A stretch of 64,000 nucleotides of DNA, from NCBI GenBank assembly GCA_029262415.1, contig JAJCZL010000058.1, positions 135,712 through 199,711 of the forward strand. The letters run 5' to 3'. The first letter of the stretch is position 1. Each line of letters begins with the position of its first letter. Below the pieces are notes generated by a model, which saw nothing but the letters and a program-made list of their open reading frames with translations, was not told the origin of the DNA and searched no databases. Positions 1 to 64,000 of this stretch are shown here, piece by piece. Source of the stretch: Deltaproteobacteria bacterium. Lineage in GTDB: Bacteria > Desulfobacterota > Binatia > UBA1149 > JAJCZL01. The position numbers were made by a program, and so were the translations under genes.

Positions 1-731
1 ATGAATGGCTGACCAAGGCGATGTTCCACTTTCGCTGGTCCTACCCGGCCGATGCGCGCAAGGCCTCACGGGTGCTGCCGTTACACGTTCTACCGATGCA
101 GCCACACGAACAGGCCGAGGCCGCCGGCGAAGCGTTCTGTGCGCGCCAGACCGCAAGACTCGGCGTCGTCGGATCCAGCGAGACGACCAGGACGGTCATC
201 GAAGAATCCTACCGCCGCTTACTCGGGGTGCTTGACGCGCGACTCGGCTCATCACCTTTCGTCATGGGCGCACGACCGGGCGCGGCAGACTTCGGGTTGT
301 TCGGGCAGCTCACCCAGCTTTGCCTGTTCGATCCGACGCCGAGCGCGATCGCCGCCGAGATCGCACCCCGCGTAGTCGCTTGGGTGGAAAACATCGAAGA
401 CTTGTCTTCGTACGACATCGCCGAAGACACCGACTGGGTCTCGGCTGAGGCTGCACCCGATACCTTGCGGCCGTTGCTCAAGGAGATCGGCCGCACCTAT
501 GTGCCGTTTCTGCTCGCCAACCACGCGGCCTTGCAAGCCGGTACTAACGAGGTCGGCCTAGAAATAGGCGGACGGGTGTGGAAACAAAACCCGTTCCGCT
601 ACCAGGGCAAGTGCTTCGAGAACCTGCGCGCGGCATACGCAGCATTGTCCGAGCGCGACGCCGACAGAGTGGATGCCGCTCTTGCGGGCACGGGCTGCGA
701 GAACTTGTTTGCAGACGCCGGCGCCAGGTAG
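1..731 (+). CDS. GST-like protein, C-terminal part (5' end outside window)
   Basis: ORF continues in frame to position 3. Motif AMFHFRWSYP matches AMHFRWNYPE of the paralog at 10074-11132. GST C-terminal-domain-like. Confidence 0.5.
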   Translation, partial: EWLTKAMFHFRWSYPADARKASRVLPLHVLPMQPHEQAEAAGEAFCARQTARLGVVGSSETTRTVIEESYRRLLGVLDARLGSSPFVMGARPGAADFGLFGQLTQLCLFDPTPSAIAAEIAPRVVAWVENIEDLSSYDIAEDTDWVSAEAAPDTLRPLLKEIGRTYVPFLLANHAALQAGTNEVGLEIGGRVWKQNPFRYQGKCFENLRAAYAALSERDADRVDAALAGTGCENLFADAGAR

Positions 732-875
732 TTCGACGGTCGGTCCGAACGAAAACGCGGAGGTAACGATCGTCGTCGCTTTTCCCGCTCAGAGAATCAT
801 CGGTAGATTAAAATATCGAATTAAATCAATAAGTTAGAATCTTTCGGCTCACCCATATGCGGGACTGGACGATGC

Positions 876-902
876 GAGTAATTACTCGTAGAGTATTTAC
901 TC
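876..902 (+). promoter_or_regulatory. Two adjacent dyads GAGTA-N2-TACTC (876-887 perfect palindrome GAGTAATTACTC; 891-902 GAGTATTTACTC) abutting the merR start codon
   Basis: Read directly from sequence. Embedded in an unusually AT-rich 120-bp leader (780-900). Candidate MerR autoregulatory operator. Confidence 0.35.
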
Positions 903-1652
903 ATGCAGTACGGCATCACGGATTTGGCGGGCGTTTCGGGCCTCACCGTCGATACGATCCGCTATTACCAGAATTTCGGTATCCTGCCGCCGCCGGCACG
1001 CGAGGGTCGGCTGGCGATCTACGAGCAAACCCACCTCGAACGCCTCGGACTGATCCGCTCGCTGACCAAGAAGGGGTTCTCGCTTAAAGCAATCCGCGAA
1101 CTACTACGGCAACGTGGCGTTTCGCAATCCGACCAAATCCTGCGCACTGCCATCGAGGACGAGCAGGCCCAGCCGCGCTACACCAGCGAAGAGTTTGCCA
1201 ACCATCTCGGCCTGCCCAAACCGCTCCTCTACTCAATCGAGAAGGCCGGGCTCGCCGAACCCCAAATCGACGAAGACGGCCGCACGGCATACTCCGATTC
1301 CGATCTCGGCGTGGCGCGCGGCGCGATGAAACTGCTCGAGTTCGGCATCCCGGTCACCAGCCTGCTCGCGCTCGCAGTTAAACACGACCGTTCGGTCCGA
1401 AAGAGCGTAGACGATGCCATCGACCTCTTTGACGACCACGTGCGCAAGGTCGATGGTGAAGAGGACGCCGAGAAAGCGGCCGAAGCTTTCCGCCAGTTGC
1501 TGCCATCTGTTGTTGCGCTAGTCGCCCATCACTTCCAACGGGTTCTGATCAACCGTGCGCTCAAACGCCTACACAAGAGCGGTCAAGCCGGTCCGCTCAA
1601 GGCCGCTCTCAAGGCGACCACACGCTCACGCCTGAAGCTCAGGTGGCGATAG
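903..1652 (+). CDS. MerR-family transcriptional regulator
   Basis: N-terminal HTH: GITDLAGVSGLTVDTIRYYQNFGILPPP, typical of the MerR family. 249 aa. Confidence 0.8.
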   Translation: MQYGITDLAGVSGLTVDTIRYYQNFGILPPPAREGRLAIYEQTHLERLGLIRSLTKKGFSLKAIRELLRQRGVSQSDQILRTAIEDEQAQPRYTSEEFANHLGLPKPLLYSIEKAGLAEPQIDEDGRTAYSDSDLGVARGAMKLLEFGIPVTSLLALAVKHDRSVRKSVDDAIDLFDDHVRKVDGEEDAEKAAEAFRQLLPSVVALVAHHFQRVLINRALKRLHKSGQAGPLKAALKATTRSRLKLRWR

Positions 1653-1667
1653 CGAAGGCGTAAAAGG

Positions 1668-3728
1668 ATGAGCACTCAATTACCGAGTCCCGGCGAGAAG
1701 CATAACGCGGTTCAGAACATGTTCGACCGGATCGCGCCTGGCTACGACCGCATGAACGCCCTGATGACGCTCGGCACCCACAAGCGTTGGAAGAAGGCCG
1801 CAATCGACTCGCTCAACATTCAGGCTGGGAACGTCGTCGCCGACCTTGCCTGCGGTACCGGCGACCTCGCACAAGAAGCCGCACGGCGCGGCGCCGACGC
1901 CGTAGGCTTAGATTTTTCACGCGAAATGCTCGTCGAGGCTCGCCAACGCAACCCCGGGATAGCGTTTGTTCACGCCGACGCGGAACACCTTCCGTTCGCC
2001 GATGGCTCAGTGGATGCGATCTCCTGCGGTTTTGCTCTTCGCAACTTCGTCTCGATCGAGGGCGCTCTCACTGAGTGCGCCCGTGTGCTCAAACCCGGTG
2101 GACGTTTGGCACTGGTCGAAGTCGATACGCCGCGCGCATTGCCCTTGCGTCTGCTGCATGGCTTCTACTTTAACAAACTGGTGCCGTTCGTCGGCGGCCT
2201 GATCGCTGATAGAAACGCATATGCATACCTTCCGGAATCGGTCGCGTATCTCCCCAACGAACAAGAGTTGCGCACAATCCTCGCGCGCTGCGGCTTTACC
2301 GGGGTGGTCAAGCGTTCGTTCATGTTCGGTGCAGCGCAGCTCATCTCCGCACGTCGCGCTGCGGCCTTGCACTGCAACATCACACGCATCGAGAACGCAC
2401 CCGACACTATCGCTATCGTCCAAGGCAATAAGAGCACCGACGCCTTCTACTGGGAGCATCCGGCAAGCGGTCGCTCGATCGCAACAGTGGGCTGCGTACG
2501 CGAGATTCGCAGCACCGGCCCCGACCGTTTCAGCAACGCACGGGCGATGTGGTCTGACGTAATCGGCACCGTTCAGTTCGAGGGAGATACACCGCCCTGC
2601 CCGGTGCCACTCCTGGTCGGTGGTTTCGGCTTCTTCGACGAGGACCCGCCGGCACCTTGGCAAGGCTTCCCTTCGCTTCGCTTCGTTATACCGAAGACCT
2701 GCTGGATCCGCTTCGACGGCAGCAACTACCGCGTTGATGTAAGCGACACTACAGGCGAGAACTCCGTCCCGGCGACCACCGCAGTAGAAGCCGACACCTC
2801 GGACGGCCATAAAAGCGATGAAGAGAGGCTGCACTGGCTGGCACGCGCTTCCGCGGTGCTTGAATCGATCGCAGCAGGTACACTCAAGAAACTCGTCTTA
2901 GCGCGAACCCGAACAGTTTCAGTCAGCGACGGTGGCGCGGCCTACGCGACCGCGCAGCGGCTGCGAGAGACGCGGCCTACCTGCGCGACTTTCATGGTAC
3001 GCAGCAACGGCCGGATATTCAGCGGCTCGTCACCCGAAGTCTTGGCGCGTGTACACGAGCGCAGGTTCGAAACAGCAGCGTTGGCCGGGTCGGCACCCCG
3101 ATTCGAGAAGCGCGAGAAAGACGAGGAAAGCTCTGATCAGCTCCTCGCATGTCCGAAAAACGCCCACGAACACGCGATCGTCGTCAATGAGATGCGCACC
3201 AAGCTTGCTCCGCTCTGCATCGACGTGATCGCTGCATCCCGACCCGAGTTGCGTACCGTTCCAGAAGCGTTTCATCTCAGCACCCCACTGTCGGGACACT
3301 TGGACGAAGACAGCAGCGTACTCGACGTAGCCGGAGCGCTTCACCCAACCTCCGCTGTATGTGGAATGCCGTCTGCACCTGCACGCGAACGACTCTGCTT
3401 CGAGGAGCCCGAACGAGGATGGTACGCCGGTGGCGTCGGATGGATGGACGCATCGGGGGACGGCGAAATAACAGTTGCGCTTAGGAGCGCGCTGTTTGAC
3501 GGTAGACGCGCGGTCATGTGGGCGGGTGCCGGAATTGTCGAGGGATCCGTGCCCGAGTCGGAGTTTGCCGAGACCGAGGCCAAACTTACCGCACTGCATG
3601 GAGCGCTCGAGGAATCGGCACTCACGGATGTCGCGTACACAGAAGCCAACGGCAGCATACCGATCGACCAGCAAGCCGAGCCAACCGACGACGACGACCC
3701 TCCAACCCGCCGAGCGGCCAGTGCCTGA
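1668..3728 (+). CDS. menF: Fusion protein: demethylmenaquinone/ubiquinone methyltransferase (UbiE/MenG, aa 1-235) + isochorismate synthase (MenF, aa ~250-686)
   Basis: N-terminus VQNMFDRIAPGYDRMNALMTLGTHKRWKK...DLACGTGD...LKPGGRLALVE is UbiE/MenG-like. C-terminus has chorismate-binding-enzyme motifs (AHEHAIVVNEMR, PTSAVCGMP, GWYAGGVGW). Single uninterrupted ORF with an RBS aaagga upstream. Confidence 0.75.
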   Translation: MSTQLPSPGEKHNAVQNMFDRIAPGYDRMNALMTLGTHKRWKKAAIDSLNIQAGNVVADLACGTGDLAQEAARRGADAVGLDFSREMLVEARQRNPGIAFVHADAEHLPFADGSVDAISCGFALRNFVSIEGALTECARVLKPGGRLALVEVDTPRALPLRLLHGFYFNKLVPFVGGLIADRNAYAYLPESVAYLPNEQELRTILARCGFTGVVKRSFMFGAAQLISARRAAALHCNITRIENAPDTIAIVQGNKSTDAFYWEHPASGRSIATVGCVREIRSTGPDRFSNARAMWSDVIGTVQFEGDTPPCPVPLLVGGFGFFDEDPPAPWQGFPSLRFVIPKTCWIRFDGSNYRVDVSDTTGENSVPATTAVEADTSDGHKSDEERLHWLARASAVLESIAAGTLKKLVLARTRTVSVSDGGAAYATAQRLRETRPTCATFMVRSNGRIFSGSSPEVLARVHERRFETAALAGSAPRFEKREKDEESSDQLLACPKNAHEHAIVVNEMRTKLAPLCIDVIAASRPELRTVPEAFHLSTPLSGHLDEDSSVLDVAGALHPTSAVCGMPSAPARERLCFEEPERGWYAGGVGWMDASGDGEITVALRSALFDGRRAVMWAGAGIVEGSVPESEFAETEAKLTALHGALEESALTDVAYTEANGSIPIDQQAEPTDDDDPPTRRAASA

Positions 3729-5559
3729 TAACTGCGACGTCGCGCATGCGAACATCGAGGCGATGCGCGCACTGGTCCGCGGCCTCGTCGATTCAGGTGT
3801 CCAGCGCGTATGTATCGCACCGGGATCGCGTTCAACACCTATCGTTGTCGCGATCGCCGAGAGCCCAAACCTTGACGATACTGTGGTGCTCGATGAACGC
3901 GCGGGCGCTTTTTTCGCGCTCGGAATGGCTAAACGCACCGGGACCCCCGTCGCGATCGTATGCACATCGGGCACCGCAGCCGCCAACTTCTACCCGGCGG
4001 TCGCCGAAGCATCGCTGGCCTGTGTGCCGCTTATCGTCCTGACCGCGGATCGCCCGCCGGAACTGCGCGGGCTCGGAGCGCCGCAAACTATCGATCAGGT
4101 ATCGCTGTACGGCTCGCACACGCGCGCGAGTACAGACGTGCCGCCACCCTCAACCAACGCCGCCGGTCGCGAGGGACGAACACACGAGTCGTTCTACCAA
4201 CTGGCTTGCGATGCGGCAAACGCCGCCACCCGGCCGGCAGCCGGCCCGGTACATTTAAACCTGTGCTTTCGCGAGCCGCTGATCGGAGAGTATCCCGGCG
4301 ATCGACCGGCTCCGATCTCAAACCAAAGCCACGAGTTTCGAGTGCTCGAGACTGCGCACCCAGATGCCGCGGATGTCGGGCGCATCGCAAACGAACTGCG
4401 CGGCGTAGGTCGCGGTGTGATCGTTTGCGGACCGCTTTGTTGCGAGAGCCCGGACACCCGCGAACAAGACGCGACGGCCATCACTGGGCTGGCCCGCCGA
4501 CTCGGCTGGCCGATCATTGCCGACGTACTCTCCGGGTTGCGCTTCGGCGCTCACGACCGCTCCCAGATCGTTGCGACGCACGATGTTCTGCTGCGTGACC
4601 CGACATTCCGAGACTCGGGCCGTCCCGACTACGTACTGAGGCTTGGCGCCCCGCCGATCGTAAAGTCCTCACACACATGGCTAAGCACGCTCGCCAACGT
4701 AGTGCAGACGGTAGTTTGCGAACCAGGCCTTCACCTCGATCACGTGCGGACCGCAGCGAACGTCGTCAGTGCCGTTCCTGCCACGTTTTGCGAGGGTTTG
4801 CTCGCTGCTCTTGGGCCGCGCCCGCGAAGCGCCGATTCCCACTGGCTGCCACTCTGGACCGGCGCGGGCGACGCTGCCGCGCGGGCTGTCCAACGTGAAC
4901 TGGAGGCGCAGGAGATTTTGAGCGAACCCGCGGTCGCAGCAGTGATCGCTTCGTCAATGCCTTCAGGATCGGTACTGTTCGTCGGCAACAGTATGCCGGT
5001 ACGCGACCTCGACACGTTCGCCTCGACATCGCACACAGATCTCGCGGTACTGTGCAATCGCGGCGCAAACGGAATCGACGGGGTCGTCTCGGCTGCACTC
5101 GGGGTAGCTGCGGTCAGTGGGCCGGCAGCAGCTCTGGTGGGCGACCTTTGTTTTCTTCACGACGTTGCAGCGCTACAACTGGCCGCATTGCACTCGCTCG
5201 ACATGACTCTAGTCGTCGTCAACAACGACGGTGGCGGAGTATTCTCGTTCTTGCCACAAGCCGGACACCCAGAGATATTCGAACGCTACTTCAGCACCCC
5301 GCACGGGCTCGACCTCGGCCCAATCGCGCGTTCGTGCGGAGCACGGCACACTGTCCTCACCTCGCAAAGCGGTCTTCGCCGGGCGCTGCAGCAGGCACTT
5401 GCGCGGCCGGGTCTCGACGTGTTAGAGGTCCCTAGTGACCGCGCCATGAATGTCGAGGTTCACGATCGACTACTCGCTGTAGCGGCCGACGCAGTCCACG
5501 CTTTTCTTGCCGACAACAAACACGTCCGTACAGGCGTAGCGGATGAGACCGCCGCATGA
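3721..5559 (+). CDS. menD: SEPHCHC synthase MenD (ThDP-dependent)
   Basis: GSRSTPIVVAIAE...AIVCTSGTAAANFYPAVAEA...LIVLTADRPPELR motifs. GTG start at 3721 overlaps the menF stop (3726-3728). An alternative ATG lies at 3763. Confidence 0.85.
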   Translation: MPDNCDVAHANIEAMRALVRGLVDSGVQRVCIAPGSRSTPIVVAIAESPNLDDTVVLDERAGAFFALGMAKRTGTPVAIVCTSGTAAANFYPAVAEASLACVPLIVLTADRPPELRGLGAPQTIDQVSLYGSHTRASTDVPPPSTNAAGREGRTHESFYQLACDAANAATRPAAGPVHLNLCFREPLIGEYPGDRPAPISNQSHEFRVLETAHPDAADVGRIANELRGVGRGVIVCGPLCCESPDTREQDATAITGLARRLGWPIIADVLSGLRFGAHDRSQIVATHDVLLRDPTFRDSGRPDYVLRLGAPPIVKSSHTWLSTLANVVQTVVCEPGLHLDHVRTAANVVSAVPATFCEGLLAALGPRPRSADSHWLPLWTGAGDAAARAVQRELEAQEILSEPAVAAVIASSMPSGSVLFVGNSMPVRDLDTFASTSHTDLAVLCNRGANGIDGVVSAALGVAAVSGPAAALVGDLCFLHDVAALQLAALHSLDMTLVVVNNDGGGVFSFLPQAGHPEIFERYFSTPHGLDLGPIARSCGARHTVLTSQSGLRRALQQALARPGLDVLEVPSDRAMNVEVHDRLLAVAADAVHAFLADNKHVRTGVADETAA

Positions 5560-6449
5560 TCACCCACCTGCTCGTCAACGGCCGCTATGCGCGCGTGATC
5601 GATGTCGGGCCTGCAAATGCGCCGGTGCTGTTAATGCTGCACGGATTCGCGGGCAACGCCTCGGCCTGGGAAGATATCGCCAAGGGACTCGTACCCGAAT
5701 ACCGCGTGCTCGCCGCCGACTTGCCCGGCCACGGCGCCGAATCCGACGCGCGCGGCAGCGACTGCACGATGCAAGCGGCGACAACGCGCCTCGCGCGGAT
5801 ACTCTCGCGCCTGGCCGTGGAACGCGTCACTCTGGTCGGATACTCGATGGGAGGACGGCTTGCGCTGCACTTCGCCCTCTCACACTCACAGCTCGTCGAG
5901 CGTCTCTGCTTGGTTGGCGCATCGGCCGGCATTGCCGATGAGACCGAGCGCCGAGAGCGCCGAGATGCCGACGACAAGCTGGCGGCCTACCTCCAAGTCG
6001 GCGGCATCAAAAATTTTACGGAGTCGTGGCAAGCCAACCCGTTGTTCGAAAATCTCGAGCGCAACAATCCCCGCGCGCACAAAGCGATCCGCCAGATGCG
6101 CCTCTCGTGTTCGGCCGACGGGTTAGCGGCGTCGTTACGCGGGATGGGGGCCGGTTCACAGGCCTATCTCGGCGACCACCTTAGGGAGATCGCCGTGCCC
6201 GTACAGCTGATAACCGGCGAACTCGACAGCAAGTTCACCGCGATCGCACAGCAGATGCACGCCGCCTTTACCACTGCGCCGCACGACCCGTCACGCGTGT
6301 CGCTGACAACGATCGCGGATGCAGGCCACGCCGTCCATGCCGAGAAACCTCAACAGTTCATAGACACTCTGCGCGCTTTTTTAGCCGCGCACATCACCAG
6401 TACGAACAACACCACCGACGCCGTGCGCGCCGCACACGCGCGAACGTAA
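5556..6449 (+). CDS. menH: SHCHC synthase MenH (alpha/beta hydrolase)
   Basis: [10 protein letters not shown]...[14 protein letters not shown] in men context. ATGA start/stop overlap with menD. Confidence 0.75.
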
Positions 6450-6477
6450 GAGCCGGCCCGGATTCAGGAGCACAGCA

Positions 6478-7296
6478 ATGAGTATCGAATGGAAAACCGT
6501 CAAAGACTACGAAGATATCCTCTACCAAAAGGCCGAGGGCATCGCACGGATATCGATCAACCGACCGGAGGTTCGCAATGCGTTTCGGCCGCAAACCACG
6601 CGTGAGTTGATCGATGCGTTCATGGATGTTCGTGAACAGGCGGACGTCGGCGCGGTGATTCTTACTGGTGAGGGTGGACTCGCCTTTTGCAGCGGCGGCG
6701 ACCAACGCGTACGCGGCGCCAAGGGGTACGTCGGTGACGATGGTGTGCCGCGCCTGAACGTACTTGACCTGCAAAAACTCATCCGTAGCCTGCCAAAGCC
6801 TGTGGTCGCAATGGTCGCGGGATACGCGATAGGCGGTGGGCACGTTCTCCATCTGGTCTGCGACCTCTCGATCGCCGCAGACAACGCGGTGTTCGGACAG
6901 ACCGGGCCGCGCGTCGGCAGTTTTGACGGCGGCTTCGGCGCTTCCTACTTGGCCCGTGTCGTAGGCCAGAAAAAAGCACGTGAGATCTGGTATCTGTGCC
7001 GGCAATACTCCGCGGCCGAAGCGCTGGATATGGGACTGGTCAACACCGTCGTTCCGCTTGAAGAACTCGAAAACACCACCGTAGATTGGTGCAAGCGCAT
7101 GCTTGAACACAGCCCGATGGCGCTGCGCTGCCTCAAGTCGGCTTTCAACGCCGAGACCGACGGTATGGCCGGAATCCAAGAACTCGCGGGCAACACGACA
7201 ATGCTGTTCTACATGAGCGAAGAAGGCCAAGAAGGACGCGACGCCTACCTGCAAAAGCGCAAACCCGACTTCGCCAAGTATCCGCGCTTGCCGTGA
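6478..7296 (+). CDS. menB: 1,4-dihydroxy-2-naphthoyl-CoA synthase MenB
   Basis: Crotonase fold with MenB-specific sequence ([30 protein letters not shown]...GGDQRVRG...). RBS aggag. Confidence 0.9.
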
Positions 7297-7372
7297 CCGA
7301 GGGTCGGCTCACGGACACTGTAGCTCAGTCCGTACTCGTGGCCGGGAGCGCACCTGTGGTAGGTTTCGTCGG

Positions 7373-8446
7373 TTGAAGATTGAAGAAGTCAATATCCTCC
7401 CCTATCGCGCACAGCTTGTGCGCCCACTGTTCACGGCTAAGGGGATCGTCGAAGAACGTCTAGGCTTCTTGTTGCGGCTTCGTGACAGTTCGGGTGCCGA
7501 AGGCTGGGGTGAAGCCGGACCGATTCACTGGATGGAAGGCAACCTCGCCGAATGCGGACGGGCGTTGCAGCGCTTGAGCTCTCTTGCCGGTCGCTCGCAA
7601 GAAGACTTTCGCGAGCGTGTAACCTCGCTCACGCGTGCCTACCCCGAAACCGCCTGCGCGCTCGACACCGCGCTCCTCGATCTCGACGCCCGTGCTCACG
7701 GCGTGAGCCTCTGCGATCTCTTAGCCAACGGATCTGTGGGCTGCGCAACGCCGCGCGTCTCTGCGTTACTCACCCAAACAACTCCCAAACGCATCGCTGC
7801 CGAGGTAACCAGTCGCGCCGAATCCGGATACGACTGCGTCAAGATTAAAGTCGGATCCGGATCGATGTGGGAAGACGTTGAACGTCTCGCCGCGGTGCGC
7901 GAGATCTTTGAAGGGGAGATTCGTATTGATGCCAACGGTGGCTGGTCGCTCGCCCAAGCGATGACCGCGTGCCGGAACTTCGAACGTTACAACGTGGCGT
8001 GGATAGAGGACCCCTTGGCACCGCCCGAAGAGGGTTTCGGGCAGCTCATGAACTCGTGGCGCGAACTCTCCGAGGCGACTTCGATTCCGTTGGCGCTCGA
8101 TCACCGCTCCGAAGACGACCGTACCCGCGGCTTTCTGACCGGTGCCGGTGCTATCGACTGGATCGTCCTCAAACTCGCCCGCACCGGCGGGCCGAGCCGG
8201 GCCACTGTAATCGCTCGCGAGATGGCCGGCACCAAAGTACGAGTCGCGTTTACCGACTCTATAGAAACCGGAGTCGGCCAGCGTGCGGCTCTGCATACGG
8301 CGGCCGCACAACAGACCCCGACGGCGGTAGGCCTGGGTGGTGCGCTTACACTCGTCGAACTCAAACTCGACGGTAGGGCAGCGTGCCCTGCCGCCGAAGC
8401 CCTTCGCGGACCGCAACCAGAGCTACAAGGCCCAGGGCTAGGCTGA
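7373..8446 (+). CDS. menC: o-succinylbenzoate synthase MenC (enolase superfamily)
   Basis: Enolase-superfamily motifs (KIKVG, IRIDANGGW, IEDP). TTG start. Position in men cluster. Confidence 0.75.
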   Translation: MKIEEVNILPYRAQLVRPLFTAKGIVEERLGFLLRLRDSSGAEGWGEAGPIHWMEGNLAECGRALQRLSSLAGRSQEDFRERVTSLTRAYPETACALDTALLDLDARAHGVSLCDLLANGSVGCATPRVSALLTQTTPKRIAAEVTSRAESGYDCVKIKVGSGSMWEDVERLAAVREIFEGEIRIDANGGWSLAQAMTACRNFERYNVAWIEDPLAPPEEGFGQLMNSWRELSEATSIPLALDHRSEDDRTRGFLTGAGAIDWIVLKLARTGGPSRATVIAREMAGTKVRVAFTDSIETGVGQRAALHTAAAQQTPTAVGLGGALTLVELKLDGRAACPAAEALRGPQPELQGPGLG

Positions 8447-8455
8447 CCCGGCGCG

Positions 8456-10021
8456 ATGGACGCAGGCGCCTCATACCAAAGCCGTATCATTTGGCTCTCC
8501 GCACGCGCGCGCGAATCACCGGATGAGACTTGCCTATGGTGGCAGCGTTCACCGGTGTCTTTCGGGGCGATGCTTGACGCGGTCGAAGGTGTCGCCGCCC
8601 GCCTATGGGCTGCAGGGCTGCGCCCGACCGACAGACTGGCAACCGTATGCGCACCGTCTCTGCGTTTCGTCGAACTTTTCCACGCCGTGCAAAGTATCGG
8701 CGCTGTGCTGGTGCCGCTTGCGCCGCACCTAACGGCGACTGAACTAACCCCTCTCTTCGAGCGCACCTCCCCCAGGCTGGTTCTCGCTGATACGGCAGCG
8801 ATACCGACAGTGCGCGCCACGACTTACGCGACTGCCGGTATCTCGGGAGAGAGGTGCGTGATCGAAGCACTCGGCGAACTCGACCAGGCCGCACCGGCAC
8901 AGAAGACGACAGCTCCACGAGAGTCGCCCGGATATGTCGTGCAGAGCGATGAGCCACTCACGGTCTTGTTCACGTCCGGAACATGCGGGGCACCAAAAGC
9001 GGCGGTGTTGCCGTACCGGGCTCATGAAGCCTCGGCACGCGCCGGCGCGCGGCGGCTCCGTCTCACCGAACGCGATTGTTGGCTCCTCTGTATGCCGCTT
9101 CACCACGTAGGCGGTATCTCGGTTCTGGTTCGCAACGTGGTGTGCGGCGTTCCTTTCGTTCTGCTCGAGAGTTTCGACGCCGCTGAGGTCGACCGTGAAC
9201 TGCGCGGGGGTGGGGTCACTGCGATTTCCGTGGTACCGACGATGCTCACGCGCCTACTCGACGCGGGAAACGACCGCGCCTACCCGAACTGTCTACGTAT
9301 AGTCCTCACCGGTGGTGGGCCGCTCACGGCCGGTCTCGCCGAACGAGCGCGAGCGGCGCACGTCCCGGTACTTACAACCTACGGCCTGACCGAAGCCGCA
9401 TCGCAGGTTTGCACAGTCGCCCCCGGCAACGGTGCCACGAATGATAGCGTCGCCGCACCCGGCAGCGTCGGCCGACCGCTTGAAGGAACCGAGGTTAGGA
9501 TCGACAATCCCGGCGCGGACGGCGTCGGCGAGATACTCGTCAAAAGCCCCACGCTGATGACCGGCTATCTCGACGATCCGGCCGCGACCCAGGCCGCACT
9601 CAGAGACGGCCTCTTACACACGGGTGACCTCGGCCGTCTCGACGCTGCAGGCCACCTGCACATCGAGTGCAGACGCACCGACTTGATCATCACCGGCGGC
9701 GAGAATGTCTACCCGCGCGAGGTCGAAGCCGTCCTGTGCAGCCATCCAGAGATCGAAACAGCCGTGGTCGTAGGCGTGGACGACTCCAAATGGGGCCAGC
9801 GCGTAAGCGCAGTCGTCGTCCCGTTCTCGCCACCGTCGCCGACACGCCCTGCCGACGACGGCTCGCATGGCGAGCTACCCAAACGCATCATCGACTTCTG
9901 CGTAACCCGCCTGGCCAAGTACAAAATCCCACGCGCAATAGTTATCGCTGAGTCTTTGCCGATGACCCCTAGCGGTAAGATCGATCTTAAAGCGGCCAAG
10001 ACTCTTCTCGAGCAAAGTTAA
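8456..10021 (+). CDS. menE: o-succinylbenzoate-CoA ligase MenE (AMP-binding)
   Basis: LFTSGTCGAPKAAVL, TYGLTEAAS, GEILVKSPTLMTGY, PSGKIDLKA motifs. Men context. Confidence 0.75.
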   Translation: MDAGASYQSRIIWLSARARESPDETCLWWQRSPVSFGAMLDAVEGVAARLWAAGLRPTDRLATVCAPSLRFVELFHAVQSIGAVLVPLAPHLTATELTPLFERTSPRLVLADTAAIPTVRATTYATAGISGERCVIEALGELDQAAPAQKTTAPRESPGYVVQSDEPLTVLFTSGTCGAPKAAVLPYRAHEASARAGARRLRLTERDCWLLCMPLHHVGGISVLVRNVVCGVPFVLLESFDAAEVDRELRGGGVTAISVVPTMLTRLLDAGNDRAYPNCLRIVLTGGGPLTAGLAERARAAHVPVLTTYGLTEAASQVCTVAPGNGATNDSVAAPGSVGRPLEGTEVRIDNPGADGVGEILVKSPTLMTGYLDDPAATQAALRDGLLHTGDLGRLDAAGHLHIECRRTDLIITGGENVYPREVEAVLCSHPEIETAVVVGVDDSKWGQRVSAVVVPFSPPSPTRPADDGSHGELPKRIIDFCVTRLAKYKIPRAIVIAESLPMTPSGKIDLKAAKTLLEQS

Positions 10022-10073
10022 GGATGCCGCGACGGCCCTTTCGATAACCTGCACACCGTGACAACCTCGCGGC

Positions 10074-11132
10074 ATGTGGAAGTTTTACGCGGGGCCGATG
10101 TCTTACTTTTCGGCGAAGATCCGGCCGCTGCTGCGCTACAAGCGGATCGATTACGCTGAGATTCGCGCGACGCCCGGCGCTTACAACGAAGTAATCTTGC
10201 CCCGCACAGGCGTGTCATTTATTCCGGTCATCATCACTGACGATGACGAAGTGCTGCAGGACACGCCGCGCATGTACGAGCGCATCGAAGAGCTGGTGCC
10301 CGGGCCGGCGATCTTTCCTGCCGATCCGGCCGTACGTTTGGTCGCCGAGTTGATCCAAGATTTCGCCGACGAGGCGTTGCTTTTGCCTGCGATGCACTTC
10401 CGTTGGAACTACCCAGAGCAGCGCGACTGGATCGAGCGCGATTGGCAACCGGTGTTCGCCGAAATGACGCCAAAGGTCATGGGACAGATGAACTCATTTC
10501 TGCCTTTTCTCGGCGTCAACGACGACACCAGGGAAGTCATCGACGCTTGGTACGACACGCTGCTCGCGATCCTTGATACTCACTTAAAGGAGCATCGCTT
10601 CTTGCTCGGCGACACCCCGACACTCGCTGATTTTGCGATGATGGGACCGATGCATGCCCACCTCGGCCGCGACCCTGTGCCGGCAGCGCGCATGCGCGCG
10701 CGTGCCCCGCGCGTGATGGCGTGGCTGCACGAAACCATCGATGCCGCGACGCCGACGTCTGCCCGCGAGGCGTACGTCGCCGCAACCCTCGAACCGCTGC
10801 TAGCCGAGATCGGCAGCGTTTTCGTGCCGATACAACAGGCGACAACGGCCGCCGTCGACGAAGCCGGCGCAGCGACCGAAAGTGGTAGCGAGCTGCCGCG
10901 AATCTTCGGTGTCGTCGACATGCCGATCCTCGGCGTGGCGAGCAGCCGTTACCTCAACACCTACTCGGTTTGGCGCCACGCGCGTACAGCGCAGCGCTAC
11001 GTCGGGCTGTCGAGTGAGGCAAAGAATAGAGTAGGAGGTTGGCTCGACCCGGCAGGCATAACACCGCTGCTGCGCGACCCACCGTCGTTGGTGATCGAGA
11101 TGCGCAACAATAAGCTGGTGAAAGCCGCCTAG
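10074..11132 (+). CDS. GST-like protein (thioredoxin-fold N-domain + GST-C-like)
   Basis: 352 aa. Paralog of the truncated ORF at 1-731. Confidence 0.6.
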   Translation: MWKFYAGPMSYFSAKIRPLLRYKRIDYAEIRATPGAYNEVILPRTGVSFIPVIITDDDEVLQDTPRMYERIEELVPGPAIFPADPAVRLVAELIQDFADEALLLPAMHFRWNYPEQRDWIERDWQPVFAEMTPKVMGQMNSFLPFLGVNDDTREVIDAWYDTLLAILDTHLKEHRFLLGDTPTLADFAMMGPMHAHLGRDPVPAARMRARAPRVMAWLHETIDAATPTSAREAYVAATLEPLLAEIGSVFVPIQQATTAAVDEAGAATESGSELPRIFGVVDMPILGVASSRYLNTYSVWRHARTAQRYVGLSSEAKNRVGGWLDPAGITPLLRDPPSLVIEMRNNKLVKAA

Positions 11133-11194
11133 ATTCTACGGCAGCGTGCCGAACGACAACGTGTCCTCGACTCCGCAAGCGTAGTGCGCTGGAG

Positions 11195-13093
11195 TCAGTT
11201 CTCTGCGGAAGCCGAGAGCGGCTCGGAATCGGCGATGGTCGCGCTGGTCGCGGGCGCGGCTGACGCGTCGAGCAAGGAGATCATCGCCGCTGTGCCATCC
11301 GGGTTCTGATCGGCGCGTGCGTAGGCCTGGTCGATCAGAAGAAGGTTGGTCTTGTGGGCCGCGAGTGCCTTGCCGGTGAGCGAGTCGGCACGCGGAAGTT
11401 TGGCGTTCAGCGGATCAACGTACTTGCCATACTGATAGAGCGAAAAGTGAAGGTGCGGCCCGGTCGCGAGCCCGGTCGAGCCGACGTAGCCGATGATCTG
11501 TCCTTTCTTGACGCTCTTGCCCGAATCTACGCCTTTGGCGATCCGCGAAAGATGCGAGTATCCGCTCTGGTAAATCCCGTTATGGCGAAGTTTGACGAAG
11601 CGACCGTTGCCGCCGTACCACCCTGACTGCAGTACCTGTCCGTTTGCAACGGCGCGGACCGGCGTCCCCGTGGCCGCTGCAAAATCGACGCCGTAGTGAG
11701 GCTGGCGACGCTTGGTAACAGGATGGAAACGGTTGCGATTGAATTGCGACGAGATACGCGAGAACGCGACGGGGTAACGCAAGAAGTAACGGCTGAGTGC
11801 TTCGCCGTTTCGATCGTAGTAGCCGCGCTTGCCGTAGTCGCCGTTGTCGTACCAAAAACCTTCGTGGACTTGGTCTTTGTTTCGTACCTCGATGGCGAGC
11901 ACGCGCCCTGACTGCTTTTCGGCCTCGCCCGGACGCGACAGTTCTTCGTAGACGATGCGGAACTCCGCGCCGCGGCGAAGGTCGCGTGCAAAGTTCAGTT
12001 CCCAGCCGAGAATTTCCGCTGCGCTCGACACAACCCGAGCGGGAACGCCCTTAGCGCGCGCCGCTTCGAAGAGGCTCGTGTCTACTATGCCGGTCACCGC
12101 GCGGAATCCGCGCTCAAAATCCAAACTGTGCCGACGCGCAACGACGCGGCCGTCTTCGATCTCAGCAATCAGTTTCGTCGCCGAGTCGATTTCCAACTCC
12201 AGGCCGACCATCTGCTTCGACGGCCCGTCGACTATGAGCGAAAGCTGCTGGCCAACGAAGACCTTGTTGATGTTGTAGGCCTGCCCCGCTGCGGCGATCC
12301 ATTCGTCGGCCTCGCGGGCGCTGAGCCCGGCATCTCCAAGAACGTCGGAGATGGTCTCCCCGGCACGAATCGTATGCACGGTCTGAACGCTGGATGGTAC
12401 CGTATGGACGCTATCATCGACGCCGATGATAGCGGGCGGCTCCGACCCTTTCTTAAACGTCGCCTCTTCAAGCGGGCTGAAGGGCAAGGGGTGCCTGACC
12501 TTGGCGACAACGATCGGCTCGTCCCTTTGGGGTCCGACCAACCCTGGAGGTGCAGAAATTTCGGTTCTATATGCCGCTATCCGCGTGACCGTGTCAGGGC
12601 CGGCGCCACCGAAGAGAACGGCCGAGAGAATACGATCGACACCACGGTCGAATGAGTCGACAACACGCACCAAGGCCTGTTTGTGCTCGGATGGGTCCAT
12701 GAGGCGCGACGCGTTCATACGGGCGCGGCTGAATACCTCCGCTCCCCCACGCCCGATGACAGAAGCGGTACGGATGAATTCACGTTCGCGCGTGCGACGC
12801 GCGATAAGATCCTCGTACGCGATGTCGGCAACCGTTCTGTAGGCTGAGGCGACAACGACGGGTTCGAGTTTCGCGACCACCTCGCTCTGATCCGGCGTCA
12901 GGTACGGAGCGCGAACGAGAAATGCCTGTGCGTAAAGCGCACGGGCGCGTACTTCGGGGCTGTTACCCGATTCACATCCGTCAACACCGACGCGGAACCC
13001 GGCGCTTCCGAATGTAAGCGCACAAGCAAACGTCGCCATAAAAAATGGCGGACTAATCAACAATTGAAAATGTCTAAGCCTTCGCCGCGACAT
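11195..13093 (-). CDS. M23 family metallopeptidase (OapA/Csd3-like N-domains)
   Basis: C-terminal LytM motifs HYGVDFAAATGTPV...GYVGSTGLATGPHLHF. Start uncertain (13039-13093). The upstream ORF extension to 13213 is not credited. Confidence 0.75.
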   Translation of the reverse strand: MSRRRLRHFQLLISPPFFMATFACALTFGSAGFRVGVDGCESGNSPEVRARALYAQAFLVRAPYLTPDQSEVVAKLEPVVVASAYRTVADIAYEDLIARRTREREFIRTASVIGRGGAEVFSRARMNASRLMDPSEHKQALVRVVDSFDRGVDRILSAVLFGGAGPDTVTRIAAYRTEISAPPGLVGPQRDEPIVVAKVRHPLPFSPLEEATFKKGSEPPAIIGVDDSVHTVPSSVQTVHTIRAGETISDVLGDAGLSAREADEWIAAAGQAYNINKVFVGQQLSLIVDGPSKQMVGLELEIDSATKLIAEIEDGRVVARRHSLDFERGFRAVTGIVDTSLFEAARAKGVPARVVSSAAEILGWELNFARDLRRGAEFRIVYEELSRPGEAEKQSGRVLAIEVRNKDQVHEGFWYDNGDYGKRGYYDRNGEALSRYFLRYPVAFSRISSQFNRNRFHPVTKRRQPHYGVDFAAATGTPVRAVANGQVLQSGWYGGNGRFVKLRHNGIYQSGYSHLSRIAKGVDSGKSVKKGQIIGYVGSTGLATGPHLHFSLYQYGKYVDPLNAKLPRADSLTGKALAAHKTNLLLIDQAYARADQNPDGTAAMISLLDASAAPATSATIADSEPLSASAEN

Positions 13094-13166
13094 CGACACC
13101 CACCCCATCCGCAACCACAAGCGGCAACAACAACTCAAGTAATCGAAAATGCTTCGAAACCAGGAG

Positions 13167-13233
13167 TTATCCACAGTGCCCGCCAAGGTACCGGAAGTCA
13201 ACTCTGTGCGCATAGGTTTACGAGTTATCCACA
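13167..13233. promoter_or_regulatory. Two perfect DnaA-box 9-mers TTATCCACA (13167-13175, 13225-13233) within a 13-bp direct repeat GAGTTATCCACAG, 58 bp apart
   Basis: Read directly from sequence. Lies in the intergenic region between the M23 peptidase start and ruvX, next to an AT-rich stretch (13040-13160). Confidence 0.4.
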
Positions 13234-13403
13234 GCGCTGAAACCCACGCGTTGGGATCGCGTCTCCGCGCGGCTCACGCAGCCGGCACCGACTTGCCTGC
13301 CGCCGGGGTCGGCTGTAGCCTGCGGCCGCCCAAGCGACGCTGCGACACGGGGTATATACCGCCCGTAGACATCTGCCGGCGGATTGTACGTTAGGCCTCG
13401 CGC

Positions 13404-13874
13404 GTGCACTGTCGAGCACATGTAAGTAGCCTCCAGATAGAGCAAATCTTGAACCCCCGAACGGCCGGACTCGACATCGGAGATAAGCGGATCGGCGTTG
13501 CTGTCGGCGACGGCATCGGCATGACCGCGCATCCACTCGGCGTTGTCGAGAGAAAGTCGAGAAAAGCCGACGTCAAGGCGATTATGGACTTACTATCCGC
13601 TTATGAGATCGATAAGTTTGTCTCAGGACTGCCGCTCAACATGGACGGCAGTGAAGGCGAGCAGGCCGACCGGGTACGTCACTTCTGCGGACACCTGGCA
13701 GCCGACACAGGAATCGAAATCGTGTTCCAAGACGAGCGCATGACCAGTATGCAGAGCGAACGGGTCCTTATCGAAGCGGGCCTAACGCGCAAGAAGCGTC
13801 GGGGCAAGATCGACGCGACCGCTTCGGCCCTTATTTTGCAGGCCTATTTGGACCGCATCGCAGCCGGGTACTGA
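13404..13874 (+). CDS. ruvX: Holliday-junction resolvase-like RuvX/YqgF
   Basis: GLDIGDKRIGVAVGD...ALILQAYLD. Start may be the TTG at 13449. Confidence 0.8.
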   Translation: MHCRAHVSSLQIEQILNPRTAGLDIGDKRIGVAVGDGIGMTAHPLGVVERKSRKADVKAIMDLLSAYEIDKFVSGLPLNMDGSEGEQADRVRHFCGHLAADTGIEIVFQDERMTSMQSERVLIEAGLTRKKRRGKIDATASALILQAYLDRIAAGY

Positions 13875-13875
13875 C

Positions 13876-15027
13876 GTGCCGAACTCCGATGCAGAAACAG
13901 CAGGTCCCGTAACTGCTTGGAATCGCTTGCTTGGTGCCGTCTCTACCGGGTTTGGTTTGCTGCATCCACAAGGGGTAACCGCAAGACTTTTACTCTTGAC
14001 TCTAGTGCTTGCCGTCTTGTTTGCCGCTACCGTTACCTCACGGCTGCTGCGGCCCGTCAGCATACTGGAGACTGTCGAGCTCAAAATCGAGCCCGGGGAG
14101 TCGCTCTCTAAGGTCGCGCAACGGCTGGCCGAGAGCGGCGTGATCCGCGACGCCAAACCTTTTGTTCTTTACGCGCGCGCGCTACGCCGCGACCGCGACA
14201 TCCGCCACGGCAAACATTTCTTCGGTGGCGTATTGGACGCACGTGCAGTCTTGGACGAACTGGTAAGTCCGCCACAACCCACGATGCGCGTCACGATCCA
14301 CGAAGGGCTGACGTTCGCCGAAGCCGGTGATCTACTCGAAGCAGCGGGCGTAGTTACCGCTGAGGAATACAGAGAGGCAGCGTGCGATCCCGATTTCGTC
14401 AGACTCGTCGGCGCAGCAAACACTGCGAACTGCAGCGAAGGTTTTCTTTTCCCCGACACCTACAACCTGCGCCCCGGGATGACAGCCGAAGAAATCGTTC
14501 GTCACCAGTACACGCGCTTCGAGAAAGTACTCGGCGCGATTCTGGCAGAGCGAGACACGACTTCTGCGCGTGTCGCCGCGTATACAGACGGAGAGACAGG
14601 CGTGGAAACGCTTAGCGAGAAGGTTCGCCAAGACCTGATCACCCTCGCCTCAATCGTACAGCGCGAGGCATTCGACCCTGCAGAGCAGCCGCTCATCGCA
14701 TCGGTGTTCCACAACAGGCTGGAGCGCACGATGATGCTGCAGGCGGACCCGACGATTATCTACGGTCTAAAGCTACGCGGCGTGTGGGACGGCAACATCA
14801 AACGCTCGCATCTACGCGAAGAAGCGCCGTACAACACCTACACAAACTACGGGCTTACACCGGGGCCGATCTGCAACCCCGGCGAGCACGCGCTGCGCGC
14901 CGCGCTCAATCCTTCTAACACCGAGTTTCTGTACTTCGTCGCGGAAAGCGACGGCGGCCATCGCTTTTCGCGCACACTCGCCGAACACAACCGCGCGGTG
15001 CGCGCGTTTCAACTCGGCAAACACTGA
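13876..15027 (+). CDS. mltG: Endolytic murein transglycosylase MltG (YceG)
   Basis: N-terminal TM, YceG-like domain, LYFVAESDGGHRFSRTLAEHNRAV. GTG start directly after the ruvX stop. Confidence 0.85.
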   Translation: MPNSDAETAGPVTAWNRLLGAVSTGFGLLHPQGVTARLLLLTLVLAVLFAATVTSRLLRPVSILETVELKIEPGESLSKVAQRLAESGVIRDAKPFVLYARALRRDRDIRHGKHFFGGVLDARAVLDELVSPPQPTMRVTIHEGLTFAEAGDLLEAAGVVTAEEYREAACDPDFVRLVGAANTANCSEGFLFPDTYNLRPGMTAEEIVRHQYTRFEKVLGAILAERDTTSARVAAYTDGETGVETLSEKVRQDLITLASIVQREAFDPAEQPLIASVFHNRLERTMMLQADPTIIYGLKLRGVWDGNIKRSHLREEAPYNTYTNYGLTPGPICNPGEHALRAALNPSNTEFLYFVAESDGGHRFSRTLAEHNRAVRAFQLGKH

Positions 15028-15116
15028 CAAATGCTCAAGGCTCGCAGGTCAGAGGAAAGAGGCCACGCTGAGCACGGTTGGCTCGACAGCTGCCAAGCAT
15101 TACCGGGTCTTAGTAG

Positions 15117-15863
15117 TCACTTATAGAGGTGAATTAGCGCATACCATGCGCGCCATTTTACAAAAGGTGCCGACAGGATTATTCGGTCGATCGGTCTTGT
15201 CAGGTGGAAAATAACATTTCGGAACATGGTATTGTCGATAAATGAGCTACCTATCGTCGTGAGACCATAGGTTTTCGTTTGAACTTTCGAAAACAGGTTC
15301 TCCGCAATTTCCAGATCGGATTTCAACAGTGGATGTTCGTCCGGAGTTCGAGCTTCCGGCGTTTTTTCGCGATACCAGTTTATAAACGGATTGTGCCCCA
15401 GTGGTTCGAGAAACAAGGCATGGCCATCCTGTTTCAGCACCCGTGAAATCTCGGACAGAGATTTTCGGGTATCGAGATGGTGAATGATGCCTGTTCCAAA
15501 TACGAGGTCGAAAGTATCATCGTCAAAGGTCATATCTTCGGCATTCATGACCCTAAAAGACGCATTTTTAATTGATAGATCACGGGCATTCCGCGTAGCG
15601 GCATCAATCGCAACATCCGAAATATCAATGCCAACGACGTCGCGTGCGAAATCCGACAATTCTAGTGAGCGTTGCCCCCTTGCGCACCCATATTCCAGGA
15701 TATCGCGTCCAGAGCTGAGGGCCTCAAGGTCTCTCTTATAGGCTGCAAAGCAGTCTCGCAACGAAGAGTAAAATTTGGATTGGGCTCTCGGACCTTCGGC
15801 TGCAAATCTATCGTTGTGAAACTCACGCTCTCTTTCAATTCGGTTAGAAGTATCCTGGTTCAT
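15117..15863 (-). CDS. Class I SAM-dependent methyltransferase (on low-GC island)
   Basis: Motif I ILEYGCARG, DLVFGTGIIHHL, LKQDGHALFLEP. Gene and flanks (about 15090-15960) have clearly lower GC than the neighbours. Confidence 0.7.
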   Translation of the reverse strand: MNQDTSNRIEREREFHNDRFAAEGPRAQSKFYSSLRDCFAAYKRDLEALSSGRDILEYGCARGQRSLELSDFARDVVGIDISDVAIDAATRNARDLSIKNASFRVMNAEDMTFDDDTFDLVFGTGIIHHLDTRKSLSEISRVLKQDGHALFLEPLGHNPFINWYREKTPEARTPDEHPLLKSDLEIAENLFSKVQTKTYGLTTIGSSFIDNTMFRNVIFHLTRPIDRIILSAPFVKWRAWYALIHLYK

Positions 15864-16110
15864 ATCTTGGGACCGATTATCTTGTAAGAGTTACTCTAGT
15901 AGAGTTTCTGGAAGAAATTACCAGTTGAGCGGTTACATCAGGGCGTTGTTAACTTATCGTCGGCGAGACGAGCTTCGGCCCTTTTGTATGACGGCGCCGA
16001 GTTGTTCTCCCCGCTAGTCTGCCGACCGGTCGCTCATGGCAACGCCGCGCAACGCAGGCTGTTGCGGCCGGGCCCTTGACTTTCGCTCTTCTTTCGCTAG
16101 TCTAGCGACC

Positions 16111-16719
16111 ATGGCTACCCTTACAAAGCGGCAAAAAGAAATTCTGGACTTCATCGAGGAACGAATCGCGCTAAACGGGTATGCGCCGACGCTCGAGGAG
16201 ATCGGCGAGCACTTCGGGCTACGCTCGATGGCCACCGTCCACAAACACGTCTCCAACCTTGAGGCCAAGGGGCTAATCAGACGTAAATGGAACCACAGCC
16301 GTGCGATCGAACTGGTCCAGAGAAAGCGCAGGGTAAACGCCCTAGAACTGCCGTTGCTCGGCCGCGTCGCCGCGGGGTCGCCGATTGAAGAACTCGAGGG
16401 AACCGACACAGTCGAGATCCCCGAGAGCATGGTCCGACGCAGCAACACCTTCGGGTTGCGCGTCAAGGGCGATTCGATGGTCGACGAGGGAATCCTCGAC
16501 GGCGATCTAATCATTGTCGAAGAGTGCCCGTCGCCGAACAACGGCGACATGGCCGTTGTCAGCGTCAATGGTGAAGCAACTGTAAAACGCTTCTATCGCG
16601 AAAGTAACGGCAGCATCCGCCTGCAGCCGGCTAACGACAGGTACGAACCCATCATCGTTGCCGACGGCAACGTCGCGGTACGGGGCGTCGTCGTTGCGGT
16701 GATGCGCCAGTATCACTGA
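16111..16719 (+). CDS. lexA: LexA repressor
   Basis: MATLTKRQKEILDFI... HTH plus S24 peptidase motifs (AAG cleavage site, GDSM, ...KRF). 202 aa. Confidence 0.9.
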   Translation: MATLTKRQKEILDFIEERIALNGYAPTLEEIGEHFGLRSMATVHKHVSNLEAKGLIRRKWNHSRAIELVQRKRRVNALELPLLGRVAAGSPIEELEGTDTVEIPESMVRRSNTFGLRVKGDSMVDEGILDGDLIIVEECPSPNNGDMAVVSVNGEATVKRFYRESNGSIRLQPANDRYEPIIVADGNVAVRGVVVAVMRQYH

Positions 16720-16735
16720 GCCGGACCCGGCGGAC

Positions 16736-17911
16736 GTGTCCGCACCCTTCTCTGTTTACGTTCACCTCCCCTATTGCCTTCACAAGTGTCCCTACTGTGA
16801 CTTTAACACCTATGCCGTCACGCAGTTCCCCGAACAACGCTACGCCGACGTATTAAAGCGCGAGTTGGCGTACGCGACGACGCAGGCCGCGTGGAACGGC
16901 CGTACTGTCTCAACAATATTCTTCGGTGGCGGTACACCATCGCTGTTCTCTCCAGCGACGATCAGAGACCTGATCAAGACCGTCGCCTACGAGTTCGTGC
17001 TGGCGACAGACGCCGAAATCACCATGGAGGCAAACCCGGGCAGCCTCGAGGGCGGCGGCGAAGACCGGCTGCGAGAGTTCCGTTCTGCGGGTGTTAACCG
17101 CTTGAGTCTAGGCGGCCAATCGTTCAACGAACGCCACCTCGCGACGCTCGGACGCATCCACGGAACAACCGATACACGCGACGCTCTCATAGCTGCACGC
17201 GCGGCCGGATTCGACAACCTGTCGTGCGATCTGATCTTCGCTGTGCCGGGACAGACGTTAGATGAATGGATCGAAGACGTTCGCACGCTTACCACGATCG
17301 GCCCTGACCACGTCTCCGCTTACAATTTGACCTACGAGCCCGGCACGCCGCTTACGGGGATGAAAGTAGCAGGACGCGTCACCGCGCTCGACGAAGAAAC
17401 CGAACTTGCGATGTTCAACGCGGGCATCGAGATTCTCGGCGAGGCCGGCTACCGACAGTACGAGATATCGAACTTCGCGCAACCGGGCCGCGAGTCTCGC
17501 CACAATCTCGCCTACTGGCAGTGGCGCGACTATCTCGGGGTCGGCGCCGGCGCACACGGTTTTCACGCGCGTTCGGTGCCCCGACAAGCGAGCTGGGGCG
17601 CCCGCTATGCCAACCGTCGTCTGCCTGAATTCTACATGAACGCGGGCGTCGGTAGCTGGGCGGACAACAGCGAAGATATCGACAAGACGCAGGCGATCGC
17701 GGAGTTCGTACTAGTCAACCTGCGCGTCATCGACGGCTTTAGCAGCCAACGCTTCGCGGCACTTTTCGGTTGCAGGCCCGAACAGGCACTGCCCGAACTC
17801 GGCCCGCTACGCGAGGGCGGCATGATCGAAGACGACCCATCAAGCGTGCGCTTGAGCGCGCGCGGGTTACGGCTCGGCGACACGGTGATCGCCCGGCTGG
17901 CAAGCCTCTAG
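16736..17911 (+). CDS. hemW: Radical-SAM heme chaperone HemW (HemN-like)
   Basis: VYVHLPYCLHKCPYCDFNTY... radical-SAM CxxxCxxC. GTG start. Confidence 0.85.
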   Translation: MSAPFSVYVHLPYCLHKCPYCDFNTYAVTQFPEQRYADVLKRELAYATTQAAWNGRTVSTIFFGGGTPSLFSPATIRDLIKTVAYEFVLATDAEITMEANPGSLEGGGEDRLREFRSAGVNRLSLGGQSFNERHLATLGRIHGTTDTRDALIAARAAGFDNLSCDLIFAVPGQTLDEWIEDVRTLTTIGPDHVSAYNLTYEPGTPLTGMKVAGRVTALDEETELAMFNAGIEILGEAGYRQYEISNFAQPGRESRHNLAYWQWRDYLGVGAGAHGFHARSVPRQASWGARYANRRLPEFYMNAGVGSWADNSEDIDKTQAIAEFVLVNLRVIDGFSSQRFAALFGCRPEQALPELGPLREGGMIEDDPSSVRLSARGLRLGDTVIARLASL

Positions 17912-18541
17912 TCAGGCAACGGCGGGCTTCCTTGCGAGGCCGCGGATCGTAGGACGCACAATAGGAAGGGCCGCGCGCATGCTCTCGGCCTTGGTCCCCT
18001 CAAACACAAAGCCCCCGTTGGTCAGTTGCTCGGCGGTCTTGCGCGTAAGATGGCAATTGCCCATCATTCGCTTCCACAGCGGCTCGATACGCCGTTGCCA
18101 AACAGCACGTTTCGGATTGTTCGCGGCAGCAACGTGCTCGATGTAGACGAGCGCGCCGCCCGGCTTGAGAACACGGTAGATCTCCGCAATCGAACGAGCA
18201 GGGTCGGACACACTGCACAACACCAACGTACAGGCTACGTAGTCGAATGTGTTATCAGCAAACGGCAACGCTTCGAGCGGCGCATCGACGACTTCGACCC
18301 CCAGGCGTCCGCTCTGCGCGACCTTCTCGCCGAGTTTGCGCCGCATGAACGGATCGGGTTCGGCAAGAACCAACCTAGCCACCACGCTCGGATAGTGCTC
18401 GAGGTTGAGCCCGGTTCCGGTGCCGACCTCGAGGACCTCACCGGACAGCCCAGCGAGAAGTTCGCTTCGCCACGCGCGTAGCCCGGCCTCTTCGGTTTTA
18501 GCCAGAAAGCGGTCGTAGATGGCGGCCATGATTCTCGACAT
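17912..18541 (-). CDS. Class I SAM-dependent methyltransferase (type 11)
   Basis: LEVGTGTGLN...LKPGGALVYIEH. Confidence 0.7.
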   Translation of the reverse strand: MSRIMAAIYDRFLAKTEEAGLRAWRSELLAGLSGEVLEVGTGTGLNLEHYPSVVARLVLAEPDPFMRRKLGEKVAQSGRLGVEVVDAPLEALPFADNTFDYVACTLVLCSVSDPARSIAEIYRVLKPGGALVYIEHVAAANNPKRAVWQRRIEPLWKRMMGNCHLTRKTAEQLTNGGFVFEGTKAESMRAALPIVRPTIRGLARKPAVA

Positions 18542-18553
18542 CGAACTCCTCCG

Positions 18554-19174
18554 TTAGCCAACTCGATCCAGCTGCCGGTCATGCGCACGGGCCAGCACGA
18601 GTTGAGCAGTTACGGCTCCAATCAACGCCATCAACATATCCCACTGCGTATCCCACACGTCACCTTGCGTGCCGAGAAACGCCCCGGCCGAGTCTCCGCC
18701 GATAACGGCAGCCCACCACTCGATTAGTTCATAGAAAGCACTAAACGCAAGACAGATACTCGTGACCGTCAAGAACAGCCAGCCTCCACGCTCCAGTGGG
18801 GAGCGACGCAGCAGGATCTCGCGCGCGAGTATCGCCGGCACAAAGCCCTGCGCCAAGTGTCCGATGCGGTCGTAGTGGTTGCGGGCGAACCCGAACAGAT
18901 CCTGGATCCAAAAACCGAGTGGCACCTTCGCGTAGGTGTAGGTGCCGCCGAGAATCAGGATCAGCGCATGGATAAACAACAAACGGTAAAGAAGCGGCGT
19001 GAGCGGAAAGCCTCTGTAAGATGCGACCAACAAAGGTGCGATGACCAAAACCGGCCCGACCTCCAACCACCAGGTAGTGCGGTCGAACGGGTTGATCGCG
19101 GACACCGCAACTGCCGTGGCGGTCAAGGCGAGTAGAACCAGCGGCTCGCGCCCGCGCGGTTGGTTGGAACCCAT
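18554..19174 (-). CDS. DUF2238-family integral membrane protein (YjdF-like)
   Basis: Multi-TM protein. Start set at MGSNQ (19172-19174). The upstream ORF extension is not credited. Confidence 0.55.
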   Translation of the reverse strand: MGSNQPRGREPLVLLALTATAVAVSAINPFDRTTWWLEVGPVLVIAPLLVASYRGFPLTPLLYRLLFIHALILILGGTYTYAKVPLGFWIQDLFGFARNHYDRIGHLAQGFVPAILAREILLRRSPLERGGWLFLTVTSICLAFSAFYELIEWWAAVIGGDSAGAFLGTQGDVWDTQWDMLMALIGAVTAQLVLARAHDRQLDRVG

Positions 19175-19378
19175 CTGTGGCGTCTCTCTCAAACTCGCGG
19201 CGACGGCAAACGAGCGCTTTCTTGGCGAGGACGACGAGCACGACGAGCACGGTGAGGATGGAGACGGCGGCGCCAAGCGTGCCTGGCAGCAACTGGCAGT
19301 GAAGGCAAGAAGTCGAGCAGGCAGCCAAAGGGAAAGTGGAGCACGCGCATGGACCGCACGCTGACAGGCCCGGCTGCA

Positions 19379-19405
19379 CATTCCGCGCGGGATGTGCATA
19401 ACCTC
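19379..19405. repeat. 27-bp motif ACATTCCGCGCGGGATGTGCATAACC (core palindrome CATTCCGCGCGGAATG), near-identical to 47802-47828 inside the IS5 remnant
   Basis: 26/27 identity between the two loci, read directly. Confidence 0.4.
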
Positions 19406-19502
19406 GATGACCCGCCGCGCAACCTAGCTCGGCGGTCTCGCGATCGATTTCGCCACATCACTGACAAACTCGCCCGGGCGGGTGAGTCTTGAGTCGGTCT
19501 GA

Positions 19503-20360
19503 CTAGCTCCGTCGGCTCGGCGGCGGTTGCGGGTGATTGGTAAACAGCGCATGCAACCCCGTGCCGAATAGTGCTCCTACCGGGAGTGCAATCCAGGTCT
19601 GCGCGAGCGGACCGAAGAACACAGTCTCACCACCCAGCTTCTCACCGCCCGCAAGCCCCACGTGCACGGCCAGGCCGGAGATCAGCACTGCTGCGAGCGC
19701 ACCTTCGATTGCACCCCTCCCCGGCCACATCGCGGCCATGACAACCACCACCAGGTAGGGGGCGATCAGTCCAGCACTCCAGTACAGTTTTCCGACCAAT
19801 GGATAATCGGGTGCGAAGCCCAGCTGCGGGTAGGTCAACACAAACCGCACGAACACGCTCACCGCGAACGTCAACGAGACGGCGATGGCACCGAGTGCCG
19901 CGCGGTCCGGCGCAACGGCGACGCCTTGGCCGACCGCTACGATTTGTGCGCGTAAGACAACGAGCACGTAGGCGACGGCAAGCGCGTGCAATGCGGAGAG
20001 CGGATGGCGCGCGACACCAAGGAGTACCGCGACAACCACCAGAGTGACAATCGGGGTGCCTAACGCGATCGACCAGGCAGGCCAGCAACGTGGACGACTC
20101 GGGCCCGCGACGTTAAGTTGGATGGCGCCGCGGTAATCGCGACAACACGCCGCGAGCAGTGCAATTGCGAAGGGTGCGAACAGGCCCAGCAAAACGGCCG
20201 TGCGCGTCACTATTTCTGAGATCGGGTTTGCGGCCGCGTCAAAATTTCCACGCGCGGCCTCGGCACGAAAGTAGACATGGGCCACCGCCGGAGTCAGCAG
20301 GTAAACGAACGTCGCGTAGGCGGCGAACAAGCCACGGCGCGCCGGGGCTTTGAGCACCAT
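19503..20360 (-). CDS. Integral membrane protein, function unknown
   Basis: About 8 predicted hydrophobic helices. Start placed at MVLKAPARRG. Confidence 0.45.
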   Translation of the reverse strand: MVLKAPARRGLFAAYATFVYLLTPAVAHVYFRAEAARGNFDAAANPISEIVTRTAVLLGLFAPFAIALLAACCRDYRGAIQLNVAGPSRPRCWPAWSIALGTPIVTLVVVAVLLGVARHPLSALHALAVAYVLVVLRAQIVAVGQGVAVAPDRAALGAIAVSLTFAVSVFVRFVLTYPQLGFAPDYPLVGKLYWSAGLIAPYLVVVVMAAMWPGRGAIEGALAAVLISGLAVHVGLAGGEKLGGETVFFGPLAQTWIALPVGALFGTGLHALFTNHPQPPPSRRS

Positions 20361-20367
20361 AACCGGT

Positions 20368-20604
20368 CTAGCGAGACGTAGCCCGCAACCGACCGGAGCG
20401 GCGCACACGGCGCCCTAACCAGCCAACGGCAATCACGGCGGCGATCAGCGCAGCGATCGCGACGGTTCCGTGATACGGGTCGCTGAGGTAGTGTGCCGCT
20501 GTTGCCGCGCCGAACTCACCGTGGCCGGGATGCGCCCAGGCCATACCCGAATTCAGAACCAGCGCGAATGCTCCGAGTATCGAGATGCGATTGATCATAA
20601 ACAC
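20368..20604 (-). CDS. Small exported/membrane-anchored protein (HPGHGEF...HYLSDPYHG, possible metal ligands)
   Basis: N-terminal signal-like segment and C-terminal hydrophobic helix. Immediately upstream of, and co-oriented with, the 19503-20360 gene. Confidence 0.3.
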   Translation of the reverse strand: MFMINRISILGAFALVLNSGMAWAHPGHGEFGAATAAHYLSDPYHGTVAIAALIAAVIAVGWLGRRVRRSGRLRATSR

Positions 20605-20639
20605 GTTTCTGCCACAGAAAAAGGTATAGGTCTACACCA

Positions 20640-21698
20640 ATGAGAATAGAAACATCGATCCCTTTGGATGACTGGACGGCATCGGCCGAAGCCGCCTGCG
20701 AGGCCGAGCGAGCGGGGTTTGACGGCGTACTCAGCTTCGAAATCGCCAACGACCCATTTATTCCGCTGGCTTTCGCTGCGACGGCAACCGAGCGGATCCG
20801 TATCGGCACGGCGATCGCGGTGGCTTTCCCGAGAAGCCCGATGGTCACGGCGATGACTTCTTGGGATCTGCACGTGCAATCGGGTGGACGATTTACGCTC
20901 GGGCTCGGCACCCAGGTTAAAGGGCACAACGAGCGCCGATTCAGCGTTCCGTGGTCACCACCGCTACCTCGCCTGCGCGAGTACATCGGCGCGTTGCGCG
21001 CGATTTGGAAGTGCTGGGAGGAAGACGGCAAGGATCTCTCGTTCGAAGGCGAGCACTATAACTTCAGCCTCATGACGCCGGAATTCGCTCCCGAAGCCTC
21101 AGGTCTCGGCCCGATACCGGTTACCATCTCTGCAGTTCGCCCGGCGATGATGAGGTTGGCGGGAAGTGTGTGTGACGGAGTCAGGCTTCACGGATTCGCG
21201 ACACGCAAGTATCTCGAAGAAACCGCGCTGCCCGAACTACACGCAGGCATGACGAAAGCGGAGCGGCCACGCAACCAGTTCGAGATCTGGGGCGGCGGTT
21301 TCATCGCGACCGGCAAAACCGAAGAGCAAGTCGCAAAGAAGCTCGAATGGGTCCGCTACCGTGTCGGGTTTTACGGCTCGACACGCAGCTACCACGGCGT
21401 GCTCGCAGCACACGGTTGGGACGACCTCGGAATGAAACTGCACGAGATGTCGAAACGAGGACAATGGAAAGAAATGGCGGCGGAAATCTCCGACGATGTT
21501 CTCGCCGAGTTCTGCGCGGTCGGGACATACGACGTACTCGCCGACCGTGTCAAAGAACGCTTCGGTGGAATCAGCGACAGTGTAACGCTCGAATTTGACG
21601 CCGACACCCCAACCGGCGAAGCACGCGAGATCATCCAAGACCTGCAAAAGATTCCGTCTGAATTTACCAGCTACCCGACCGACTGGAACCGACGGTGA
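20640..21698 (+). CDS. LLM-class (luciferase-like) flavin/F420-dependent oxidoreductase
   Basis: TIM-barrel LLM motifs (GFDGVLSFEIANDPFIPLAFAA...RIGTAIAVAFPRSPMV...). Confidence 0.8.
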   Translation: MRIETSIPLDDWTASAEAACEAERAGFDGVLSFEIANDPFIPLAFAATATERIRIGTAIAVAFPRSPMVTAMTSWDLHVQSGGRFTLGLGTQVKGHNERRFSVPWSPPLPRLREYIGALRAIWKCWEEDGKDLSFEGEHYNFSLMTPEFAPEASGLGPIPVTISAVRPAMMRLAGSVCDGVRLHGFATRKYLEETALPELHAGMTKAERPRNQFEIWGGGFIATGKTEEQVAKKLEWVRYRVGFYGSTRSYHGVLAAHGWDDLGMKLHEMSKRGQWKEMAAEISDDVLAEFCAVGTYDVLADRVKERFGGISDSVTLEFDADTPTGEAREIIQDLQKIPSEFTSYPTDWNRR

Positions 21699-21725
21699 GC
21701 CGCTAGTGCGTTACCGGTACCAAAA

Positions 21726-22445
21726 TTAAAGGTCGTACTCGACAACCAGCCACGGTGCCCAAAAACCGGGCTCGGCACCGACTTCGTCTCGACCACAGAA
21801 TTCGGCTGCCTTCATAGCGTCGTGATAGGTATCGACGAATCCATCGGCATTGGGGCGGACACTCAGTTCGTCGGCCACGTCTTGCTCCAAGCCGTTACAC
21901 AACCACGAATGATAACCGCTGGTATCGTAGCCGAGGATCTCGAAACCGAGAACTCGTCCGCCGTCTTCTAGCGGCTGCAAACGGCTGATCGCCTCGAAAA
22001 CCCCTGATGCACCGGTTTCGTCGCTGGGCGTTTCGCTTTCGATAAACAATTCTGAGAGGCGCTCGGGCAAACCAAGTCCGAATAGGACCAAATCTTCTTG
22101 GCCCGGCACAAACCGCCGGACGAACTCGCGGGCATCGTCGGTAGAAAAGAACACATTAGGCCAACCGAATGCGCCCTTGTCGACGCCTTCCTCTACCCAA
22201 AGGCTCACCTGGCGACGGGCCGCCGCGTCCATTCCAAACACGCGAGCCTTCTTTGCACGTTCCTCGTCGGGCAACCGGGTCCAATCGATTGTCCAAAGAT
22301 CGGGAACGAAATCGACCAAACACTCGCTTGCGCTAAGAATTCGCTCGGGCATCAACTGGGAACAGATATAGTCGGGACGCAGCGTACGCTTGGCCAACAT
22401 GTAGCCTGCGCTTATCATCCCCGAGGTCGCCTGATCCGACATCAA
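21726..22445 (-). CDS. Hypothetical protein, no recognisable family
   Basis: 239-aa ORF with coding-like composition. No motif I can name. Confidence 0.45.
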   Translation of the reverse strand: MMSDQATSGMISAGYMLAKRTLRPDYICSQLMPERILSASECLVDFVPDLWTIDWTRLPDEERAKKARVFGMDAAARRQVSLWVEEGVDKGAFGWPNVFFSTDDAREFVRRFVPGQEDLVLFGLGLPERLSELFIESETPSDETGASGVFEAISRLQPLEDGGRVLGFEILGYDTSGYHSWLCNGLEQDVADELSVRPNADGFVDTYHDAMKAAEFCGRDEVGAEPGFWAPWLVVEYDL

Positions 22446-22608
22446 CAGCCTGCCTCCGCCCCAAACCCTCCCTAAAACCCTAGCCGAACGGGACGCACGC
22501 GCTCATCGTAGCACAACGCCGAGTGACTCGCTCCCGCCTGAATTTCTTTCTTAACTTCTCTCCAAACACGATCTTGCCAAGCCCGCGCAGCCTCCATACG
22601 AACGTCCA

Positions 22609-23151
22609 TCAGACCCTCCGCGCGCCGTCGAGCGGCATGCCGCAGGCTTGGCAATCGATCTGCGGCCCGTCATCGTCGATCCGAATCGGGAGGAATGTGG
22701 CGAGCAATACCCTCAACACGTATTTGAAACGGGAGCGCTGCGGCTTGCGAACAAGCAAGCCGCAGTGCGGACACGTGCGTAGCGACGCGAGCCCTTCGGC
22801 AACTACGCCGTAAGCGGGGGCTTGTACCGCCTGTGCGTCCTGTGCGATAGTCGCGCCGCCTCGGCTTGTTCGCAATGGCTCGGGCGGGCGCGCAGAACTG
22901 CCGTACCCGACCGACATCGATTCTTCAATAGTGGTTTCATCCAACCCCTGGAGTTCGGCAAGAATCGCTTGGGCCTGCTCGGCCAAACCGTCGGGCACCT
23001 GCAGGCGCACACCGCCGATCGCGAAAGGCATATGCGAGTTCAAAGAGGCGCTGTGCTCGTCGGCAACCACCGCGGGGATTCCGTGTGACTCAAGAAGTCC
23101 GCGTGCCATATGTGCCTCGTGGGCGTCCGGAAATGCCGCAATGGTCTTCAC
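22609..23151 (-). CDS. DUF2007-like (putative signal-transducing) domain protein with C-terminal zinc ribbon
   Basis: N-terminus AAFPDAHEAHMARGLLESHGIPAVV. C-terminus CPHCG...CQACG. Confidence 0.55.
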   Translation of the reverse strand: MKTIAAFPDAHEAHMARGLLESHGIPAVVADEHSASLNSHMPFAIGGVRLQVPDGLAEQAQAILAELQGLDETTIEESMSVGYGSSARPPEPLRTSRGGATIAQDAQAVQAPAYGVVAEGLASLRTCPHCGLLVRKPQRSRFKYVLRVLLATFLPIRIDDDGPQIDCQACGMPLDGARRV

Positions 23152-23335
23152 CCGGTCAATATACCCGCGCGGGACAGCTATTCGTAACGCGAATCTCTTC
23201 GGACCCTGGGGCCCGGCCGTCCGGGAACATTCATCGGGTTGTGAAGGTCGCGCCGAGGGGCGTCATGCCGTGAGCGGCTGTGATGTCGTAAGTCGGGAGC
23301 GAGGCCGCCGAATGCGGCCTCATGCCCGCGACAGG

Positions 23336-24142
23336 TCAGTCACGCTTGCGTGCGACGATGACGAAGTAGCTCGGCTTGCGTACTCTTTCGAGGGGCCGGA
23401 CTGCAAGGTTCGCGAAAGGCCGTGTAAACACTTTACGAACCGCTTTATTGAGAAACCAATTGGAGAGATCCAACTGAAACCCCTGGCCAAATACCTGGCA
23501 GCCTTCGCTCGCAAAACCGCTCTGCCCGAGCGCGACCAATAGCTCGGATGCGGTGAACTCGCGCACGTGGAAGGGATTCTCCGGCTTGTCGGTAATCAAA
23601 CGGGCCCCGGGTGAGGACAGGAGACGGTTGGGAGAAGAGATCAATAACACCCCGTCGTCGGTCATCAACTCGCGGAGATTCACCAATGCGGCGGCGTAGT
23701 CGTCGACATGTTCGATCGTCTCATACGAAACGATCAACCCGTAACGCTCTCGCGACTGAAAGTCCTCGATCCCACCCCGATGATAGCTGACGTTGGGAAC
23801 CATAGGACGGGTTCTCGCGAACGCCAAAGCATCTTCGTCGACATCCACTCCGTGAACAAGGGATGCCCCCGCACGGCCCAGCATCTCGGTGCCGTAACCG
23901 CTGCCACACGCGATATCCAGAACCTTGTGTCCGCGCGCGTAACGGGCAGCGAAGCCGTAACGCTCCTCGTGGGCCTCGCGCAGCCAACGCGATCGATGTC
24001 CGGGAATGTAGCGCTCCCCGGTAAATGACAACGCAGCCGGATGCGAAAACGAAGGATGCGCGATGGGGAGTAGTGAACCAAGCTCTTCGGTGGATGCAGA
24101 TTCGGTTCGCGTCTCACCGGTCTTTCTTGCCAGCAACCCCAT
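23336..24142 (-). CDS. Class I SAM-dependent methyltransferase (EPS-locus associated)
   Basis: VLDIACGSGYGT...DDGVLLISSPN. Confidence 0.7.
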   Translation of the reverse strand: MGLLARKTGETRTESASTEELGSLLPIAHPSFSHPAALSFTGERYIPGHRSRWLREAHEERYGFAARYARGHKVLDIACGSGYGTEMLGRAGASLVHGVDVDEDALAFARTRPMVPNVSYHRGGIEDFQSRERYGLIVSYETIEHVDDYAAALVNLRELMTDDGVLLISSPNRLLSSPGARLITDKPENPFHVREFTASELLVALGQSGFASEGCQVFGQGFQLDLSNWFLNKAVRKVFTRPFANLAVRPLERVRKPSYFVIVARKRD

Positions 24143-24152
24143 CTTACCCTCC

Positions 24153-25571
24153 TCAGTTTCTCGACACACGCCCGAAACACCAGGGTGCGAAACCAAAGCG
24201 TTTGCACACCAACCCGAACGAGGATGCGGCAAGAGCAACTGTAATTGTGCAATTGGTGACTGCCGCCCCGACCAGCCCGAACCGCGGTATCAACACCAGG
24301 CCCAATAGCACTTGTAACACCAGAGTACCGGCCACGCAGCCAGCGACGTCGCGCTCGCGACCGCCCATGAGCAACACCTCTCGGGTGGGACCTGCGGCAA
24401 CCTCAACAAACTTACCGCAGGCAACGATCGTAAGCGCCGCTGCACCGGCCACAAACTCGTGCCCGAAAAGCGAGAGGCAGAGTGGTGGGAAGACCGCCAG
24501 GCCGCCCAAGACAGGCAACGAGCCGAGTGTAACCAGCCGCGCCGCCCGCACACAAACCACGGCGAGCTGCTCGTGGTTGCCGTTCTTGGCTAGAGCAGCC
24601 ATTCGCGGCGATACCCGCGTGTACACGGGCAAACGAAACCAAGTCGCGACGATTCCCAGGCGGAGCACCGCGCTGAAAATGCCGACTTCGGCCGAACCCA
24701 CCAACAAGCCGAGCAGTACGCAATCAATCGTCCCGAGCAAGACAAGCAGAATTTCGTTACCGAAAAAATACCCGCTCGAGCGTGCGCGCAACACGCCTTC
24801 GTTCAAGGCTGTGGTGAAACCTGCGCGCGCGCGCGCAGCGGAACCCCACCCTGCTGCAGTGGCGGCAGACGGCCCCGGTAGCCTACTCAGCGCGAACACG
24901 AACGTGAAGGCGCACGCTAAGGTCACCGCTAGCGTGTACACCAGCGCCGCGCCGCGGGGATCGCCGCCGATAGCCGCGAATGGGACCAATGCCAATGCCA
25001 GTGTAGGCACCGCAGCATTCTCGAAGAAGGTTGAGCCAGCCGCAGCACCGGTTCCGGCGAGGAACCGGCAGTTCACGACCAAAAGCGAAAGCGGCACAAC
25101 CGATAGAGCGATCGTACGGTACACCGGCGTGAACATGCCACCATCAGCAGCGGACGGCGAAAACAGCGGCTCTGCGGCCATCATGAGTGCAGATGCGGCA
25201 AACCCCACGAGAGCGACAACCGCGACCGAGCCCGCATAAACCCGACGAACCTGCTGCGTCCGCCCCTCGGAAAGCGCCCGCGCGGTATCTCGCAGCAGCC
25301 GCATACCGACGCCGAATCGGGCGAAGGTCGCGGCGACCAAACCGACGGCGACCGAGAACTGGAATACTCCCGCACCCGCCGCGCCGAGCAGGCGGGAGAC
25401 CGCGACATTGAACAGGAAAGCCGCGGGCAACCCGATGGCCCTGGCCATCAGGACCAGCGGGATCGACTGCGTCGGCCCAAGTTGAGGCGCTACGGCCGCT
25501 CGGGCCCGCACTGCCGCAGCGCGCCGGCTCGCGGCAGCGGCCGGCGAGTAGCCGGCCTCAAGCAAAGACAC
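24153..25571 (-). CDS. wzx: Polysaccharide flippase (Wzx/MOP superfamily)
   Basis: 472 aa, about 12-14 TM helices, typical composition of polysaccharide biosynthesis proteins. Confidence 0.65.
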   Translation of the reverse strand: MSLLEAGYSPAAAASRRAAAVRARAAVAPQLGPTQSIPLVLMARAIGLPAAFLFNVAVSRLLGAAGAGVFQFSVAVGLVAATFARFGVGMRLLRDTARALSEGRTQQVRRVYAGSVAVVALVGFAASALMMAAEPLFSPSAADGGMFTPVYRTIALSVVPLSLLVVNCRFLAGTGAAAGSTFFENAAVPTLALALVPFAAIGGDPRGAALVYTLAVTLACAFTFVFALSRLPGPSAATAAGWGSAARARAGFTTALNEGVLRARSSGYFFGNEILLVLLGTIDCVLLGLLVGSAEVGIFSAVLRLGIVATWFRLPVYTRVSPRMAALAKNGNHEQLAVVCVRAARLVTLGSLPVLGGLAVFPPLCLSLFGHEFVAGAAALTIVACGKFVEVAAGPTREVLLMGGRERDVAGCVAGTLVLQVLLGLVLIPRFGLVGAAVTNCTITVALAASSFGLVCKRFGFAPWCFGRVSRN

Positions 25572-26838
25572 GACCGTATCGCACGGTTTCGAGCCTTAGG
25601 TAAACGAAAAACATTGCGACCGCAGTTATCTGCGACGTGTAAGCCCAAATACTCACAATCGGCGACCACACGATGAATGTGTACACACACAGCAGAACGC
25701 CCACGGCGTAGGCACTACCCGCGCGAGCGCGTCGGAACGCGATCGCCCCGATCACGCCGAGCGCGAGCATCACAACGCAACAACCGATCACCCCGTAGTC
25801 CATAATGAGGCCCCGGTAAACAGAGAAGATATTCGAAAACTCTCCGCCTCCTAAGTCGACGAAATCGTCGTGGACTCCCAGTACGCGGGAACGAAGTCCG
25901 GAAAGTGCAAAAAGACCCATGAAAGTAAAGTAGCCGTAATTCAGTGTTTCCCCTCCGAACTGATGAGCGTCAAACCACGACGTGAACCCCGCCACCGTTC
26001 CGAGCGGCCACTTCCGAAGATGCATAACCACTTCGCCAACGCGGCCCACATCAATCTCGCCGATACGCGCGAACTGTAGGGCGATAAACATGGCGGCGGT
26101 TGCACTGAGACCCACGATACCACGCACAACGGTACGACGGCTTAGTGTCGTTCCGATTCTCGCAGGGTGGTAGTACACCCAAGCGGATAAGAACGAACTG
26201 AAGTATAAAACGATATCAAACAAGACCGAGGCGCGTGTGGTTAAGATAGCTGCTATCAACAAAGCCGGAATGAAGGGTAGGACGCTGAGCATCGACTGTT
26301 TGCGATTTACGTTGACCTGCGCAGCGGTACGGACGGCGGCGATCATGACTGCACAGTGCGCAGGGGCCATCAAGATACGTGCTGTAATCGGCATGGTGTA
26401 TCCGTAGATGTAACGCTCGCGTGTCATCGCGTTGGCCATCTTCAGGTACAAATCTAGATCGAAGAAGTAGGCGATCCCGTAGCCCGAGGTGTACATAACG
26501 ATAAGAGACGAGATCATCCCTGACGCGGTTCCAGCGAGGATCCAGTAGGTCGAGTACTTCGTTAGCTCGTAACGCGGGATGCGCGCCTCATCGACGGTTT
26601 GTGACCCGCCGCCGCGTTGTTCGACCGCCACAGAACCGATGAGCGTCAAGACAATCATCAGCAACAGGAACATCGACGCCCGAGGACTGAAGTTGTATCC
26701 GGGGACGAGGATCAGCGACGCAAGGATCACGCCGGTCCAGATAACCGCGAGCGCCAGGGCCGGCTTGATACTGTAGCCGAGCATCCGCCAACCGACCCCC
26801 AAGGTGAGCAAGTAGGCCAATATAATGAGGAAATTCAC
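25558..26838 (-). CDS. Oligosaccharide repeat-unit polymerase-like membrane protein (Wzy-like)
   Basis: 426 aa, polytopic with a large loop. Located between wzx and the GT genes. Confidence 0.5.
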   Translation of the reverse strand: MNFLIILAYLLTLGVGWRMLGYSIKPALALAVIWTGVILASLILVPGYNFSPRASMFLLLMIVLTLIGSVAVEQRGGGSQTVDEARIPRYELTKYSTYWILAGTASGMISSLIVMYTSGYGIAYFFDLDLYLKMANAMTRERYIYGYTMPITARILMAPAHCAVMIAAVRTAAQVNVNRKQSMLSVLPFIPALLIAAILTTRASVLFDIVLYFSSFLSAWVYYHPARIGTTLSRRTVVRGIVGLSATAAMFIALQFARIGEIDVGRVGEVVMHLRKWPLGTVAGFTSWFDAHQFGGETLNYGYFTFMGLFALSGLRSRVLGVHDDFVDLGGGEFSNIFSVYRGLIMDYGVIGCCVVMLALGVIGAIAFRRARAGSAYAVGVLLCVYTFIVWSPIVSIWAYTSQITAVAMFFVYLRLETVRYGRVFA

Positions 26839-26861
26839 CGCACCGCCACTCGCCTACGTCC

Positions 26862-28019
26862 CTACCGCGTCGTCTCCATCTGCGTCCAGAAAGGCACTCG
26901 CGTGCCGATCAGTCCGCGCGCCACCCCCACGGTGGTTGCAGCTACTGTTATCAGAAAGTAGCCAGGAATCGAAAGCACTCGTACCAGACGACCGCGGCCG
27001 CCAACCAACGCCACTCCCGCGGCCCCGAAGAACAAGATCTGTGCGGCCAGCGTCCAACCGTACAAGCCCTGCGGCTCGGCGGCGGCAAGGGCGGTGTTCG
27101 CGGCAAGCACCGCGAGCATGACGAACCCGCTCGCCCAACGCAGGACCTTGTGCGAAACCAGTTTGAACCAGTTGCGGCGTCCTACTCCGCGCAACTGCGG
27201 CACGATATGCAAGAAACTCGTCATCGATCGGTTCGCGATTCGGATCTTGCGGCGGAACTCTTCGCTGCTGTGCACCGTAGCCCGCTCGTACGCTTTCGCC
27301 TCCGGCGCGAACACAATCCTGGCCCCCTGTGCGATGACGCCCATCGATGTGCAAAAATCGTCGAGCACATGCTCGGGCAGCGGACGAAACAGCCGGCGGC
27401 GCACCGCAAAGATTGAGCCGTCGGCGCCCATCAGCGATCCAGTCTCGGACTCGGCGCGCTTGATCGCTTCTTCGTAACGCCAGTAAAGACCGCCGTTGGC
27501 CGCGTTCTCGGATTCGCCCTCGTTCGTGTAGTTGAGTTGCCCCTGCACGCAGCCAACCGATAGATCCTCGAACGGCCGTACCATGTAGGTGACTGCGTCA
27601 GGCGCAAGCATCACGTTCGCGTCGGTAAATAATAATATATCACCGTTCGCCGCGGCGGCGGAGTCGTTGACGATCGCCGTCTTACCGCGCCGTGGTTCGC
27701 CCTGAATAAACACGCCACCATCGGCCAGTGCCTCCCGGACAATCTCGTTGGTTGCGTCAGTCGAACCGTCGGAGGCGACAACCACTTCGAGACTTCCTTC
27801 GTAAACGAGCGCGCGTGTGTTTTCGATCTTCTTCGCTATCACCGAAGCTTCGTTGTGTGCCGGAATCACAACGGTAACCTTCGGAGGCTGTACGCAGGGC
27901 TGCGGATAGTCGCCGACAGGGTCAACCTTCGCCCACAGCGAAACCAACGCGGGGTAGCCAAAGTATGTGTAGACCAACAGGACTGCTCCGCCCCAAACTA
28001 CGAGTTCGAGTATCACCAT
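26862..28019 (-). CDS. Family 2 glycosyltransferase with terminal TM helices
   Basis: VVIPAHNEA...DGSTD...DAN...QG motifs. Confidence 0.8.
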   Translation of the reverse strand: MVILELVVWGGAVLLVYTYFGYPALVSLWAKVDPVGDYPQPCVQPPKVTVVIPAHNEASVIAKKIENTRALVYEGSLEVVVASDGSTDATNEIVREALADGGVFIQGEPRRGKTAIVNDSAAAANGDILLFTDANVMLAPDAVTYMVRPFEDLSVGCVQGQLNYTNEGESENAANGGLYWRYEEAIKRAESETGSLMGADGSIFAVRRRLFRPLPEHVLDDFCTSMGVIAQGARIVFAPEAKAYERATVHSSEEFRRKIRIANRSMTSFLHIVPQLRGVGRRNWFKLVSHKVLRWASGFVMLAVLAANTALAAAEPQGLYGWTLAAQILFFGAAGVALVGGRGRLVRVLSIPGYFLITVAATTVGVARGLIGTRVPFWTQMETTR

Positions 28020-28040
28020 AGTTGCCTCACGACGGTCGTT

Positions 28041-28958
28041 TCACCGCAGTTGCCTCGCAGCAAGCGACGCACTGTCGGGTAAAGCAGTGCCCACAGCCTC
28101 GTCGTCGCGCAAGTAGTTCCGGTAAGCGTAGTAGTGCGCATCAGCCAGGTGTGCGATCACCTGCTTGTTGGGAAAAAGACGGATCGCCCCATGCTCGCGG
28201 TGGTCAAAACTGAGCGTAGGTTCGTAACGGACACGGACGCCGAGCCGCCGGGCCTGTGCGCCAACGTGGACTTCTTCGCAGTACAAGAACGGTTGGTATT
28301 CCAGAGTGCCACCCGCCTCAAAAAAACACCGGTGAAAGAGCATGCACGAGCCATGTCCGGCAAAGATGTCGCGGGCTCGGGGGTCGCGAGCTTCGAGGAC
28401 ACCCGCGGCACCGACGTCCGACTTGGTCTTGAGTCGCTGCCTCCCGTGCGCCAGTAAGCGATAAGCGATCGCGAGCGGATAGCTGCGAAACAACATCGAC
28501 AGCCCAAGGTATCGGCGTGCGGAGGGCGCCTCTGGGTAAAAAGGGTTCTGGTCGGCCCCACTGCGCGCCGATCGGATTGTCGGCGCGAGAACACCGATCT
28601 TCTCGCGCGCGCACTGCGGTGCAAGTGCGTCCAGCCGTGCAACCAAGTCATCGGCGGCTGGTTGGAGGTCGCAGTTGCCGACGATCACCCACTCGGGCCG
28701 TTCGCCGCCCCCAGATTCGTAGGCACACAAGCCGTAGTATGCACCGCCGAAGTATCCACGGTTACGGCCGTCACCGACGAGCGCGAACCCGGTGCGTTCA
28801 CGTCGGTAGATCAGGTGCTCACGGTCGGGTGGATCGCTGTTGTCGACGATTAATAGGTCGATTCTTTCGCGGTCCTCGAGCCGGTCGATCGACTCGGCCA
28901 GACGCAGCGCATCGTCGTTGCTACGGTAGTTAACGGCTAGAAAAAGAATACGGTTCAT
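28041..28958 (-). CDS. Family 2 glycosyltransferase
   Basis: LAVNYRSND...VDNSD... GT-A fold motifs. Confidence 0.7.
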   Translation of the reverse strand: MNRILFLAVNYRSNDDALRLAESIDRLEDRERIDLLIVDNSDPPDREHLIYRRERTGFALVGDGRNRGYFGGAYYGLCAYESGGGERPEWVIVGNCDLQPAADDLVARLDALAPQCAREKIGVLAPTIRSARSGADQNPFYPEAPSARRYLGLSMLFRSYPLAIAYRLLAHGRQRLKTKSDVGAAGVLEARDPRARDIFAGHGSCMLFHRCFFEAGGTLEYQPFLYCEEVHVGAQARRLGVRVRYEPTLSFDHREHGAIRLFPNKQVIAHLADAHYYAYRNYLRDDEAVGTALPDSASLAARQLR

Positions 28959-28973
28959 TGGTTCTCTTTCCGC

Positions 28974-30464
28974 TCAGTGCGCGCCGGTTCGTTGCACGAC
29001 TGCAGGCACGGTACGCGCAAGCAGCGAGACATCGCGGAAGACGTTGTAACTCGCGATATAGTCGAGATCCATGAACGCGCGTTCAGGATATGCAACCGAA
29101 CTTCGGCCACTGACCTGCCAAAGTCCGGTCAACCCTGGACGCGCCGATAGGAACATCTCAGCGTAGACGCCGTAGCTCGCCAACTCGCCGGGAATGATCG
29201 GCCGCGGCCCGACCACGGCCATGTCACCGCGCAACACGTTCCAAAGCTGCGGGAGCTCGTCCAGACTGCTCCTGCGGAGAAACGCTCCGAGCCGCGTTAC
29301 GCGCGGATCTTCGCCCGACGGCAGTTTGAAGTCGTTGGCTACGTACTTAGCGTAAAGCTGTTTATCCGATCGCAGCCTCTCCTCTGCGTCAACGCGCATC
29401 GTACGGAACTTGAGAACCCGAAAACACCGCCCGCCGCGCCCAAGCCGTTCTTGACTGAACAACACGGGTCCCGGATCGAAGATCTTAATCGCAAGGACTA
29501 CGAGCAAACCGACCGGGAGCGCGAGCATGGCCGCCACACCCGAGACGGTTACGTCGAGAGCGCGCTTGAGACTGTCGTTGACCTCATCGCGCGGCATCGG
29601 CCCGAACGAGAGCATCGGGACACCCGAAAACTCGGTCACGCGCCCGCGGACTCCGTGCACGCCTGACTTCATCGCAGTGATCATCGAGACTAGGTTGCCG
29701 CGTTCGATCAGCGCCTGTGCCAGCGGAGCCATTTCAGCCAGGTCGCGTGCACCGCCGACCAGGAACACTTCATCGACTCCGTGTCGCTCGAGCACACCGT
29801 CGATGTCGGCGACCGTACCGAGCACCGGTACCGATAAGGCCTCTGCCGAGACGATCTTTTTCGTCAACAACACTCCGACCAGGTTGTAGCCGCTTCCGCT
29901 CGCACGCGAGAGCACATCGGCGAACGAGAAAGCAGGCTTGCCGTTGCCGACTACCAAAGCTTGGCGGGCGCGCGCTTTGCCGTGGCGCGCGCGACCCAGG
30001 AAGGCTATAACTGCAATATGTTTTCCGATCAGCAGCAAGACGGAAAGCGCGAAGTAATAGCCGAAGAATACGCGACTGACGGCGCCCATTTTGAGTATGA
30101 AGCCGGCAGCGGCCGATGCCCCCGCGGCCAGCAGCAGCGCCCAAGCGTAAGCGGCTAACATGCCGATCAGGCTTTTCGAACGTGGTTGGTGGTAGGCCCC
30201 AGAGACTGCAAGCGCGGAGATCCAGGCTAGGGTCGAAACCATGAGCAGGACGAAATAGTCTGAGGGGACGAGGTTCTCGGAGGTCCAGGGGATGACGGAG
30301 ATGCGGTTGAGAATTGGAAGCTCGGCGTGGAAGGCGCGCAAGACCAGCGCGGCACCGAATGCCAAACCTATTAAAGCAACGTCCAACGTAACCGATACGA
30401 CCCGCAGCATTCGCGCTCGTTCAAGGAACATTCCCCACCTCCTCACCACCGTCGTAGCGGCCAC
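28974..30464 (-). CDS. Polyprenyl-phosphate glycosyl-1-phosphate transferase (WbaP/EpsB-type priming sugar transferase)
   Basis: [10 protein letters not shown]...[21 protein letters not shown]...[21 protein letters not shown]. Confidence 0.85.
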
Positions 30465-30567
30465 ATCGGGTGCCGCCCCGGGCGCATGGTTCGCGGCCCT
30501 CGTCCTTACAGCCGCGCTGCTCCCCCTGGGAGCACGCTCACAAGCGGCACTCAGCCTTCTGCTTCTC

Positions 30568-31854
30568 TTGGTCGGCGCCGGATCGCTCGTCGCGATCGGC
30601 GCCTGCGTAGTTCGCTACGGACTCGACTCGACCCCGCAGGCGCTGCTCGAGGGAAGTACCCCGCTCGCGCTCATTGGATTCCCGCTCATCGTTGCGTTCC
30701 AACTCGCTTGGCAACTCGGACCGGGCCTCAGCCACGGCCCGTCGCACGAGATGCTGCAGTCGCTTTTGCTGCTGTCCGCTCTGGCAACATTCTACCTGAT
30801 AGTGCGCTTGACAGTGAACGACGAGAACGCCGTTCGGCGAATGTTTTTCTTTCTTTTCGCGGTCGGCGGACTGCAGGCCGGCTACGCCGTCCTTAACCTG
30901 CTTGCAGGCAATGAACGGCTGCTCATTTATGAACGTTGGGCCTATTTGAACTCGGCTACCGGCACACTGGTGTCGCGAAACCACTTCGCATTCTTAATGG
31001 AAATGCTGTTGCCGTTCGGCATCGCGTGTACCGCGTTGACTGGAGCCAGCACGGTCGGACGCTCCGCGCGCCGACTCTCGCGCGAGAAAGCACCGATCTC
31101 GAGCGAAGTCAGTGCGCAACGGGGGATGATGATCGCGGTTGTAGTCATGATGGGGCTCGCGCTGGTGTTTTCGCGCTCAAGAATGGGCATCGCGAGCCTC
31201 GGCCTCGCCTGGCTGACGGTTACTGCCGCCGATCGGTTACTGCGTCCCGACAACAGACGTCGCACCGCTGAGCGCAAACGACGCGCCGCGCCGCTGCTCG
31301 CGATCGCGCTGGTTGCGGCCTATGCCGCCGTGATCGGGCTGGAGCCGGTCATCGAACGGTTCTTGCACTTGCCCCAGGACCTCGAGAACGGACGAATGCC
31401 GATCTGGACGGCAACCGCAAATATGATCGCCGATGCTCCTATCCTCGGGCACGGCTGGGGGACATTCGAGGCGCTGCTGCCGGGTTACCGTTCCGAGCCG
31501 ACCGGGTTTTACTACGACCACGCCCACAATGAATACTTGGAGGTCTTCGCTGAGTCGGGGATCATCGGCCTAGGCCTGCTCGCATGGCTCCTGTTCTTAT
31601 TCGGACGGCGCGCCGTACACGCACTCTCTGCACGCTGGGAGCCGGCCGACAGGGCGGCGGTCTTTTGGAGCACCGTCGCAATCGTTTCTGTGCTCATCCA
31701 TTCGGCAGCCGACTTCGGGCTGCGAACACCCGGCGTCGCCTTCACCTTTATGGTCGTCCTTGCCGTGTACTCACGGCTTACTGAAAAATGGGCCACGACA
31801 CATCAACCGGGTACTTCTCGCCCGCCGCGAGCGATCACCTCCGCGTCGGTCTGA
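30568..31854 (+). CDS. O-antigen ligase family (Wzy_C domain) membrane protein
   Basis: HGWGTFEALLP...YDHAHNEYLEVFAESGIIG. Start uncertain: the ORF opens at 30292 but overlaps the convergent gene. TTG at 30568 chosen. Confidence 0.6.
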   Translation: MVGAGSLVAIGACVVRYGLDSTPQALLEGSTPLALIGFPLIVAFQLAWQLGPGLSHGPSHEMLQSLLLLSALATFYLIVRLTVNDENAVRRMFFFLFAVGGLQAGYAVLNLLAGNERLLIYERWAYLNSATGTLVSRNHFAFLMEMLLPFGIACTALTGASTVGRSARRLSREKAPISSEVSAQRGMMIAVVVMMGLALVFSRSRMGIASLGLAWLTVTAADRLLRPDNRRRTAERKRRAAPLLAIALVAAYAAVIGLEPVIERFLHLPQDLENGRMPIWTATANMIADAPILGHGWGTFEALLPGYRSEPTGFYYDHAHNEYLEVFAESGIIGLGLLAWLLFLFGRRAVHALSARWEPADRAAVFWSTVAIVSVLIHSAADFGLRTPGVAFTFMVVLAVYSRLTEKWATTHQPGTSRPPRAITSASV

Positions 31855-31860
31855 GCCGCA

Positions 31861-32685
31861 ATGATCGACATACATTCGCATTTGTTGCCGGGTATCGACG
31901 ATGGCCCCAAGACCTGGGCGCAGTCGCTCGACCTTTGCCGCGCGATCGTCGACGACGGAATCCAGCTATCAGTGGCAACTCCGCATCTGATCGACGGCGT
32001 CTATGAAAATACCCGCTCGGTGGTCGAGCCATTGACCATCGAACTCAACCAACGGCTCGGCGACGCCGGCGTGGCGCTGCGTGTTCTACCGGGAGCCGAG
32101 GTCGACTTCTCATCGCGCTTTGCGACCGACGGTGGCGCCGGACTGCCGAGTCTCGCCGGAGCAGGTGCGGTGTTACTCGAGATGCCGATGACCGTCGTAC
32201 CGCCGGCTATTTTAGAAACAATCTTCGCGATCCGCTCCCGCGGCGGCATCGCCGTCATCGCCCACCCCGAACGCAACGAAGTCTTGCAAGACAATTTCCG
32301 GATCGCACACAGTTGGATCGAAGCGGGTGCGCTTCTACAATTGGACGGCGATTCGCTGTTGGGACTCTGGGGCAACCGCACGCAGCGCTGCGGTGAAGAA
32401 TTACTGTGCGCCGGGCTCGCCCACGCTATCGCCAGCGACGCCCACTCGACCACCAAACGCCCTCCCCGTCTGACCCGCGCGCTCGAGCGTGCCGTCACCT
32501 TGATCGGCGACTCGGCCGTCAAGCTCACCGGAGACGGCCCGCGCGCGATCGTCGGAGGGCTCAGCCCAGGCGCCTGCCTCACCGAACCTGCGACTCAACA
32601 GATCCAGGCTACCCGCACTAGGGACGCCCGCGGCAAACGGCAGCGCGGTTTGCTCGGTCGATTGTTCAAAAGCATCGGAAGGTAA
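31861..32685 (+). CDS. CpsB/CapC-type (PHP-domain, Mn-dependent) protein-tyrosine phosphatase
   Basis: MIDIHSHLLPGIDDGP...ATPH...AHPER. Confidence 0.75.
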   Translation: MIDIHSHLLPGIDDGPKTWAQSLDLCRAIVDDGIQLSVATPHLIDGVYENTRSVVEPLTIELNQRLGDAGVALRVLPGAEVDFSSRFATDGGAGLPSLAGAGAVLLEMPMTVVPPAILETIFAIRSRGGIAVIAHPERNEVLQDNFRIAHSWIEAGALLQLDGDSLLGLWGNRTQRCGEELLCAGLAHAIASDAHSTTKRPPRLTRALERAVTLIGDSAVKLTGDGPRAIVGGLSPGACLTEPATQQIQATRTRDARGKRQRGLLGRLFKSIGR

Positions 32686-33990
32686 GGACCGCCCGGGGCC
32701 GGGCTCGACTCCGTTTTCGGACCCGTCGGTAAGACGGGTCAACTTAACTTCGTCGAGCCAAAACTCACCACCTATAAAACGATTAAGAGACTTCACCTCG
32801 TGACGCAAAACTGCGATCCGAATACCGAGGCAAGCCTCAGGTACTGCAAACTCGAGCGCCACCGGATGCCAATATTCGGTCCCGCGCACCGGGTTGGTCG
32901 CGGCGTATAAACGACAACGCTCGTTGACGGCTCCGGCTTCGCCGCGCAACCCCTGGACGGCCAAGACAGGCCCGCCTGCTGACGTGATTTCGACCGCTTT
33001 CACGTAAGCATCGACCCGATAGCGTCCACCCGGTTGCACCGGTAAGTATTGCGTGACCCCTGCAAAGTCTGGGTTGTGCTCGCCGTCAAACACGATACGC
33101 AAAGCGCGCGCTCCTTCGGTACAATCGCGGCACAACGGCACATCGACGCGCACACTATCGGGGTGTTTGTTGAAGATGCGCCAACCGAAGCCACCATACA
33201 TGGCGCCCACCGGCACCGCCTCTTCGAAGTCACCGTTCAATACAGACGCGTCGGACACGAAACGGCGATCGGTTACGATCTCCCATGCCTCCTGAGCAAG
33301 GCCGCGCCTGAGCAAGAGGTCGACAAAAGCTGGGGTGACGTAGTCAGCAGGTTCGCCTCCGGCGACAATGCGCTTCCACGCTATCCGCGTCGTCGCAACC
33401 CCCAAGTTGCGACGCGCGAACGTGAAGTACTCTTCGAGGACCGAGTCGGTGATGACCTCGTTGATGACGAAGTCATCGATGTAGATACGGTGCAGCAGAG
33501 CAAAGAGTTCGTGGCGATCGCTTCGACGGCCGGCCAACGCCGCACCAAACTCCGCTGCGGCCTCCTGGTGACGGTCGGTTCGCGCGAGTAGCACTGCGGC
33601 CCTTAACCGTACATCGGTGTTTGACCGACCGTACTGAAAGGCGCGGTTCAGGTACTTGCTGGGGTCCTCGCCCCGGTCGGCAGCAAGCTCGGCCAGGCCT
33701 AAATAGCAAAACGCGCAAGCCGGGTTGCGCGAAAGCGTTTCGAGATATAGCGACTCCGCCTCTTGCGAACGCCGCAGCGTACGGCTGACCTCGGCCAGTT
33801 TAAACGTGTTCTCCCAGTCCAACGGCGCGGTACGTGCTGCAGCCCTGAGTGCCTCGAGCCGCCCGGAGTCGCCGGACCTCGAACGCAGTTGGGCGGCCAA
33901 CTCAGCTCCGCTTACAACAACCGTTACAGCGGCGAATACCGCGAGTAGTGAAATTGCCGCACGCTTAGCGGCGTCGCGAACCGGCTCCAC
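32401..33990 (-). CDS. Secreted TPR-repeat protein with C-terminal beta-rich domain
   Basis: N-terminal signal peptide and TPR-like repeats. The last ~95 codons overlap cpsB antisense and are low-complexity. Confidence 0.5.
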   Translation of the reverse strand: MEPVRDAAKRAAISLLAVFAAVTVVVSGAELAAQLRSRSGDSGRLEALRAAARTAPLDWENTFKLAEVSRTLRRSQEAESLYLETLSRNPACAFCYLGLAELAADRGEDPSKYLNRAFQYGRSNTDVRLRAAVLLARTDRHQEAAAEFGAALAGRRSDRHELFALLHRIYIDDFVINEVITDSVLEEYFTFARRNLGVATTRIAWKRIVAGGEPADYVTPAFVDLLLRRGLAQEAWEIVTDRRFVSDASVLNGDFEEAVPVGAMYGGFGWRIFNKHPDSVRVDVPLCRDCTEGARALRIVFDGEHNPDFAGVTQYLPVQPGGRYRVDAYVKAVEITSAGGPVLAVQGLRGEAGAVNERCRLYAATNPVRGTEYWHPVALEFAVPEACLGIRIAVLRHEVKSLNRFIGGEFWLDEVKLTRLTDGSENGVEPGPGRSLPSDAFEQSTEQTALPFAAGVPSAGSLDLLSRRFGEAGAWAEPSDDRARAVSGELDGRVADQGDGTLERAGQTGRAFGGRVGVAGDSVGEPGAQ

Positions 33991-33996
33991 GCCGAC

Positions 33997-36327
33997 TCAG
34001 GCCGCACGTTCGACGTCGGTCACACCGTCGTCCTGCGCGCCGGGGCGGCCATAGTACCCGTAGTAGCCGTAGTAGGAGAAGCGGTCTGATCGCGTCGAAA
34101 CACGGTTGAGAACGACGCCGAGAAGTTTCGACTGCATGCGCGTCATGTAGTCGCAGGCTTGTTGCGCGACTCTACGCGGCGTCATACCCGCACGGGTTAC
34201 CAGCAGGCAACCACCACCGAGCCGGTTGCTCAGCACCGGCACATCGGCGAAGCCGAGCGTCGGCGGAGCATCAACTATGATGTGATCGTAGCGATCGTCG
34301 AGTTCGCTGAGCATCGCACCCATACGTGCAGAGTCGAGCAAATCTACCGGGTTGGGCGAAACCGGTCCTGCCGCCACGACGTCTAACCCAGGCTGGTGCG
34401 TCCCGTGGATGATCTGGTCGATCCCCATGTTACCGGCGATGTAGTTGGTAACCCCGGGCGATTGCGGGACCTCGAGCGCGCAATGAACTCGTGGCTTCCG
34501 AAGATCGCAATCGATGATAACGACACGCTTGCCCATCTGCGCAAGTGCGGCCGCAAGGTTTGTGGCAATACAGGTCTTGCCCTCGCTCGGTCGTGCACTC
34601 GTGATCAGCAACCGCGTCGGCAGACCACCTACAGCGGCGAGGAACAGCGACGCGCGTAACGTGCGGATCGCTTCGGCACCTGCCGAGGTCGGCTGCAGTG
34701 AGACTTGCATGTCCGGCGAGGTCGCCTCGCGGCCATCCTCCGCGTCTGCAACGGCAAACTCAGGCACTGTGCCGAGTACCGGCAAGCGCAAGGAACGCTC
34801 GACATCCCCAGGCGTGCTCATCGAGTCGTCCATGTACTCTTGGAAGAAGGCTAGGCCGACTCCGCCAAATAGCCCGAGCATCATCGCCATCGCCATATTA
34901 AGCGGCAAATCCGGCGTATCCGGGTTGAGCGGAACCTCGGGAATATCGACGAGGGTAATATTCGAGGACCGGATAGCCTCGGTGACCTCGACTTCTTTCA
35001 TGCGACGGAGCAGGTCTTCGTAGATCTGCCGGTTGGTATCAACCTCACGGCGCATGATCTTAAAGTCGATCGCCTTGTCTTCGTATATCTGGATGACCTT
35101 GCGCTGGCTCTCGAGTTGGAAGCGAAGCAAGGCTTCACGATCCAACGCTGTACGGAAATCCGCAGCGACGCTGGCCACAATCGTGTCGGCCTGCTCCTGA
35201 ATCGTGTTCTCGATATCGGCGATGCGTGCGTCGAGCACCTTGACCGGCGGGTACTCGGCCGTAAACCGCCCACCAAGCTGCGCGCGCTCGGCACGCGAAG
35301 TCGCCAATTCTTCTTTCAACTTACCGACCAACGGATCGTTGACGATGATCGGCAACGACCAGCGATCGGGGCCCAGCATCTGGTTGTGCAGCGCTTCCAA
35401 CTTTATGCGTTCCGACTCCCCGTTTGTCAGCCGGTTGTTGATGTCGGCAAGGCGCTCGTGGATTACCTCTTCTTCTTGGTCGATCGCGTAGATCTCACGG
35501 CCCTTGGCAAAGGCGTGGAGTTCCAGCTCTGTCTCTTCCAGCCGAGCCTTGGTGACGTCGAGTTGCTTAGAGATAAAGTTACGACCCTGCGCCGCTGCTT
35601 CGATGCGCTGGTCCAACGTCAAGTCGATGTACTCGCGCGCCATCGCATCGGCGACCTTGGCGGCGGTCTCAGGGTCGGGGTTATAAAAACTCAGCTCGAC
35701 CAAAAACGACTTGCGACGCGGTCGAACCGCGATGCTTTCACCGAACTTCTCCAGAAGTTCCTGTTCTTTCTCACGTGCGATGAGCTCAGGATCAGGCTCA
35801 CCGGAAACGATCGATTTGAGCGATGAGACCATCCTTAACACCGTCGACTCGCCCATGCTGTCGCCGTTCAACCAAGGGTCGTTTTCTAAGCCGACCTTCT
35901 CAATGGTGCGCTTGGCTAAGCGGCGACTGGCGAGCAAATCGTACTGGGTCTGAAAGAAGTCGCTGTAAGCCTGCGCGCCTTGCGAGGATTGTTCGACCTC
36001 GTCGAATCCGACCACGTTGGGTCCACCCGGACGGATCTGAAGAAGAGCTGTCGAGCGGTAAAGCGGGGTAGCTGCGAGCGTGAAAATCAGTGCACTCAGC
36101 GCACAAAAACCAAACACCGCAGCGGCTGTCCAACGCCGCCGCAAAATCACCTGCAGGAAATCCCAGAGGTGCGTCTCTCGGCCGCCGAACCCTCCTGGGT
36201 CGGCCGGCGTACCGTACGCAGGCCGGTCGCGGTCGCTGATCGTTCCGGCACGTTCCTGCGCACGGATTTCTGCCGGAACGAACATTCCCGGCGGAAGTGA
36301 GGGTGAAGTGTCCTTACGGTCGGCCAT
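33997..36327 (-). CDS. wzc: Polysaccharide co-polymerase / BY-type tyrosine autokinase (Wzc/EpsB-like)
   Basis: Wzz-type periplasmic domain, Walker A SARPSEGKTCIATNLA, DxD, C-terminal Tyr cluster SYYGYYGYYG. Start at MADRKD (36325-36327). Confidence 0.85.
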   Translation of the reverse strand: MADRKDTSPSLPPGMFVPAEIRAQERAGTISDRDRPAYGTPADPGGFGGRETHLWDFLQVILRRRWTAAAVFGFCALSALIFTLAATPLYRSTALLQIRPGGPNVVGFDEVEQSSQGAQAYSDFFQTQYDLLASRRLAKRTIEKVGLENDPWLNGDSMGESTVLRMVSSLKSIVSGEPDPELIAREKEQELLEKFGESIAVRPRRKSFLVELSFYNPDPETAAKVADAMAREYIDLTLDQRIEAAAQGRNFISKQLDVTKARLEETELELHAFAKGREIYAIDQEEEVIHERLADINNRLTNGESERIKLEALHNQMLGPDRWSLPIIVNDPLVGKLKEELATSRAERAQLGGRFTAEYPPVKVLDARIADIENTIQEQADTIVASVAADFRTALDREALLRFQLESQRKVIQIYEDKAIDFKIMRREVDTNRQIYEDLLRRMKEVEVTEAIRSSNITLVDIPEVPLNPDTPDLPLNMAMAMMLGLFGGVGLAFFQEYMDDSMSTPGDVERSLRLPVLGTVPEFAVADAEDGREATSPDMQVSLQPTSAGAEAIRTLRASLFLAAVGGLPTRLLITSARPSEGKTCIATNLAAALAQMGKRVVIIDCDLRKPRVHCALEVPQSPGVTNYIAGNMGIDQIIHGTHQPGLDVVAAGPVSPNPVDLLDSARMGAMLSELDDRYDHIIVDAPPTLGFADVPVLSNRLGGGCLLVTRAGMTPRRVAQQACDYMTRMQSKLLGVVLNRVSTRSDRFSYYGYYGYYGRPGAQDDGVTDVERAA

Positions 36328-36337
36328 GGCTACGTCT

Positions 36338-37312
36338 TCAGAGCTTTCTGTCGAAGCGGAGAATTCCGAGTGCGCGGTCAAAGAAGTACTTCGCTCCGGA
36401 CATCGGGACAACCACAACGTCGTCCTCTTGTACGAAGAAATCCTCGGCGCGCCCGTCTCGAATGGCCGCAAGCCTAACCGGGATTTTCTCACGCTGACCG
36501 TCGTCAAGCTTGCGCAACAGAACGGCACCGGAAATGTTGGCCAGTGTGAGGTCCGCGCCGCCTGCGGTGGCGACTGCCTGACTGACGGTCGTCGGTTGCT
36601 GGAGCGGGTAGGCACCGGGTTTGTTGACCATCCCTTCTACGTAGAATGTCCCGGCCTGGGGGACGTTGATCACGTCGCCCGGCACCAATGCGACATTCAA
36701 CTGCAACTCGCCGCCGCCGGTGATGCGCTCCAGGTCGATAAGTGCGGTCTCTATGCCCGCGTCCGTTTGGCGTGTTATGCGGATGTTTCGACCGGCGTCT
36801 TCGTTCAAACCACCCGCCATCGCCAGGCCTTCGAGAAGACTCTTGCGACCGCGTAATTCAAAGACCCCCGGCTGCTGGACAAACCCCACGATTGAAATCT
36901 GATAACTGCGGTACTCCTTAATGAACACCGCGACCTGAGGGTCGTGGATGAACTTCTTGTAGTGCGTGACGAGACTCCGTTCGAGTTCGTAGGAACTGAG
37001 TCCGCCCGCCTCGACCTTACCTACGAAGGGAAGCGTTACGTGGCCGACGTTGGAAACCCGCACCGGGACGATGCGCGGACCCTGGTTGTCCTCGATGTCA
37101 AAAAGAGTGACTTCGAGTAGATCTTCGGGGCCGATCTTGTACTCGCCGGCGGCCGCGGTTTGGCCGGCCATGAGTGCGATAGAGTTGTTAATCTCTGCGT
37201 TTTCATCCGCATCGATGTTGTGGTCACGGAAAGCAGGGGAGATCGAACACGCCGACACCAACCCACACACAATCGACCCGAGAAGAGCGCTGCGTACGGC
37301 TGTAGGTGTCAT
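36338..37312 (-). CDS. wza: Polysaccharide export outer-membrane lipoprotein Wza
   Basis: Lipobox LVSAC. PES motif YKIGPEDLLEVTLF. SLBB-like repeats. Confidence 0.85.
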   Translation of the reverse strand: MTPTAVRSALLGSIVCGLVSACSISPAFRDHNIDADENAEINNSIALMAGQTAAAGEYKIGPEDLLEVTLFDIEDNQGPRIVPVRVSNVGHVTLPFVGKVEAGGLSSYELERSLVTHYKKFIHDPQVAVFIKEYRSYQISIVGFVQQPGVFELRGRKSLLEGLAMAGGLNEDAGRNIRITRQTDAGIETALIDLERITGGGELQLNVALVPGDVINVPQAGTFYVEGMVNKPGAYPLQQPTTVSQAVATAGGADLTLANISGAVLLRKLDDGQREKIPVRLAAIRDGRAEDFFVQEDDVVVVPMSGAKYFFDRALGILRFDRKL

Positions 37313-37391
37313 TGTGATTCGCCTCTCGCCCTCATGTTACTGCGCGACGTGGCCGTCGCTCGCGGTGACGGCCACGTTGCACCCGAACTGC

Positions 37392-38264
37392 TCAATTCGG
37401 GCTTCCGTTCGTGTCATTACTGTTGCTATCGGCTATGATCACGCCCGCTGTGATCAGCGCAAACGCGCCGCCTGCGGCAGCTTCGACCGGAACCTGCGCA
37501 AGGCCGGCGCGCAGTGTGGTTCCGTATCCGCCTGCAGCGGCCGCCGCCGCACCCTCGTCGCCGGAACGCTCACTGCTCTCGGCAAGCCCCGCGGCTTGGT
37601 CTTCCGCCGTCGGCTCACCGTCGAGCGACGCAAGTCGAATACCGGCCGCGGGGGCTGCAGCTGCGTCGGTCAACGCCGCAAGCCGGTCGCCTTCGTTGAA
37701 GGAACCGCCGAGAGCCTCATGGTTGAGCAGCAAGCGCTCGCCTTTTTGCAGGGTACGATCCAAGCCCGCGATGCGCACCGCGAGTTCGCCCTCTTCCACG
37801 ACAACCACTGCGTCACCGTGGTCGTTGATCTCAACGTAGCCGTCGGCAGCTTGCTCATTAGCATTCTTGGTCGGCAATATCTCAGCATCAGCCGCGGTAA
37901 TCCGCAGGCCGGAGAAGGCCGCGAGGTGAAACGCGAGTTTACCCGAGCGCACTTCGATGGTCGGTCCTTCGTCGGTACCGGCTGCCGAAATCTCGGTATT
38001 GCTGTACATCCCGACAATGCCCTCGGAGCCGAGGTCGGCAAGAAGATAGCCTTCGACACCGGTTTTGAGGTGGTCGCCGGCGACCATTGGACGGGTCAAC
38101 TCTACCGCGTTCCAGGCGCCCTGGTCGGCTAAGAAAACCGGTCCGTTTACCTGAACAGTTCCGAAAATGGGGTTAACAGCCGCAGCCGGAACGACCGCGG
38201 CAAGTACCAGCGCGAACGCCGCCACGGGTGCGATTGACTGTACTCCGAGACCTCTTAGCCGCAT
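37392..38264 (-). CDS. Secreted hypothetical protein (first gene of the wza-wzc transcription unit)
   Basis: Signal peptide MRLRGLGVQSIAPVAAFALVLAAVVPAAA. Strong RBS GAGGAGGAGG. Confidence 0.5.
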   Translation of the reverse strand: MRLRGLGVQSIAPVAAFALVLAAVVPAAAVNPIFGTVQVNGPVFLADQGAWNAVELTRPMVAGDHLKTGVEGYLLADLGSEGIVGMYSNTEISAAGTDEGPTIEVRSGKLAFHLAAFSGLRITAADAEILPTKNANEQAADGYVEINDHGDAVVVVEEGELAVRIAGLDRTLQKGERLLLNHEALGGSFNEGDRLAALTDAAAAPAAGIRLASLDGEPTAEDQAAGLAESSERSGDEGAAAAAAGGYGTTLRAGLAQVPVEAAAGGAFALITAGVIIADSNSNDTNGSPN

Positions 38265-38612
38265 GGCAGCCTCCTCCTCTATCCAACTTCCGGCGACTGC
38301 CCCCCTGGGAAAGTCGCTCATCCACCACTACCACAACAACCACCGCCCATTTGCAGACCCGGCTAACCGAGCCCCGTGCCGGAGCACACCATAGACAGCA
38401 CCAGCGCATAAAGCGCCGAGGTTCAAGTTAACTGGATAGACGCCGCCCCGCAAGTTTCCCAACGCGCAAGAAACGTAAGCAAAGCAAAGATGTTGCGCGG
38501 TTTCTGCCGGCGAGTGGCGCGCGGCTGCCGCGCTATCGACGGCGCGTGGGCAACAGGACAAGGTCCCTGGCCGAGCGGATTGCGCTCGACCGGTCGGGGC
38601 CCTGGTTAGAGT

Positions 38613-39836
38613 TCAAGTGCAGAGCCAGGCCTCTAGCTGTGCATAGACGTCCGGGTCGGCCAACAGCTCCATATGCCCGGTCGCGGGGAAGATGCGTATG
38701 TTTTCCGGGCGGAAGCCCAGCGTACGGGCCGGGTCGTCGTGGCGCCCAATCGCGCTCGACGGATGCACGAGTCCGTCCCCAAGAAGCGTACCCGCGAGCC
38801 CTGCATGTGCGGGCGACAGGGTGCCGGCAATCGCGAAGTGCTGTGGGCCTTCGGTCAGCGGTGTTGCGCATCGGCAATCGTCGTGGCGCTCGAAACGCTC
38901 TGCACCGTTCCAATCGGCATCGACGACGTTACCATAGCGAAGGTCGGTGACGGCTGCGCTTCGAATCGCCCCAAGCCGGGCGAGCGGCGCTGTGTAGCGA
39001 CTCCAGGCCGCGAGCGCTTGGAATCGATTGCCCGCGCGTTCGAGCACCGCACCGTGGTGAGGCGTACCGAGGTAGACAGCGCAAGCGACTTTCGGCAGCC
39101 AAGCTGCACTGCTCAGCGCCGCCGCGTGGAGCGCACTGCGGATTACCAACCCGCCCAGACTGTGACCGACTAAGGTGATCTTTTTTAGCGGAACCGGCCA
39201 CTGCTCGTTCAGCTGGGTGAGCTGCCCAGCAAGGTCGTCACCGTTGTGCGAGACGTGACGGCCGCTGTTGTAGCGCAGGTAGAGCGACGTGCAGCCGAGG
39301 GCAGACGCAAGGGCGTCCCCGTGGCTATGCGCTCTACCGTCCGTACGCGTGCGCGTCCACTGCAGGTCGTTCATACATAAGCCGTGGACGAGGATGAGCA
39401 CGTGTTCGCGAGCATCCGGGAGTGTCGCCATCAACGCGTCACGTTCGAGTCGAAGCGCACGACCCCCAACTCGAAGCGACATCGAGATCGCAAGCGCATT
39501 GTCCGTGCCCTCGAGATGATCGCCGATCACGCCGTTCAAGATCGAAACGAACGGCTCGTGCGAAACCTCGTTCGAGGTGTCACCGAGGGCCTCGCCAGCG
39601 GTGTTCGACGCGACCGAGGGCGCGAGCGCGTAGCCCACACCACCGCGTAAAACTTTGTTCACGCCGCGCACGCACGCGTAAACAAACCCTGCTATCCCTG
39701 GAGCGCGCCCGCGCGGTATCGCGAGGAAAGGCGGCCATACAATGTTGCGATGCATGCCCTCGACGATGTTGGTGACACCATCGACCGCATCGAAGACCAG
39801 GCCGAGTCCGCCGCGTACTGAACCGTTGTCGCTCAT
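38613..39836 (-). CDS. Alpha/beta hydrolase (PGAP1-like lipase/esterase)
   Basis: ILVHGLCMN...GHSLGG nucleophile elbow. Confidence 0.65.
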   Translation of the reverse strand: MSDNGSVRGGLGLVFDAVDGVTNIVEGMHRNIVWPPFLAIPRGRAPGIAGFVYACVRGVNKVLRGGVGYALAPSVASNTAGEALGDTSNEVSHEPFVSILNGVIGDHLEGTDNALAISMSLRVGGRALRLERDALMATLPDAREHVLILVHGLCMNDLQWTRTRTDGRAHSHGDALASALGCTSLYLRYNSGRHVSHNGDDLAGQLTQLNEQWPVPLKKITLVGHSLGGLVIRSALHAAALSSAAWLPKVACAVYLGTPHHGAVLERAGNRFQALAAWSRYTAPLARLGAIRSAAVTDLRYGNVVDADWNGAERFERHDDCRCATPLTEGPQHFAIAGTLSPAHAGLAGTLLGDGLVHPSSAIGRHDDPARTLGFRPENIRIFPATGHMELLADPDVYAQLEAWLCT

Positions 39837-39914
39837 AGGAAGTAACAAATCCTGTCTCGCCGGCGCCAAGACAGCAAACAACTACGACAGCGAGCCTAGA
39901 TCGGCTCGCCTCCC

Positions 39915-41387
39915 TTACAGCGTCAACTCCAGCGACAGGTACCCGAAGGTGATGTCTTTGGCCGGGCCGGTCTGTTCGATGAAATCTCCGGTGAACAAGC
40001 GACTGAGCCCTAACGCAACTTTGGCATATGGACAAAGCACCTTGGTCAGCGTCAGGTCAACTTCGGTGCCGACCTCCTTTGCGCTCCCCGGTGAACCCGC
40101 GCGCACGACGGAGCCGCCTGCGTTATACAAGGCGTCTTCTTCTTCGGCGCGCCGGAAATGGTGAAGATCCGCGCGAAAAACCAGACCGGGTGCGAGAGTA
40201 ACAGTGCCGGTAAGACGGGCAGCCGCGATGTTCTGGCGGCCGACGAAATCGATGAACCCTAAGAACGCATGTCCGAGCGGAAACAGCTGGTTGAAGGTCT
40301 CAACATCGCCGTCGCCGGCTCGATCGTCACCACTTGCGTAGTCCACCCCAAGAGCGAGCCGACCGGGGTTACCGATGATCTCGACCTTGCGGCCCAATTC
40401 GACCGACCCCATATACGCGGAGATGTCGCCGGTGCCTAGATCACCAAACTGGTATGCAACCTCGGCGTCGATATCGTTGGCTCCCGAGGCGCCGTATCCG
40501 CGGGTTCCAATCGTATAGCGCTCTTCCCGACCGCTGCTGCCATTGAAAGTGGCCGTCTCGTTGTCAAGGCCGAACGCATATACGTCTACGCCTGAAGTAG
40601 TTGAGCAGCTGCGGTTCAGGTAGATACCATAAAACTCATTGTCACCAGCCTCATTGAAATCGCGGAGTTCAATTATAACCGGCTTTGTAAAAAACGCGGT
40701 TGCTTTCCACGGCCCCGAAGCGAGGTGAGCGCTGCCGCCTTCAAACGTGCGGCGCGTGTTCGACCAGTCCAACGGACTCACCAGCCGTTGTTTGCCGAGC
40801 AGTAACTCCTCACGCCCACCACGCAACGAGAGCGTGCCGCCGGCAATCGGTGTCGTGTACTCGACGAAACCGTTTTGCAGATCGAGGTAGTCTGCCTCGA
40901 GACTACGGCGACCACCGGGGAGATCGCGCCCCGACGCGAGCGCGGTTTTGGCCTCGACAAACACCCGCCAGTGCTCGCCGATGTGGAGATCGGCATGGGC
41001 GAAGAAGCGGCTGAGCAGGTAAATGTCGTCGTGATTGGCCGGCGCGCCGAAGGCGAAATCTGTCCAACTCTCGATGCGCTCGCGCACCTGCCCCCCCAAA
41101 CTCAGCCACACCGTACCGCCATCGCTCAGCTCGATGTACTTAAGTTCGTCGACTCCTGCGCGACCGGAGTTCGCAAGCACCGACCAGTCCTCCTGAAAAC
41201 GCAGCTTCTTGAACTGGGGACGCTCCTCGCCGTCCCCAGGACGCACGACCGCACCAGCCGCCGACGCCGTTGCCGGTACCAATGACGCTGCGACAAGAGC
41301 GATAGCCACTAGTACGGTCAACAGAGAAAGTCGGGTGCTCACGAACGGATCACGCCGCCTTCTCCTTATCTTTTTTGCTTTTCGCAT
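39915..41387 (-). CDS. Alginate-export-family outer-membrane beta-barrel (AlgE-like)
   Basis: Signal peptide after a Lys/Arg-rich N-terminus. KYIELSDGGTVWLSLGGQVRERIESW and C-terminal aromatic residues. RBS GGAGGAGG. Confidence 0.6.
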   Translation of the reverse strand: MRKAKKIRRRRRDPFVSTRLSLLTVLVAIALVAASLVPATASAAGAVVRPGDGEERPQFKKLRFQEDWSVLANSGRAGVDELKYIELSDGGTVWLSLGGQVRERIESWTDFAFGAPANHDDIYLLSRFFAHADLHIGEHWRVFVEAKTALASGRDLPGGRRSLEADYLDLQNGFVEYTTPIAGGTLSLRGGREELLLGKQRLVSPLDWSNTRRTFEGGSAHLASGPWKATAFFTKPVIIELRDFNEAGDNEFYGIYLNRSCSTTSGVDVYAFGLDNETATFNGSSGREERYTIGTRGYGASGANDIDAEVAYQFGDLGTGDISAYMGSVELGRKVEIIGNPGRLALGVDYASGDDRAGDGDVETFNQLFPLGHAFLGFIDFVGRQNIAAARLTGTVTLAPGLVFRADLHHFRRAEEEDALYNAGGSVVRAGSPGSAKEVGTEVDLTLTKVLCPYAKVALGLSRLFTGDFIEQTGPAKDITFGYLSLELTL

Positions 41388-41841
41388 TTCGCGCCTCCTC
41401 CATCTTGGCGGGGTTGACCACCATCATCGGGCAGGTAGCGTTACGCATAACGTGCTCGGTTACGCTGCCCATCATCAAGTGCTTGAGGCCGGTGTGGCCA
41501 TGGGTGGCCATGACGATCAGGTCGGCGTCGATCTCCTGGGCAACACGGAGAATCGATTCCTCGACCGAACCCGAGCGCACCAGCACCTCGACATCCTGGT
41601 TTTTGATATGCCTGGACACCCAGCCCTCTGCCTCTTCTCGCACCTGCTGCAAGATCGCCCGATCGAGCTCGGCAGCGATCTCACCCGTCCAGTGCGAATA
41701 AGCGATCGCCATCGTCTGCTGGACGTGCAGCACGGTCAGTTTGGCGCCAGCCTGCTTGGCAAGGTGCGCAGCGAACTGAACAGCCGACCACGAAGGCTTA
41801 GACAGATCGGTGGTGGTCAGGATTCTTTTGAATTGTCTCAT
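41350..41841 (-). CDS. Universal stress protein UspA
   Basis: ILTTTDLS...DADLIVMATHGHTGLKHLMMGSVTEHVMRNATCPMMVV. Confidence 0.8.
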   Translation of the reverse strand: MRQFKRILTTTDLSKPSWSAVQFAAHLAKQAGAKLTVLHVQQTMAIAYSHWTGEIAAELDRAILQQVREEAEGWVSRHIKNQDVEVLVRSGSVEESILRVAQEIDADLIVMATHGHTGLKHLMMGSVTEHVMRNATCPMMVVNPAKMEEARNAKSKKDKEKAA

Positions 41842-41863
41842 TTTGATGCCTCCGTTTCGTTAC

Positions 41864-42697
41864 TTACCAAGTCGCGGGGTCCGCATTCTTCGCCAACAGC
41901 TTAGGGTCGAAGAGTCCGTCCTCAGGCATGGTCCCTTCCTCAAGTTCGAGGATACGTAGCTCACTTGTGCCGCCCTCCTGGACGTCGATCACACGCACGG
42001 CCATCGGCAACATCGACTTGCCGACCTGCTTAAAGTCCGAGAAGTGCTGGGTGCGCCACAGGCGGCCCGAGGGATCGAAGAAACGCCGCTCAAGCGGACG
42101 CAAGTCATGTTGATGAACCCAAGTAGTGATGCGCTTGAAGGGCCCGGCTCCGGCAGGCGTTTCGTGGAGTTCGTAGGCAGGTTGTAGCCTGTAGTTTCCG
42201 AGTCCGTGCAGTCTGACGTTTCCGCTACTGCGGGTCCAGAAACCGAGGTCAGACACCGTCAGATCGCTGCCGAGAAAGAACTGCTCGCCGCCGACTCGGG
42301 TAAGCCGACGCACGCGCCTGACCGGCGGCACGTAGCTCCAGATCTCAGGGTCACCGCCGCCAACTTCGCGGATCAACACTGCGAAGCCTTTCACTTCGGG
42401 AGGTCCGGTCAGGACGGTAAGTAACGCAGGCCCCTCGGGCAACACTTTATAGGCTTGACGGCCGGCCCACTTAACGACAACTCCGTCTCCCGAGCGTATC
42501 GTCATTTCGACATTGCGGACGCTAGGCGTCGCGGGGGCAAGGTTACGACGTAGTCCTTGTAAGATTTCGCCTAGGCCATCAGCGCCCCCAGCCGCAGCCG
42601 GCTCTGCAGCGCAAACAAAGATGGCCACCGCTGCGGCGATCACGACCCCTGCTGCGACCGCGCGGGACTTTTTCGTCGCGACATTCGTGGCTCTCAT
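41864..42697 (-). CDS. Outer-membrane lipoprotein-sorting (LolA-like fold) family protein
   Basis: Signal peptide. Family-typical length and motifs. RBS ggagg. Confidence 0.55.
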   Translation of the reverse strand: MRATNVATKKSRAVAAGVVIAAAVAIFVCAAEPAAAGGADGLGEILQGLRRNLAPATPSVRNVEMTIRSGDGVVVKWAGRQAYKVLPEGPALLTVLTGPPEVKGFAVLIREVGGGDPEIWSYVPPVRRVRRLTRVGGEQFFLGSDLTVSDLGFWTRSSGNVRLHGLGNYRLQPAYELHETPAGAGPFKRITTWVHQHDLRPLERRFFDPSGRLWRTQHFSDFKQVGKSMLPMAVRVIDVQEGGTSELRILELEEGTMPEDGLFDPKLLAKNADPATW

Positions 42698-42748
42698 TGG
42701 GCACACCTCCGATGTCGGGTCAGGTTCCGGCACTTCCACTAGTGGCAG

Positions 42749-42764
42749 AGCACAGCCTGTGCCA
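42749..42764 (-). promoter_or_regulatory. Sigma-54 promoter (minus-strand reading TGGCACAGGCTGTGCT; GG-N10-GC) about 40 nt upstream of the LolA-like start
   Basis: Read from sequence. Matches TGGCAC-N5-TTGC at the key positions. Confidence 0.45.
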
Positions 42765-42865
42765 GGATGGCCGCAGCAAATCCAAGCACTTACGTTCACG
42801 ATTTCCTAGCCGTGAGAAAATCTGAGCGCCGCGTATTCTTGAAAGCGAGAGAGCGAAGGGGGACT

Positions 42866-44233
42866 TCAGTCAGCGTCTATACCGAGTTCTTCGATCTTAC
42901 GATAAAGCGAGGACAACCCGATACCGAGCCGCTCGGCAGCCTGCTTCTTGTCGCCCTCGCACGCGTGCAGAATGGACGAAACGTGGTGTGACTCGTACGT
43001 GCGCATCGCACCTTTGAGTTCGTCGCCAACGTCTTCACCATGGTTGCCCGCAGCTCGCCCTGACCCTTCGACTCCGCTGGGGAGATCCTCCGAAGTCAGC
43101 CACGGCTCAGTACCGACGATCATCGCATGCTCAATCGCATTCTCGAGCTCACGGACGTTGCCCTTCCAAGGATGAACGGACAAAAGCTTGAGCGCAGCGT
43201 TATCTACACCTTGAAAATGACGATTCATTTCGGTGTTGTGGCGTCCCACCAAGAAATCCACCAGCAACGGTATGTCTTCTCGTCGTTCGCGTAGGGGCGG
43301 AATCTGAATGCCAAATACGTTGAGACGGTAGTACAGGTCTTCACGGAAAGTGCCCTCTGCGCACTGCTTTTCGAGATCCCGATTGGTCGCAGTAATGATC
43401 CGGAGATCGACTTTCTGCGGCTTGGCGGCACCGAGCGGCAGGAACTCCTTTTCCTCGATCGCGCGTAGCACCTTGACCTGCAAGCCAAGTGGCAAATCGC
43501 TGATTTCGTCGAGAAACAGCGTCCCGCCGCGTGCACGCGAGAACAGTCCCTCGCTCGACTGCTTGGCATCGGTAAAGGCACCGCGCACGTAGCCAAACAG
43601 TTGGCTTTCGAGCAGGTTCTCGGGGATCGCCCCGCAGTTGACCGGCAAGAAGATCGCATCAGCACGTGGGCTATGGCGGTGAATCGCGCGCGCCACGACT
43701 TCTTTGCCAACCCCGCTCTCGCCGGTGATGAGCACCGTCGATGACGTTCGGGCGACCTGTTCGACGCGACGCGCGATCTCGCGCGTCGCCACGCTGCGAC
43801 CGACCAAGCTATCGAAGTGATACCGGTCTTCGACTTTTCGACGCAGATCCTGGCGCTCCCAGGCCTCGCGCCGGTGCTGCAGCAGCCGTTCAACTTTGGT
43901 CAGCACCTCGTCATAGACGAGAGGCTTGAGCATGAAGTCGTGGGCACCCTCGTGCAGCGCAGACACGGCCGACTCGATACTCGCGTGCGCGGTCATCATC
44001 ACGACCAGGGTTTGTGGGTAGCTCTCGCGGATCTGCCGCAGCAAGGACAGCCCATCGACATTGGGCATCCGCAGGTCGGTGAGCACCAACTCAAAATCGC
44101 TCTGACCCAATGCAGAAAGCGCCTCGCGACCATCGACCGCGGTTGAGACGACGTGGCCCGCATCCCCAAGCACCTCGGCCAAAGCCATACGGCTGGCCGG
44201 CTCGTCATCAACTACTAAGATCGCACTCCCCAT
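42866..44233 (-). CDS. NtrC-family sigma-54-dependent response regulator (REC + AAA+ + Fis HTH)
   Basis: ILVVDDE...DLRMP. GESGVGKE Walker A. GAFTDA motif. C-terminal HTH. Confidence 0.9.
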   Translation of the reverse strand: MGSAILVVDDEPASRMALAEVLGDAGHVVSTAVDGREALSALGQSDFELVLTDLRMPNVDGLSLLRQIRESYPQTLVVMMTAHASIESAVSALHEGAHDFMLKPLVYDEVLTKVERLLQHRREAWERQDLRRKVEDRYHFDSLVGRSVATREIARRVEQVARTSSTVLITGESGVGKEVVARAIHRHSPRADAIFLPVNCGAIPENLLESQLFGYVRGAFTDAKQSSEGLFSRARGGTLFLDEISDLPLGLQVKVLRAIEEKEFLPLGAAKPQKVDLRIITATNRDLEKQCAEGTFREDLYYRLNVFGIQIPPLRERREDIPLLVDFLVGRHNTEMNRHFQGVDNAALKLLSVHPWKGNVRELENAIEHAMIVGTEPWLTSEDLPSGVEGSGRAAGNHGEDVGDELKGAMRTYESHHVSSILHACEGDKKQAAERLGIGLSSLYRKIEELGIDAD

Positions 44234-44470
44234 CGCGCTACAAATAGGCGAGGGATACGGATGAGAGTCAAGGCGTGGCATCGATCAGCTACCCAGCAAT
44301 AGGTCTGCCAGTCCACCCGGGTCTACAAAAGCACGGGTTTTGCCTGCTGTTTGTCGATCTCTAGCACCGGTTTGGATTGGGCCGGTTCTCGCATCCGGGA
44401 GAGCAGTCCGGGTGTTTTCTCAGATACCAGAAGCGAGCCGTCGATACGCTGCGTCTCGCACGCCTCGCTT

Positions 44471-44486
44471 CGGCACGGAAGCTGCA
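44471..44486 (+). promoter_or_regulatory. Sigma-54 promoter CGGCACGGAAGCTGCA (GG 44472-3, GC 44484-5) upstream of the DHOD-like gene
   Basis: Read from sequence. RBS aaggag and the ATG at 44517 follow. Confidence 0.5.
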
Positions 44487-44516
44487 TGGTAGGGGCCGAC
44501 ACCGAAGGAGTTACCG

Positions 44517-45473
44517 ATGGCGGACCTAACGACCCGTTATATGGGCGTCGACTTGGATTCCCCGCTCGTCGCCGCCGCATCCCCTGGGTCACGGACTGTT
44601 GACGGGTGCTGCGCCCTAGAAGAAGCTGGGGCCGCGGCAATCGTCATGTGCTCTCTCTTCGCAGAGTCCGTGACTGCGGTGGCGGCGGGCGAGGAAACCG
44701 ACGTCTACAGGTCCAAGAGCGGCAATTTCATCTTTGGGCCCGAGGCCTACATCGAACACCTGAGCCGTGTCGTCGAGGCGGTCGATATCCCGGTGATCGC
44801 AAGCCTCAACGTTTCGCGGCCGGGTCCCTGGGAAGACTATGTCCCGGCTATCGCGGAGGTCGGCGTCGCGGCGATCGAACTCGACGTTTACAAGATAGTT
44901 ACCGATCCCGGCTGCGACGACGCCCTGGTGCTCGGCACGTACATCGAGTGCCTACGTCGGGTGAAAACCCGCGTTGATGTGCCGGTCGCGCTCAAGCTGG
45001 CGCCCTATTTCACGAGCATGGCGGCCGCCGCCTCAGCCTTCGATGACGCGGGCGCCGACGCACTGGTCCTCTTTAACCGGTTCTACCAGCCGACCATCGA
45101 TATCGAGCACCGCACCTTATCGATGAGCTTCGATCCTTCTGATAGCGCCGACAGCCGCCTGCCGATGATCTGGATAGCCATCCTGACCGGGCAAGTACAT
45201 GCCGACCTCGCGGCTAGCGGAGGCATTGGATCGGCCGAGGACGTCATCCGCATGTTGATGGCGGGAGCCACAGTAACGCAGCTATGCTCGGCGGTCTTGC
45301 GCGAGGGCAACGGGGTGTTCCGCAAGATCCGCGCAGACCTGAGTCGATGGCTCGACAGGCACGAGTGCAACGGCGTCAAAGACGTACGCGGGGTCATGCG
45401 CATGGCGCGGCACCCCGGCGATCGTGGATATGGCCGTGAAGGCTACCAACAGATTATCAACCGTCACTGGTAG
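44517..45473 (+). CDS. Dihydroorotate-dehydrogenase-like / dihydropyrimidine-dehydrogenase-like flavin TIM-barrel protein
   Basis: DHOD-family motifs (IASLNVS, ELDVY, SGGIGSAEDV). Confidence 0.65.
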   Translation: MADLTTRYMGVDLDSPLVAAASPGSRTVDGCCALEEAGAAAIVMCSLFAESVTAVAAGEETDVYRSKSGNFIFGPEAYIEHLSRVVEAVDIPVIASLNVSRPGPWEDYVPAIAEVGVAAIELDVYKIVTDPGCDDALVLGTYIECLRRVKTRVDVPVALKLAPYFTSMAAAASAFDDAGADALVLFNRFYQPTIDIEHRTLSMSFDPSDSADSRLPMIWIAILTGQVHADLAASGGIGSAEDVIRMLMAGATVTQLCSAVLREGNGVFRKIRADLSRWLDRHECNGVKDVRGVMRMARHPGDRGYGREGYQQIINRHW

Positions 45474-45535
45474 ACGCGGCTTGTACCGAGCCGCTTTGCC
45501 AGGCAGAGTTGCTGCTACGCTGAGCAAAGGCAGCA

Positions 45536-46645
45536 GTGACCGACGCCGACAAAGACTACCCGGGCCATGCACACGCACGCGCGATCCTCGATAACGTGCG
45601 CGACGCGATTATAACCATCGATGGGGATGGCACCATCACCCATTTCAACCGGGCTGCCGAGACGATGTTTGAGCGTAAGGCCGCCGACACCATCGGCGCA
45701 AACGTCAGCGAACTGATGCCCGAGCCATACCGGAGCGAACACACCCGCTACATCGGCGCATACCGTGACAGCGGTGTACCAAAAGCGATCGGTCGCATCC
45801 GCGACGTGCACGGGCAACGTGCCGGTGGAGAAGTATTTCCGATGGAACTGTCGGTGGCAGAGGTCATCAGTGGACCTAACCCGATCTACACCGCGATCAT
45901 CCGCGACGTTACAGCGCTACGTCACGCCACAGAAGTTGTGCGCGAACGGGAGCGCCTCGCCGAGTTAGGTGCTATAGCCGCGAAACTCGTACATGATATT
46001 GGCAACCCTCTTTCAGGTTTGACCATGCGCGTCGAGCATATGCGACGCTTAGCCGATACCCCCGATGGGCTCCCGCCCGAGAAACTACGCGCGTCGCTCG
46101 ACCACGTGCGAAACGCCGCCGCATCGATGAACGCATTGATCCGCGGCTTCATGGATTTCGCACGCGGGCAGCGCTTGCAGCGCAGCAAAGTCGACATCGC
46201 GGCGTTACTCTCGGTGATCGTCGACTTGTGGGCGCCGGTTGCCGCACAATCAAACGCATCGATAGTCTTGGACACCGGACAGGGATTGCTCTTCGTGCAC
46301 GCCGATGCTGAACAGCTGCAGCGCGTGTTTCACAACTTAATTCGCAACGGCGTCGAGGCAGTGGCAGGTGGTTGCGGCAAAACCGTTCGCGTCTCGGCCG
46401 AGCTGTCCGATGGACGCGTAGCCGTCTCTGTCTGCGACGACGGTCCCGGTGTCCCGGCCAACGTCGATGTGTTTCACCTGTTCGAAACTACTAAACCCGG
46501 TGGAACCGGCATTGGGCTGGCAGTAGCCAAACAAATCGTCTCCGCACATGGCGGAACAATCTCGCACCGCCCGCGCGCGGGCGGGGGCGCGGAGTTTCGC
46601 GTCGAGTTGGCGTGCGGCGACGAGATCGAGGGCCCCAGGGCGTAA
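45536..46645 (+). CDS. PAS-domain sensor histidine kinase
   Basis: PAS domain. H-box LVHDIGNPLSG. N/G1/G2 boxes HNLIRNGVEA, DDGPGV, GTGIGLAV. Confidence 0.8.
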   Translation: MTDADKDYPGHAHARAILDNVRDAIITIDGDGTITHFNRAAETMFERKAADTIGANVSELMPEPYRSEHTRYIGAYRDSGVPKAIGRIRDVHGQRAGGEVFPMELSVAEVISGPNPIYTAIIRDVTALRHATEVVRERERLAELGAIAAKLVHDIGNPLSGLTMRVEHMRRLADTPDGLPPEKLRASLDHVRNAAASMNALIRGFMDFARGQRLQRSKVDIAALLSVIVDLWAPVAAQSNASIVLDTGQGLLFVHADAEQLQRVFHNLIRNGVEAVAGGCGKTVRVSAELSDGRVAVSVCDDGPGVPANVDVFHLFETTKPGGTGIGLAVAKQIVSAHGGTISHRPRAGGGAEFRVELACGDEIEGPRA

Positions 46646-46662
46646 GCGCCCCGCCGCAGCAC

Positions 46663-47181
46663 TCAGTGCCCGTGTTGGGGTGATCCGGATATGTGTTCAT
46701 GGCCACCCTCGTCGTCGACACCCGGCGCCGGCCGTAAAACGGGCAGGCTCATCGAGAGCTCCTCTGAGCCGATCCTGAGTTCGAAGGTAAGTTCGCTCTC
46801 GCCGGGCGCAAGAAGGTAGTTTTCTGCGGTGAGGTAGCGCCCTCCCGGGCCGACGGTTAAATCGGTCGTTTTGGTGCTGTCCTCAACCGTACCCTGTACA
46901 CCGTCGACCGGCCGTACCTCCATGAACGAATCAAGGAGGTAGAGACGAAAGGCACCGTTGCCTGCGGCAACCAGTTCCAAGTGGAGGTCGCCAGCCATAC
47001 CGAGTGCGCCACCGTGGGGTGCAACACTGTGGTCGTGGGCCCGGCGAGCGCCGCCGGAGACGCACGATATCGAGGCCAAGGTGAGCATGCAGCCAAGCGT
47101 ACACACCTGCACCAGCATCGGCACCGAGCCCGAAGCGAGAGGACCCCGATCGCTCGGATCGCGAAGCGCAGCCGTATCCAT
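46663..47181 (-). CDS. Secreted His-rich hypothetical protein (possible periplasmic metal-binding)
   Basis: RBS aggag before the ATG at 47181. Hydrophobic segment, then HDH...H...HEH..QHGH. Confidence 0.4.
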   Translation of the reverse strand: MDTAALRDPSDRGPLASGSVPMLVQVCTLGCMLTLASISCVSGGARRAHDHSVAPHGGALGMAGDLHLELVAAGNGAFRLYLLDSFMEVRPVDGVQGTVEDSTKTTDLTVGPGGRYLTAENYLLAPGESELTFELRIGSEELSMSLPVLRPAPGVDDEGGHEHISGSPQHGH

Positions 47182-47271
47182 TTGCCTAACTCCTGACTAG
47201 CCTAGGTCGATAGCCCCCGAACACTACCACCGCAACTGGGCAAAGGAGCTACTAACTGCCGTGCTAGCCGG

Positions 47272-47892
47272 CTAGGGAAGCTCTGCACGAGTCTTTCAAA
47301 ATGAGATAAGTACGTAAGTCGAGCGACTCGTGAGGAGGTTGGGCGATGGGTGAGCAGCGTAGGTTCGCGTCGGTAGCGTGGAGTCGGAAAGGAAAGGTAA
47401 CGCGCCGGGAGCGATTTCTCGCCGAGATGGACGCGGTGATACCGTGGAAGCCGTTGCTGGACGCGATCCCGAGATGAAGCAGGCGATGAAGGGCAAAGCC
47501 TGGTATTTCGGCGTGAAGCTGCACGTGGGGACGGACTGCAAAGGCCGGGTGCATCACGTGACGGCGACCCATGCGGCGACTCATGACATCAGGCAACTGC
47601 CGCATCTGCTGCACGGGGAGGAAGGTGCGCCATCGAGGTCTGGCCAAGAACCTGGCCCGAGCCCACACCATGTTCGGACTGGCAAGTCTGTACAGCGTGC
47701 GCCGTCAGCTACTTCCCAAGGGGGTGCCCCGTGCCGGTTGTGAAGCCGCAAGACAGGCCGGGTAGCGCCGGCCGGCTAGCTTCCGCGAGCTGAAACCGCG
47801 CTACATTCCGCGCGGAATGTGCATAACCGGCGCAAAGTACACCGGCGGCACGATGATCGGTCCGCTCAGTCACTTGTGCAGAGCTTCCCTAG
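47272..47892. mobile_element. Internally deleted IS5-family insertion sequence (613 bp) with perfect 13-bp terminal IRs GGAAGCTCTGCAC (47276-47288 / 47876-47888) and 4-bp CTAG target duplication (47272-75 / 47889-92)
   Basis: IRs and TSD read directly. Internal ORF fragments match IS5 transposase N-terminal, middle and C-terminal segments. Confidence 0.65.
47346..47765 (+). pseudogene. IS5-family DDE transposase remnant in three frames
   Basis: MGEQRRFASVAWSRKGKVTRRERFLAEMDAVIPWKPLLDAIP / KGKAWYFGVKLHVGTDCKGRVHHVTATHAATHDI..LLHGEE / RKVRHRGLAKNLARAHTMFGLASLYSVRRQLL. Confidence 0.6.
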
Positions 47893-48584
47893 AGCGGAAT
47901 CAGAATCGAACACTCGGGCCGTGCGGCTTCAACATTCGCTTCGACTAGCCAGCCGAAGCGGGCGAGAATTCGAGCACCGAGTTTGGCCGATACGTCTTCC
48001 AGAGCGGAGCCCGGCGACCAGGTCTGCTCGGCGATCGAGAACACCTCTAACGCGGGAGCTTGAAGGCGTAGACGTACGCACGTACCAGCGCCAAAACACT
48101 CGGACGTCACGCTGACCTCAGCCTTCATGACGTCTTCGCCAGTCCCGCAACCGATGGCGTCGCCGAGCATGTCGAGGGCGCGATCCAATGGCATGGGATC
48201 GACGGGAATCTCGCGCGATGCGGCATCGCCGAGCACAGTGGGATCAAAAATCGACCGGGCACCGAGGCGTGCGAGAATACGTTCGAGTAGGTCAGCGGCC
48301 GGGACATTGAAAGTGCGAACGTGGACCGGGCGCAGGAGATCGGCCGCACGACTAATAAGCTTGTGGGTGTCACCGATCGAGGCCCGCATACTCTCGGCGG
48401 CCTCCAGGCCGGTGGGATCGCCGCTGACCTTCTCCTCGAGCACCTCGCACCAGAAATACATCCGGTGGACCAGGTTGGCGATGTCGTGCTCAACCTCCCC
48501 CGCGACGCTTTCGAGTTCTTCTTCGGGAAGCGACGGTTCGGTACCAGGCGAGTACCGTGCATGGGTATGTAAAACTTCGGCCAT
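47889..48584 (-). CDS. Hypothetical protein with histidine-kinase-like H-box (degenerate HK paralog?)
   Basis: HDIANLVHRMYFW resembles the DHp H-box of the neighbouring kinase. No clear ATPase boxes. Stop codon coincides with the IS target site. Confidence 0.4.
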   Translation of the reverse strand: MAEVLHTHARYSPGTEPSLPEEELESVAGEVEHDIANLVHRMYFWCEVLEEKVSGDPTGLEAAESMRASIGDTHKLISRAADLLRPVHVRTFNVPAADLLERILARLGARSIFDPTVLGDAASREIPVDPMPLDRALDMLGDAIGCGTGEDVMKAEVSVTSECFGAGTCVRLRLQAPALEVFSIAEQTWSPGSALEDVSAKLGARILARFGWLVEANVEAARPECSILIPL

Positions 48585-48691
48585 GCCTGACCCGATGCAC
48601 GAACGGTGCCAAGCACATCTGCCCGGATTTACTGAAAAAATGCCACCCTAAGCGCATAACTTCGCTGTTCGGGCGTTGCCGTCGTGCCGCT

Positions 48692-48719
48692 TTGACATCG
48701 GTGCGCGCAGGTCTATAAC
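48692..48719 (+). promoter_or_regulatory. Sigma-70-like promoter TTGACA-N16-TATAAC upstream of kdsB
   Basis: Read from sequence. Confidence 0.4.
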
Positions 48720-48724
48720 GAACT

Positions 48725-48760
48725 CCCGTGGTCGCGCGTAGGCGCTCCCACGGTTTTTTT
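48725..48760 (+). terminator. GC-rich hairpin (CCGTGG...CCACGG with inner GCGC/GCGC) followed by T7, in the kdsB leader
   Basis: Read from sequence. Lies between the predicted -10 and the kdsB ATG. Confidence 0.3.
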
Positions 48761-49504
48761 ATGCCCGATTCCGGCAACGCCGCGGTCGCAGTAATACCCG
48801 CAAGGTACGGATCGACACGGGTGCCGGGAAAACCCCTGGCAGATATCGGCGGCAAGCCGATGATCGAGCACGTCTACCGCCGCACGCTCCTCGCGACAAC
48901 CCTTGACCGTGTAATCGTAGCAACCGACGACGAACGCATCGCGCAGGCACTGGACGGTATCGCCGAGGTCGCGATGACGCGCGCTGATCACCCCAGCGGC
49001 ACCGATCGCGTTGCCGAGGTCGTGATGAACCTGGAGACCGACATAGCCGTGAATGTTCAGGGGGATCTCCCGCTACTGGATCCGGCGATGATTGACGCGC
49101 TGGTCGTAGCGCTGCGGATGGATGTAACGCTGGGGATGGCGACATTGGCCGTAGCGGTGGCCAACCGTGCCGAAATCGATGACCCCTCGGTCGTCAAAGT
49201 CGTCTGCGACGCTGCCGGGCGCGCGCTCTATTTCTCGCGCGCAGCGATACCCCACCACCGTGATACAGCAGGCGGGACCGCCGGCGCACTGCACCACGTA
49301 GGTATCTATGCTTACCGTAAAGAAACCCTGCTTCGGCTCGCCTCACTGGCCCCCACACCGCTAGAGTGCGCAGAAAAACTCGAACAACTACGGGCACTTG
49401 AGAACGGTATCGCGATTGGTGTGGTGACTGTTGAGGGAACTCCGCTGGAAGTAGATACCAGCGAAGATCTGGAACGTGCGCGCGAAGCCATTACGCGTTT
49501 GTAG
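48761..49504 (+). CDS. kdsB: 3-deoxy-manno-octulosonate cytidylyltransferase (CMP-KDO synthetase)
   Basis: VAVIPARYGSTRVPGKPL... Confidence 0.85.
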   Translation: MPDSGNAAVAVIPARYGSTRVPGKPLADIGGKPMIEHVYRRTLLATTLDRVIVATDDERIAQALDGIAEVAMTRADHPSGTDRVAEVVMNLETDIAVNVQGDLPLLDPAMIDALVVALRMDVTLGMATLAVAVANRAEIDDPSVVKVVCDAAGRALYFSRAAIPHHRDTAGGTAGALHHVGIYAYRKETLLRLASLAPTPLECAEKLEQLRALENGIAIGVVTVEGTPLEVDTSEDLERAREAITRL

Positions 49505-49562
49505 GCAGGCAACGGCGCGAGCACGGCGTTGACGGCAAGACTGCGCAGCCGCGTTTTGCTAA

Positions 49563-52107
<2,545 letters not shown>

Positions 52108-52111
<4 letters not shown>

Positions 52112-53094
52112 CCGGGGCACGAACGCCTAACGTAAGCGCCGCGATCGAAACCGCCCGACGGGTCATCGACATCGAGATAGAGGCACTGCGCGGTATCCGC
52201 GCACGCCTGGGCGAGAGCTTTGAGCGCGCGGTTGTGCTCGTCAAGGACTGCAAAGCTCGCACGGTGATCACCGGTATGGGCAAGTCGGGTCAGATATGCC
52301 GCAAGCTCGCAGCGACGTTGTCCTCGACCGGAACCTCAGCTTTATTCGTCCACGCAGCCGAGGCCGCACACGGCGACCTCGGAATGTTCACGCGCGGCGA
52401 CGTATGCATCGCGGTTTCGAACAGCGGAACGACCGAAGAACTCGTCACTCTTCTACCGTCGATCAAGCGTTTCGGAATTCCGTTGATAGCGATGACCGGC
52501 GGTCTCGACTCGCCGCTTGCCCAAGCCGCTGATGTGTTGCTCGATATCCGCGTGGATCGTGAAGCGTGCCCGCTCAACCTCGCACCGACGGCAAGCACCG
52601 CGGCAACGCTGGCGATGGGAGACGCACTTGCGGTCGCTGTTTTCGAAGCCAAGGGTTTTACCGATCGCGACTTTGCAGTGCTTCACCCCGGGGGCGCGCT
52701 CGGGCGCAAACTGATGCGGGTTTCCGACGTCATGCACGCCTCCGTTGACATCCCACTGGTGAAATCAGGCACCGCGCTGGCAACAACCCTCGATACGATG
52801 ACCAACGGCCGCATGGGCGCTGCCGGCGTCGTCGACCCAAGCGGCGCACTCATCGGCGTAGTCACAGACGGAGATCTGCGCCGTGCAACGATCAAACACG
52901 GCGACCTGTCGGGATTGAAAGCCGACGACATCATGACAGCCGCACCCAAGACCATCGACGGCAGCAGCCTAGCAGCCGGAGCGCTCGCGATCATGGAACA
53001 GCACTCGATCACAAGCCTCTTCATCGTCAACCCCGACCGCACGCCGGCGGGTATTGTCCACCTTCACGATTTGTTGCGGGCCGGCGTGGCCTGA
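52108..53094 (+). CDS. kdsD: Arabinose-5-phosphate isomerase KdsD/KpsF (SIS + CBS)
   Basis: GMGKSG...SNSGTTEE plus tandem CBS domains. Confidence 0.85.
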
Positions 53095-53104
53095 GAACCA
53101 CGCG

Positions 53105-53806
53105 GTGAAACGAAACCTCGTCCGCGCCTTTTTAGCGGTGATTATCTTGGTCGGAGTACCACTGGCCTTTATCCGCGGCGGCGACAAGATTTCGCTGGAA
53201 AGCGTCCTCGATCTCACCTCGGGCGGTATCGACCGTCTACCCGAACTCCTGCAACGCATCCGTAACTTTCACCGAATCGTCACCCGCGACGGCCGTCGCC
53301 TGCTCGAGGTATCAGCGAAAGAAGCAAGCTTTTTCAAAGACGATCGTGCGGTGGTCGTCAAAGAGCCGAGGATTATCTTCTACGACGGTGGCCAGAAGTT
53401 CGCCGTGGTGCGTTCCGACGAGGCGCGCATCTTCTTCACAAGTGCCGATGTTGACGAGGTCCGGCTCCAGGGTGGCGTCGAGTTCGAACTCGACCGTTTC
53501 CAACTGACCGCCGACTACGTGGTCTTCAGCACCCTGAATGCGACAATCGACGCGAGCGGAAAGGTCAACCTGAAGTCGCCCGAACTCAGCTTGCGCGGCG
53601 ATAGACTGCGGATCGACATCGCCACGCGACGCTTGATTGCCGACCACAACGTACGGCTACACGTCGTTCAGACAGCCGCGGCGCCGGCCACGAAAACCTA
53701 CAGCAACGCGGACGCCGTCCCGGACACCGCGCCCGCGACGGGCGGCACAGGCGCGGCTCCGCCCTCGATGGCTCCGTCCAAAGATACCGTGAGCCCTGCC
53801 GGATGA
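53105..53806 (+). CDS. lptC: LPS export periplasmic protein LptC
   Basis: N-terminal TM anchor. Position between kdsD and lptA. GTG start at 53105 chosen. Confidence 0.55.
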   Translation: MKRNLVRAFLAVIILVGVPLAFIRGGDKISLESVLDLTSGGIDRLPELLQRIRNFHRIVTRDGRRLLEVSAKEASFFKDDRAVVVKEPRIIFYDGGQKFAVVRSDEARIFFTSADVDEVRLQGGVEFELDRFQLTADYVVFSTLNATIDASGKVNLKSPELSLRGDRLRIDIATRRLIADHNVRLHVVQTAAAPATKTYSNADAVPDTAPATGGTGAAPPSMAPSKDTVSPAG

Positions 53807-54456
53807 AAGACCAACGAGCCATCGACGCCGGTGAATCAACCCGCGCACGTGCCTCGCAAGTGCCGTCGGCAGTGGTCATCGGGCTAGCGCTTCTGTTTGC
53901 TGCCCTACCCGCCGCACATGAGGCGGAGGCCCAGGACAACACACGACGCGCCAATGACGTGATCGATGCCATTTCCGGCTCGATCGGCGTACTTGAACTC
54001 TCCGGGCTGCCCGAAGCGCTCGAAGTTGAAGCCGACCATTTCGAGTACGACTACCAGACCGGGGCCCTTCGCTGCAGCGGTAACGTCACCGTGAAGCAAG
54101 GCGAGGTACGCTTGTACGCCGGAGAACTGAGGGTAGTCTCTATCACTGCCGGGAAGCTCACCTTCCGACGCATTACGGCGCTAGGCAGAGTAAAAGTGTC
54201 CAAAGGAAAAGAAACCGCAACCGGAGACCGCGCTGTCTACGACCAGGGCAGCGCCACGATTACGCTCACCGGTGACGCACGACTCAGCTCGGGCAATAAA
54301 ACTGTCAGCGGCGAAAAAGTTGTTTTCAATCTTGACGAAGGTCGCGCCGAGGTCCGCAGCACGCAAGGCCCGGTCCGTGCGGTGATCGACACCGGCGTTG
54401 GAAGCGGCGATCCGCCCTTAGACGAACTCGACGATTTCGGAGACGGAAACCGGTGA
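53803..54456 (+). CDS. lptA: LPS transport periplasmic protein LptA (OstA-like)
   Basis: Signal peptide plus OstA-N jellyroll motifs. Confidence 0.7.
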
Positions 54457-55184
54457 GCGAAACAGTCGAACTCCGTGCCGAGGAGCTGATCAAGTCCTAC
54501 GGACGCCGTCGCGTCGTTGATCGGCTGTCACTCAACGTCGACCAGGGCGAAATCGTCGGCTTACTTGGACCCAACGGCGCGGGTAAGACCACGTCCTTCC
54601 ATATGATCGTCGGCTTCGAGCGCCCTGACGAGGGCGATATACTGCTCGGCAACCGCAGCCTGGCTGGGTTGCCTATGTACGAGCGCGCGCGTCTCGGCAT
54701 CTCCTACCTGCCGCAAGAAGCCTCGGTGTTCCGTGGCCTGACGGTCGAAGAGAACATCATGGCCATCATCGAAGGCCTCGGGGTTCCGGCTGACGAGGGC
54801 AGCAAACGGCTCGAGGACCTGCTCGAGGAGTTCGGGGTCTCGCACCTGAGGACTACCCGCGGAGCAGCGCTGTCAGGTGGCGAGCGGCGCAGGGTCGAGA
54901 TCGCCCGATCCCTGGTGACTCAACCCAAGTTCGTTCTACTCGATGAGCCTTTTGCCGGAATCGACCCGATTGCGGTGATCGAGATTCAGGCAATCATTTC
55001 TCAGTTGAAAAGCCACGGAATTGGTATTCTGATAACTGACCACAACGTGCGGGAAACACTGGGAATTTGCGATCGAGCCTACATACTGAACCAGGGACGC
55101 GTCCTAGAGGAAGGCCCACCGGAGTACATCGCCTCAAGCAAGAAGGCTCGCGAGATCTACTTAGGCGAGCGCTTCAGGCTCTGA
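54453..55184 (+). CDS. lptB: LPS export ABC transporter ATPase LptB
   Basis: Walker [33 protein letters not shown]. Confidence 0.9.
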
Positions 55185-55217
55185 TCTCAGGCCCGTGCAA
55201 GTAGGGCCGCACACCAC

Positions 55218-56699
55218 ATGGCACTTGAGCAAAGGCTAAATCTATCGGTCAAGCAGACCCTGAATCTGCGCATGACCCCGCAACTCCGGCAGGCGATCAA
55301 AATCCTGCAGGTGTCGCGCCCAGAGCTTGAGAGCATGGTCTCAGACGAACTCTGCCAGAATCCTACGCTCGAAGAAGCCGAGGGAATGCCCGATGCGGGT
55401 GAGTATGCATCGCGCACCGGCGACATCGAGACCAGCGAGTCCGAGCCGGTCGCCGAACCCACCTCGAACGCCGACACCGGCGACTCTACCCAGATGGAGA
55501 AGATCGACTGGGACGACTACGTAGACCGCTACTCCGGTGACTTCCACGGTTCGGTTTCCGGCGGATCGGACCGCGACGACGGTCGCACGAGCATTTTCGA
55601 AAACACCGCGAAGACCGAAGAAACGCTGACCGAGGTCTTGGAAGACGAGCTCAACATTATCGCGATGAGCGAAGAAGAGCGCCGGATCGGCCGCGTGATC
55701 GTCAACAATCTTAACAGCGACGGCTACCTTTCTTGCTCGACCGAAGAACTCGCATTTATGGCACAAACCACCGTGGAGATGATCGACGAGGTTCGCGAGA
55801 TCGTCCAAGAACTCGAGCCGGTCGGCTGCGGGTGCATCAATCTACGCGAATGCCTGCTCATCCAGTTAAAGCTGCAGGGTTACGAGCCCGACGACTACGT
55901 CATTGCCATCGTCAACGGGCAACTCAAGGAACTCGAGGCACGCCGCTACGACAGGATCGCCAAGACCCTCGGCTGTAACGAAGATGAGGTCGTCGAAGCC
56001 CACAAGATCATCCGTAGCCTGGAACCCAAACCGGGCAGCAATTACGGCCAGGGCGAAACCCGGTTCATTCAACCGGACTGCTACGTACACAAAGTCGGCG
56101 ACGATCTGGTCGTCACCCTCAACGAAGAAGGGCTCCCGGCCCTGCGTGTGAGCCCGTACTACGAAAAACTCCTCAAGACCGAGCTACCGCCCGGCGATGC
56201 TCGCGGCTATATCCAGGAAAAGGTCCGTGCGGCGGTGTGGATGATCCGCTCGATCGAACAGCGCCAGCGCACCCTCCGCAAAGTCACTGAAAGCATCGTC
56301 AGCCATCAGCGCGAATTCTTCCTCCACGGTGTCCAGCATCTCAAGCCAATGGTCCTCAAGGACGTCGCCAACGACATCGGCATGCACGAGTCCACGGTTA
56401 GCCGCGCCACGTCCAACAAATACGTGCAAGTGGACCGCGGCCTCTACGAGCTGAAATACTTCTTCACCAGCAGTCTGAAGGGTACCGACGGCAGCGATTT
56501 TTCTTCTGAGAGCGTGAAGGAAAAGATCCAGGAGATCATTGGCAAAGAGGACCCGCGCAAACCTCTGAGCGACCAGGTAATCGCCGCCCAGTTGGCCAAG
56601 GAACATGTTGACATCGCACGACGAACGGTGGCCAAATACCGAGAATTCCTGGGCATACTACCGTCGTCAAAGCGAAAGAGGTATAAAGACGCAGACTGA
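55218..56699 (+). CDS. rpoN: RNA polymerase sigma-54 factor
   Basis: RpoN box ARRTVAKYRE at the C-terminus. Conserved N-terminal region. Confidence 0.95.
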   Translation: MALEQRLNLSVKQTLNLRMTPQLRQAIKILQVSRPELESMVSDELCQNPTLEEAEGMPDAGEYASRTGDIETSESEPVAEPTSNADTGDSTQMEKIDWDDYVDRYSGDFHGSVSGGSDRDDGRTSIFENTAKTEETLTEVLEDELNIIAMSEEERRIGRVIVNNLNSDGYLSCSTEELAFMAQTTVEMIDEVREIVQELEPVGCGCINLRECLLIQLKLQGYEPDDYVIAIVNGQLKELEARRYDRIAKTLGCNEDEVVEAHKIIRSLEPKPGSNYGQGETRFIQPDCYVHKVGDDLVVTLNEEGLPALRVSPYYEKLLKTELPPGDARGYIQEKVRAAVWMIRSIEQRQRTLRKVTESIVSHQREFFLHGVQHLKPMVLKDVANDIGMHESTVSRATSNKYVQVDRGLYELKYFFTSSLKGTDGSDFSSESVKEKIQEIIGKEDPRKPLSDQVIAAQLAKEHVDIARRTVAKYREFLGILPSSKRKRYKDAD

Positions 56700-56739
56700 C
56701 GCCGGTACTGTTTTGCTCCGGCGAGAGGAACATACTGCC

Positions 56740-57294
56740 GTGCAAATATCCGTAACCTTCCGCCACATAGACTCTTCAGATGCGCTTTCTGACTACGCGA
56801 CCGAGAAAATCGGAAAACTTGCAGCCAAGTACCTAAAGAATACCGAATCGGCCCACGCCATACTTTCGGTCAACAAGCACCGCCACCAGGCCGAGATCAA
56901 CATTCACGCCTCGCACTTCGATATCTCAGCGCACGAGGTCACCGACGATCTGTATTCGGCGATTGATCTGACGCTCAACAAGCTCGAAAGGCAGCTGCGC
57001 AAGCACAACGACAGACTCAACCACCATAAGGGACGTAACTCCGTAGCGAGAAAATCCTTTCCTGTGCACGTCGATGTGTTCGACGCCGAAGGTCTGAAAG
57101 GCTCCGACGCGGCGCGGAAAGTGATCGAGACCGACGCGATCCCGGCGAAGCCCCTGACCGTCGATGATGCGATCCTGCAACTGGAACTCAGCAACAACGA
57201 GTTCTTAGTTTTCCACGACGCCGAGCGCGACCGAATCTCCGTGATCTACAAACGCCGCGACGGCAACTACGGCTTGATCGCCCCCAACACGTGA
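56740..57294 (+). CDS. hpf: Ribosome hibernation promoting factor (long HPF)
   Basis: QISVTFRHIDSSDALSDYATEKIGKL... GTG start with RBS gagagga. Confidence 0.85.
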   Translation: MQISVTFRHIDSSDALSDYATEKIGKLAAKYLKNTESAHAILSVNKHRHQAEINIHASHFDISAHEVTDDLYSAIDLTLNKLERQLRKHNDRLNHHKGRNSVARKSFPVHVDVFDAEGLKGSDAARKVIETDAIPAKPLTVDDAILQLELSNNEFLVFHDAERDRISVIYKRRDGNYGLIAPNT

Positions 57295-57304
57295 CTCTAG
57301 GCCG

Positions 57305-57778
57305 ATGAACGCATGTGACATCCTCGACCCCCGCAGGGTCGTGCTCGACATCCACGGGACTAATAAGCGCGAGATCATCGAGCAACTCTCGCGTACCGTC
57401 ATTGACACCCACCCTGAGATCGACCTCGAGAGTCTCGTCGATGCGCTTGTCGCGCGTGAGGAAGCGAGCACTACGGCAATCGCCGATGGCATCGCCATAC
57501 CTCACGGTAAGGTCACGCTCGGTGAAGAAGTCATCGCGGCGTTCGGCCGCTCAAAACAAGGACTGAACTTCGAGTCGATCGACGGCAGCCCGACCCACTT
57601 GTTCTTCCTCTTGGTATCGCCCAACGACCACCCGTCGCTGCACCTACGCTGGCTGGCCCACCTGGCTGTTCTACTGAAAAACCCGGATCTGCGCACGTCA
57701 CTGCGCGAAGCGGACACGATCGTGGAGATTTTCGAGACCCTCAAGAAGGAAGAACAGGCTCTGAGCGAGGCACAGTGA
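57305..57778 (+). CDS. ptsN: PTS-Ntr EIIA (nitrogen regulatory protein PtsN)
   Basis: GIAIPHGK...LFFLLVSP. Confidence 0.85.
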   Translation: MNACDILDPRRVVLDIHGTNKREIIEQLSRTVIDTHPEIDLESLVDALVAREEASTTAIADGIAIPHGKVTLGEEVIAAFGRSKQGLNFESIDGSPTHLFFLLVSPNDHPSLHLRWLAHLAVLLKNPDLRTSLREADTIVEIFETLKKEEQALSEAQ

Positions 57779-58671
57779 TCGCCGGGCGCGCCGCAAAACC
57801 CGTCGACGTTATCGTCGTTACGGGGATGTCGGGCTCCGGAAAAAGCTCGGCGATCACGGCTCTCGAAGACCAGCGATACTACTGCGTTGACAACCTTCCA
57901 ACGGTTCTGGCCGAACGCTTCATCGAGGTATGTGCGGAGTCGGGCGAGGAGATGTCGCACGTAGGTCTTGGCCTCGACCTGCGCGACGAAACCTATATTG
58001 CCGGTTGGCCCGAAGTGCGCCGTACGCTGGAAGCCGCCGGACACAAGGTCTTCGTCGTATTCCTCGACGCCTCCGACGGTGTCTTACTGCGCCGTTTCTC
58101 CGAGACCCGCCGGTCGCACCCCCTCGGTGCCAACTACGACCTACCGGAGGCCATCGCCAAGGAACGCGAACTGCTCGACGGCGTGCGTGAAGCGGCAGAT
58201 ATGGTAGTCGACACCAGCGATTACAACGCCCGCGAGCTCAAACGCCGCATGATCGAAACCGTCGCGCAGACAGCCACGGCGCTTGGGAAAAAACCCGCAA
58301 TCACCGTGCGCAGCTTCGGCTTCAAGTACGGCAACCCGACCGACGCCGACCTGGTCTTCGACGTGCGCTTCGTCCCGAATCCCTACTTCGTCGAAGAACT
58401 CAGACCGCTGACCGGTTTGGACGCCGCGGTCGCCAAGTACGTCCTCGAACGCGAGGAAACCCAGAAATTCCTCAAACACGTGGGATCGCTGCTGGATTTC
58501 CTGCTTCCTTTGTACGCAGCCGAAGGAAAGGCCTACCTAACCCTGGCTACCGGCTGCACCGGCGGGCGCCACCGCAGTGTCGCGATCGCCGAGGTTCTGG
58601 CCAGAGGCCTGCACGACGAAGGATATTCCGTGATGCTCCGGCACCGCGACGTCGAACGGAATGTGTCGTGA
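57775..58671 (+). CDS. rapZ: RNase adapter protein RapZ (YhbJ)
   Basis: VIVVTGMSGSGKSSA...DNLP... Confidence 0.9.
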   Translation: MIAGRAAKPVDVIVVTGMSGSGKSSAITALEDQRYYCVDNLPTVLAERFIEVCAESGEEMSHVGLGLDLRDETYIAGWPEVRRTLEAAGHKVFVVFLDASDGVLLRRFSETRRSHPLGANYDLPEAIAKERELLDGVREAADMVVDTSDYNARELKRRMIETVAQTATALGKKPAITVRSFGFKYGNPTDADLVFDVRFVPNPYFVEELRPLTGLDAAVAKYVLEREETQKFLKHVGSLLDFLLPLYAAEGKAYLTLATGCTGGRHRSVAIAEVLARGLHDEGYSVMLRHRDVERNVS

Positions 58672-58946
58672 CCAAACAGGGCAAGGCCGCCGGACAGTTT
58701 ACGATCTCCAACGAACTCGGCCTACACTTTCGCGCCGCCGCGATGGTGGTCCGTACTGCGGGCGCGTTTAAGAGCCGCGCGACCATATCGAACGGCTCAG
58801 CCAAAGCCTCGGCTAGTAGCGTGCTCGACCTTCTCACCCTGGCCGCGACGCGCGGAACCACAGTGACCATCAGCGCCGAGGGCGACGATGCGGTCGACGC
58901 GGTTGAGGCATTAGGAGCCCTGATCAATCGGCATTTCGCAGAGTGA
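58668..58946 (+). CDS. ptsO: HPr-family phosphocarrier NPr
   Basis: GLHFRAAAMVV...SVLDLLTL. Confidence 0.8.
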   Translation: MTKQGKAAGQFTISNELGLHFRAAAMVVRTAGAFKSRATISNGSAKASASSVLDLLTLAATRGTTVTISAEGDDAVDAVEALGALINRHFAE

Positions 58947-58983
58947 GGGCGGGGCTTGGCGGGGGAGTTCGAGAAGAGGAAGC

Positions 58984-59090
58984 GGCGCTGCTTCGCAGCG
59001 GCCGAAGATGGCGCTGCTTTGCAGCGGCCGAAGATGGCGCTGCTTTGCGGCGGCCAGGGAGACACCGTTGCGCTCCGCGGCGGCCAGGGG
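58984..59090. repeat. About 4 tandem copies of a 26-bp unit GGCGCTGCTTTGCAGCGGCCGAAGAT, each with a small hairpin CGCTGC-TTT-GCAGCG; last copies degenerate
   Basis: Read directly: copies at 58984-59009, 59010-59035, 59036-59061, about 59066-59090. Confidence 0.6.
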
Positions 59091-59229
59091 CCGCCTTGGT
59101 TCCGTCGGGCTCGCCGGCTCGCCCTCCTCACACCCTCCTCAAGATTGCGCCGGTAGGGGTGCTGCGATATTCAGGCGGATCGACCCGTGATTTTCAGAGG
59201 ACGGAACGGCGGGCAACGCGAAAATATCT

Positions 59230-60387
59230 ATGAGTAAAAAAGAATTCACCTTCACTTCGGAGTCGGTTTCGGCGGGGCACCCCGACAAGCTTTGCGACCA
59301 GGTTTCCGATGCAGTTTTGGACGCCTACCTGGCCCAGGATCCCGACAGTCGCGTCGCGTGCGAAACCCTCGTCGCGACCAACCTGTGCGTCGTCGCCGGT
59401 GAGATCACCAGCAAGGGCAAGGTCGATCACGAAGCACTCATCCGCCGTGTCGTCGCCGAGATCGGGTACGTCGGCGTAGACGGTTTCGACGCCGATGCAA
59501 TCAGCATTTTTGTTCGCCTCGGCAAACAATCGCCCGATATTTCTCAGGGTGTCACCGTCGGACAAGGCAGGCACGAAGAACAAGGCGCCGGCGACCAGGG
59601 GCTGATGTTCGGTTACGCTTGCAACCAGACGCCCGAGCTAATGCCGCTCCCGATCGCTCTCTCGCACCGCCTCACGCACCGCATGCACGAAGCACGTGAG
59701 TCCGGAGAGGTCGGCTACTTGAAACCGGATTCGAAGAGTCAGGTGAGCATCGACTACGTCGATGGCAAGCCGAAACGAATTTCGACGGTCGTCATTTCAT
59801 CACAACACGCCGACTCAGCATCGAATGAAGAGATCCACCGCGACATCAGCGAGAAGATCATCAAGCCGGTGCTGCCGACCGAACTAGTTGACGCCGAGAC
59901 CGTCATGCACATCAACCCGACTGGACGCTTCGTCGTCGGTGGCCCCACCGGAGACTGCGGGCTTACCGGTCGCAAAATCATCGTCGATACCTACGGCGGC
60001 TGGAGCCGACACGGCGGAGGTGCATTCTCGGGCAAGGATCCGTCTAAAGTCGATCGCTCGGCCGCGTACATGGCCCGATATCTAGCCAAGAACGTGGTCG
60101 CATCGGGCCTCGCAACCGACTGTGAAGTGCAACTCGCATACGCGATCGGTGTAGCACAGCCGGTATCGGTCCTCGTCGATACGTTCGGGTCGAGCACGCT
60201 TGCTGCCGAGGCAATCTCGGCCAAATTGCGTGAACACGTAGACCTCCGCCCCGCCTCAATCGTGGAGCGTTTTGAACTGAAGCGCCCGATCTACCGTCCA
60301 ACCGCAGCCTACGGGCATTTCGGCCGAGAGGCCGTCGACGGCCTCTTCCCGTGGGAAAAAACCGATCTGGCATCACAACTGGGCTGA
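59230..60387 (+). CDS. metK: S-adenosylmethionine synthetase
   Basis: [13 protein letters not shown]...[19 protein letters not shown]. Confidence 0.95.
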
Positions 60388-60488
60388 TCTCGATCCGCCT
60401 GGATTGGCAGTTCGACACAATCGAAACCGTCGCACTTACGCGGCATATCGTCGCGCATAGGCGACTAAGTAAGGAAGAGAGTACTAAG

Positions 60489-61769
60489 ATGGCAAAAGCG
60501 AAATCGCATCACGTCAAAGACACCAAACTGGCAAAAGCAGGCAAGAAGCGCGTCGATTGGGCGGCGCGCGACATGCCGGTTCTGAGTGCTATAGCCGAGC
60601 GATTCAGGAAGGAGAAGCCCTTCCGCGGCAGCAAGATGTCGGCCTGCATGCACGTCACCGCCGAAACCGCCAACCTTATGCGCACGCTGAAAGCGGGAGG
60701 TGCCGACGTTGCGTTGTGTGCATCAAATCCCCTCACCACGCAGGACGACGTAGCTGCGAGCCTCGCCGTTGACGACAAGGTCGCCACCTATGCGATCCGC
60801 GGCGAGGACAGCAAGACTTACTACTCGCACCTGCGACTGGTGATCGAGCGTGGGCCACAGCTCACCATGGACGACGGTGCCGATCTCGTCAGCCTCTTGC
60901 ACACCGATCTCGCCAAGTACGCGCCCGCAGTTCGGGCGTCGATGGAAGAAACCACGACCGGCGTCATCCGCCTCAAAGCGCTGGAGAAGGAAGGCAACCT
61001 GACCATCCCCGTGATAGCCGTCAACGACGCCGACACCAAGCACATGTTCGACAATCGTTATGGTACCGGCCAGTCGACGCTCGACGGTATCATCCGCGCA
61101 ACCGACGTTTTGTTGGCCGGTAAGACCGTCGTCGTCGTCGGTTACGGCTGGTGCGGACGCGGCGTCGCCTCACGAGCGGCCGGTATGGGTTCCCACGTGA
61201 TCGTGACCGAGGTTAACCCGATTCGCGGCTTGGAAGCCGCCATGGACGGCTATCGCGTAATGCCGATGGCGAAGGCCGCCAAGGAAGGCGACGTTTTCAT
61301 CACCGTGACCGGCAACCGACACGTGATTGCCGGCCAGCACTTCGCCGTCATGAAGCACGGCGCGACGGTCTGTAACTCGGGCCACTTCGATCTCGAGATC
61401 GACCTGGTCGCGCTCACCAAGCAGGCCAAGCGTATCAACCGCAACGTCCGTAACTGTGTCGATGAGTACATAATGAAGGGCGGCAAATCGATCTACGTCC
61501 TGGCCGAAGGCCGTCTCGTCAACCTATCGGCCGCCGAGGGCCACCCGGCATCGGTAATGGACATGAGCTTCGCAACGCAGGCGCTCGCCGCCGAGTGGGC
61601 GATACGCAAGTCGGCAAAGGGTAGTCTCGAGGTCAAGGTGCACGACGTGCCTGAATCCATCGAAGCAAGCGTCTCAACGCTGAAGCTCGCAAGCATGGGT
61701 TTCAAGATCGACAAGCTTACCCCGGAACAAAAAGAGTACCTGGCGTCCTGGACGATCGGAACCACCTGA
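60489..61769 (+). CDS. ahcY: Adenosylhomocysteinase
   Basis: NAD-binding GYGWCGRG and conserved C-terminus. ATG at 60489 with RBS aaggaag. Confidence 0.95.
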   Translation: MAKAKSHHVKDTKLAKAGKKRVDWAARDMPVLSAIAERFRKEKPFRGSKMSACMHVTAETANLMRTLKAGGADVALCASNPLTTQDDVAASLAVDDKVATYAIRGEDSKTYYSHLRLVIERGPQLTMDDGADLVSLLHTDLAKYAPAVRASMEETTTGVIRLKALEKEGNLTIPVIAVNDADTKHMFDNRYGTGQSTLDGIIRATDVLLAGKTVVVVGYGWCGRGVASRAAGMGSHVIVTEVNPIRGLEAAMDGYRVMPMAKAAKEGDVFITVTGNRHVIAGQHFAVMKHGATVCNSGHFDLEIDLVALTKQAKRINRNVRNCVDEYIMKGGKSIYVLAEGRLVNLSAAEGHPASVMDMSFATQALAAEWAIRKSAKGSLEVKVHDVPESIEASVSTLKLASMGFKIDKLTPEQKEYLASWTIGTT

Positions 61770-61801
61770 AGCGTTTCTCCGTAGGTGATCCGATCGCTAC
61801 C

Positions 61802-63085
61802 TCAGCGCGTCAGGCGCGTCGTGATTCGCTGCGCAAGTTCTGCGAAAGTCGAGTCAAGCTGAGCAGGGTCGGGCGCGAACAACATCACCCCTCGCGGCTG
61901 GCTGCTGTTCTCGTTGCCACCCACATTTGCGATGCGGGTGAGGAAATCGAGGTCCGGCTGGTCCCATTCGTAGCTGGCTTGCGGGTTGCCGAGCCCGACC
62001 ACATAGATCGCGTAACCGGCAGCGCGCACCTCGTTAGCCCAACTCTCGGCCGCCGCCACGCCCGCCCAACGAATGTTGTCGCCGTTCACCGAGTTGCCGT
62101 TGGGCAAAACGACCGGCTGCGGTGATTGCGAGTAGGAGCCGTTGGTCGTGGTGTTCACGTTGCAGCTATAGCGCGCGAAACTCGTTATCTTTCGTCCGTC
62201 CGAGGTCCGGAAAAGTCCCCGGAACGTCGATCCGTTGATGTAGGCCGCGACGGTCGAATTGTAGTAGTAGGGTCTTCTGTCGCCGCAACCATCATTAGAC
62301 CAGTCCATGCGGAAGTTGTCGGAGTACGCGGTTGGGCGTCCGTCAGTAAACAGCACCATCAGTCGAAGCGCATCGGGCCGGGTCGCGGCCGCGTTGAGTT
62401 GGTCACGGCCCACGCGCAGACCTTCGGCTATGTTGGTATCGGAAATCGCGCTGAGACTATTGATAAGGCTCGTCGTCGAGGATTTGAAATTCTTCTGGAG
62501 TGCTTGGCGGTTCTCCGCCCAGGTCGAGTACGTCACTACACCGACCTGATCTACACTGTCGTCGAACTCGCCGACGAAGTGGACCGCAGCGCTCTGCAAG
62601 TCGTCGAAGGCGTTGTTTCTCTGTAGGGAGTATGAGAGATCGAGCACCAGGCTCATGTCCAATGGAACTCGGACTGCTTGTGCTTCGGTCGCTAGTTCAA
62701 AGTTTGCGCGACCTATGAGCTTAGAGAACCACGCTGTCGATGTCGCCACGCCGTTGACCGTAACGCGAGTGGTGTCCTGCGAGGGCCTATCAATCACGAC
62801 ATTATAAGTTGGCGTAGGCACTGCGGTGCCCCAGTTGGCGGCGGCGACTTTGAGGGCCAAGGCTTCCATCTGTTGGTCCCCGACGCCGGTGTTGCGGCTG
62901 GCTGCGAGAACGCTTGCGTCGATAGCCTTGGAGAGCCGACCACGTGTCAAGTAGGCGTTGCCGAGGTCGACCGCCATACCGACGACCAGGAGTACGGTCA
63001 CTACGGACATGACGAACATGAGCATCGCCGAGCCTCGTTGCAGATTGGTTTTGTCGACTCGGACCGTATGTTTGGGTTCATGCAT
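61802..63085 (-). CDS. TadE/TadG-like pseudopilin-type N-terminus + von Willebrand factor A domain protein
   Basis: MLMFVMSVVTVLLVVGMAVDLGNAYLTRGRL. vWA MIDAS DxSxS (DLSYS)...FTDG. Confidence 0.65.
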   Translation of the reverse strand: MHEPKHTVRVDKTNLQRGSAMLMFVMSVVTVLLVVGMAVDLGNAYLTRGRLSKAIDASVLAASRNTGVGDQQMEALALKVAAANWGTAVPTPTYNVVIDRPSQDTTRVTVNGVATSTAWFSKLIGRANFELATEAQAVRVPLDMSLVLDLSYSLQRNNAFDDLQSAAVHFVGEFDDSVDQVGVVTYSTWAENRQALQKNFKSSTTSLINSLSAISDTNIAEGLRVGRDQLNAAATRPDALRLMVLFTDGRPTAYSDNFRMDWSNDGCGDRRPYYYNSTVAAYINGSTFRGLFRTSDGRKITSFARYSCNVNTTTNGSYSQSPQPVVLPNGNSVNGDNIRWAGVAAAESWANEVRAAGYAIYVVGLGNPQASYEWDQPDLDFLTRIANVGGNENSSQPRGVMLFAPDPAQLDSTFAELAQRITTRLTR

Positions 63086-63108
63086 AGGGAATACCTACTG
63101 CCAGGGTG

Positions 63109-63123
63109 AGCAACAGCCGTGCC
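63109..63123 (-). promoter_or_regulatory. Sigma-54 promoter (minus-strand TGGCACGGCTGTTGCT) upstream of the TadG-like gene
   Basis: Read from sequence. Matches TGGCACG-N4-TTGC at 11 of 12 defined positions. Confidence 0.45.
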
Positions 63124-63309
63124 AACCAAGCATCATTCGGTGGCGGCAACATCCGCCCCGCGCTAGAGCCCGCTTCACCGCGGCATCCGTCGCGTATTCC
63201 GTGACACCAAGCCGTTCTCCGCCGGAACGCATGCTCGACCACCAAGAGTCTGTGGGGTGAATTGTTCGTCGGGTGTCACTGCGGCAGCAACTGAGGCATG
63301 GGTAGCCTC

Positions 63310-63696
63310 TCAACCGGCCAACAGCTTCGGATTGGCCACCCGTAGCTTGTCTTCGACATGCGCCTTGAGGTGCGCGAGCAGCGCGCGACGCCAAGGCCCG
63401 GTGTCACCCTTGCCTTCACGGATGAGACCGCAAAGCTCTTCGTTAAGCGCTCTAATCTCGTACTCGCCGGGAGCCGTCGGCGGTTCTCCATCGCGATCGA
63501 GCAACGCCCAAAGCCCGGCCGCATCTCGCACCAGTTGCGAAGGTCCGAGGTCGATCTCGCGTCCGACGATCTTACACACGTTGGCGGCAACCAGAGCGTG
63601 AAAGCGCTTGCGGCCCTCGAGGCCATCGATCACTTCTTCTTTGAGAAACGCGGATACGGCATCTAGAAGTTCGCGCGCGCTCGGCCGGTCTTGCAT
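63310..63696 (-). CDS. DUF6285-like small protein
   Basis: PSARELLDAVSAFLKEEV...RFHALVAANV pattern. ATGA overlap with the upstream phosphotransferase-like ORF. Confidence 0.4.
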   Translation of the reverse strand: MQDRPSARELLDAVSAFLKEEVIDGLEGRKRFHALVAANVCKIVGREIDLGPSQLVRDAAGLWALLDRDGEPPTAPGEYEIRALNEELCGLIREGKGDTGPWRRALLAHLKAHVEDKLRVANPKLLAG

Positions 63697-64000
63697 CAGA
63701 CTTCCTCCATGAGTTGGAGCATCTCGTACTCCATTTCGGCGACGCGACGCCCGATGCTCGCAAGCTCAATGCTGGGGTAGGCGCCACCCTTGTGGGCACG
63801 CTCTTGCCCAATACATGCGATTGCCCACTTCCAATTGCCGAATATCTCCCAATAGCGTAACCGCTCGGGCGGTACCCTGCGCCCGGAGGCTTGCTCGTAC
63901 AGCGCGGCGAACTCCTCCCGTGAGCAAAGACCCCCTGCGTCCTTGCCTTCAACGCCGAATCGCCACGAACGCACACAGAACCAACCTAAGTCTTCGATCG
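63696..64000 (-). CDS. Phosphotransferase (APH/ChoK-like) family protein, C-terminal fragment (5' end outside window)
   Basis: C-terminal LRYWEIFGNWKWAIACIGQ motif. Confidence 0.35.
   Translation of the reverse strand, partial: IEDLGWFCVRSWRFGVEGKDAGGLCSREEFAALYEQASGRRVPPERLRYWEIFGNWKWAIACIGQERAHKGGAYPSIELASIGRRVAEMEYEMLQLMEEV

Follow-up and report, generated by a model that had tools for sequence, protein, structure and literature searches.

One gene joining MenG- and MenF-type enzymes, the last and first of menaquinone synthesis, in a Binatia bacterium

Introduction

Menaquinone (vitamin K2) synthesis is entered through the isochorismate synthase MenF and left through the demethylmenaquinone methyltransferase MenG. 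In a 64,000-nt stretch of contig JAJCZL010000058.1 from a Binatia bacterium (hereafter the window), a first-pass annotation made from the letters alone noticed a reading frame that appeared to carry both activities. This locus raises the question whether the frame is a genuine gene fusion or a product of sequencing error, whether both halves are the enzymes they resemble, and whether the same architecture occurs elsewhere. Both halves are textbook enzymes and the chemistry is not new; the architecture is the notable part.

Results

The fused reading frame and the men operon

The frame was recovered as a single uninterrupted ORF with an ATG start, as had been claimed, and it is confirmed that one gene joins the last (MenG) and the first (MenF) enzymes of the pathway (Table 1). 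The gene order is merR–menGF–menD–menH–menB–menC–menE, and the claims that the fused ORF stands at the head of the men genes and that menD, menH, menB, menC and menE follow it in this order were both borne out. The stop codon of the fused ORF (3726-3728) lies within menD, which starts with GTG, giving an 8-nt overlap. The acidic tail before this stop was modelled with pLDDT <50 for residues 654-686 (AF2) and is missing from homologues. Assignment of the menC-like ORF is based on context, since its top NCBIfam match, TIGR01927, scored 109 bits, below the cut-off of 130.55. The profile scores of the fused ORF and of the genes after it are well clear of chance. The other genes of the window were full length. 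The comparisons made here placed the host as a diderm, nearest to Binatia-like bacteria. A GST-like ORF following menE (10074-11132) was considered as a glutathionyl-hydroquinone reductase; NCBIfam matches and the CPWA motif were both absent from it.

Table 1. Coordinates of the fused gene, its parts and the neighbouring operon genes (window positions).
Feature	Position	Strand	Evidence
MerR-family regulator gene, 249 aa	903..1652	+	Pfam MerR_1, E 1.2e-25
Fused menG-menF ORF, 686 codons + stop	1668..3728	+	
MenG/UbiE demethylmenaquinone methyltransferase domain (predicted), residues 1-230	1668..2357	+	Profile match, complete to natural C-terminus
Junction, three Ala codons, residues 231-233	2358..2366	+	Alignment to MenG and MenF of L086, the closest relative found
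MenF-type isochorismate synthase domain (predicted), residues 234-650	2367..3617	+	TIGR00543, 266 bits
Acidic C-terminal tail, residues 651-686	3618..3725	+	Without homology
menD (SEPHCHC synthase)	3721..5559	+	TIGR00173, 440 bits vs cut-off 244
menH (SHCHC synthase)	5556..6449	+	TIGR03695, 242 bits vs cut-off 208.55
menB (DHNA-CoA synthase)	6478..7296	+	NF005637, 501.7 bits vs cut-off 380
menC-like o-succinylbenzoate synthase, enolase superfamily	7373..8446	+	Pfam MR_MLE_C, E 8.3e-33; start codon uncertain
menE (o-succinylbenzoate-CoA ligase)	8456..10021	+	TIGR01923, 349.6 bits vs cut-off 330

Identity of the two halves

The proposed UbiE/MenG nature of the N-terminal half was upheld by Pfam Ubie_methyltran (PF01209; residues 11-223, E 1.8e-48) and by TIGR01934 MenG_MenH_UbiE, which scored 216 bits against a cut-off of 158.35 and aligned residues 15-229 with profile positions 1-222 of 223. 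NF001244 was likewise passed (219.6 bits vs cut-off 216). The SAM motif DLACGTGD (residues 59-66) and D82 were invariant across six fusions and align with Coq5; F122, R125 and N126 are likewise the same in all six. Family membership, together with the place in a men operon, predicts that the MenG half methylates demethylmenaquinone. Three other methyltransferase ORFs (15117-15863, 17912-18541 and 23336-24238) were considered as the real MenG and rejected at 45-50 bits against the cut-off of 158, and no second ORF within the window reached a MenG-level score.

For the remainder, first described as an isochorismate synthase at about residues 250-686, the identity stood and the start was moved to about residue 234. 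Pfam Chorismate_bind (PF00425) was found at residues 389-639 (E 2.4e-65) and TIGR00543 isochor_syn at residues 315-644 (266 bits vs cut-off 224.75), and an alignment to PRK07054 covered residues 252-655. The half is placed in the isochorismate synthase family at subfamily level only, because the equivalog cut-offs were not reached (E. coli-type MenF NF011588, 114 vs 488 bits; PRK07054 NF005459, 281 vs 475 bits). Models for salicylate synthase, TrpE and PabB scored far under their cut-offs. Residues K408, E457, E501, E635 and K639 align to K147, E197, E241, E376 and K380 of EntC (5jxz_A). The first four of these were invariant in the six-fusion alignment. In EntC, K147 and E197 are the catalytic Lys and Glu, and E241 and E376 the Mg2+ ligands; catalytic base, catalytic acid and Mg2+ ligands are all in place in the MenF half. 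The predicted structure of this half (AF2, pLDDT mostly >90) matched MenF, EntC and DhbC in Foldseek with target-normalised TM scores of 0.79-0.86. The context is specific to menaquinone, with menD directly 3′ of the MenF half in one operon. Isochorismate is the predicted product.

The junction compared with an unfused relative

In L086, the MerR protein is 77% identical to that of the window, MenG 60% (residues 5-231) and MenF 49%. Its gene order is identical, but menG (251 aa) and menF (452 aa) are separate and overlap by 4 nt (ATGA). The MenG protein of L086 aligns up to '...GAAQLLVAERS' and then carries a 22-aa tail and a stop that are absent from the window ORF; its MenF aligns at the junction as 'MNAPGSVTNRSVEP-LRCII...'. 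Compared with L086, the window is short of ~36 codons at the junction; missing are the tail and stop of MenG together with the start and N-terminus of MenF. The own start codon of MenF and ~13 N-terminal residues are missing from the fused protein.

Three alanines (231-233) follow the last conserved residues of MenG and lead into the first beta-strand of MenF, and the MenF part begins at about residue 234, leaving essentially no linker. From the MenG end to the FYWE motif, 25 residues were counted, compared with 53-81 in other fusions. No frame has a stop codon between 2355 and 2372. Residues 215-231 of the AF2 model were of low confidence and the strand formed by residues 234-241 starts straight after. 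Confidence was low for MenG residues 150-232 and the junction because the MenG alignment was shallow. The ~36-codon difference, measured against a distant relative, probably reflects an in-frame deletion and not a one-base error.

Occurrence of the fusion elsewhere

The statement that each activity normally has a protein of its own agreed with the reference genomes: among the matches listed, which did not include the genome of the window itself, menG was directly upstream of menF but separate in all 39 loci. Adjacent menG and menF with overlapping stop and start are widespread across phyla (at least 39 reference loci). The MenG→MenF fusion is rare yet recurrent. Of the first-pass description as unusual, rarity therefore stood and uniqueness did not, as the fusion recurs in five or more further protein clusters; the orthologue check which that annotation had proposed gave an unfused L086 and these five fused clusters. 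Clean fusions with both domains complete were found in 50%-identity clusters P0050, P0060, P0092, P0103 and P0179. Their identity to the window protein is only 28-46%, and their linkers are 28-56 residues longer. Thirteen contigs, drawn from four or more samples (JGI, ENA, Logan), carry P0103, which stands at the head of a menD-menH-menB-menA operon; menD-menH also follows P0201 (Verrucomicrobiales) and P0199, the latter from two sequencing runs. A single HSP with 42% identity spans the whole fusion in P0103 and P0179, which also have upstream synteny in common; the fusion can therefore persist over long divergence. A reverse-order fusion exists in P0008.

On a rough MenF tree, fusions occupy at least four places and the window protein groups as sister to an unfused one, an indication that its fusion was a separate event. 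Clusters P0002, P0004, P0010, P0026 and P0029 were set aside as fusion evidence: they are long-read ENA contigs with Arg/Pro-rich stretches that look out of frame and with fragmented neighbours. A six-fusion profile searched against an index of 5.8 billion proteins gave the same candidates as the single-sequence search; it was of no use for counting fusions because P0050 and P0103 were not recovered.

In the databases, MenG→MenF fusions are named only 'isochorismate synthase' (e.g. Verrucomicrobiales MGF1655720.1). This label can make fusion genomes appear to lack menG and distort pathway-completeness calls for uncultured lineages. Neither a MenG-MenF fusion nor a MerR protein regulating men genes was described in the literature searched.

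The MerR regulator

Of 45 loci, 23 carry a gene for a MerR homologue immediately 5′ of menG, and merR-menG-menF forms a conserved module with merR first. Fusions of MerR modules to MenG (P0012) or MenF (P0160) also exist, and over ~240 aa the window MerR is 34-37% identical to those modules. A look-up of a MerR-MenF fusion, P0022, returned nothing on record. It is conceivable, if quite unlikely, that the repeated MenG-MenF fusions, in both orders, and the MerR fusions mark a physical and regulatory unit at the membrane in which MenG, as the enzyme that meets the final quinone, and a dedicated MerR would control flux through MenF, the first committed step. Such a unit would be an undescribed device, built into menaquinone synthesis, by which the pathway senses its own end product.

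Discussion

Proposed origin and rival explanations

The preferred reading, held with good but not full confidence, is a genuine menG-menF fusion that arose by in-frame deletion, with a predicted bifunctional product and with equimolar synthesis and co-localisation as its most likely effect. The ancestral operon would have been merR-menG-menF-menD, in which a 4-nt overlap contained both the stop of menG and the start of menF. In this lineage, roughly 100 nt would have been lost in frame. On the menG side the stop codon would have gone along with the non-conserved C-terminal tail, and on the menF side the start and ~13 non-conserved N-terminal codons. Three alanines would thereby have come to link a complete methyltransferase domain to a complete isochorismate synthase at the first beta-strand of the latter. 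At the pathway entry, isochorismate would be made from chorismate by the C-terminal domain; at the exit, the N-terminal domain would use SAM to methylate demethylmenaquinone. Like the deletion and both enzyme activities, any selective advantage is putative. Since the two reactions lie seven steps apart, no intermediate can pass between the active sites; the probable effect is that both enzymes are always made 1:1 and stay together, not that substrate is channelled. The stoichiometric coupling of entry and exit proposed at first would add little, because the 4-nt overlap already sets unfused relatives up for translational coupling.

Artefact-like fusions do occur elsewhere (P0002, P0010, P0026, P0029 and perhaps P0004), and an indel or a local mis-join might likewise have merged separate menG and menF genes here, during sequencing or assembly. 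This is highly improbable: both domain alignments stay in one frame as far as the junction and leave no out-of-frame remnant, the genes on either side are intact, and the junction is free of stop codons in all frames. The difference from L086 is ~100 nt, not 1-2 nt, and Logan contig L001 (k-mer assembly, SRR15505517) encodes an identical 686-aa protein, from reads that are possibly the same as those of the NCBI contig. On account of this junction difference and the second assembly, read-through by sequencing error, which had been named as a possible refutation, is not supported. The fusion could be real but recent, a neutral or mildly deleterious deletion that crippled one domain and left a protein effectively monofunctional or on its way to pseudogenisation. 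The three-residue linker is the shortest of all fusions, the junction was modelled at low confidence, and no close relative that keeps this particular fusion was found, the nearest being L086 (49-60% identical in the enzymes). We consider this very unlikely all the same, as the lost segments were all non-conserved, catalytic and cofactor residues are intact and curated thresholds are still passed in both halves, the downstream operon is intact, and the same architecture is kept down to 42% identity in other lineages. Scarcely probable at all is that MenF is also or mainly made by internal initiation near the junction, at the in-frame ATG of M219 (2322) or TTG of L234 (2367). A Shine-Dalgarno-like motif is absent upstream of both codons, which is weak evidence since several genes of the operon also have no obvious one; with no stop codon, however, ribosomes translating MenG would read through into MenF and the fusion would be made anyway.

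A role beyond equimolar expression was also weighed, in which MenG would tether MenF or a Men assembly to the membrane, or quinone-bound MenG would allosterically throttle MenF, the first committed step, as a form of end-product feedback. The widespread overlapping adjacency of menG and menF, the occurrence of fusions in at least four parts of the MenF tree and of one in reverse order, and their retention over long divergence speak for it. Mycobacterial MenG is associated with a membrane domain. Regulation at the pathway entry has a precedent, because mycobacterial MenD is feedback-inhibited by DHNA. The linkers, on the other hand, vary in length and sequence (3 to ~65 residues), which makes a conserved interface between the domains less likely, and most lineages with adjacent genes never fused them; such a role is rather unlikely. 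For the preferred reading of a genuine, predicted bifunctional fusion, independent recurrence in several phyla, always beside menD, hints that MenF and MenG gain from being synthesised or held together. The fusion may thus serve as a 'Rosetta-stone' clue to an assembly of menaquinone enzymes or to regulation of the entry step.

Comparison with known systems

Residues 1-230 match stand-alone MenG/UbiE C-methyltransferases (TIGR01934/PF01209) end to end, including the N-terminal MFDRIAxxYDxxN helix; yeast Coq5 (4obw) is a solved homologue. Unlike these, the window protein has neither a stop after the domain nor the tail (22 aa in L086) and continues into MenF. With stand-alone MenF, EntC and DhbC (TIGR00543/PF00425; 2eua, 5jxz, 3os6), the second half has the fold, the catalytic Lys/Glu and the Mg2+ ligands in common, but it is without a start of its own and ~13 N-terminal residues. 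The other MenG→MenF fusions resemble the window protein in domain order, in complete domains and in their position at the head of menD-menH(-menB...).

In plants and algae, PHYLLO carries MenF-MenD-MenC-MenH in one polypeptide (PMC2412073, PMC6189191). It is likewise a fusion of Men enzymes that includes an isochorismate synthase module and derives from a bacterial-type men cluster. PHYLLO, however, joins consecutive steps and never MenG, whereas the window gene joins the first and the last, with menD, menH and menC as separate ORFs. The fused PabA-PabB aminodeoxychorismate synthase of Streptomyces venezuelae (8hx6-8hx9) is similar in length and is also a chorismate-family enzyme with an extra N-terminal catalytic domain. 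There, the partner is a glutamine amidotransferase that feeds ammonia into the same reaction, whereas the partner in the window protein is predicted to act seven steps away.

Domain content of the fused ORF

The 686-aa product of the menG-menF ORF was matched by the Pfam profiles Ubie_methyltran (residues 11-223, E 1.8e-48) and Chorismate_bind (389-639, E 2.4e-65). Curated NCBIfam thresholds were exceeded by both halves: the N-terminal half scored 216 bits with TIGR01934 MenG_MenH_UbiE (cut-off 158; residues 15-229 covering profile positions 1-222/223) and 219.6 bits with NF001244 (cut-off 216), and the C-terminal half 266 bits with TIGR00543 isochorismate synthase (cut-off 224.75). The latter did not reach the equivalog cut-offs of E. 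coli-type MenF (114 vs 488) and PRK07054 (281 vs 475), and is therefore a family member at the subfamily level only. Both halves are typical of their respective families. Downstream follow menD, menH, menB, a menC-like enolase-superfamily gene and menE. The first-pass annotation, which had described a single uninterrupted ORF joining UbiE/MenG to isochorismate synthase at the head of a men cluster, was borne out by the ORF itself, by profile searches of the two halves and by this gene order; its finding is real and its reading of the fusion correct.

Residues K408, E457, E501, E635 and K639 align on K147, E197, E241, E376 and K380 of E. coli EntC (5jxz_A, native numbering), among which are the base and the acid of catalysis and the Mg2+ ligands. 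All five are invariant across an alignment of six MenG-MenF fusions, as are the MenG SAM-binding motif DLACGTGD (59-66), D82 and F122/R125/N126. The AlphaFold2 model (mean pLDDT 82, pTM 0.68) was mostly above pLDDT 90 over the MenF part (234-650, first beta-strand 234-241) and about 90 over the methyltransferase core (50-150); residues 150-232 and the tail 654-686 were poorly defined, and over the MenG part the input alignment was shallow. Using Foldseek, target-normalised TM scores of 0.79-0.86 to MenF, EntC and DhbC were obtained, and no solved chain spanning both domains was found.

Features of the window and of other loci
Feature	Location	Strand	Remarks
GST-like ORF	21-731	+	
merR (MerR-family regulator)	903-1652	+	Ends 16 nt 5' of fusion ATG
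menG-menF	1668..3728	+	ATG start, 686 codons, no internal stops
menD	3721-5559	+	8-nt overlap with fused ORF
GST-like ORF, 352 aa	10074-11132	+	GST N- and C-terminal domains, long C-terminal extension; directly after menE
Three class I SAM methyltransferases	15117-15863, 17912-18541, 23336-24238	-	Partial Ubie_methyltran or UbiG-like matches
Exopolysaccharide/capsule cluster	about 24150-41400	mostly -	
kdsB-pyrG-kdsA-kdsD-lptC-like ... rpoN block	48728-56699	+	
metK (SAM synthetase), ahcY (SAH hydrolase)	59230-61769	+	Adjacent, slight overlap
merR homologue, L086	4503-5252		
merR homologue, L009/L010	about 5250-6000		
P0008 (MenF-MenG), L004	8001-10436		811 aa; Logan SRR24915823
MenC-MenE ORF, L088/L089	12482-14211		At least 826 aa; runs off locus

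Junction and reality of the fusion

Of the relatives found, the closest is JGI contig L086, where the merR-menG-menF-menD order is that of the window but the genes are separate: merR (249 aa, 77% identical to the window protein), menG (251 aa, 60% identical to the MenG part) and menF (452 aa, 49% identical to the MenF part). Its menG stop and menF start share ATGA; MenG ends in '...GAAQLLVAERSHEDDGARDESTRPTVLRRGRPR*' and MenF begins with 'MNAPGSVTNRSVEPLRCIIEAADG...'. Across the junction the window reads '...GAAQLISARRAAALHCNITRIENAPD...': some 22 codons of the MenG tail and some 13 of the MenF N-terminus are missing, together with the stop and start between them, and three alanines bridge the last conserved MenG residues and the first conserved MenF strand.

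Several observations speak against read-through created by a sequencing error. Since the difference from L086 amounts to about 100 nt, a single miscalled base could not produce the fusion. Both homologies stay in frame 0 up to the junction, and 2355-2372 contains no stop codon in any frame. In an independent assembly, a 5.6-kb Logan contig (L001, run SRR15505517) encodes an identical protein, with menD and menH next. The window itself lies on an NCBI contig of 202 kb. The remaining genes of the window are full length, free of the frameshift noise of some long-read contigs. The fusion is probably real, with a small residual doubt because the two assemblies may share reads.

Distribution and origin

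A scan in which each GTDB species was represented by a single genome and the fusion alignment served as query yielded at least 80 loci, a sample and not a census; on these, each half was run separately by tblastn and stop codons were traced. Among the matches listed, menG lay directly 5' of menF at no fewer than 39 loci, mostly from Acidimicrobiia but also from Binatia, Myxococcota, a Geobacter MAG, Dormibacterota and an Actinomyces isolate. The genes were separate in all 39, so adjacency is common and fusion rare. The menG stop directly follows the domain and menF is usually in a different frame, in agreement with an overlap between the stop of one gene and the start of the next.

When 1.84 billion cluster representatives were searched exhaustively with HMMER, five other MenG-MenF fusions, all with complete domains and clean alignments, ranked among the top 150: P0050 (732 aa), P0060 (710), P0092 (693), P0103 (736) and P0179 (688). 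The architecture, called unusual in the first-pass annotation, is thus rare but not unique; it recurs in these five proteins. The nearest relative, L086, is unfused. Thirteen contigs, covering three data sources and at least four samples, carry P0103, which stands at the head of menD-menH-menB-menA. P0092 is a cluster of three members from Verrucomicrobiales MAGs; P0201, the member examined in its contig, precedes menD-menH. Another fusion, P0199, is present in assemblies of two sequencing runs, with menD-menH next on L095, a sufficiently long contig. P0179 and P0103 are 42% identical in a single HSP over the entire fusion and have upstream synteny in common; in this lineage it is old and has been maintained. 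Public annotation names MenG-MenF fusions 'isochorismate synthase' only, so a menG can be concealed under that name.

The men operon of the P0103 lineage ends in an ORF that combines MenC (MenC_N, MR_MLE_C) with MenE (AMP-binding) domains, so that this operon contains two Men fusions. P0008, a single, unconfirmed occurrence, has the reverse order, MenF being N-terminal and MenG C-terminal, and lies near menB-, menC- and menD-like genes. The apparent fusions P0002, P0010, P0026, P0029 and perhaps P0004, on long-read ENA contigs, look frameshifted and were discounted. In the ERZ250395xx assemblies (L002, L003, P0010, P0026, P0029), segments rich in Arg and Pro look out of frame and the adjacent genes are fragmented; fusions are overcounted when domain architectures are tallied from assemblies of this kind.

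In a neighbour-joining tree of 181 MenF domains, indicative only as it carries no support values, fusions occupied at least four positions: the window protein, sister to unfused P0051 (from L086) and P0206; P0050, sister to unfused P0068; the P0060 group; and the P0092/P0103/P0179 group. In keeping with these positions, linker lengths differ: the distance from the MenG end to the MenF 'FYWE' motif was 25 residues in the window vs 53-81 in the other fusions. The simplest reading is repeated fusion from an adjacent, overlapping pair of genes. In the window lineage, an in-frame deletion would have converted separate overlapping genes, as in L086, into the fused ORF.

Consequences of the fusion

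The product would have both activities. MenF uses soluble chorismate and MenG, seven steps later, membrane-embedded demethylmenaquinone, which rules out channelling of an intermediate by the fusion. At a minimum it would impose equimolar synthesis and co-localisation. The 4-nt overlap in relatives in itself implies translational coupling, making fusion a small change only. No Shine-Dalgarno-supported internal start was found near the junction, so MenF is most likely made solely within the fusion. As stronger readings, it is conceivable that the MenG domain tethers MenF to the membrane or that fusion allows end-product feedback on the first step; the variability of the linkers speaks against a conserved interface between the domains. 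As a Rosetta-stone case, the fusion hints at MenF-MenG association.

Neighbouring genes and host

The MerR gene is part of a conserved module, merR-menG-menF. A MerR gene of this type, with an Rv1828_C-type C-terminal domain, lies directly 5' of menG-menF in 23 of 45 loci examined, across Actinomycetota, Binatia and Myxococcota-like genomes; homologous MerR sequences occur in P0012, P0013, P0160, P0194, P0021, P0022 and P0032. Some Acidimicrobiia, among them the sponge-associated Poriferisodalaceae, have such homologues fused to MenG (about 497 aa; on long-read contigs, hence to be treated with reserve) or to MenF (644-761 aa; clusters of several members that form one clade, including Candidatus Poriferisodalis). 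A MerR-isochorismate synthase fusion might act on menaquinone synthesis as a one-component regulator. Neither such a fusion nor a MerR regulator tied to men genes was found in the literature, and the module may be a more interesting lead than the MenG-MenF fusion.

GST-like ORFs flank the merR-men cluster on both sides; the 352-aa one lacks a CPWA motif and matched none of the NCBIfam profiles. The kdsB to rpoN block marks the host as a diderm, LPS-making bacterium. Among the reference matches listed, in which the genome of the window itself did not figure, the best for MerR (52%) and MenG (55%) were both Binatia MAGs. The large exopolysaccharide/capsule cluster encodes a Wzx-type flippase, GT2, a Bac_transf priming transferase, a Wzy_C polymerase, a CpsB phosphatase, a Wzz/GNVR tyrosine-kinase-like protein (872 aa), Poly_export/SLBB and an alginate-export porin. 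Beyond it come a LolA-like gene and a sigma-54 response regulator. The three further methyltransferases score far under the family cut-offs. The metK-ahcY SAM cycle, 55 kb from menG-menF, would serve MenG but is probably unrelated.

Comparison with known systems

Full-text literature searches turned up no account of a natural fusion between MenG and MenF; this rare but recurrent architecture of two standard enzymes is apparently undescribed. Bacterial men genes were described by Gross et al. as individual genes within operons (PMC2412073, PMC6189191). PHYLLO of plants and algae fuses MenF, MenD, MenC and MenH (PMC2412073, PMC6189191) but never MenG, which in the window is joined to MenF. A structural precedent is the fused PabA-PabB of Streptomyces venezuelae, in which an additional catalytic domain likewise precedes an enzyme of the chorismate family; there, unlike MenG, the partner domain works in the same reaction.

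Follow-up and report, generated by a model that had tools for sequence, protein, structure and literature searches.

Within the 64-kb stretch of DNA analysed here (hereafter, the window), a single methyltransferase gene lies inserted between mltG and lexA, and its horizontal acquisition, as an ordinary single-gene transfer, is supported. The original prediction had proposed such an acquisition, and it is corroborated by the outlying composition of the gene, by an empty site in six relatives and by closest homologues that reside in genomes of 48–50% GC. As the gene keeps the composition of a 47–50% GC lineage, the transfer has not been ameliorated, and the acquisition therefore suggests itself as comparatively recent. 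Taken as a whole, an insertion with donor-like composition that brought in a putative surface-polysaccharide enzyme is probably the best explanation of the locus, with the parts of this reading graded separately below.

The islet (positions 15060–15960) has a GC content of 47.1%, against 60.6% for the entire window, and is the GC minimum of the 64 kb. Compared with 900-bp windows elsewhere (0.608 ± 0.020), its value of 0.471 corresponds to z = −6.9, and the runner-up 900-bp window reaches 0.542. In steps of 80 bp, the fall in GC starts near 15100 and has recovered by about 15960–16000. A low-GC islet of about 0.9 kb had been proposed from inspection and is borne out by these values, but the surroundings, which had been put at about 65% GC, measure about 60–61%. 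The suggested analysis of GC and codon usage was carried out, and the methyltransferase gene alone stands out in the 64 kb. Its GC3 is 0.478, versus 0.701 ± 0.034 for the 48 other ORFs of the window (z = −6.5), and its CAI-like index, trained on the codon usage of the window's own genes, is 0.534 versus 0.683 ± 0.033 (z = −4.5), which makes it the sole outlier among 49 ORFs by either measure. The GC content at codon positions 1, 2 and 3 is 0.53, 0.40 and 0.48, compared with about 0.63, 0.46 and 0.70 in the neighbouring genes. Elsewhere, a mild dip to about 0.56 is seen at 56000–57500, around an ORF at 56605–57294.

The arrangement of the locus is given in Table 1. Both flanking genes are confirmed by Pfam, in agreement with the predicted position of the islet between mltG and lexA, and the methyltransferase is antiparallel to the two genes, again as predicted. 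An M23 peptidase gene and ruvX precede mltG, and a HemW-like radical-SAM gene follows lexA. The mltG gene has a GC content of 0.596 and a GC3 of 0.667; its database copy (exact-match protein P0121, whose relatives are named MltG) is 340 amino acids long, which places the start near 14005. The spacer between the stop codons of mltG and the methyltransferase gene contains a terminator-like hairpin on the minus strand (15063–15077), downstream of the methyltransferase, and this spacer has no credible ORF, no significant single-strand fold and no further copies at other places of the 64 kb. The AT-rich stretch upstream of the methyltransferase is presumed to be its imported promoter or 5′ region, and neither a consensus sigma-70 promoter nor a Shine-Dalgarno sequence was recognised within it. 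The GC-rich spacer beyond has a fold z-score of −1.2, which is not significant.

Table 1. Coordinates of the features of the locus, of the host polysaccharide cluster and of the corresponding regions in relatives
Feature	Sequence	Positions	Strand	Remarks
mltG (YceG-like endolytic transglycosylase)	window	13876–15027	+	Pfam PF02618, E 4.5e-81; native left boundary
Spacer, mltG stop to methyltransferase stop	window	15028–15116		GC about 0.57; native or imported
Acquired class I SAM-dependent methyltransferase (predicted)	window	15117–15863	−	248 aa, intact; Pfam match
Region upstream of methyltransferase	window	15864–15960	−	AT-rich (39–50% GC)
Spacer, islet to lexA promoter	window	15961–16075		GC-rich (57–66%); native or imported
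lexA promoter/operator	window	16076–16103	+	native, intact; conserved in six relatives
lexA	window	16111–16719	+	202 aa; Pfam LexA_DNA_bind and Peptidase_S24; native right boundary
NodS-like methyltransferase	window	23336–24238		host Wzx/Wzy cluster
Wzx flippase	window	24153–25571		host Wzx/Wzy cluster
GT2	window	26862–28019		host Wzx/Wzy cluster
Bac_transf initiating transferase	window	28974–30464		host Wzx/Wzy cluster
Wzy_C	window	30292–31854		host Wzx/Wzy cluster
Wzz/GNVR tyrosine-kinase co-polymerase	window	33997–36615		host Wzx/Wzy cluster
lexA promoter region	window	16076–16113
lexA promoter region	L064	4103–4151		mltG–lexA spacer 46 bp
lexA promoter region	L065	1371–1428		mltG–lexA spacer 55 bp (L065/L066)
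lexA promoter region	L067	8075–8170		mltG–lexA spacer 93 bp
lexA promoter region	L148	6057–6212		mltG–lexA spacer 153 bp
lexA promoter region	L149	4005–4198		mltG–lexA spacer 191 bp
lexA promoter region	L150	6096–6168		mltG–lexA spacer 70 bp
dTDP-sugar/glycosyltransferase cluster	L149	7729–9004
dTDP-sugar/glycosyltransferase cluster	L150	7965–11095
dTDP-sugar/glycosyltransferase cluster	L067	13327–15074

The start codon of lexA is the ATG at 16111, giving a protein of 202 amino acids as in the relatives (201–202), and not the in-frame upstream ATG at 16036, from which a spurious extended ORF of 227 amino acids can be read. With this start, the mltG–lexA spacer amounts to 1083 bp. The lexA promoter comprises a −35 box (TTGACT, 16076–16081), a direct repeat (TTCGC-N6-TTCGC, 16082–16097) that is the only perfect match to this pattern in the window, and a −10 box (TAGTCT, 16098–16103). 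The ATG lies 7 nt past the −10 box, so that the lexA transcript of the window is apparently leaderless; a start about 7 nt past the −10 box is likewise seen in L064 and L065, and L067, L148 and L149 have long leaders. The direct repeat, with its 11-bp period between the −35 and −10 boxes, is present in the window and in all six relatives, and presumably resembles the alphaproteobacterial GTTC-N7-GTTC SOS box and not a palindromic box. Co-regulation of the methyltransferase with the divergent lexA in the SOS response is not supported: the sole LexA-type repeat of the window is the lexA operator, 219 bp upstream of the methyltransferase ATG, no second box was found, and no promoter-like site was detected on the methyltransferase side. 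A 16-nt near-copy of the lexA −10/start region (16095–16110) is located 83 bp upstream at 16012–16027, with 14 of 16 positions identical, and the upstream ATG at 16036 comes after it. As 7 of 500 shuffled sequences score as high, the match is marginal, and the near-duplicate may have been left behind by the insertion or have arisen by chance.

The original prediction also suggested comparing synteny in relatives. Six independent contigs (those listed with a spacer length in Table 1) were found by protein search with MltG, to which their proteins are 45–61% identical; some of the homologues retrieved are labelled Candidatus Binatia, and one of the six relatives bears the label Binatia. The block comprising the M23 peptidase gene (minus strand), ruvX, mltG, lexA and hemW is present in all six, and in each case lexA directly follows mltG without an intervening gene, across a spacer of 46–191 bp compared with 1083 bp in the window. 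The spacers of the relatives share a lexA promoter/operator of the form TTGAC-nTTCGC-N5-nTTCGC-TAnnnT, which is intact in the window. The compact spacers in six relatives, together with the intact conserved promoter, identify a lineage-specific insertion of about 0.86–1.05 kb: about 1.05 kb (15028–16075) is extra in the window, of which about 0.86 kb (15100–15960) is compositionally foreign, and the GC-normal pieces at 15028–15100 and 15961–16075 may be native spacer or may have come in with the insert. As the insert lies between the mltG stop codon and the lexA −35 box, nothing has been disrupted. Even the nearest of these empty-site relatives are distant, with MltG at most 61% identical, and a search of GTDB representative genomes with the MltG query returned only more distant matches (at most 39% identity), none with lexA beside mltG. 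A second class I methyltransferase gene of the window (17912–18541, minus strand, 209 amino acids, with a weak Anamorsin_N-like match) lies directly after hemW, 2 kb away from the acquired gene. It has native composition, occupies the same place in L065 (3261–3884), and is unrelated to the acquired methyltransferase beyond the SAM-binding core.

A search for homologues of the acquired methyltransferase returned 2081 proteins at E ≤ 1e-3, distributed over Alpha- and Gammaproteobacteria, Planctomycetota and plasmids. Cultivable organisms with a family member include Hirschia litorea, Phyllobacterium zundukense and Mesorhizobium sp. L-2-11 (plasmid MesoLjLa4). The closest (P0002) is 71% identical at the amino acid level and 67.6% at the nucleotide level, and is encoded on a 20-kb contig of 48% GC where its gene, with a GC content of 0.465, is in line with its neighbours. 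The next (P0003, labelled Halieaceae) is 57% identical and comes from a contig of 50% GC. In a neighbour-joining tree the window methyltransferase is sister to P0002, followed by P0003. Across the 54 homologue loci with enough flanking sequence for the comparison, the gene-minus-flank difference in GC is −0.014 ± 0.021 with a minimum of −0.07, versus −0.138 in the window.

The acquired protein is confidently predicted from its sequence to be a class I SAM-dependent methyltransferase. Pfam returns Methyltransf_11 with 71 bits (cut-off 21.2), Methyltransf_31 with 69.9 (27) and Methyltransf_25 with 68.6 (27), at E values of about 1e-19, and the gene is the only long ORF of the islet; the original assignment as the islet's sole gene accordingly stands. 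The seven-stranded Rossmann-like alpha/beta fold was recognised. In an alignment of 35 sequences, SAM motif I (L56-E-Y-G-C-A-R-G63) and the acidic end of strand 2 (G78-I-D80) are invariant or nearly so, and the window protein is full length and keeps all 32 family-invariant columns. Outside the core, the family has invariant motifs of its own, namely ERxFHN in an N-terminal helix, IIHHL, EPLGxN, and YRxxTPxxRTPDEHPL in a C-terminal lid. H16, Y32, H128/H129, E153, N158, R165, R172 and D175–H177 are among the invariant residues. The profile search that had been suggested for a specific subfamily thus recovers the class I core in Pfam, but no NCBIfam subfamily. The window protein reaches 45.4 bits with UbiE/MenG (TIGR01934), whose cut-off is 158, and scores 28–38 against 216–351 for PRK00216 variants, 34 against 390 for PmtA and 33–45 against 240–575 for ArsM, and it lies far below the cut-offs of BioC and other NCBIfam models. 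The label of UbiE/MenG quinone methyltransferase, given to homologues by some sources, is rejected, the score being below the trusted cut-off. No characterised member of the family was found in the PDB, in NCBIfam or by a full-text literature search.

A lead to the function comes from gene neighbourhoods. The gene for P0002 resides in an exopolysaccharide cluster, with a GT4 glycosyltransferase, a 424-aa protein, three further methyltransferases, a GT2 glycosyltransferase, a Wza-like exporter and YjbH. Around 80 metagenomic homologues, 124 neighbours (within two genes on either side) were compared with Pfam, and the commonest families were GH16 (8), DnaG primase (6), Wzy_C (6) and GT1 (5), followed by GT2 (3), Polysacc_synt flippases (3 and 2) and polysaccharide deacetylase (2). 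DnaG primase is a housekeeping protein; the remaining recurrent families are polysaccharide genes. A module of Wzy_C, methyltransferase and GH16 recurs, in the order GT2, Wzy_C, methyltransferase, GH16, GT1 at one locus (L125) and as deacetylase, an unassigned gene, methyltransferase, Wzy_C, GH16 at another (L145), and a copy on a Mesorhizobium plasmid has a 4-bp overlap with the gene for a sugar transferase. Clustering of the sequences gives a polysaccharide neighbour at 15 or more of 79 homologue loci, and about 80% show none. At nine metagenomic loci (L081, L083, L086, L089, L095, L098, L106, L107 and L131) the methyltransferase is directly upstream of dnaG–rpoD on the same strand, and at many others it is solitary. 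The dnaG–rpoD context is a conserved housekeeping one and differs from that of the polysaccharide loci; functionally distinct subgroups may exist within the family.

The host has a Wzx/Wzy-type cluster of its own at 23336–36615, which is 7.5–21 kb downstream of the islet; the window methyltransferase is solitary, about 7.5 kb from this cluster and not inside it. Besides the genes in Table 1, the cluster encodes proteins of 426 (after Wzx), 305 (after GT2) and 529 amino acids (after Wzy_C), and its ORF at 25558–26838 ranks second in the window, after the islet, for low GC (0.55). Past the cluster, at 39915–46645, are genes for an alginate-export-family porin, a LolA-like protein, a sigma-54-dependent response regulator and a PAS histidine kinase, which together may serve to regulate or export the same polymer. 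In L149, L150 and L067, a dTDP-sugar/glycosyltransferase cluster (rmlC, rmlA, GT2, GT4) starts 0–5 kb past hemW. The occurrence of such clusters near hemW in several relatives indicates a region that is polysaccharide-associated and variable across the lineage.

The substrate had originally been held not to be deducible from sequence. This mostly stands, as the substrate is settled neither by a curated family nor by a solved structure; the homologue neighbourhoods, on the other hand, suggest surface-polysaccharide modification. Tentatively, the protein may be a cytoplasmic O-methyltransferase acting on a sugar of a Wzx/Wzy-type surface polysaccharide, either on the lipid-linked repeat unit or on the polymer. 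The wider proposal, that the family is a portable stand-alone decorator of Wzy-type polysaccharides and that its capture beside lexA changed the surface glycan of the host, is rather unlikely; if true, a naked single gene would have altered a surface glycan without a recognisable mobile element. About equally possible as a polysaccharide sugar is a small-molecule or lipid substrate, the transfer being the same and the enzyme serving in detoxification or secondary metabolism or acting on a lipid or cofactor in the manner of PmtA or UbiE. The best structural and profile matches (TleD, YcgJ, XrdM, phosphoethanolamine N-methyltransferases and a GPP C-methyltransferase) point in this direction, as do the predominance of homologue loci without a polysaccharide neighbour and the isolation of the window copy from any pathway cluster. 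These matches are mostly to small-molecule methyltransferases and cover the generic Rossmann core only. Against such a substrate, the scores for UbiE, PmtA and ArsM given above reach no curated family, the recurrent neighbours apart from DnaG are polysaccharide-related, and the gene for the closest homologue is itself within an exopolysaccharide cluster.

Signatures of mobility were sought for the route of entry. No tRNA gene was found in the 64-kb window, and none of the ORFs within the islet or next to it encodes an integrase or a transposase. Comparison of the two flanks revealed no direct repeat or target-site duplication, the best left/right alignment being matched by 487 of 500 shuffles; terminal inverted repeats are at chance level (a perfect repeat of 9 nt, and one of 18 nt at 83%), and the islet flanks have no further copies within the window. 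No attC-like hairpin was detected, as both strands of 15000–15125 fold more weakly than shuffled sequences (z = +0.9 and +1.8), and Rfam gave no match in 14800–16300. Among 2.9 million viral contigs there were no relatives, and phage records gave only generic YcgJ-like matches. An integron gene cassette is rejected for lack of an attC-like fold downstream of the ORF, and a phage vector is not supported by the viral searches. With no trace of a mobility gene or site, the candidate routes are DNA uptake followed by illegitimate recombination, and an element that has since eroded.

It is very unlikely that the insert is cargo of a mobile element, whether an integron cassette at a secondary site, a MITE-like or IS-mobilised unit, or a phage remnant. 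The single-gene size of about 1 kb would suit such cargo, and the family is mobile in general, as some of its members are carried by plasmids of rhizobia and others have IS elements or transposases as neighbours. The folding, repeat, tRNA, integrase/transposase and viral results just described all argue against it. Just as little probability is assigned to an assembly or binning artefact, in which a 0.9-kb low-GC piece from another organism of the metagenome was spliced in. Records of the exact proteins come from one NCBI contig of 202 kb, without a second observation, which would be compatible with such an error; yet a clean, complete gene with its flanks sits exactly in an intergenic spacer, with the neighbouring genes and the lexA promoter intact, and the two junctions have no repeat in common that could mislead an assembler. 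Chimeric joins, moreover, normally break contigs, and do not insert about 0.9 kb and then resume the same locus.

An ancestral native gene, lost once or independently in the sampled relatives and kept at low GC by selection, is extremely improbable. The distance of the relatives (45–61% MltG identity) leaves loss conceivable by parsimony alone, but the GC3 of the gene is 22 points below that of every other gene in the window, its nearest homologues are on low-GC contigs of proteobacterial type and not in the relatives of the host, and all six relatives, widely diverged as they are, agree in having a compact spacer and in the layout of the promoter. A role as an orphan DNA methyltransferase or within a methylation-based defence system, to which a PADLOC match to mad2 of the MADS system (E 4e-19) might point, can be dismissed as scarcely credible, as this match is confined to the generic SAM-binding core (positions 286–400 of the 492 in the profile), no DNA-methylase Pfam family is matched, there are no partner genes, and the nearest structures are those of methyltransferases acting on small molecules or sugars.

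In the favoured reading, that of horizontal acquisition, a fragment of about 0.86–1.05 kb from a lower-GC lineage (about 47–50%), carrying one complete methyltransferase gene with its own upstream region, would have entered the short mltG–lexA spacer of a host of roughly 61% GC, probably a relative of Binatia, just upstream of the lexA −35 box. The flanking genes and the lexA promoter/operator would have stayed intact, and the enzyme would decorate a sugar of a Wzx/Wzy-type surface polysaccharide, plausibly that of the host cluster at 23.3–36.6 kb. The locus offers a clean, well-bounded example of single-gene transfer in a poorly sampled lineage, the recipient site lying in a conserved block of housekeeping genes; with the empty site in six relatives and no mobility signature, it may be regarded as a textbook case and as a benchmark for island detectors. 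The islet also draws attention to a large methyltransferase family (more than 2000 homologues) with distinctive invariant motifs, a recurrent link to polysaccharide clusters and no matching curated model.

The islet is not a new kind of system. It shares with classical genomic islands an atypical GC content and codon usage and a locus that is empty in relatives. It differs from them in being only about 1 kb long, with one gene and without integrase, tRNA or flanking repeats, and is better described as a single-gene 'islet'. The encoded protein resembles generic class I methyltransferases such as YcgJ of B. subtilis (PDB code: 1XXL) and BH2331 (PDB code: 1VL5) in the core, at residues 50–155 approximately, to which the likeness is confined; the N-terminal helical pair with ERxFHN and the C-terminal lid with EPLGxN...YRxxTPxxRTPDEHPL are peculiar to the family, with no solved or curated counterpart. 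The best PDB match of the family profile is the sugar O-methyltransferase RebM (E 8e-20), and the sugar O-methyltransferase AtmM and the polysaccharide-terminating methyltransferase domain of WbdD match as well, with 15–23% identity, over the core only and with TM scores of 0.55–0.59. The likeness to WbdD extends to gene context, as members of the family also occur within Wzy- or export-type polysaccharide clusters, but WbdD has a kinase and a coiled-coil domain, whereas the window methyltransferase has neither.

Follow-up and report, generated by a model that had tools for sequence, protein, structure and literature searches.

A putative low-oxygen-responsive sigma-54 operon for a LolA-like protein, a universal stress protein and an AlgE-type porin in a member of the Binatia

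The 64 kb stretch of DNA analysed here (the window) carries on its minus strand an operon encoding a periplasmic LolA-like protein, a universal stress protein (Usp) and an AlgE-type outer-membrane porin. Our favoured explanation, to which we give an even chance of being right, is that these genes form a hypoxia-responsive, sigma-54-dependent envelope module with a pore that lets small respiratory solutes through.

The original prediction placed a sigma-54 motif on the minus strand downstream of an enhancer-binding activator (bEBP) gene, and the motif is there: TGGCACAGGCTGTGCT (42764-42749; -24 element TGGCAC, -12 element GTGCT) has GG and GC at the canonical -24/-12 spacing, lies 101 nt past the activator stop codon (42866) and precedes the LolA-like ATG (42697) by 51 nt rather than the 40 nt or so first claimed. 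Sequences matching TGGCACN6TGCW number three in the window, where 0.21 would be expected, and none of 100 shuffles gave three or more. When the whole window, about 9.5% of which is intergenic, was scanned with at most one mismatch and the GG and GC held fixed, all four sites found were intergenic and aimed at the adjacent gene; of eight sites with two mismatches, six fall within genes. Chance does not explain the motif. It is also conserved, the point on which the prediction had staked its promoter: the equivalent TGGCATGACTTGTGCT is identical in two related loci, L085 and L092, where it stands just 5' of LolA-like and usp genes and belongs to the longest stretch of identity (21 nt) in their intergenic alignment, and a similar motif, TGGCACGTGATCTGCT, is found 65 nt ahead of a Rieske-cytochrome b-octahaem-porin-usp operon in a Binatia MAG. 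Porin homologues generally show no enrichment, with a sigma-54 motif upstream at 19 of 81 loci, which is about chance. No sigma-70-like promoter scored between 38000 and 45000, and a search for a shared upstream activator site found none. Sigma-54 itself is encoded on the plus strand by rpoN (55218-56699; Pfam Sigma54_AID, Sigma54_CBD and Sigma54_DBD), within an lptC-lptA-lptB-rpoN-hpf-rapZ cluster. A sigma-54 promoter driving the LolA-like, usp and porin genes downstream of the activator, as originally proposed, is supported.

A second, sigma-54-like site, TGGCAGACCTATTGCT (44295-44310, minus strand), lies 5' of the activator gene, and matching sites precede the activator genes of L085 (9384-9369) and L092 (980-995), making autoregulation probable. 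A weaker sigma-54-like site on the plus strand, CGGCACGGAAGCTGCA (44471-44486), is 30 nt ahead of a gene for a dihydroorotate-dehydrogenase-like flavoprotein (44517-45473, plus strand; NCBIfam NF005741); the protein encoded in the same position in L085 is 60% identical, and its gene has TGGCATCCGGTATGCA 48 nt upstream.

The activator (42866-44233, minus strand; likely start ATG 44233, longest ORF from 44281) is an NtrC-type response regulator with Response_reg, Sigma54_activat and HTH_8 domains (Pfam), 68%, 66% and 62% identical to its orthologues in L085, L092 and L002. Its L1 loop is the variant GAFTDA, a departure from the GAFTGA or GSFTGA seen in 119 of 120 close homologues. The same variant occurs in DVU2106 of Desulfovibrio vulgaris, where it is classed among those expected to keep activity (PMC4641369). 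The flavoprotein gene is co-oriented with a histidine kinase gene (45536-46645, plus strand) whose product has a FixL-type haem-PAS sensor domain. The kinase and activator genes are divergent with this one gene between them, and their pairing is therefore read solely from conserved synteny; L085 and L092 also have this kinase. PAS residues 12-127 align over 116 residues with Bradyrhizobium FixL haem domains (E 1e-26 to 1e-27), keeping the proximal-His position and the Arg220 equivalent, whereas the Arg206 equivalent is Ala; haem binding is predicted. Unlike the rhizobial FixL-FixJ pair, the kinase would act through an NtrC-type sigma-54 activator rather than a FixJ/LuxR-type regulator, with targets read from -24/-12 promoters. 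The likeness extends to the neighbourhood, since one orthologous regulator adjoins a cbb3 oxidase operon (ccoNOQP-ccoGHIS), and cbb3 oxidase is a classic FixLJ-FixK target. Other orthologues adjoin Rieske/cytochrome b/multihaem operons or, in Binatia, protoglobin kinase genes. Its predicted haem-based sensing also likens the system to NtrYX and to NmpRSTU of Myxococcus xanthus (protoglobin kinase NmpU, NtrC-like NmpR), where an oxygen sensor that uses haem signals to a response regulator that is NtrC-like, autoregulated and associated with sigma-54 (PMC6211767). The sensor here is PAS-haem rather than protoglobin, however, no NmpS/NmpT relay is encoded nearby, and the known target of NmpR is pilR, not envelope or respiratory genes.

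The usp gene (41350-41841, minus strand; 163 aa; Pfam Usp 3e-35) and the porin gene (39915-41387, minus strand; 490 aa) overlap by 38 nt, given a porin ATG at 41387. The Usp is 50% identical to the one encoded after the L085 LolA-like gene and 41% identical to the one after the L002 porin. The porin belongs to the Alginate_exp family (PF13372, 3e-83) and has a signal peptide; its AF2 model (pLDDT 82.6) forms 18 long strands with AlgE as best PDB fold match (E 2.6e-18, TM 0.59-0.75, 16-18% identity), so that the predicted AlgE-like 18-strand barrel passes a fold check, and the family profile had no match among PDB sequences. It shares its Pfam family and 18-strand monomeric barrel with AlgE, the alginate export porin of Pseudomonas aeruginosa, but the window has no alg8/44/K/X/G/L-type genes and the porin homologues adjoin respiratory operons. 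Nor is the pore charge evidently positive: a rough tally of the residues that face the lumen came to 11 conserved basic and 14 acidic ones, and an anion-selective pore is therefore not supported by the sequence. Among 80 loci with porins 40-59% identical to this one, 32 have respiratory genes (NapA/B/C, a type-II Mo enzyme (Nxr-like) with EB_dh, octahaem, Rieske/cytochrome b or CcsBA-like) within 6 kb, in 31 cases on the strand of the porin and in 14 within 300 nt. NrtA-like NMT1 binding proteins and MCPs also recur near the homologues, and the porin-usp pair is found again within a cytochrome operon. The window itself has no ORF for a c-type cytochrome (CXXCH) in its 64 kb, which leaves the operon without a local link to a respiratory enzyme.

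The main rival, which we consider unlikely, has the porin supply the barrel half of a composite OPX/beta-barrel translocon that serves the neighbouring Wzx/Wzy exopolysaccharide pathway, with the polymer leaving through the AlgE-fold barrel as for EpsY/EpsX in Myxococcus. Published work describes 18-strand barrels, structurally closest to AlgE, as the partners of short OPX proteins, and places AlgE homologues in the neighbourhood of OPX genes (PMC9601211, PMC9603273). The window fits this pattern in having a short lipoprotein OPX (37312-36338; 324 aa, Poly_export plus two SLBB domains and a lipobox) with no Wza_C match and no membrane-spanning domain, three genes downstream of the porin on the same strand, and an exopolysaccharide cluster (24153-37312) encoding Wzc, Wzy, Wzx, CpsB, a priming transferase and glycosyltransferases and offering no other barrel candidate; the likeness to the EpsY/EpsX and WzaX/WzpX translocons is that of a Wzx/Wzy cluster in which a short OPX lipoprotein is encoded within three genes of an AlgE-fold barrel. 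In the window, however, two genes and a hairpin spacer part the porin from the OPX gene, the barrel is coupled to usp behind the sigma-54 promoter of the LolA-like gene, and the exopolysaccharide genes have no sigma-54 site ahead of them. No OPX, PCP, Wzx, Wzy or priming-transferase homologue lies within 10 kb at any of the 80 porin-homologue loci, and the EpsX/Wzp proteins were likened to PgaA or AlgE on structural grounds rather than placed in PF13372. Anionic polymer export, one part of the original prediction, is left standing only in this rival reading.

The first gene product (41864-42697, minus strand; 277 aa) is a periplasmic LolA-superfamily protein of the PF17131/TP_0789-like clade, with a PF17131 LolA_like match of 4e-27 (Pfam), a signal peptide and no clear lipobox; its nearest homologue is 41% identical. 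A structure search with the AF2 model (pLDDT 88.3) bore out the predicted LolA fold, the best PDB matches being 3bk5, 9tp6 (LolA3), 4z48 and 3buu (TM 0.62-0.86), whereas canonical LolA reaches only about 0.33-0.55. With LolA3 of Porphyromonas gingivalis (9tp6), the VP protein 3bk5 and the DUF1329 protein 4z48 it shares the fold (TM 0.73-0.86), a sheet larger than that of LolA and a C-terminal helix. None of these has an assigned function, and LolA3 does not bind LolB (PMC13103446). Unlike them, the window protein belongs to a sparse subclade tied to cytochrome loci: a multihaem or cytochrome b gene adjoins its close homologues at four of the six places examined. At P0122 a gene for a NapC/NirT-like multihaem protein is next downstream, and in L085 and L092 the sigma-54-driven LolA-like-usp pair lies directly 3' of a cluster for a 7-haem lipoprotein, a 706-aa protein with a barrel-like C-terminus, a cytochrome c, (a Rieske protein), a cytochrome b and a 9-haem membrane-anchored cytochrome. 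These neighbours, and the hydrophobic groove typical of LolA-like carriers (PMC13103446), would suit a LolA-fold protein, and perhaps a porin, serving the biogenesis or function of an electron-transfer apparatus, outer-membrane or extracellular, whose genes lie elsewhere in the genome, for example by periplasmic chaperoning of lipidated multihaem cytochromes or a hydrophobic cofactor. We regard this as rather improbable, given that the window has no cytochrome gene, that the PF17131 clade lacks an assigned function and that the pattern comes from a handful of loci, two of them in closely related organisms.

The fourth gene (38613-39836, minus strand) encodes a 407-aa DUF676/PGAP1-like alpha/beta hydrolase (GHSLGG; Pfam DUF676, PGAP1 and Abhydrolase_6) without a signal peptide or a match among PDB sequences. 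Strong GGAGG ribosome-binding sites had been predicted for all four genes; GGAGG stands 7-8 nt ahead of the ATG in the LolA-like, usp and porin genes, but the hydrolase has no Shine-Dalgarno sequence at its likely ATG (39836) or at an alternative TTG start (39881). The sole GGGAGG nearby directly follows the porin stop, some 70 nt 5' of that ATG, and pairs with CUUCCU just before it within the two-hairpin fold of the 78-nt porin-hydrolase spacer (39837-39914, minus strand; -38.4 kcal/mol, z = -2.4), a possible attenuator or partial terminator. As a hydrolase homologue is also absent from all related loci examined, its membership of the operon is doubtful, and it is probably a bystander or just weakly co-expressed. 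This undermines the original model, in which porin, LolA-fold carrier and lipase make up an inducible system that takes up or exports a hydrophobic or anionic polymer. The genes are indeed contiguous and co-oriented, LolA-fold proteins carry hydrophobic ligands and AlgE exports a polyanion, and DUF1329 (LolA-like) and DUF1302 (barrel) gene pairs would offer a precedent; Pfam gives a weak DUF1329 match. Yet the three genes occur together nowhere else examined (0 of 80 porin-homologue loci have a LolA-like or hydrolase gene), and the porin and LolA-like neighbourhoods are respiratory rather than lipid or polymer catabolic, which leaves the model with little probability.

Least probable of all is that the motif is not a working promoter here, the GAFTDA activator being inactive and transcription coming from an unrecognised promoter or from activator read-through. 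In its favour, GAFTDA occurs in this activator alone within its orthologue group, work on VfmH did not settle whether a G-to-D change abolishes contact with sigma-54 (PMC10714721), and the 168 nt between the activator stop and the LolA-like start showed no terminator. Against it, the motif is kept across loci with all sites of at most one mismatch intergenic, no sigma-70-like site was found, and an EBP whose sigma-54 regulon has been assigned also carries GAFTDA (PMC4641369).

Under the favoured explanation, the operon would be controlled by the adjacent two-component system of FixL-type kinase and NtrC-type activator. A fall in O2, or another change in haem ligand or redox state, would lead the kinase to phosphorylate the activator, which would open the promoter at 42764-42749 and probably also those upstream of the activator gene and of the kinase operon. 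The products may then remodel the envelope for low-oxygen respiration. The AlgE-fold barrel would be the channel by which small respiratory solutes, nitrogen oxyanions being the most plausible, cross the outer membrane; the Usp would be the usual hypoxia or stasis partner and the LolA-fold protein a conserved companion. The operon looks like part of a low-oxygen respiration regulon and not a polymer or lipid transport system.

The operon under study belongs to a run of co-oriented minus-strand genes extending from 44281 to about 24150. Pfam matches identify, in order, an NtrC-type response regulator of the enhancer-binding type (bEBP, 42866-44233/44281), a PF17131 LolA-like protein (42697-41864) separated from it by a 168-nt spacer, usp (41841-41350), a PF13372 Alginate_exp porin (41387-39915) and a DUF676/PGAP1-like alpha/beta hydrolase (39836-38613). 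The original prediction had placed the last four genes behind a sigma-54 promoter, the hydrolase with some doubt, and had given each a strong GGAGG ribosome-binding site. The genes, their order and the promoter motif are borne out, as is GGAGG 7-8 nt 5' of the LolA-like, usp and porin start codons. The hydrolase site is not, because the sole GGGAGG near this gene directly follows the porin stop codon, some 70 nt short of the hydrolase ATG, and pairs with CUUCCU beside that ATG in the predicted RNA fold of the 78-nt porin/hydrolase spacer (two hairpins, -38.4 kcal/mol, z = -2.4). The hydrolase has no sequence match in the PDB, and nowhere in the window does an Rfam family score above its gathering threshold. 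Between the hydrolase gene and that of a short polysaccharide-export (OPX) lipoprotein lies a 309-aa protein (37392-38321, minus strand) with no family match. Its features are a signal or anchor at the N-terminus, a region rich in Ala and Gly, and a hydrophobic C-terminal segment that leads into 'DSNSNDTNGSPN'.

The putative promoter, TGGCACAGGCTGTGCT, is located at 42764-42749 on the minus strand, 51 nt 5' of the LolA-like ATG. Sites were judged by GG and GC at the -24/-12 spacing within TGGCAC-N5-TTGCW, and this one (TGGCAC-AGGCT-GTGCT) has the correct GG/GC spacing and one mismatch from consensus. Three copies of the pattern TGGCACN6TGCW are present in the window, where chance predicts 0.21. 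With GG and GC fixed and at most one mismatch there are four window sites (63124-63109, 48611-48596, 44310-44295 and 42764-42749), all of them intergenic and directly 5' of a gene on the same strand, intergenic DNA making up about 9.5% of the window; six of the eight two-mismatch sites fall within genes. No sigma-70-like promoter scores across 38000-45000. The window also encodes sigma-54 itself (rpoN, 55218-56699) with all three of its domains, in a typical lptCAB-rpoN-hpf-rapZ cluster. The wider LPS/rpoN neighbourhood (48728-58671, plus strand) comprises kdsB-like, pyrG, kdsA-like, kdsD-like (SIS+CBS), lptC, lptA, lptB, rpoN, hpf and rapZ genes. Elsewhere in the window, a perfect-consensus site, TGGCACGGCTGTTGCT (63109-63124, minus strand), lies 23 nt 5' of a Tad/VWA (TadG-like) Flp-pilus gene (ORF 61802-63085, minus strand). 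A further sigma-54 site, TGGCACCGTTCGTGCA (48596-48611, minus strand), ends only 11 nt 5' of the ATG of a 231-aa ORF (47889-48584, minus strand) that has no Pfam match and an H-box-like 'EVEHDIANLV'; its transcript would be leaderless unless the true start is further downstream.

Conservation of the motif upholds the sigma-54 assignment. In two related genome loci, L085 and L092, an identical 16-mer, TGGCATGACTTGTGCT, lies 5' of a LolA-like-usp pair, within a 21-nt block that is the longest stretch of perfect conservation in their intergenic alignment, and both flanks of this block diverge. A one-mismatch site, TGGCACGTGATCTGCT, lies 65 nt 5' of a Rieske-cytochrome b-octahaem cytochrome-porin-Usp operon in a Binatia MAG (L002/L007). 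A sigma-54-like site also lies 5' of the bEBP gene in the window, in L085 and in L092, and in the window and L085 the DHODH-like gene has one too, which points to autoregulation. A comparison of the window, L085 and L002, whose promoters MAFFT did not anchor, found no shared upstream activator sequence. The notion of a sigma-54-regulated porin family was dropped, as sigma-54 motifs are not enriched 5' of porin homologues in general.

The bEBP is 68%, 66% and 62% identical to its orthologues in L085, L092 and L002, respectively. More than 100 homologues at 59-68% identity were among the matches listed, and the few with a source name come mostly from Binatia and Deltaproteobacteria MAGs. Its L1 loop reads GAFTDA (43566-43582, minus strand), making it the exception among 120 close homologues listed, the other 119 having GAFTGA or GSFTGA. 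A separate Logan assembly of the locus (L001) carries this residue as well. GAFTDA is also found in the Desulfovibrio vulgaris enhancer-binding protein DVU2106, to which a sigma-54 regulon has been assigned, and is classed among the variants expected to retain activity (PMC4641369); for VfmH, the effect of the G-to-D change was left open (PMC10714721). Membership of a PEP-CTERM/PrsK-PrsR system was rejected, NCBIfam scores being far under the cut-offs.

Divergent from the bEBP gene are genes for a DHODH-like flavoprotein (NF005741) and a histidine kinase (45536-46645, plus strand). The kinase PAS domain matches the FixL haem domains 2cmn and 1dp6 (E 1.8e-27) and keeps the proximal-histidine position, 'RSEH' aligning with FixL 'RSRH' (His200). 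The Arg220 equivalent is conserved and that of Arg206 is Ala. From this homology and the proximal histidine, the sensor domain is predicted to be a FixL-type haem-PAS. The same FixL-type kinase is found with the bEBP in L085 and L092, and in three Binatia-type loci a protoglobin kinase is instead paired with an orthologous bEBP, which in one case is directly 5' of ccoNOQP-ccoGHIS. Unlike the FixL-FixJ system, a FixJ-type partner regulator is absent here and the adjacent regulator is NtrC-type. NmpRSTU of Myxococcus is a published precedent for a haem-based gas sensor acting on an NtrC-type activator (PMC6211767), and we found no published description of a FixL-type domain paired with a sigma-54 activator.

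The LolA fold assigned to the first gene of the operon was confirmed by fold search, with its nearest relatives outside canonical LolA. The predicted model (pLDDT 88.3) matches 3bk5, LolA3 (9tp6), the DUF1329 protein 4z48 and 3buu at TM 0.62-0.86, the LolA3/3bk5 clade being the best at 0.73-0.86, whereas TM values to true LolA structures are only about 0.33-0.55. No function is known for LolA3, which fails to bind LolB (PMC13103446). The protein matches only PF17131 and, weakly, DUF1329. It has a signal peptide without a convincing lipobox, and with no lol genes nearby it does not class as a canonical LolA carrier. Its subclade is sparse (28 cluster representatives at E <= 1e-30), the closest homologue in a library search (P0124, 41% identity) being encoded in L085 and another in L092. 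Cytochromes neighbour the homologue in four of six places examined. The clusters of L092 (4034-10814) and L085 (226-6322) encode a 7-haem lipoprotein, a 706-aa protein with a barrel-like C-terminus (...MEVSFQ), a cytochrome c, (a Rieske protein), a cytochrome b and a C-terminally anchored 9-haem cytochrome, directly 5' of the sigma-54-driven LolA-like-usp pair, and resemble an electron conduit of the porin-cytochrome type linked to a bc-type complex. A reasonable rival reading is that the LolA-like protein would serve as a chaperone or carrier for lipidated cytochromes or a hydrophobic cofactor; the window itself has no CXXCH haem-c motif in ORFs of at least 80 aa. A metagenome scan seeded by the DHODH-like protein recovered, apart from L085, two distant matches only.

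The porin scores 280 bits against the PF13372 profile (gathering cut-off 25.2), its predicted model (pLDDT 82.6) has 18 long strands, and AlgE is its best PDB fold match by Foldseek (E 2.6e-18, TM 0.59-0.75, 16-18% identity), ahead of other 18-strand porins, in agreement with the original prediction of an AlgE-like barrel. A profile of the porin subfamily has no match at all among PDB sequences. Unlike AlgE, the porin lacks alg8, alg44, algK, algX, algG and algL partners, which are absent from the window annotation and from the neighbours of its homologues. An electropositive pore lining would be expected of an AlgE-type exporter; a crude strand-parity estimate from sequence counts 11 conserved basic against 14 acidic residues in the window porin. 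An Arg-lined anion-selective pore is not supported by this count, which gives no net positive lumen.

The LolA-like alignments (33 and 6 sequences) contain no conserved stretch of 7-10 columns, and the genome scan was therefore seeded with the porin alignment. There are 1578 porin homologues at E <= 1e-10 (closest 55%), and neighbourhoods were sampled at 80 genome loci with porins 40-59% identical, downstream neighbours being scanned with Pfam and upstream ones assessed via cluster representatives. Respiratory genes (NapA, NapB, NapC/NirT-like, Fer4_11, type-II Mo enzyme with EB_dh, octahaem, Rieske, cytochrome b or CcsBA-like) lie within 6 kb of the porin homologue in 32 of the 80 loci; the nearest is on the porin's strand in 31 of these, and within 300 nt in 14. 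MCPs, NrtA-like NMT1 proteins and molybdenum-cofactor genes recur beside the porins. A LolA-like or hydrolase gene is near none of the 80, Usp is found in the Binatia locus only, and among the bEBPs present in 14 loci only the Binatia one is orthologous to that of the window. Porins near napA/napB/napC-type genes are mostly from Phycisphaerales, among them the cultured Poriferisphaera sp. WC338 (L050); others adjoin genes for a type-II Mo enzyme with EB_dh (Nxr/Nar-like) or octahaem and Rieske/cytochrome b genes; loci of these kinds include L018, L019, L022, L026, L029, L031, L036, L050 and L056.

These neighbourhoods also bear on the main rival reading, which keeps a version of anionic polymer export, namely that the porin is the barrel for the short OPX of the adjacent exopolysaccharide cluster. 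This Wzx/Wzy-type cluster (24153-37312, both strands), three genes downstream of the porin, encodes Wzx (24153-25571), a priming Bac_transf (28974-30464), Wzy_C (30292-31854), a Wzc-type PCP (33997-36615) and the lipoprotein OPX (36338-37312, minus strand; 324 aa, matching Poly_export and SLBB only, without Wza_C), together with a polytopic 426-aa protein, GT2, a CpsB phosphatase and a 529-aa TPR/CBM-like protein. Short OPX proteins are reported to need a nearby-encoded 18-strand AlgE-like barrel (PMC9601211, PMC9603273), and the cluster holds no other candidate: its 529-aa protein is TPR/CBM-like, its 426-aa protein a polytopic inner-membrane protein and its 305-aa protein cytoplasmic. However, OPX, PCP, Wzx, Wzy and priming-transferase genes are wholly absent near all 80 porin homologues, so that the OPX-barrel synteny is not kept among them, the porin gene is in an operon with usp, and the porin-usp pair recurs within a cytochrome operon in the Binatia locus. 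We consider the exopolysaccharide role unlikely. The inducible system for a hydrophobic or anionic polymer first proposed for the operon is not supported, the neighbourhoods being respiratory, and in its place we propose an oxygen-sensor-controlled envelope module of a respiratory regulon.

Such a module is consistent with what is constant across the loci, namely a haem sensor kinase, an NtrC-type bEBP, a sigma-54 promoter and Usp accompanied by a LolA-like protein, a porin or both, and with what varies, the partner respiratory complexes. On these grounds the window operon may form the envelope arm of a regulon that responds to low oxygen (or NO/redox). Its porin would then most likely be a channel for small respiratory solutes, and our best guess at its substrate, prompted by the nap, nxr-like, octahaem and NrtA-like contexts, would be nitrogen oxyanions. 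The window also carries menaquinone genes about 30 kb from the operon (1668-10021, plus strand; a MenH-like hydrolase, MenB, MenC and MenE by Pfam, probably with MenF/MenD upstream). In the Binatia locus L002 (10833-17515) men genes directly follow porin-usp-merR, which suggests a Binatia-like origin and remnant synteny. MetK, PyrG, the porin and the LolA-like protein are each singletons at 90% clustering, and the source lineage, that of an uncultured MAG, is therefore poorly sampled.

Taken jointly, and tentatively, the loci could represent a conserved but undescribed oxygen-sensing sigma-54 regulon (Binatia/Myxococcota-like) together with a widespread subfamily of PF13372 'alginate export' proteins that are respiratory-oxyanion entry channels. 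A FixL-type or protoglobin kinase would signal to the NtrC-type activator, whose core output would be the LolA-fold periplasmic protein and Usp, and which would also drive Rieske/cytochrome b-multihaem and cbb3 oxidase operons. The channels would provide dedicated outer-membrane entry for nitrate, nitrite and like oxyanions, and would belong to nap, nxr-like and octahaem operons of Planctomycetota, Acidobacteriota, Nitrospinota and Binatia. Two-component sigma-54 regulons, AlgE-fold porins and LolA3-like proteins are all familiar, and the system described here is a variant of them. PF13372 barrels are routinely labelled 'alginate export', and metagenome surveys count them as markers of exopolysaccharide. 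Should a large PF13372 subfamily indeed be a respiratory-solute channel, such marker counts would be wrong, and a neglected step, the passage of oxyanions over the outer membrane to periplasmic reductases, would be highlighted. Haem-based oxygen sensing would gain a sigma-54 branch beside FixLJ and NmpRSTU, and the functionless LolA3/TP_0789-like clade would gain its first physiological context, in low-oxygen respiration.

Follow-up and report, generated by a model that had tools for sequence, protein, structure and literature searches.

In alpha-proteobacteria, the nifR3(dusB)-ntrB-ntrC operon carries a flavin TIM-barrel gene directly upstream of, and co-transcribed with, the gene for the PAS kinase that partners NtrC. 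NifR3 is a tRNA-dihydrouridine synthase (Dus family), ntrC belongs to the same operon, and the signal is nitrogen, received via PII. ZraR controls the divergent sigma-54 promoters of zraP and zraSR (PMC4987338). The NtrC-like activator NmpR of Myxococcus xanthus is controlled by a heme sensor, activates its own expression, and has Usp and cbb3 oxidase genes among its targets (PMC11841059). The Synechocystis nifJ-sll0743-sll0744 ('DHOD') operon is induced under microoxia (PMC11368403). Here, a locus was analyzed in a 64-kb stretch of DNA (the window), and its sequence makes it rather probable that it is a positively autoregulated sigma-54 two-component module, most likely responding to low oxygen.

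Genes and predicted sigma-54-type promoters

The activator (bEBP) gene, of REC-AAA+-HTH architecture with an HTH of the Fis type, was listed as an ORF at 42866-44281 on the minus strand, and the DHOD-like gene (44517-45473, DHO_dh domain, 318 amino acids) and the kinase gene (45536-46645, PAS, HisKA, and HATPase_c domains, 369 amino acids) are on the plus strand. Pfam recovered the domains that a preliminary description of this DNA had assigned to the three ORFs, with matching coordinates. The sigma-54 module proposed there was borne out, with an NtrC-type activator encoded divergently to a -24/-12 promoter that serves the DHOD-like gene and the kinase. The rpoN gene, encoding sigma-54, was placed by Pfam (Sigma54_AID, Sigma54_CBD, and Sigma54_DBD) at 55218-56699 on the plus strand, about 10 kb downstream of the module as had been stated, in its usual lptB-rpoN neighborhood. 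For the activator, the most likely start is Met17 of the listed ORF (44233), the residue chosen by the gene caller and the point at which all orthologues begin with 'MAxSILVxDDE'. The revised gene (42866-44233, minus strand) encodes 455 amino acids, with Asp53 as the predicted phospho-acceptor and matches to Sigma54_activat (4.9e-68), Response_reg (2e-29), and HTH_8 (3e-8). The protein is 60-68% identical to a large group of orthologues, and its HTH recognition helix, LSSLYRK, does not vary among those aligned, which fits a common DNA site.

The -24/-12 consensus used was TGGCACG-N4-TTGCW (12 scored positions; register GG-N10-GC). The predicted sigma-54-type promoter of the DHOD-like/kinase operon, CGGCACGGAAGCTGCA (44471-44486, plus strand), agrees with 10 of the 12 positions, and its GG (44472-73) and GC (44484-85) are in the canonical GG-N10-GC register. 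It lies 30 nt before the DHOD-like ATG at 44517, so that sequence, position, and spacing are all as previously described. Transcription would start near 44497, and the 20-nt leader includes the Shine-Dalgarno sequence GAAGGAG that precedes the ATG. The kinase gene starts 62 nt past the DHOD-like stop codon, in agreement with the 60 bp given before, and the scan of this gap found no terminator-like and no sigma-70-like site.

Comparison with related loci showed which of these features are kept. The loci L082, L092, and L093 count as one lineage because their intergenic DNA is identical; this was the only truly syntenic independent lineage found, and its proteins share 60% (DHOD-like), 53% (kinase), and 68% (bEBP) identity with those of the window. 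Its intergenic DNA cannot be aligned to that of the window, yet the -24/-12 element before the DHOD-like gene is kept (TGGCATCCGGTATGCA in L082 and L092, with 24 nt between its end and the DHOD-like GTG), and such elements are also found before its bEBP and TP_0789-like genes. The L098 and L096 bEBPs share 64-65% identity with the window's, and the gene orders differ from that of the window; the -24/-12-like sequences CGGCAAGGATGTTGCA (L098) and TGGCTCCGCTATTGCT (L096) are located ahead of operons that include the DHOD-like gene. Across the four lineages, the position of the element and its GG/GC spacing are conserved in DNA that is otherwise unalignable, whereas loss of this spacing in orthologous loci would have refuted the preliminary description by its own terms. 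In L092, the leader predicted for the DHOD-like gene has a length of only about 14 nt and begins within the Shine-Dalgarno sequence, which counts against the proposed promoter model.

A putative co-regulated operon (38613-42697, minus strand), which the preliminary description overlooked, was identified by Pfam and gene calls. It includes genes for a LolA-like/TP_0789-like lipoprotein (41864-42697), a universal stress protein (Usp, 41350-41841), an Alginate_exp-type porin (39915-41387), and a DUF676 esterase-like protein (38613-39881), all on the minus strand, and we infer its extent from the tight same-strand gene spacing. Its predicted promoter, TGGCACAGGCTGTGCT (42749-42764, minus strand; predicted TSS about 42738), has a counterpart in L092, TGGCATGACTTGTGCT (6904-6919), and CTAGTGG follows in both. 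The TP_0789-like and Usp gene pair also adjoins the module in L082, L092, and L093. The activator's own promoter had been overlooked as well. A motif scan found a candidate, TGGCAGACCTATTGCT (44295-44310, minus strand), with a predicted TSS at about 44284 and a 51-nt leader, and TGGCAAGATCGTTGCT is the counterpart upstream of the orthologous bEBP gene in L092 (9797-9812, minus strand).

The -24/-12 motif is not enriched in the 64-kb window, where 11 matches with at most two mismatches were found against 11.9 expected, and six sites with intact GG and GC and at least 10/12 consensus positions against 5.4 expected. Five of these six are just upstream of a correctly oriented ORF, and placement, unlike count, exceeds chance. 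Since the count is at chance level, support for the promoters was drawn from context, which for the DHOD-like promoter consists of its ORF-proximal placement, its conservation in related loci, and its coupling to a conserved enhancer.

Paired dyads upstream of the promoters

A scan of the intergenic region 44282-44470 for activator binding sites identified two unstranded dyads of the form TTCYC-N6-GRGAA, the distal TTCTCGCATCCGGGAG (44386-44401), which agrees at nine of ten half-site positions, and the proximal TTCTCAGATACCAGAA (44417-44432). Their centers are at about -103.5 and -72.5 from the predicted DHOD-like/kinase TSS, 31 bp apart. This spacing corresponds to three helical turns. A second tandem pair, also unstranded, is found before the LolA-like promoter (42803-42818 and 42836-42851, 33 bp apart), with centers at about -72.5 and -105.5 from its predicted TSS. 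The candidate activator promoter has a different geometry, -110/-141 in the window and -96/-127 in L092, and, since its distances to the dyads are not conserved, we are less sure of it than of the other two promoters.

The 16-bp motif has an information content of 15.5 bits by Gibbs sampling, against a maximum of 12.7 in eight shuffles. Pairs of dyads at 31-33 bp occur only twice in the 64 kb (44386/44417 and 42803/42836), while shuffled windows had a mean of 0.22 pairs and two or more in 2% of cases, counts that refer to a motif discovered in the very regions where it was later counted. Single dyads at one mismatch are not enriched across the window (18 against 22 expected). Outside the window, pairs at 31-33 bp are present upstream of the corresponding promoters in L092 (centers at -73.5/-104.5) and L098 (-74.5/-105.5 and -74.5/-107.5), and they were not found in three loci with paralogous kinases.

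The promoter and dyad data bear on a different reading, in which the -24/-12 element is fortuitous or dead and a sigma-70-type promoter is used instead, or in which the activator, with its unusual contact loop, does not work with sigma-54 and another bEBP serves the promoter. The chance-level motif frequency would agree with this, and so would the sigma-54 contact loop GAFTDA, which among the 120 closest homologues of the activator is unique to the window (the other 119 have GAFTGA or GSFTGA). However, this variant has been reported as tolerated and is seen in functional-looking Desulfovibrio bEBPs (PMC4641369). The scan of 41200-47300 detected no sigma-70-like promoter, although it was crude and its consensus may not be the host's. 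With the element conserved in position and spacing in four lineages and the dyad geometry fixed at -73/-105, we regard this reading as very improbable and retain the sigma-54 promoter model.

The predicted heme-PAS kinase and the DHOD-like protein

By its sequence, the kinase is a soluble, FixL-type heme-PAS histidine kinase. Residues 12-129 match the heme domains of BjFixL and RmFixL in the PDB with E values of 1e-27 to 1e-24 (BjFixL, 1e-27). The proximal heme ligand is predicted to be His69, with Arg89 as the distal Arg, and phosphorylation is predicted at His153. The 12 kinase homologues compared all retain His69 and Arg89, and the LMPxP...H motif is kept in 114 of the 120 best. The best NCBIfam match is FixL, with a score of 202 bits that is below the equivalog cutoff of 850. 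Because the domain is FixL-type and both the proximal His and the distal Arg are conserved, it appears to be a heme gas sensor and not a flavin sensor. The comparison showed no signature of the LOV or flavin type, and the FixL-type character of the domain speaks against the earlier suggestion that the PAS domain receives a redox or flavin signal from the DHOD-like enzyme. Between the kinases of the window and L098, the DHp helix (RERERLAELGAIAAK/GLVHD) is nearly unchanged, and it differs in paralogous kinases paired with single-domain REC proteins. This likeness supports the proposed kinase-activator partnership.

The ligand is probably oxygen. Heme-PAS domains bind O2, CO, and NO, and the kinase could instead sense NO, CO, or the heme redox state, in which case the module, its sigma-54 wiring unchanged, would be a switch for nitrosative or redox stress. 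The BjFixL residue that couples ligand binding to the kinase, Arg206, is replaced by Ala in this kinase subclade, so that ligand affinity or signaling may differ from FixL. The L096 activator precedes a molybdopterin/Fer4_11/EB_dh/NarJ-like oxidoreductase operon that could connect the module with the respiration of nitrogen oxides or oxyanions. On the other hand, the distal Arg, which in FixL forms a hydrogen bond to bound O2, is invariant, and hypoxia agrees equally well with the presence of Usp genes and of an enzyme family linked to PFOR. A non-oxygen signal is possible but rather unlikely, and oxygen remains the preferred ligand.

The DHOD-like protein is an FMN TIM-barrel protein of the NCBIfam PRK07565 family (NF005741, 317.9 bits, above the cutoff of 303) and not a true dihydroorotate dehydrogenase. 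The latter assignment was considered and rejected; scores against the PyrD equivalogs were far under their cutoffs, and the catalytic Cys of the DHOD 'SCPN' motif aligns with 'TDP', the catalytic residue being missing. The AF2 model (pLDDT 88) has the DPD FMN domain and class-1 DHOD as top folds, with TM scores of about 0.7 and 16-21% identity.

The gene had been called an odd passenger. Nonetheless, it stays linked to activator orthologues where the kinase is at a distance or not visible at the locus. In L098, the DHOD-like and activator genes overlap, genes for a 4Fe-4S protein and enoyl-CoA hydratases come after the DHOD-like gene, and the kinase is 5 kb away on the opposite strand; in L096, the DHOD-like gene is within the respiratory-enzyme operon. 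In other phyla, the wider family is found behind PFOR/nifJ in 69 of 80 genomes, with no kinase nearby. Because of this activator linkage without an adjacent kinase and the PFOR/nifJ linkage elsewhere, the gene looks like a regulated output. It could alternatively be a flavin or redox supplier or an accessory co-sensor of the kinase, comparable to ZraP or GlnK-type partners. Two lineages have the DHOD-like and kinase genes side by side and apparently on one transcript, kinase-adjacent accessory proteins are common, and the substrate of the protein is not assigned, but the FixL-type PAS domain and the loci where the gene is found away from a kinase make such a role highly unlikely. We favor a low-oxygen output over a signal-supplying role for the protein; its sequence and context most likely point to a conserved regulon member, a putative low-oxygen redox enzyme.

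Proposed pathway and comparison with known systems

By analogy with FixL, the heme-PAS kinase would autophosphorylate on His153 at low O2, when the heme is unliganded, and the conserved linkage suggests that the phosphate would pass to Asp53 of the activator. The phosphorylated activator would bind both computed dyads (about -73 and -104) and form an active AAA+ ring, which would open the sigma-54 closed complex at CGGCACGGAAGCTGCA and produce a DHOD-like and kinase transcript starting near 44497. The LolA-like/Usp/porin/esterase operon would be driven likewise from 42749-42764 (minus strand), and the activator gene probably from 44295-44310 (minus strand) through the shared dyads. Kinase and activator would be outputs of their own pathway because their promoters lie, as proposed, under the activator's control. 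The positive feedback on the kinase that the preliminary description foresaw thus follows from the architecture of the module and probably reaches the activator gene. The co-location of Usp genes with the module in three lineages, the PFOR/nifJ linkage of the DHOD-like family, and the microoxic induction in Synechocystis most likely reflect a low-oxygen theme.

The ZraP/ZraSR system (HydHG; E. coli and Salmonella) has, like the window, an NtrC-type activator, divergent sigma-54 promoters, and positive autoregulation (PMC4987338), with regulator sites (in the window, predicted dyads) inside the shared intergenic region. In contrast, the kinase and activator of the window flank this region, whereas zraSR is one operon; the window's sensor is cytoplasmic and of the heme-PAS type, unlike the periplasmic metal/envelope-stress sensor ZraS, and its co-regulated partner is a flavoprotein of the cytoplasm while ZraP is a periplasmic chaperone. 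The activator scored 341 bits against the ZraR equivalog, below the cutoff of 760. The rhizobial FixL/FixJ system shares the heme domain (E=1e-27) with its proximal His, distal Arg, and most pocket residues, and the HisKA-HATPase_c region after the PAS domain; the kinase is soluble like BjFixL. The module of the window differs in having a single PAS domain, Ala in place of Arg206, a sigma-54 bEBP as the linked regulator where FixJ is LuxR/NarL-type, and an output through -24/-12 promoters instead of the FixK cascade.

The NmpRSTU pathway also leads from a heme-based oxygen-sensing kinase to an NtrC-like activator, with paired dyads upstream of sigma-54 promoters, activation of its own operon, and a universal stress protein gene among the hypoxia targets (PMC11841059). 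Its sensor kinase, however, is globin-coupled and signals by way of a second hybrid kinase, the relay having four components, and NmpR recognizes GCGCA-N5-TGCGC in sites spaced by about 14 bp, as compared to TTCYC-N6-GRGAA with 15 bp between dyads in the window; the regulon paper reports no DHOD-like gene (0 occurrences) (PMC11841059). The nifJ (PFOR)-DHOD-like pairs of cyanobacteria and many other phyla share the DHOD-like family at 40-45% identity, and the Synechocystis nifJ operon includes a microoxia-induced gene annotated as DHOD (PMC11368403), sll0744 being likened by annotation only. Those loci are without kinase or bEBP, and the 64-kb window has no PFOR. As in nifR3-ntrB-ntrC, a flavin-dependent TIM-barrel gene is located right before a PAS kinase paired with an NtrC-type activator, but in the window the enzyme is PRK07565 and not Dus, the activator is divergent, and the signal would pass through heme and not PII. 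The module is an unusual arrangement of known components and not a new type of system.

Sigma-54 promoter elements and their counterparts in related loci

The -24/-12 element CGGCACGGAAGCTGCA is located at 44471-44486 (+), with the GG at 44472-73 and the GC at 44484-85 in the canonical GG-N10-GC register, and it matches the consensus TGGCACG-N4-TTGCW at 10 of the 12 specified positions. The ATG (44517) of the 318-aa DHOD-like ORF (44517-45473, +) lies 30 nt past the element, with the Shine-Dalgarno sequence GAAGGAG in between, and the 369-aa kinase ORF (45536-46645, +) begins 62 nt 3' of the DHOD-like ORF. The gene coding for the NtrC-type activator, a bEBP (42866-44233, -), is divergent from both. 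The preliminary description of a correctly spaced element with the DHOD-like and kinase genes downstream and a bEBP gene on the other side was borne out as written. Terminator-like sites were not found between the DHOD-like gene and the kinase gene, sigma-70-like promoters were not detected in 41200-47300 (1.2 expected), and no RNA family of Rfam reached its gathering threshold in the whole 64-kb window.

Motifs of the -24/-12 type with up to two mismatches were counted in the window, and 11 were observed against 11.9 expected; with GG and GC intact, six sites scored at least 10/12 against 5.4 expected. Plain consensus counting, which showed no enrichment in the window, was discarded as stand-alone evidence. 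Five of these six sites are directly 5' of ORFs and in the correct orientation, and three of them are clustered around the activator gene: 42749-42764 (-), ahead of a LolA-like (TP_0789-like) gene, 44295-44310 (-), ahead of the activator gene, and CGGCACGGAAGCTGCA, ahead of the DHOD-like gene.

The exact window proteins are present in one NCBI assembly and one Logan assembly. The only syntenic lineage found consists of the related loci L082, L092 and L093, which come from three samples and count as one independent comparison because their intergenic DNA is identical. Their proteins share 60% (DHOD-like), 53% (kinase) and 68% (activator) identity with those of the window, and the gene order is the same, with the activator gene divergent from the DHOD-like and kinase genes; TP_0789-like and Usp genes are their neighbours. 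The intergenic regions of this lineage gave no alignment to those of the window. Despite this, all three window elements have counterparts in it: TGGCATCCGGTATGCA, which ends 24 nt before the GTG of the DHOD-like gene, TGGCAAGATCGTTGCT, 5' of the activator gene, and TGGCATGACTTGTGCT, 5' of the TP_0789-like gene and followed by CTAGTGG as in the window. In L092, the neighbours of the module (1-6750) are multiheme cytochromes together with a Rieske/cytochrome b complex, a respiratory context that is missing at the corresponding position of the window.

At two more distant loci, further members of the activator group remain linked to the DHOD-like gene but are arranged otherwise. L098 has orf112 first, then the activator and DHOD-like genes, which overlap by 4 nt, and then genes for a 182-aa 4Fe-4S protein, also seen in L096, and for enoyl-CoA hydratases; two Usp genes diverge from this series, and a FixL-like kinase of the 2-PAS type is encoded 5 kb away. 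In L096 (1689-9588), the activator orthologue is followed by a molybdopterin subunit (1164 aa), Fer4_11, EB_dh (heme b subunit), a NarJ-like chaperone, the DHOD-like protein and 4Fe-4S genes, an operon of the type II DMSO-reductase family (Nar/Nxr/Pcr/Ebd-like) in which the DHOD-like gene is embedded. The L096 operon is headed by a -24/-12-like element at 1642-1657, and the L098 operon that includes the DHOD-like gene is also headed by such an element. The GG/GC spacing, the loss of which in orthologous loci would have spoken against the preliminary description, is therefore kept in the L082/L092 lineage, L098 and L096.

Tandem dyads as candidate activator binding sites

When inverted repeats were first scanned for and four upstream regions were compared by ungapped k-mers, nothing exceeded the shuffled controls but one marginal 14-mer, which later proved to be the distal dyad. 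A Gibbs search of seven upstream regions from four lineages identified a 16-bp dyad, TTCYC-N6-GRGAA, with an information content of 15.5 bits compared to 12.0-12.7 bits in eight shuffled sets, for a motif that was derived from the same regions where it was later scored. The dyads occur in pairs, 31 bp or sometimes 33 bp apart. In the window, these pairs are 44386-44401 plus 44417-44432 and 42803-42818 plus 42836-42851; the first of them provides the predicted upstream activator sites that the preliminary description had suggested looking for in the region between the activator and DHOD-like genes. Pairs are also found in L092 (9875 and 9906; 6774 and 6805) and L098 (6285 and 6316; 5727 and 5760), while L096 has one strong dyad and a half-site.

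Single dyads are not enriched window-wide. The whole 64-kb window includes only those two pairs at 31-33 bp spacing (null mean, 0.22 pairs), and at least two pairs occurred in 2% of 200 window shuffles. The pairs in L092 and L098 are likewise restricted to the ones mentioned, and none was found in three loci with paralogous kinases. When the dyad centres were reckoned from the predicted start, set 12 nt past the C of the -12 element, they fell at -72.5 and -103.5 for the window DHOD-like/kinase promoter, -72.5 and -105.5 for the window LolA-like promoter, -73.5 and -104.5 for the L092 DHOD-like promoter, -74.5 and -105.5 for the L098 activator and DHOD-like promoter, and -74.5 and -107.5 for the L098 orf112 promoter; the single L096 dyad is centred at -108.5. 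The tandem-dyad geometry, common to three lineages, is by computation within the range of about 70-150 bp upstream expected of bEBP sites. Independent evidence for an enhancer comes from the spacing and geometry of the pairs and from their exclusivity. The recognition helix LSSLYRK is invariant among the activators, which would fit a common DNA site.

Other sigma-54-like sites and the surroundings of the module were also inspected. A perfect consensus, TGGCACGGCTGTTGCT, at 63109-63124 (-) ends 23 nt 5' of a TadG-like/VWA gene (61802-63085; Pfam Tad and VWA). It lacks a TTCYC dyad pair and is likely a separate sigma-54-dependent promoter of a Flp/Tad pilus. Just 11 nt separate another site, TGGCACCGTTCGTGCA at 48596-48611 (-), from the ATG (48584) of a 231-aa ORF, for which neither Pfam nor NCBIfam gave a match; were this site genuine, its transcript would be near-leaderless or the start codon would be mis-set. 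One flank of the module is occupied by an exopolysaccharide export cluster, with a Wzc-like tyrosine autokinase (33997-36615) and Poly_export/SLBB (36338-37312). On the other flank are a kdsB-like gene (48728-49504), pyrG (49590-51263), further ORFs and, as the preliminary description had it, rpoN downstream (55218-56699); metK and ahcY (59230-61769) lie beyond it.

The activator and the predicted heme-PAS kinase

The activator belongs to the NtrC-type response regulator class, with Pfam matches to REC (102 bits), Sigma54_activat (228 bits) and HTH_8 (34 bits), a phospho-acceptor D53, the Walker A sequence GESGVGKE, the Walker B sequence FLDEI and a C-terminal Fis-type HTH. It almost certainly starts at 44233 (455 aa) and not at 44281, because the gene caller picks 44233 and all orthologues start with MAxSILVxDDE at that point. 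Its scores for the named bEBP equivalogs of NCBIfam are all below cutoff (AtoC, 435 vs 714 bits; NtrC, 407 vs 559 bits; ZraR, 341 vs 760 bits), and it falls in an unnamed group of orthologues, large and tight, whose members are about 450 aa long. The 119 other best homologues listed share 59-68% identity with it, and several are from 'Candidatus Binatia', delta-type MAGs and other uncultured lineages. The loop that contacts sigma-54 (residues 218-223) is GAFTDA in the window protein, with the preceding His changed to Tyr; among the 119 other closest homologues listed, the loop is GAFTGA in 93 and GSFTGA in 26, so that, of these 120, only the window protein has GAFTDA. GAFTDA is listed among the tolerated variants of the loop (PMC4641369), and it may represent a lineage-specific tuning or a weakened sigma-54 contact.

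The PAS domain of the kinase (residues 12-129) matched the crystal structures of the B. japonicum and S. meliloti FixL heme domains with E values from 1e-27 to 1e-24, the best matches being 2cmn and 1dp6 (E=1.6e-27). His69 aligns with the proximal His200 and Arg89 with the distal Arg220 of BjFixL, both invariant in 12 homologues, and Tyr72, Tyr76, Met103 and Leu105 align with heme-pocket residues. The heme-PAS motif is kept in 114 of the 120 kinase homologues listed. On these alignments, the PAS domain is predicted to be a FixL-type heme sensor and not a flavin PAS domain. The FG-loop Arg206 of FixL couples the heme propionate and the ligand state to the kinase. The equivalent of BjFixL Arg206 is Ala75 in the window kinase and Ala in its closest relatives; of the 120 homologues listed, 38 have Arg at this position and 36 have Ala. 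The score for the NCBIfam FixL equivalog is below cutoff (202 vs 850 bits). FixL is active in its deoxy form, and by analogy the window kinase might behave in the same way.

A FixJ-type gene (REC plus LuxR-type HTH) is not found at the locus, where the adjacent regulator is the bEBP. The DHp helix is near-identical in the window and L098 kinases, unlike in the paralogues that are paired with single-domain REC proteins, a likeness that supports the bEBP as the partner of the kinase, short of proof. Single-PAS FixL-like kinases with 45-48% identity were considered as orthologous loci and rejected; they are paralogues because their partners are single-domain REC proteins, and they have no dyad pairs. 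A metagenome scan with the DHp region of the kinase gave, among the matches listed, two kinases of the 2-PAS type; these are paralogues, found in contexts unrelated to the module, and were set aside.

The DHOD-like flavoprotein and the proposed regulon

The DHOD-like protein is assigned to the NCBIfam family PRK07565 (NF005741; 317.9 bits, cutoff 303, residues 1-315 covered). Its identification as a true dihydroorotate dehydrogenase (PyrD) was rejected: its scores for the PyrD equivalogs are far under the cutoffs (87 vs 269 and 72 vs 270 bits) and the catalytic residue is absent, the SCPN stretch of the DHOD loop N-x-S-C/S-P-N, in which Cys is catalytic in class 1 and Ser in class 2, being aligned with TDP, of which Asp130 is near-invariant in PRK07565. 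The AF2 model (pLDDT 88) matched the FMN domain of DPD and class-1 DHODs (DHOD A/B) in Foldseek with a TM of about 0.7 at 16-21% identity.

A contig scan of genomes with the DHOD-like alignment identified 80 loci, all of them with relatives of only 36-45% identity. The window arrangement was found in none of the 80, and four had a weak bEBP or kinase match; in these genomes the family shows no link to kinases or bEBPs. In 69 of these 80 genomes (L002-L081), the PRK07565 gene is directly 3', on the same strand, of a nifJ-like pyruvate:ferredoxin/flavodoxin oxidoreductase (PFOR) gene (about 1200 aa), and the genomes with this linkage span Cyanobacteria, Acidobacteriota, Bacteroidota, Verrucomicrobiota, Chloroflexota and others. 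No paper discussing the PFOR-PRK07565 gene link was found, and the functional link suggested by this neighbourhood is strong and apparently uncharacterised. Homologues with about 50% identity (Dadabacteria-type) were rejected as comparable loci; their neighbours are thioredoxin-like, SnoaL and SDR genes, with no regulator nearby. In Synechocystis, nifJ-sll0743-sll0744 ('DHOD') form one transcription unit that is induced by microoxia (PMC11368403). Because of the PFOR link, the Synechocystis unit and the L096 and L098 contexts, it is plausible that the DHOD-like enzyme is a low-oxygen output of the module. The earlier suggestion that it could provide the PAS domain with a flavin signal is not supported: the PAS is of the FixL heme type, and the PFOR linkage and the L096 and L098 contexts speak against it.

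The module is genuine and forms a coherent whole, and all of its functions are here predicted from sequence and from comparative evidence. The kinase would be activated when O2 is low or when its heme is in another ligand state, and would transfer phosphate to Asp53 of the activator. The activator, bound at the tandem dyads, would then assemble its AAA+ ring and open the sigma-54 complexes at the promoters of the DHOD-like/kinase genes and of the LolA-like/Usp/porin/esterase genes (38613-42697, -), and probably also at its own promoter. Such self-driven promoters are proposed to result in positive feedback on both signalling proteins. Tentatively, as a reading to which we give somewhat less than an even chance, the module represents an undescribed, conserved low-oxygen regulon of uncultured Binatia-/delta-like bacteria, in which a FixL-type heme kinase acts on a sigma-54 bEBP instead of FixJ through a TTCYC-N6-GRGAA tandem enhancer at -73/-105, and the signature target is the PRK07565 DHOD/DPD-like flavoprotein, the gene for which follows PFOR/nifJ in most other phyla.

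If this were true, the orphan family PRK07565 would be a hypoxia-induced reductase, probably ferredoxin- or Fe-S-linked, giving a handle on its substrate. The proposed mechanism in itself ties this widespread, uncharacterised family to low-oxygen regulation, in line with its association with PFOR elsewhere. It also indicates that FixL-type heme sensing is not bound to FixJ-type outputs and can be coupled to sigma-54; this coupling would permit tight off-states, and auto-activation of both components potentially a switch-like behaviour. The predicted cis-regulatory code is concrete and testable: a -24/-12 element and two dyads at -73/-105.

A described FixL-bEBP pair was not found in the open-access literature on FixL with NtrC or sigma-54. 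The nearest system in architecture is zraP/zraSR, with divergent sigma-54 promoters under the system's own bEBP (PMC4987338). The nearest in logic is NmpRSTU of M. xanthus, where a heme-based O2 sensor acts through a NtrC-like regulator, NmpR, which switches on its own operon and has Usp and cbb3 oxidase genes as targets (PMC11841059). NmpRSTU and the window module have different types of sensor, different relays and different DNA sites, and the activator was ruled out as an NmpR orthologue because the NmpR site, GCGCA-N5-TGCGC, is unlike TTCYC-N6-GRGAA. Compared to FixL/FixJ, the sensor domain resembles that of FixL, but neither the partner nor the output is of the FixJ/FixK kind. As read from its sequence, the module combines known types of parts in a way so far undescribed; its predicted enhancer code is newly defined here, and its target enzyme is conserved and uncharacterised. 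It would extend known designs and leave current concepts standing.
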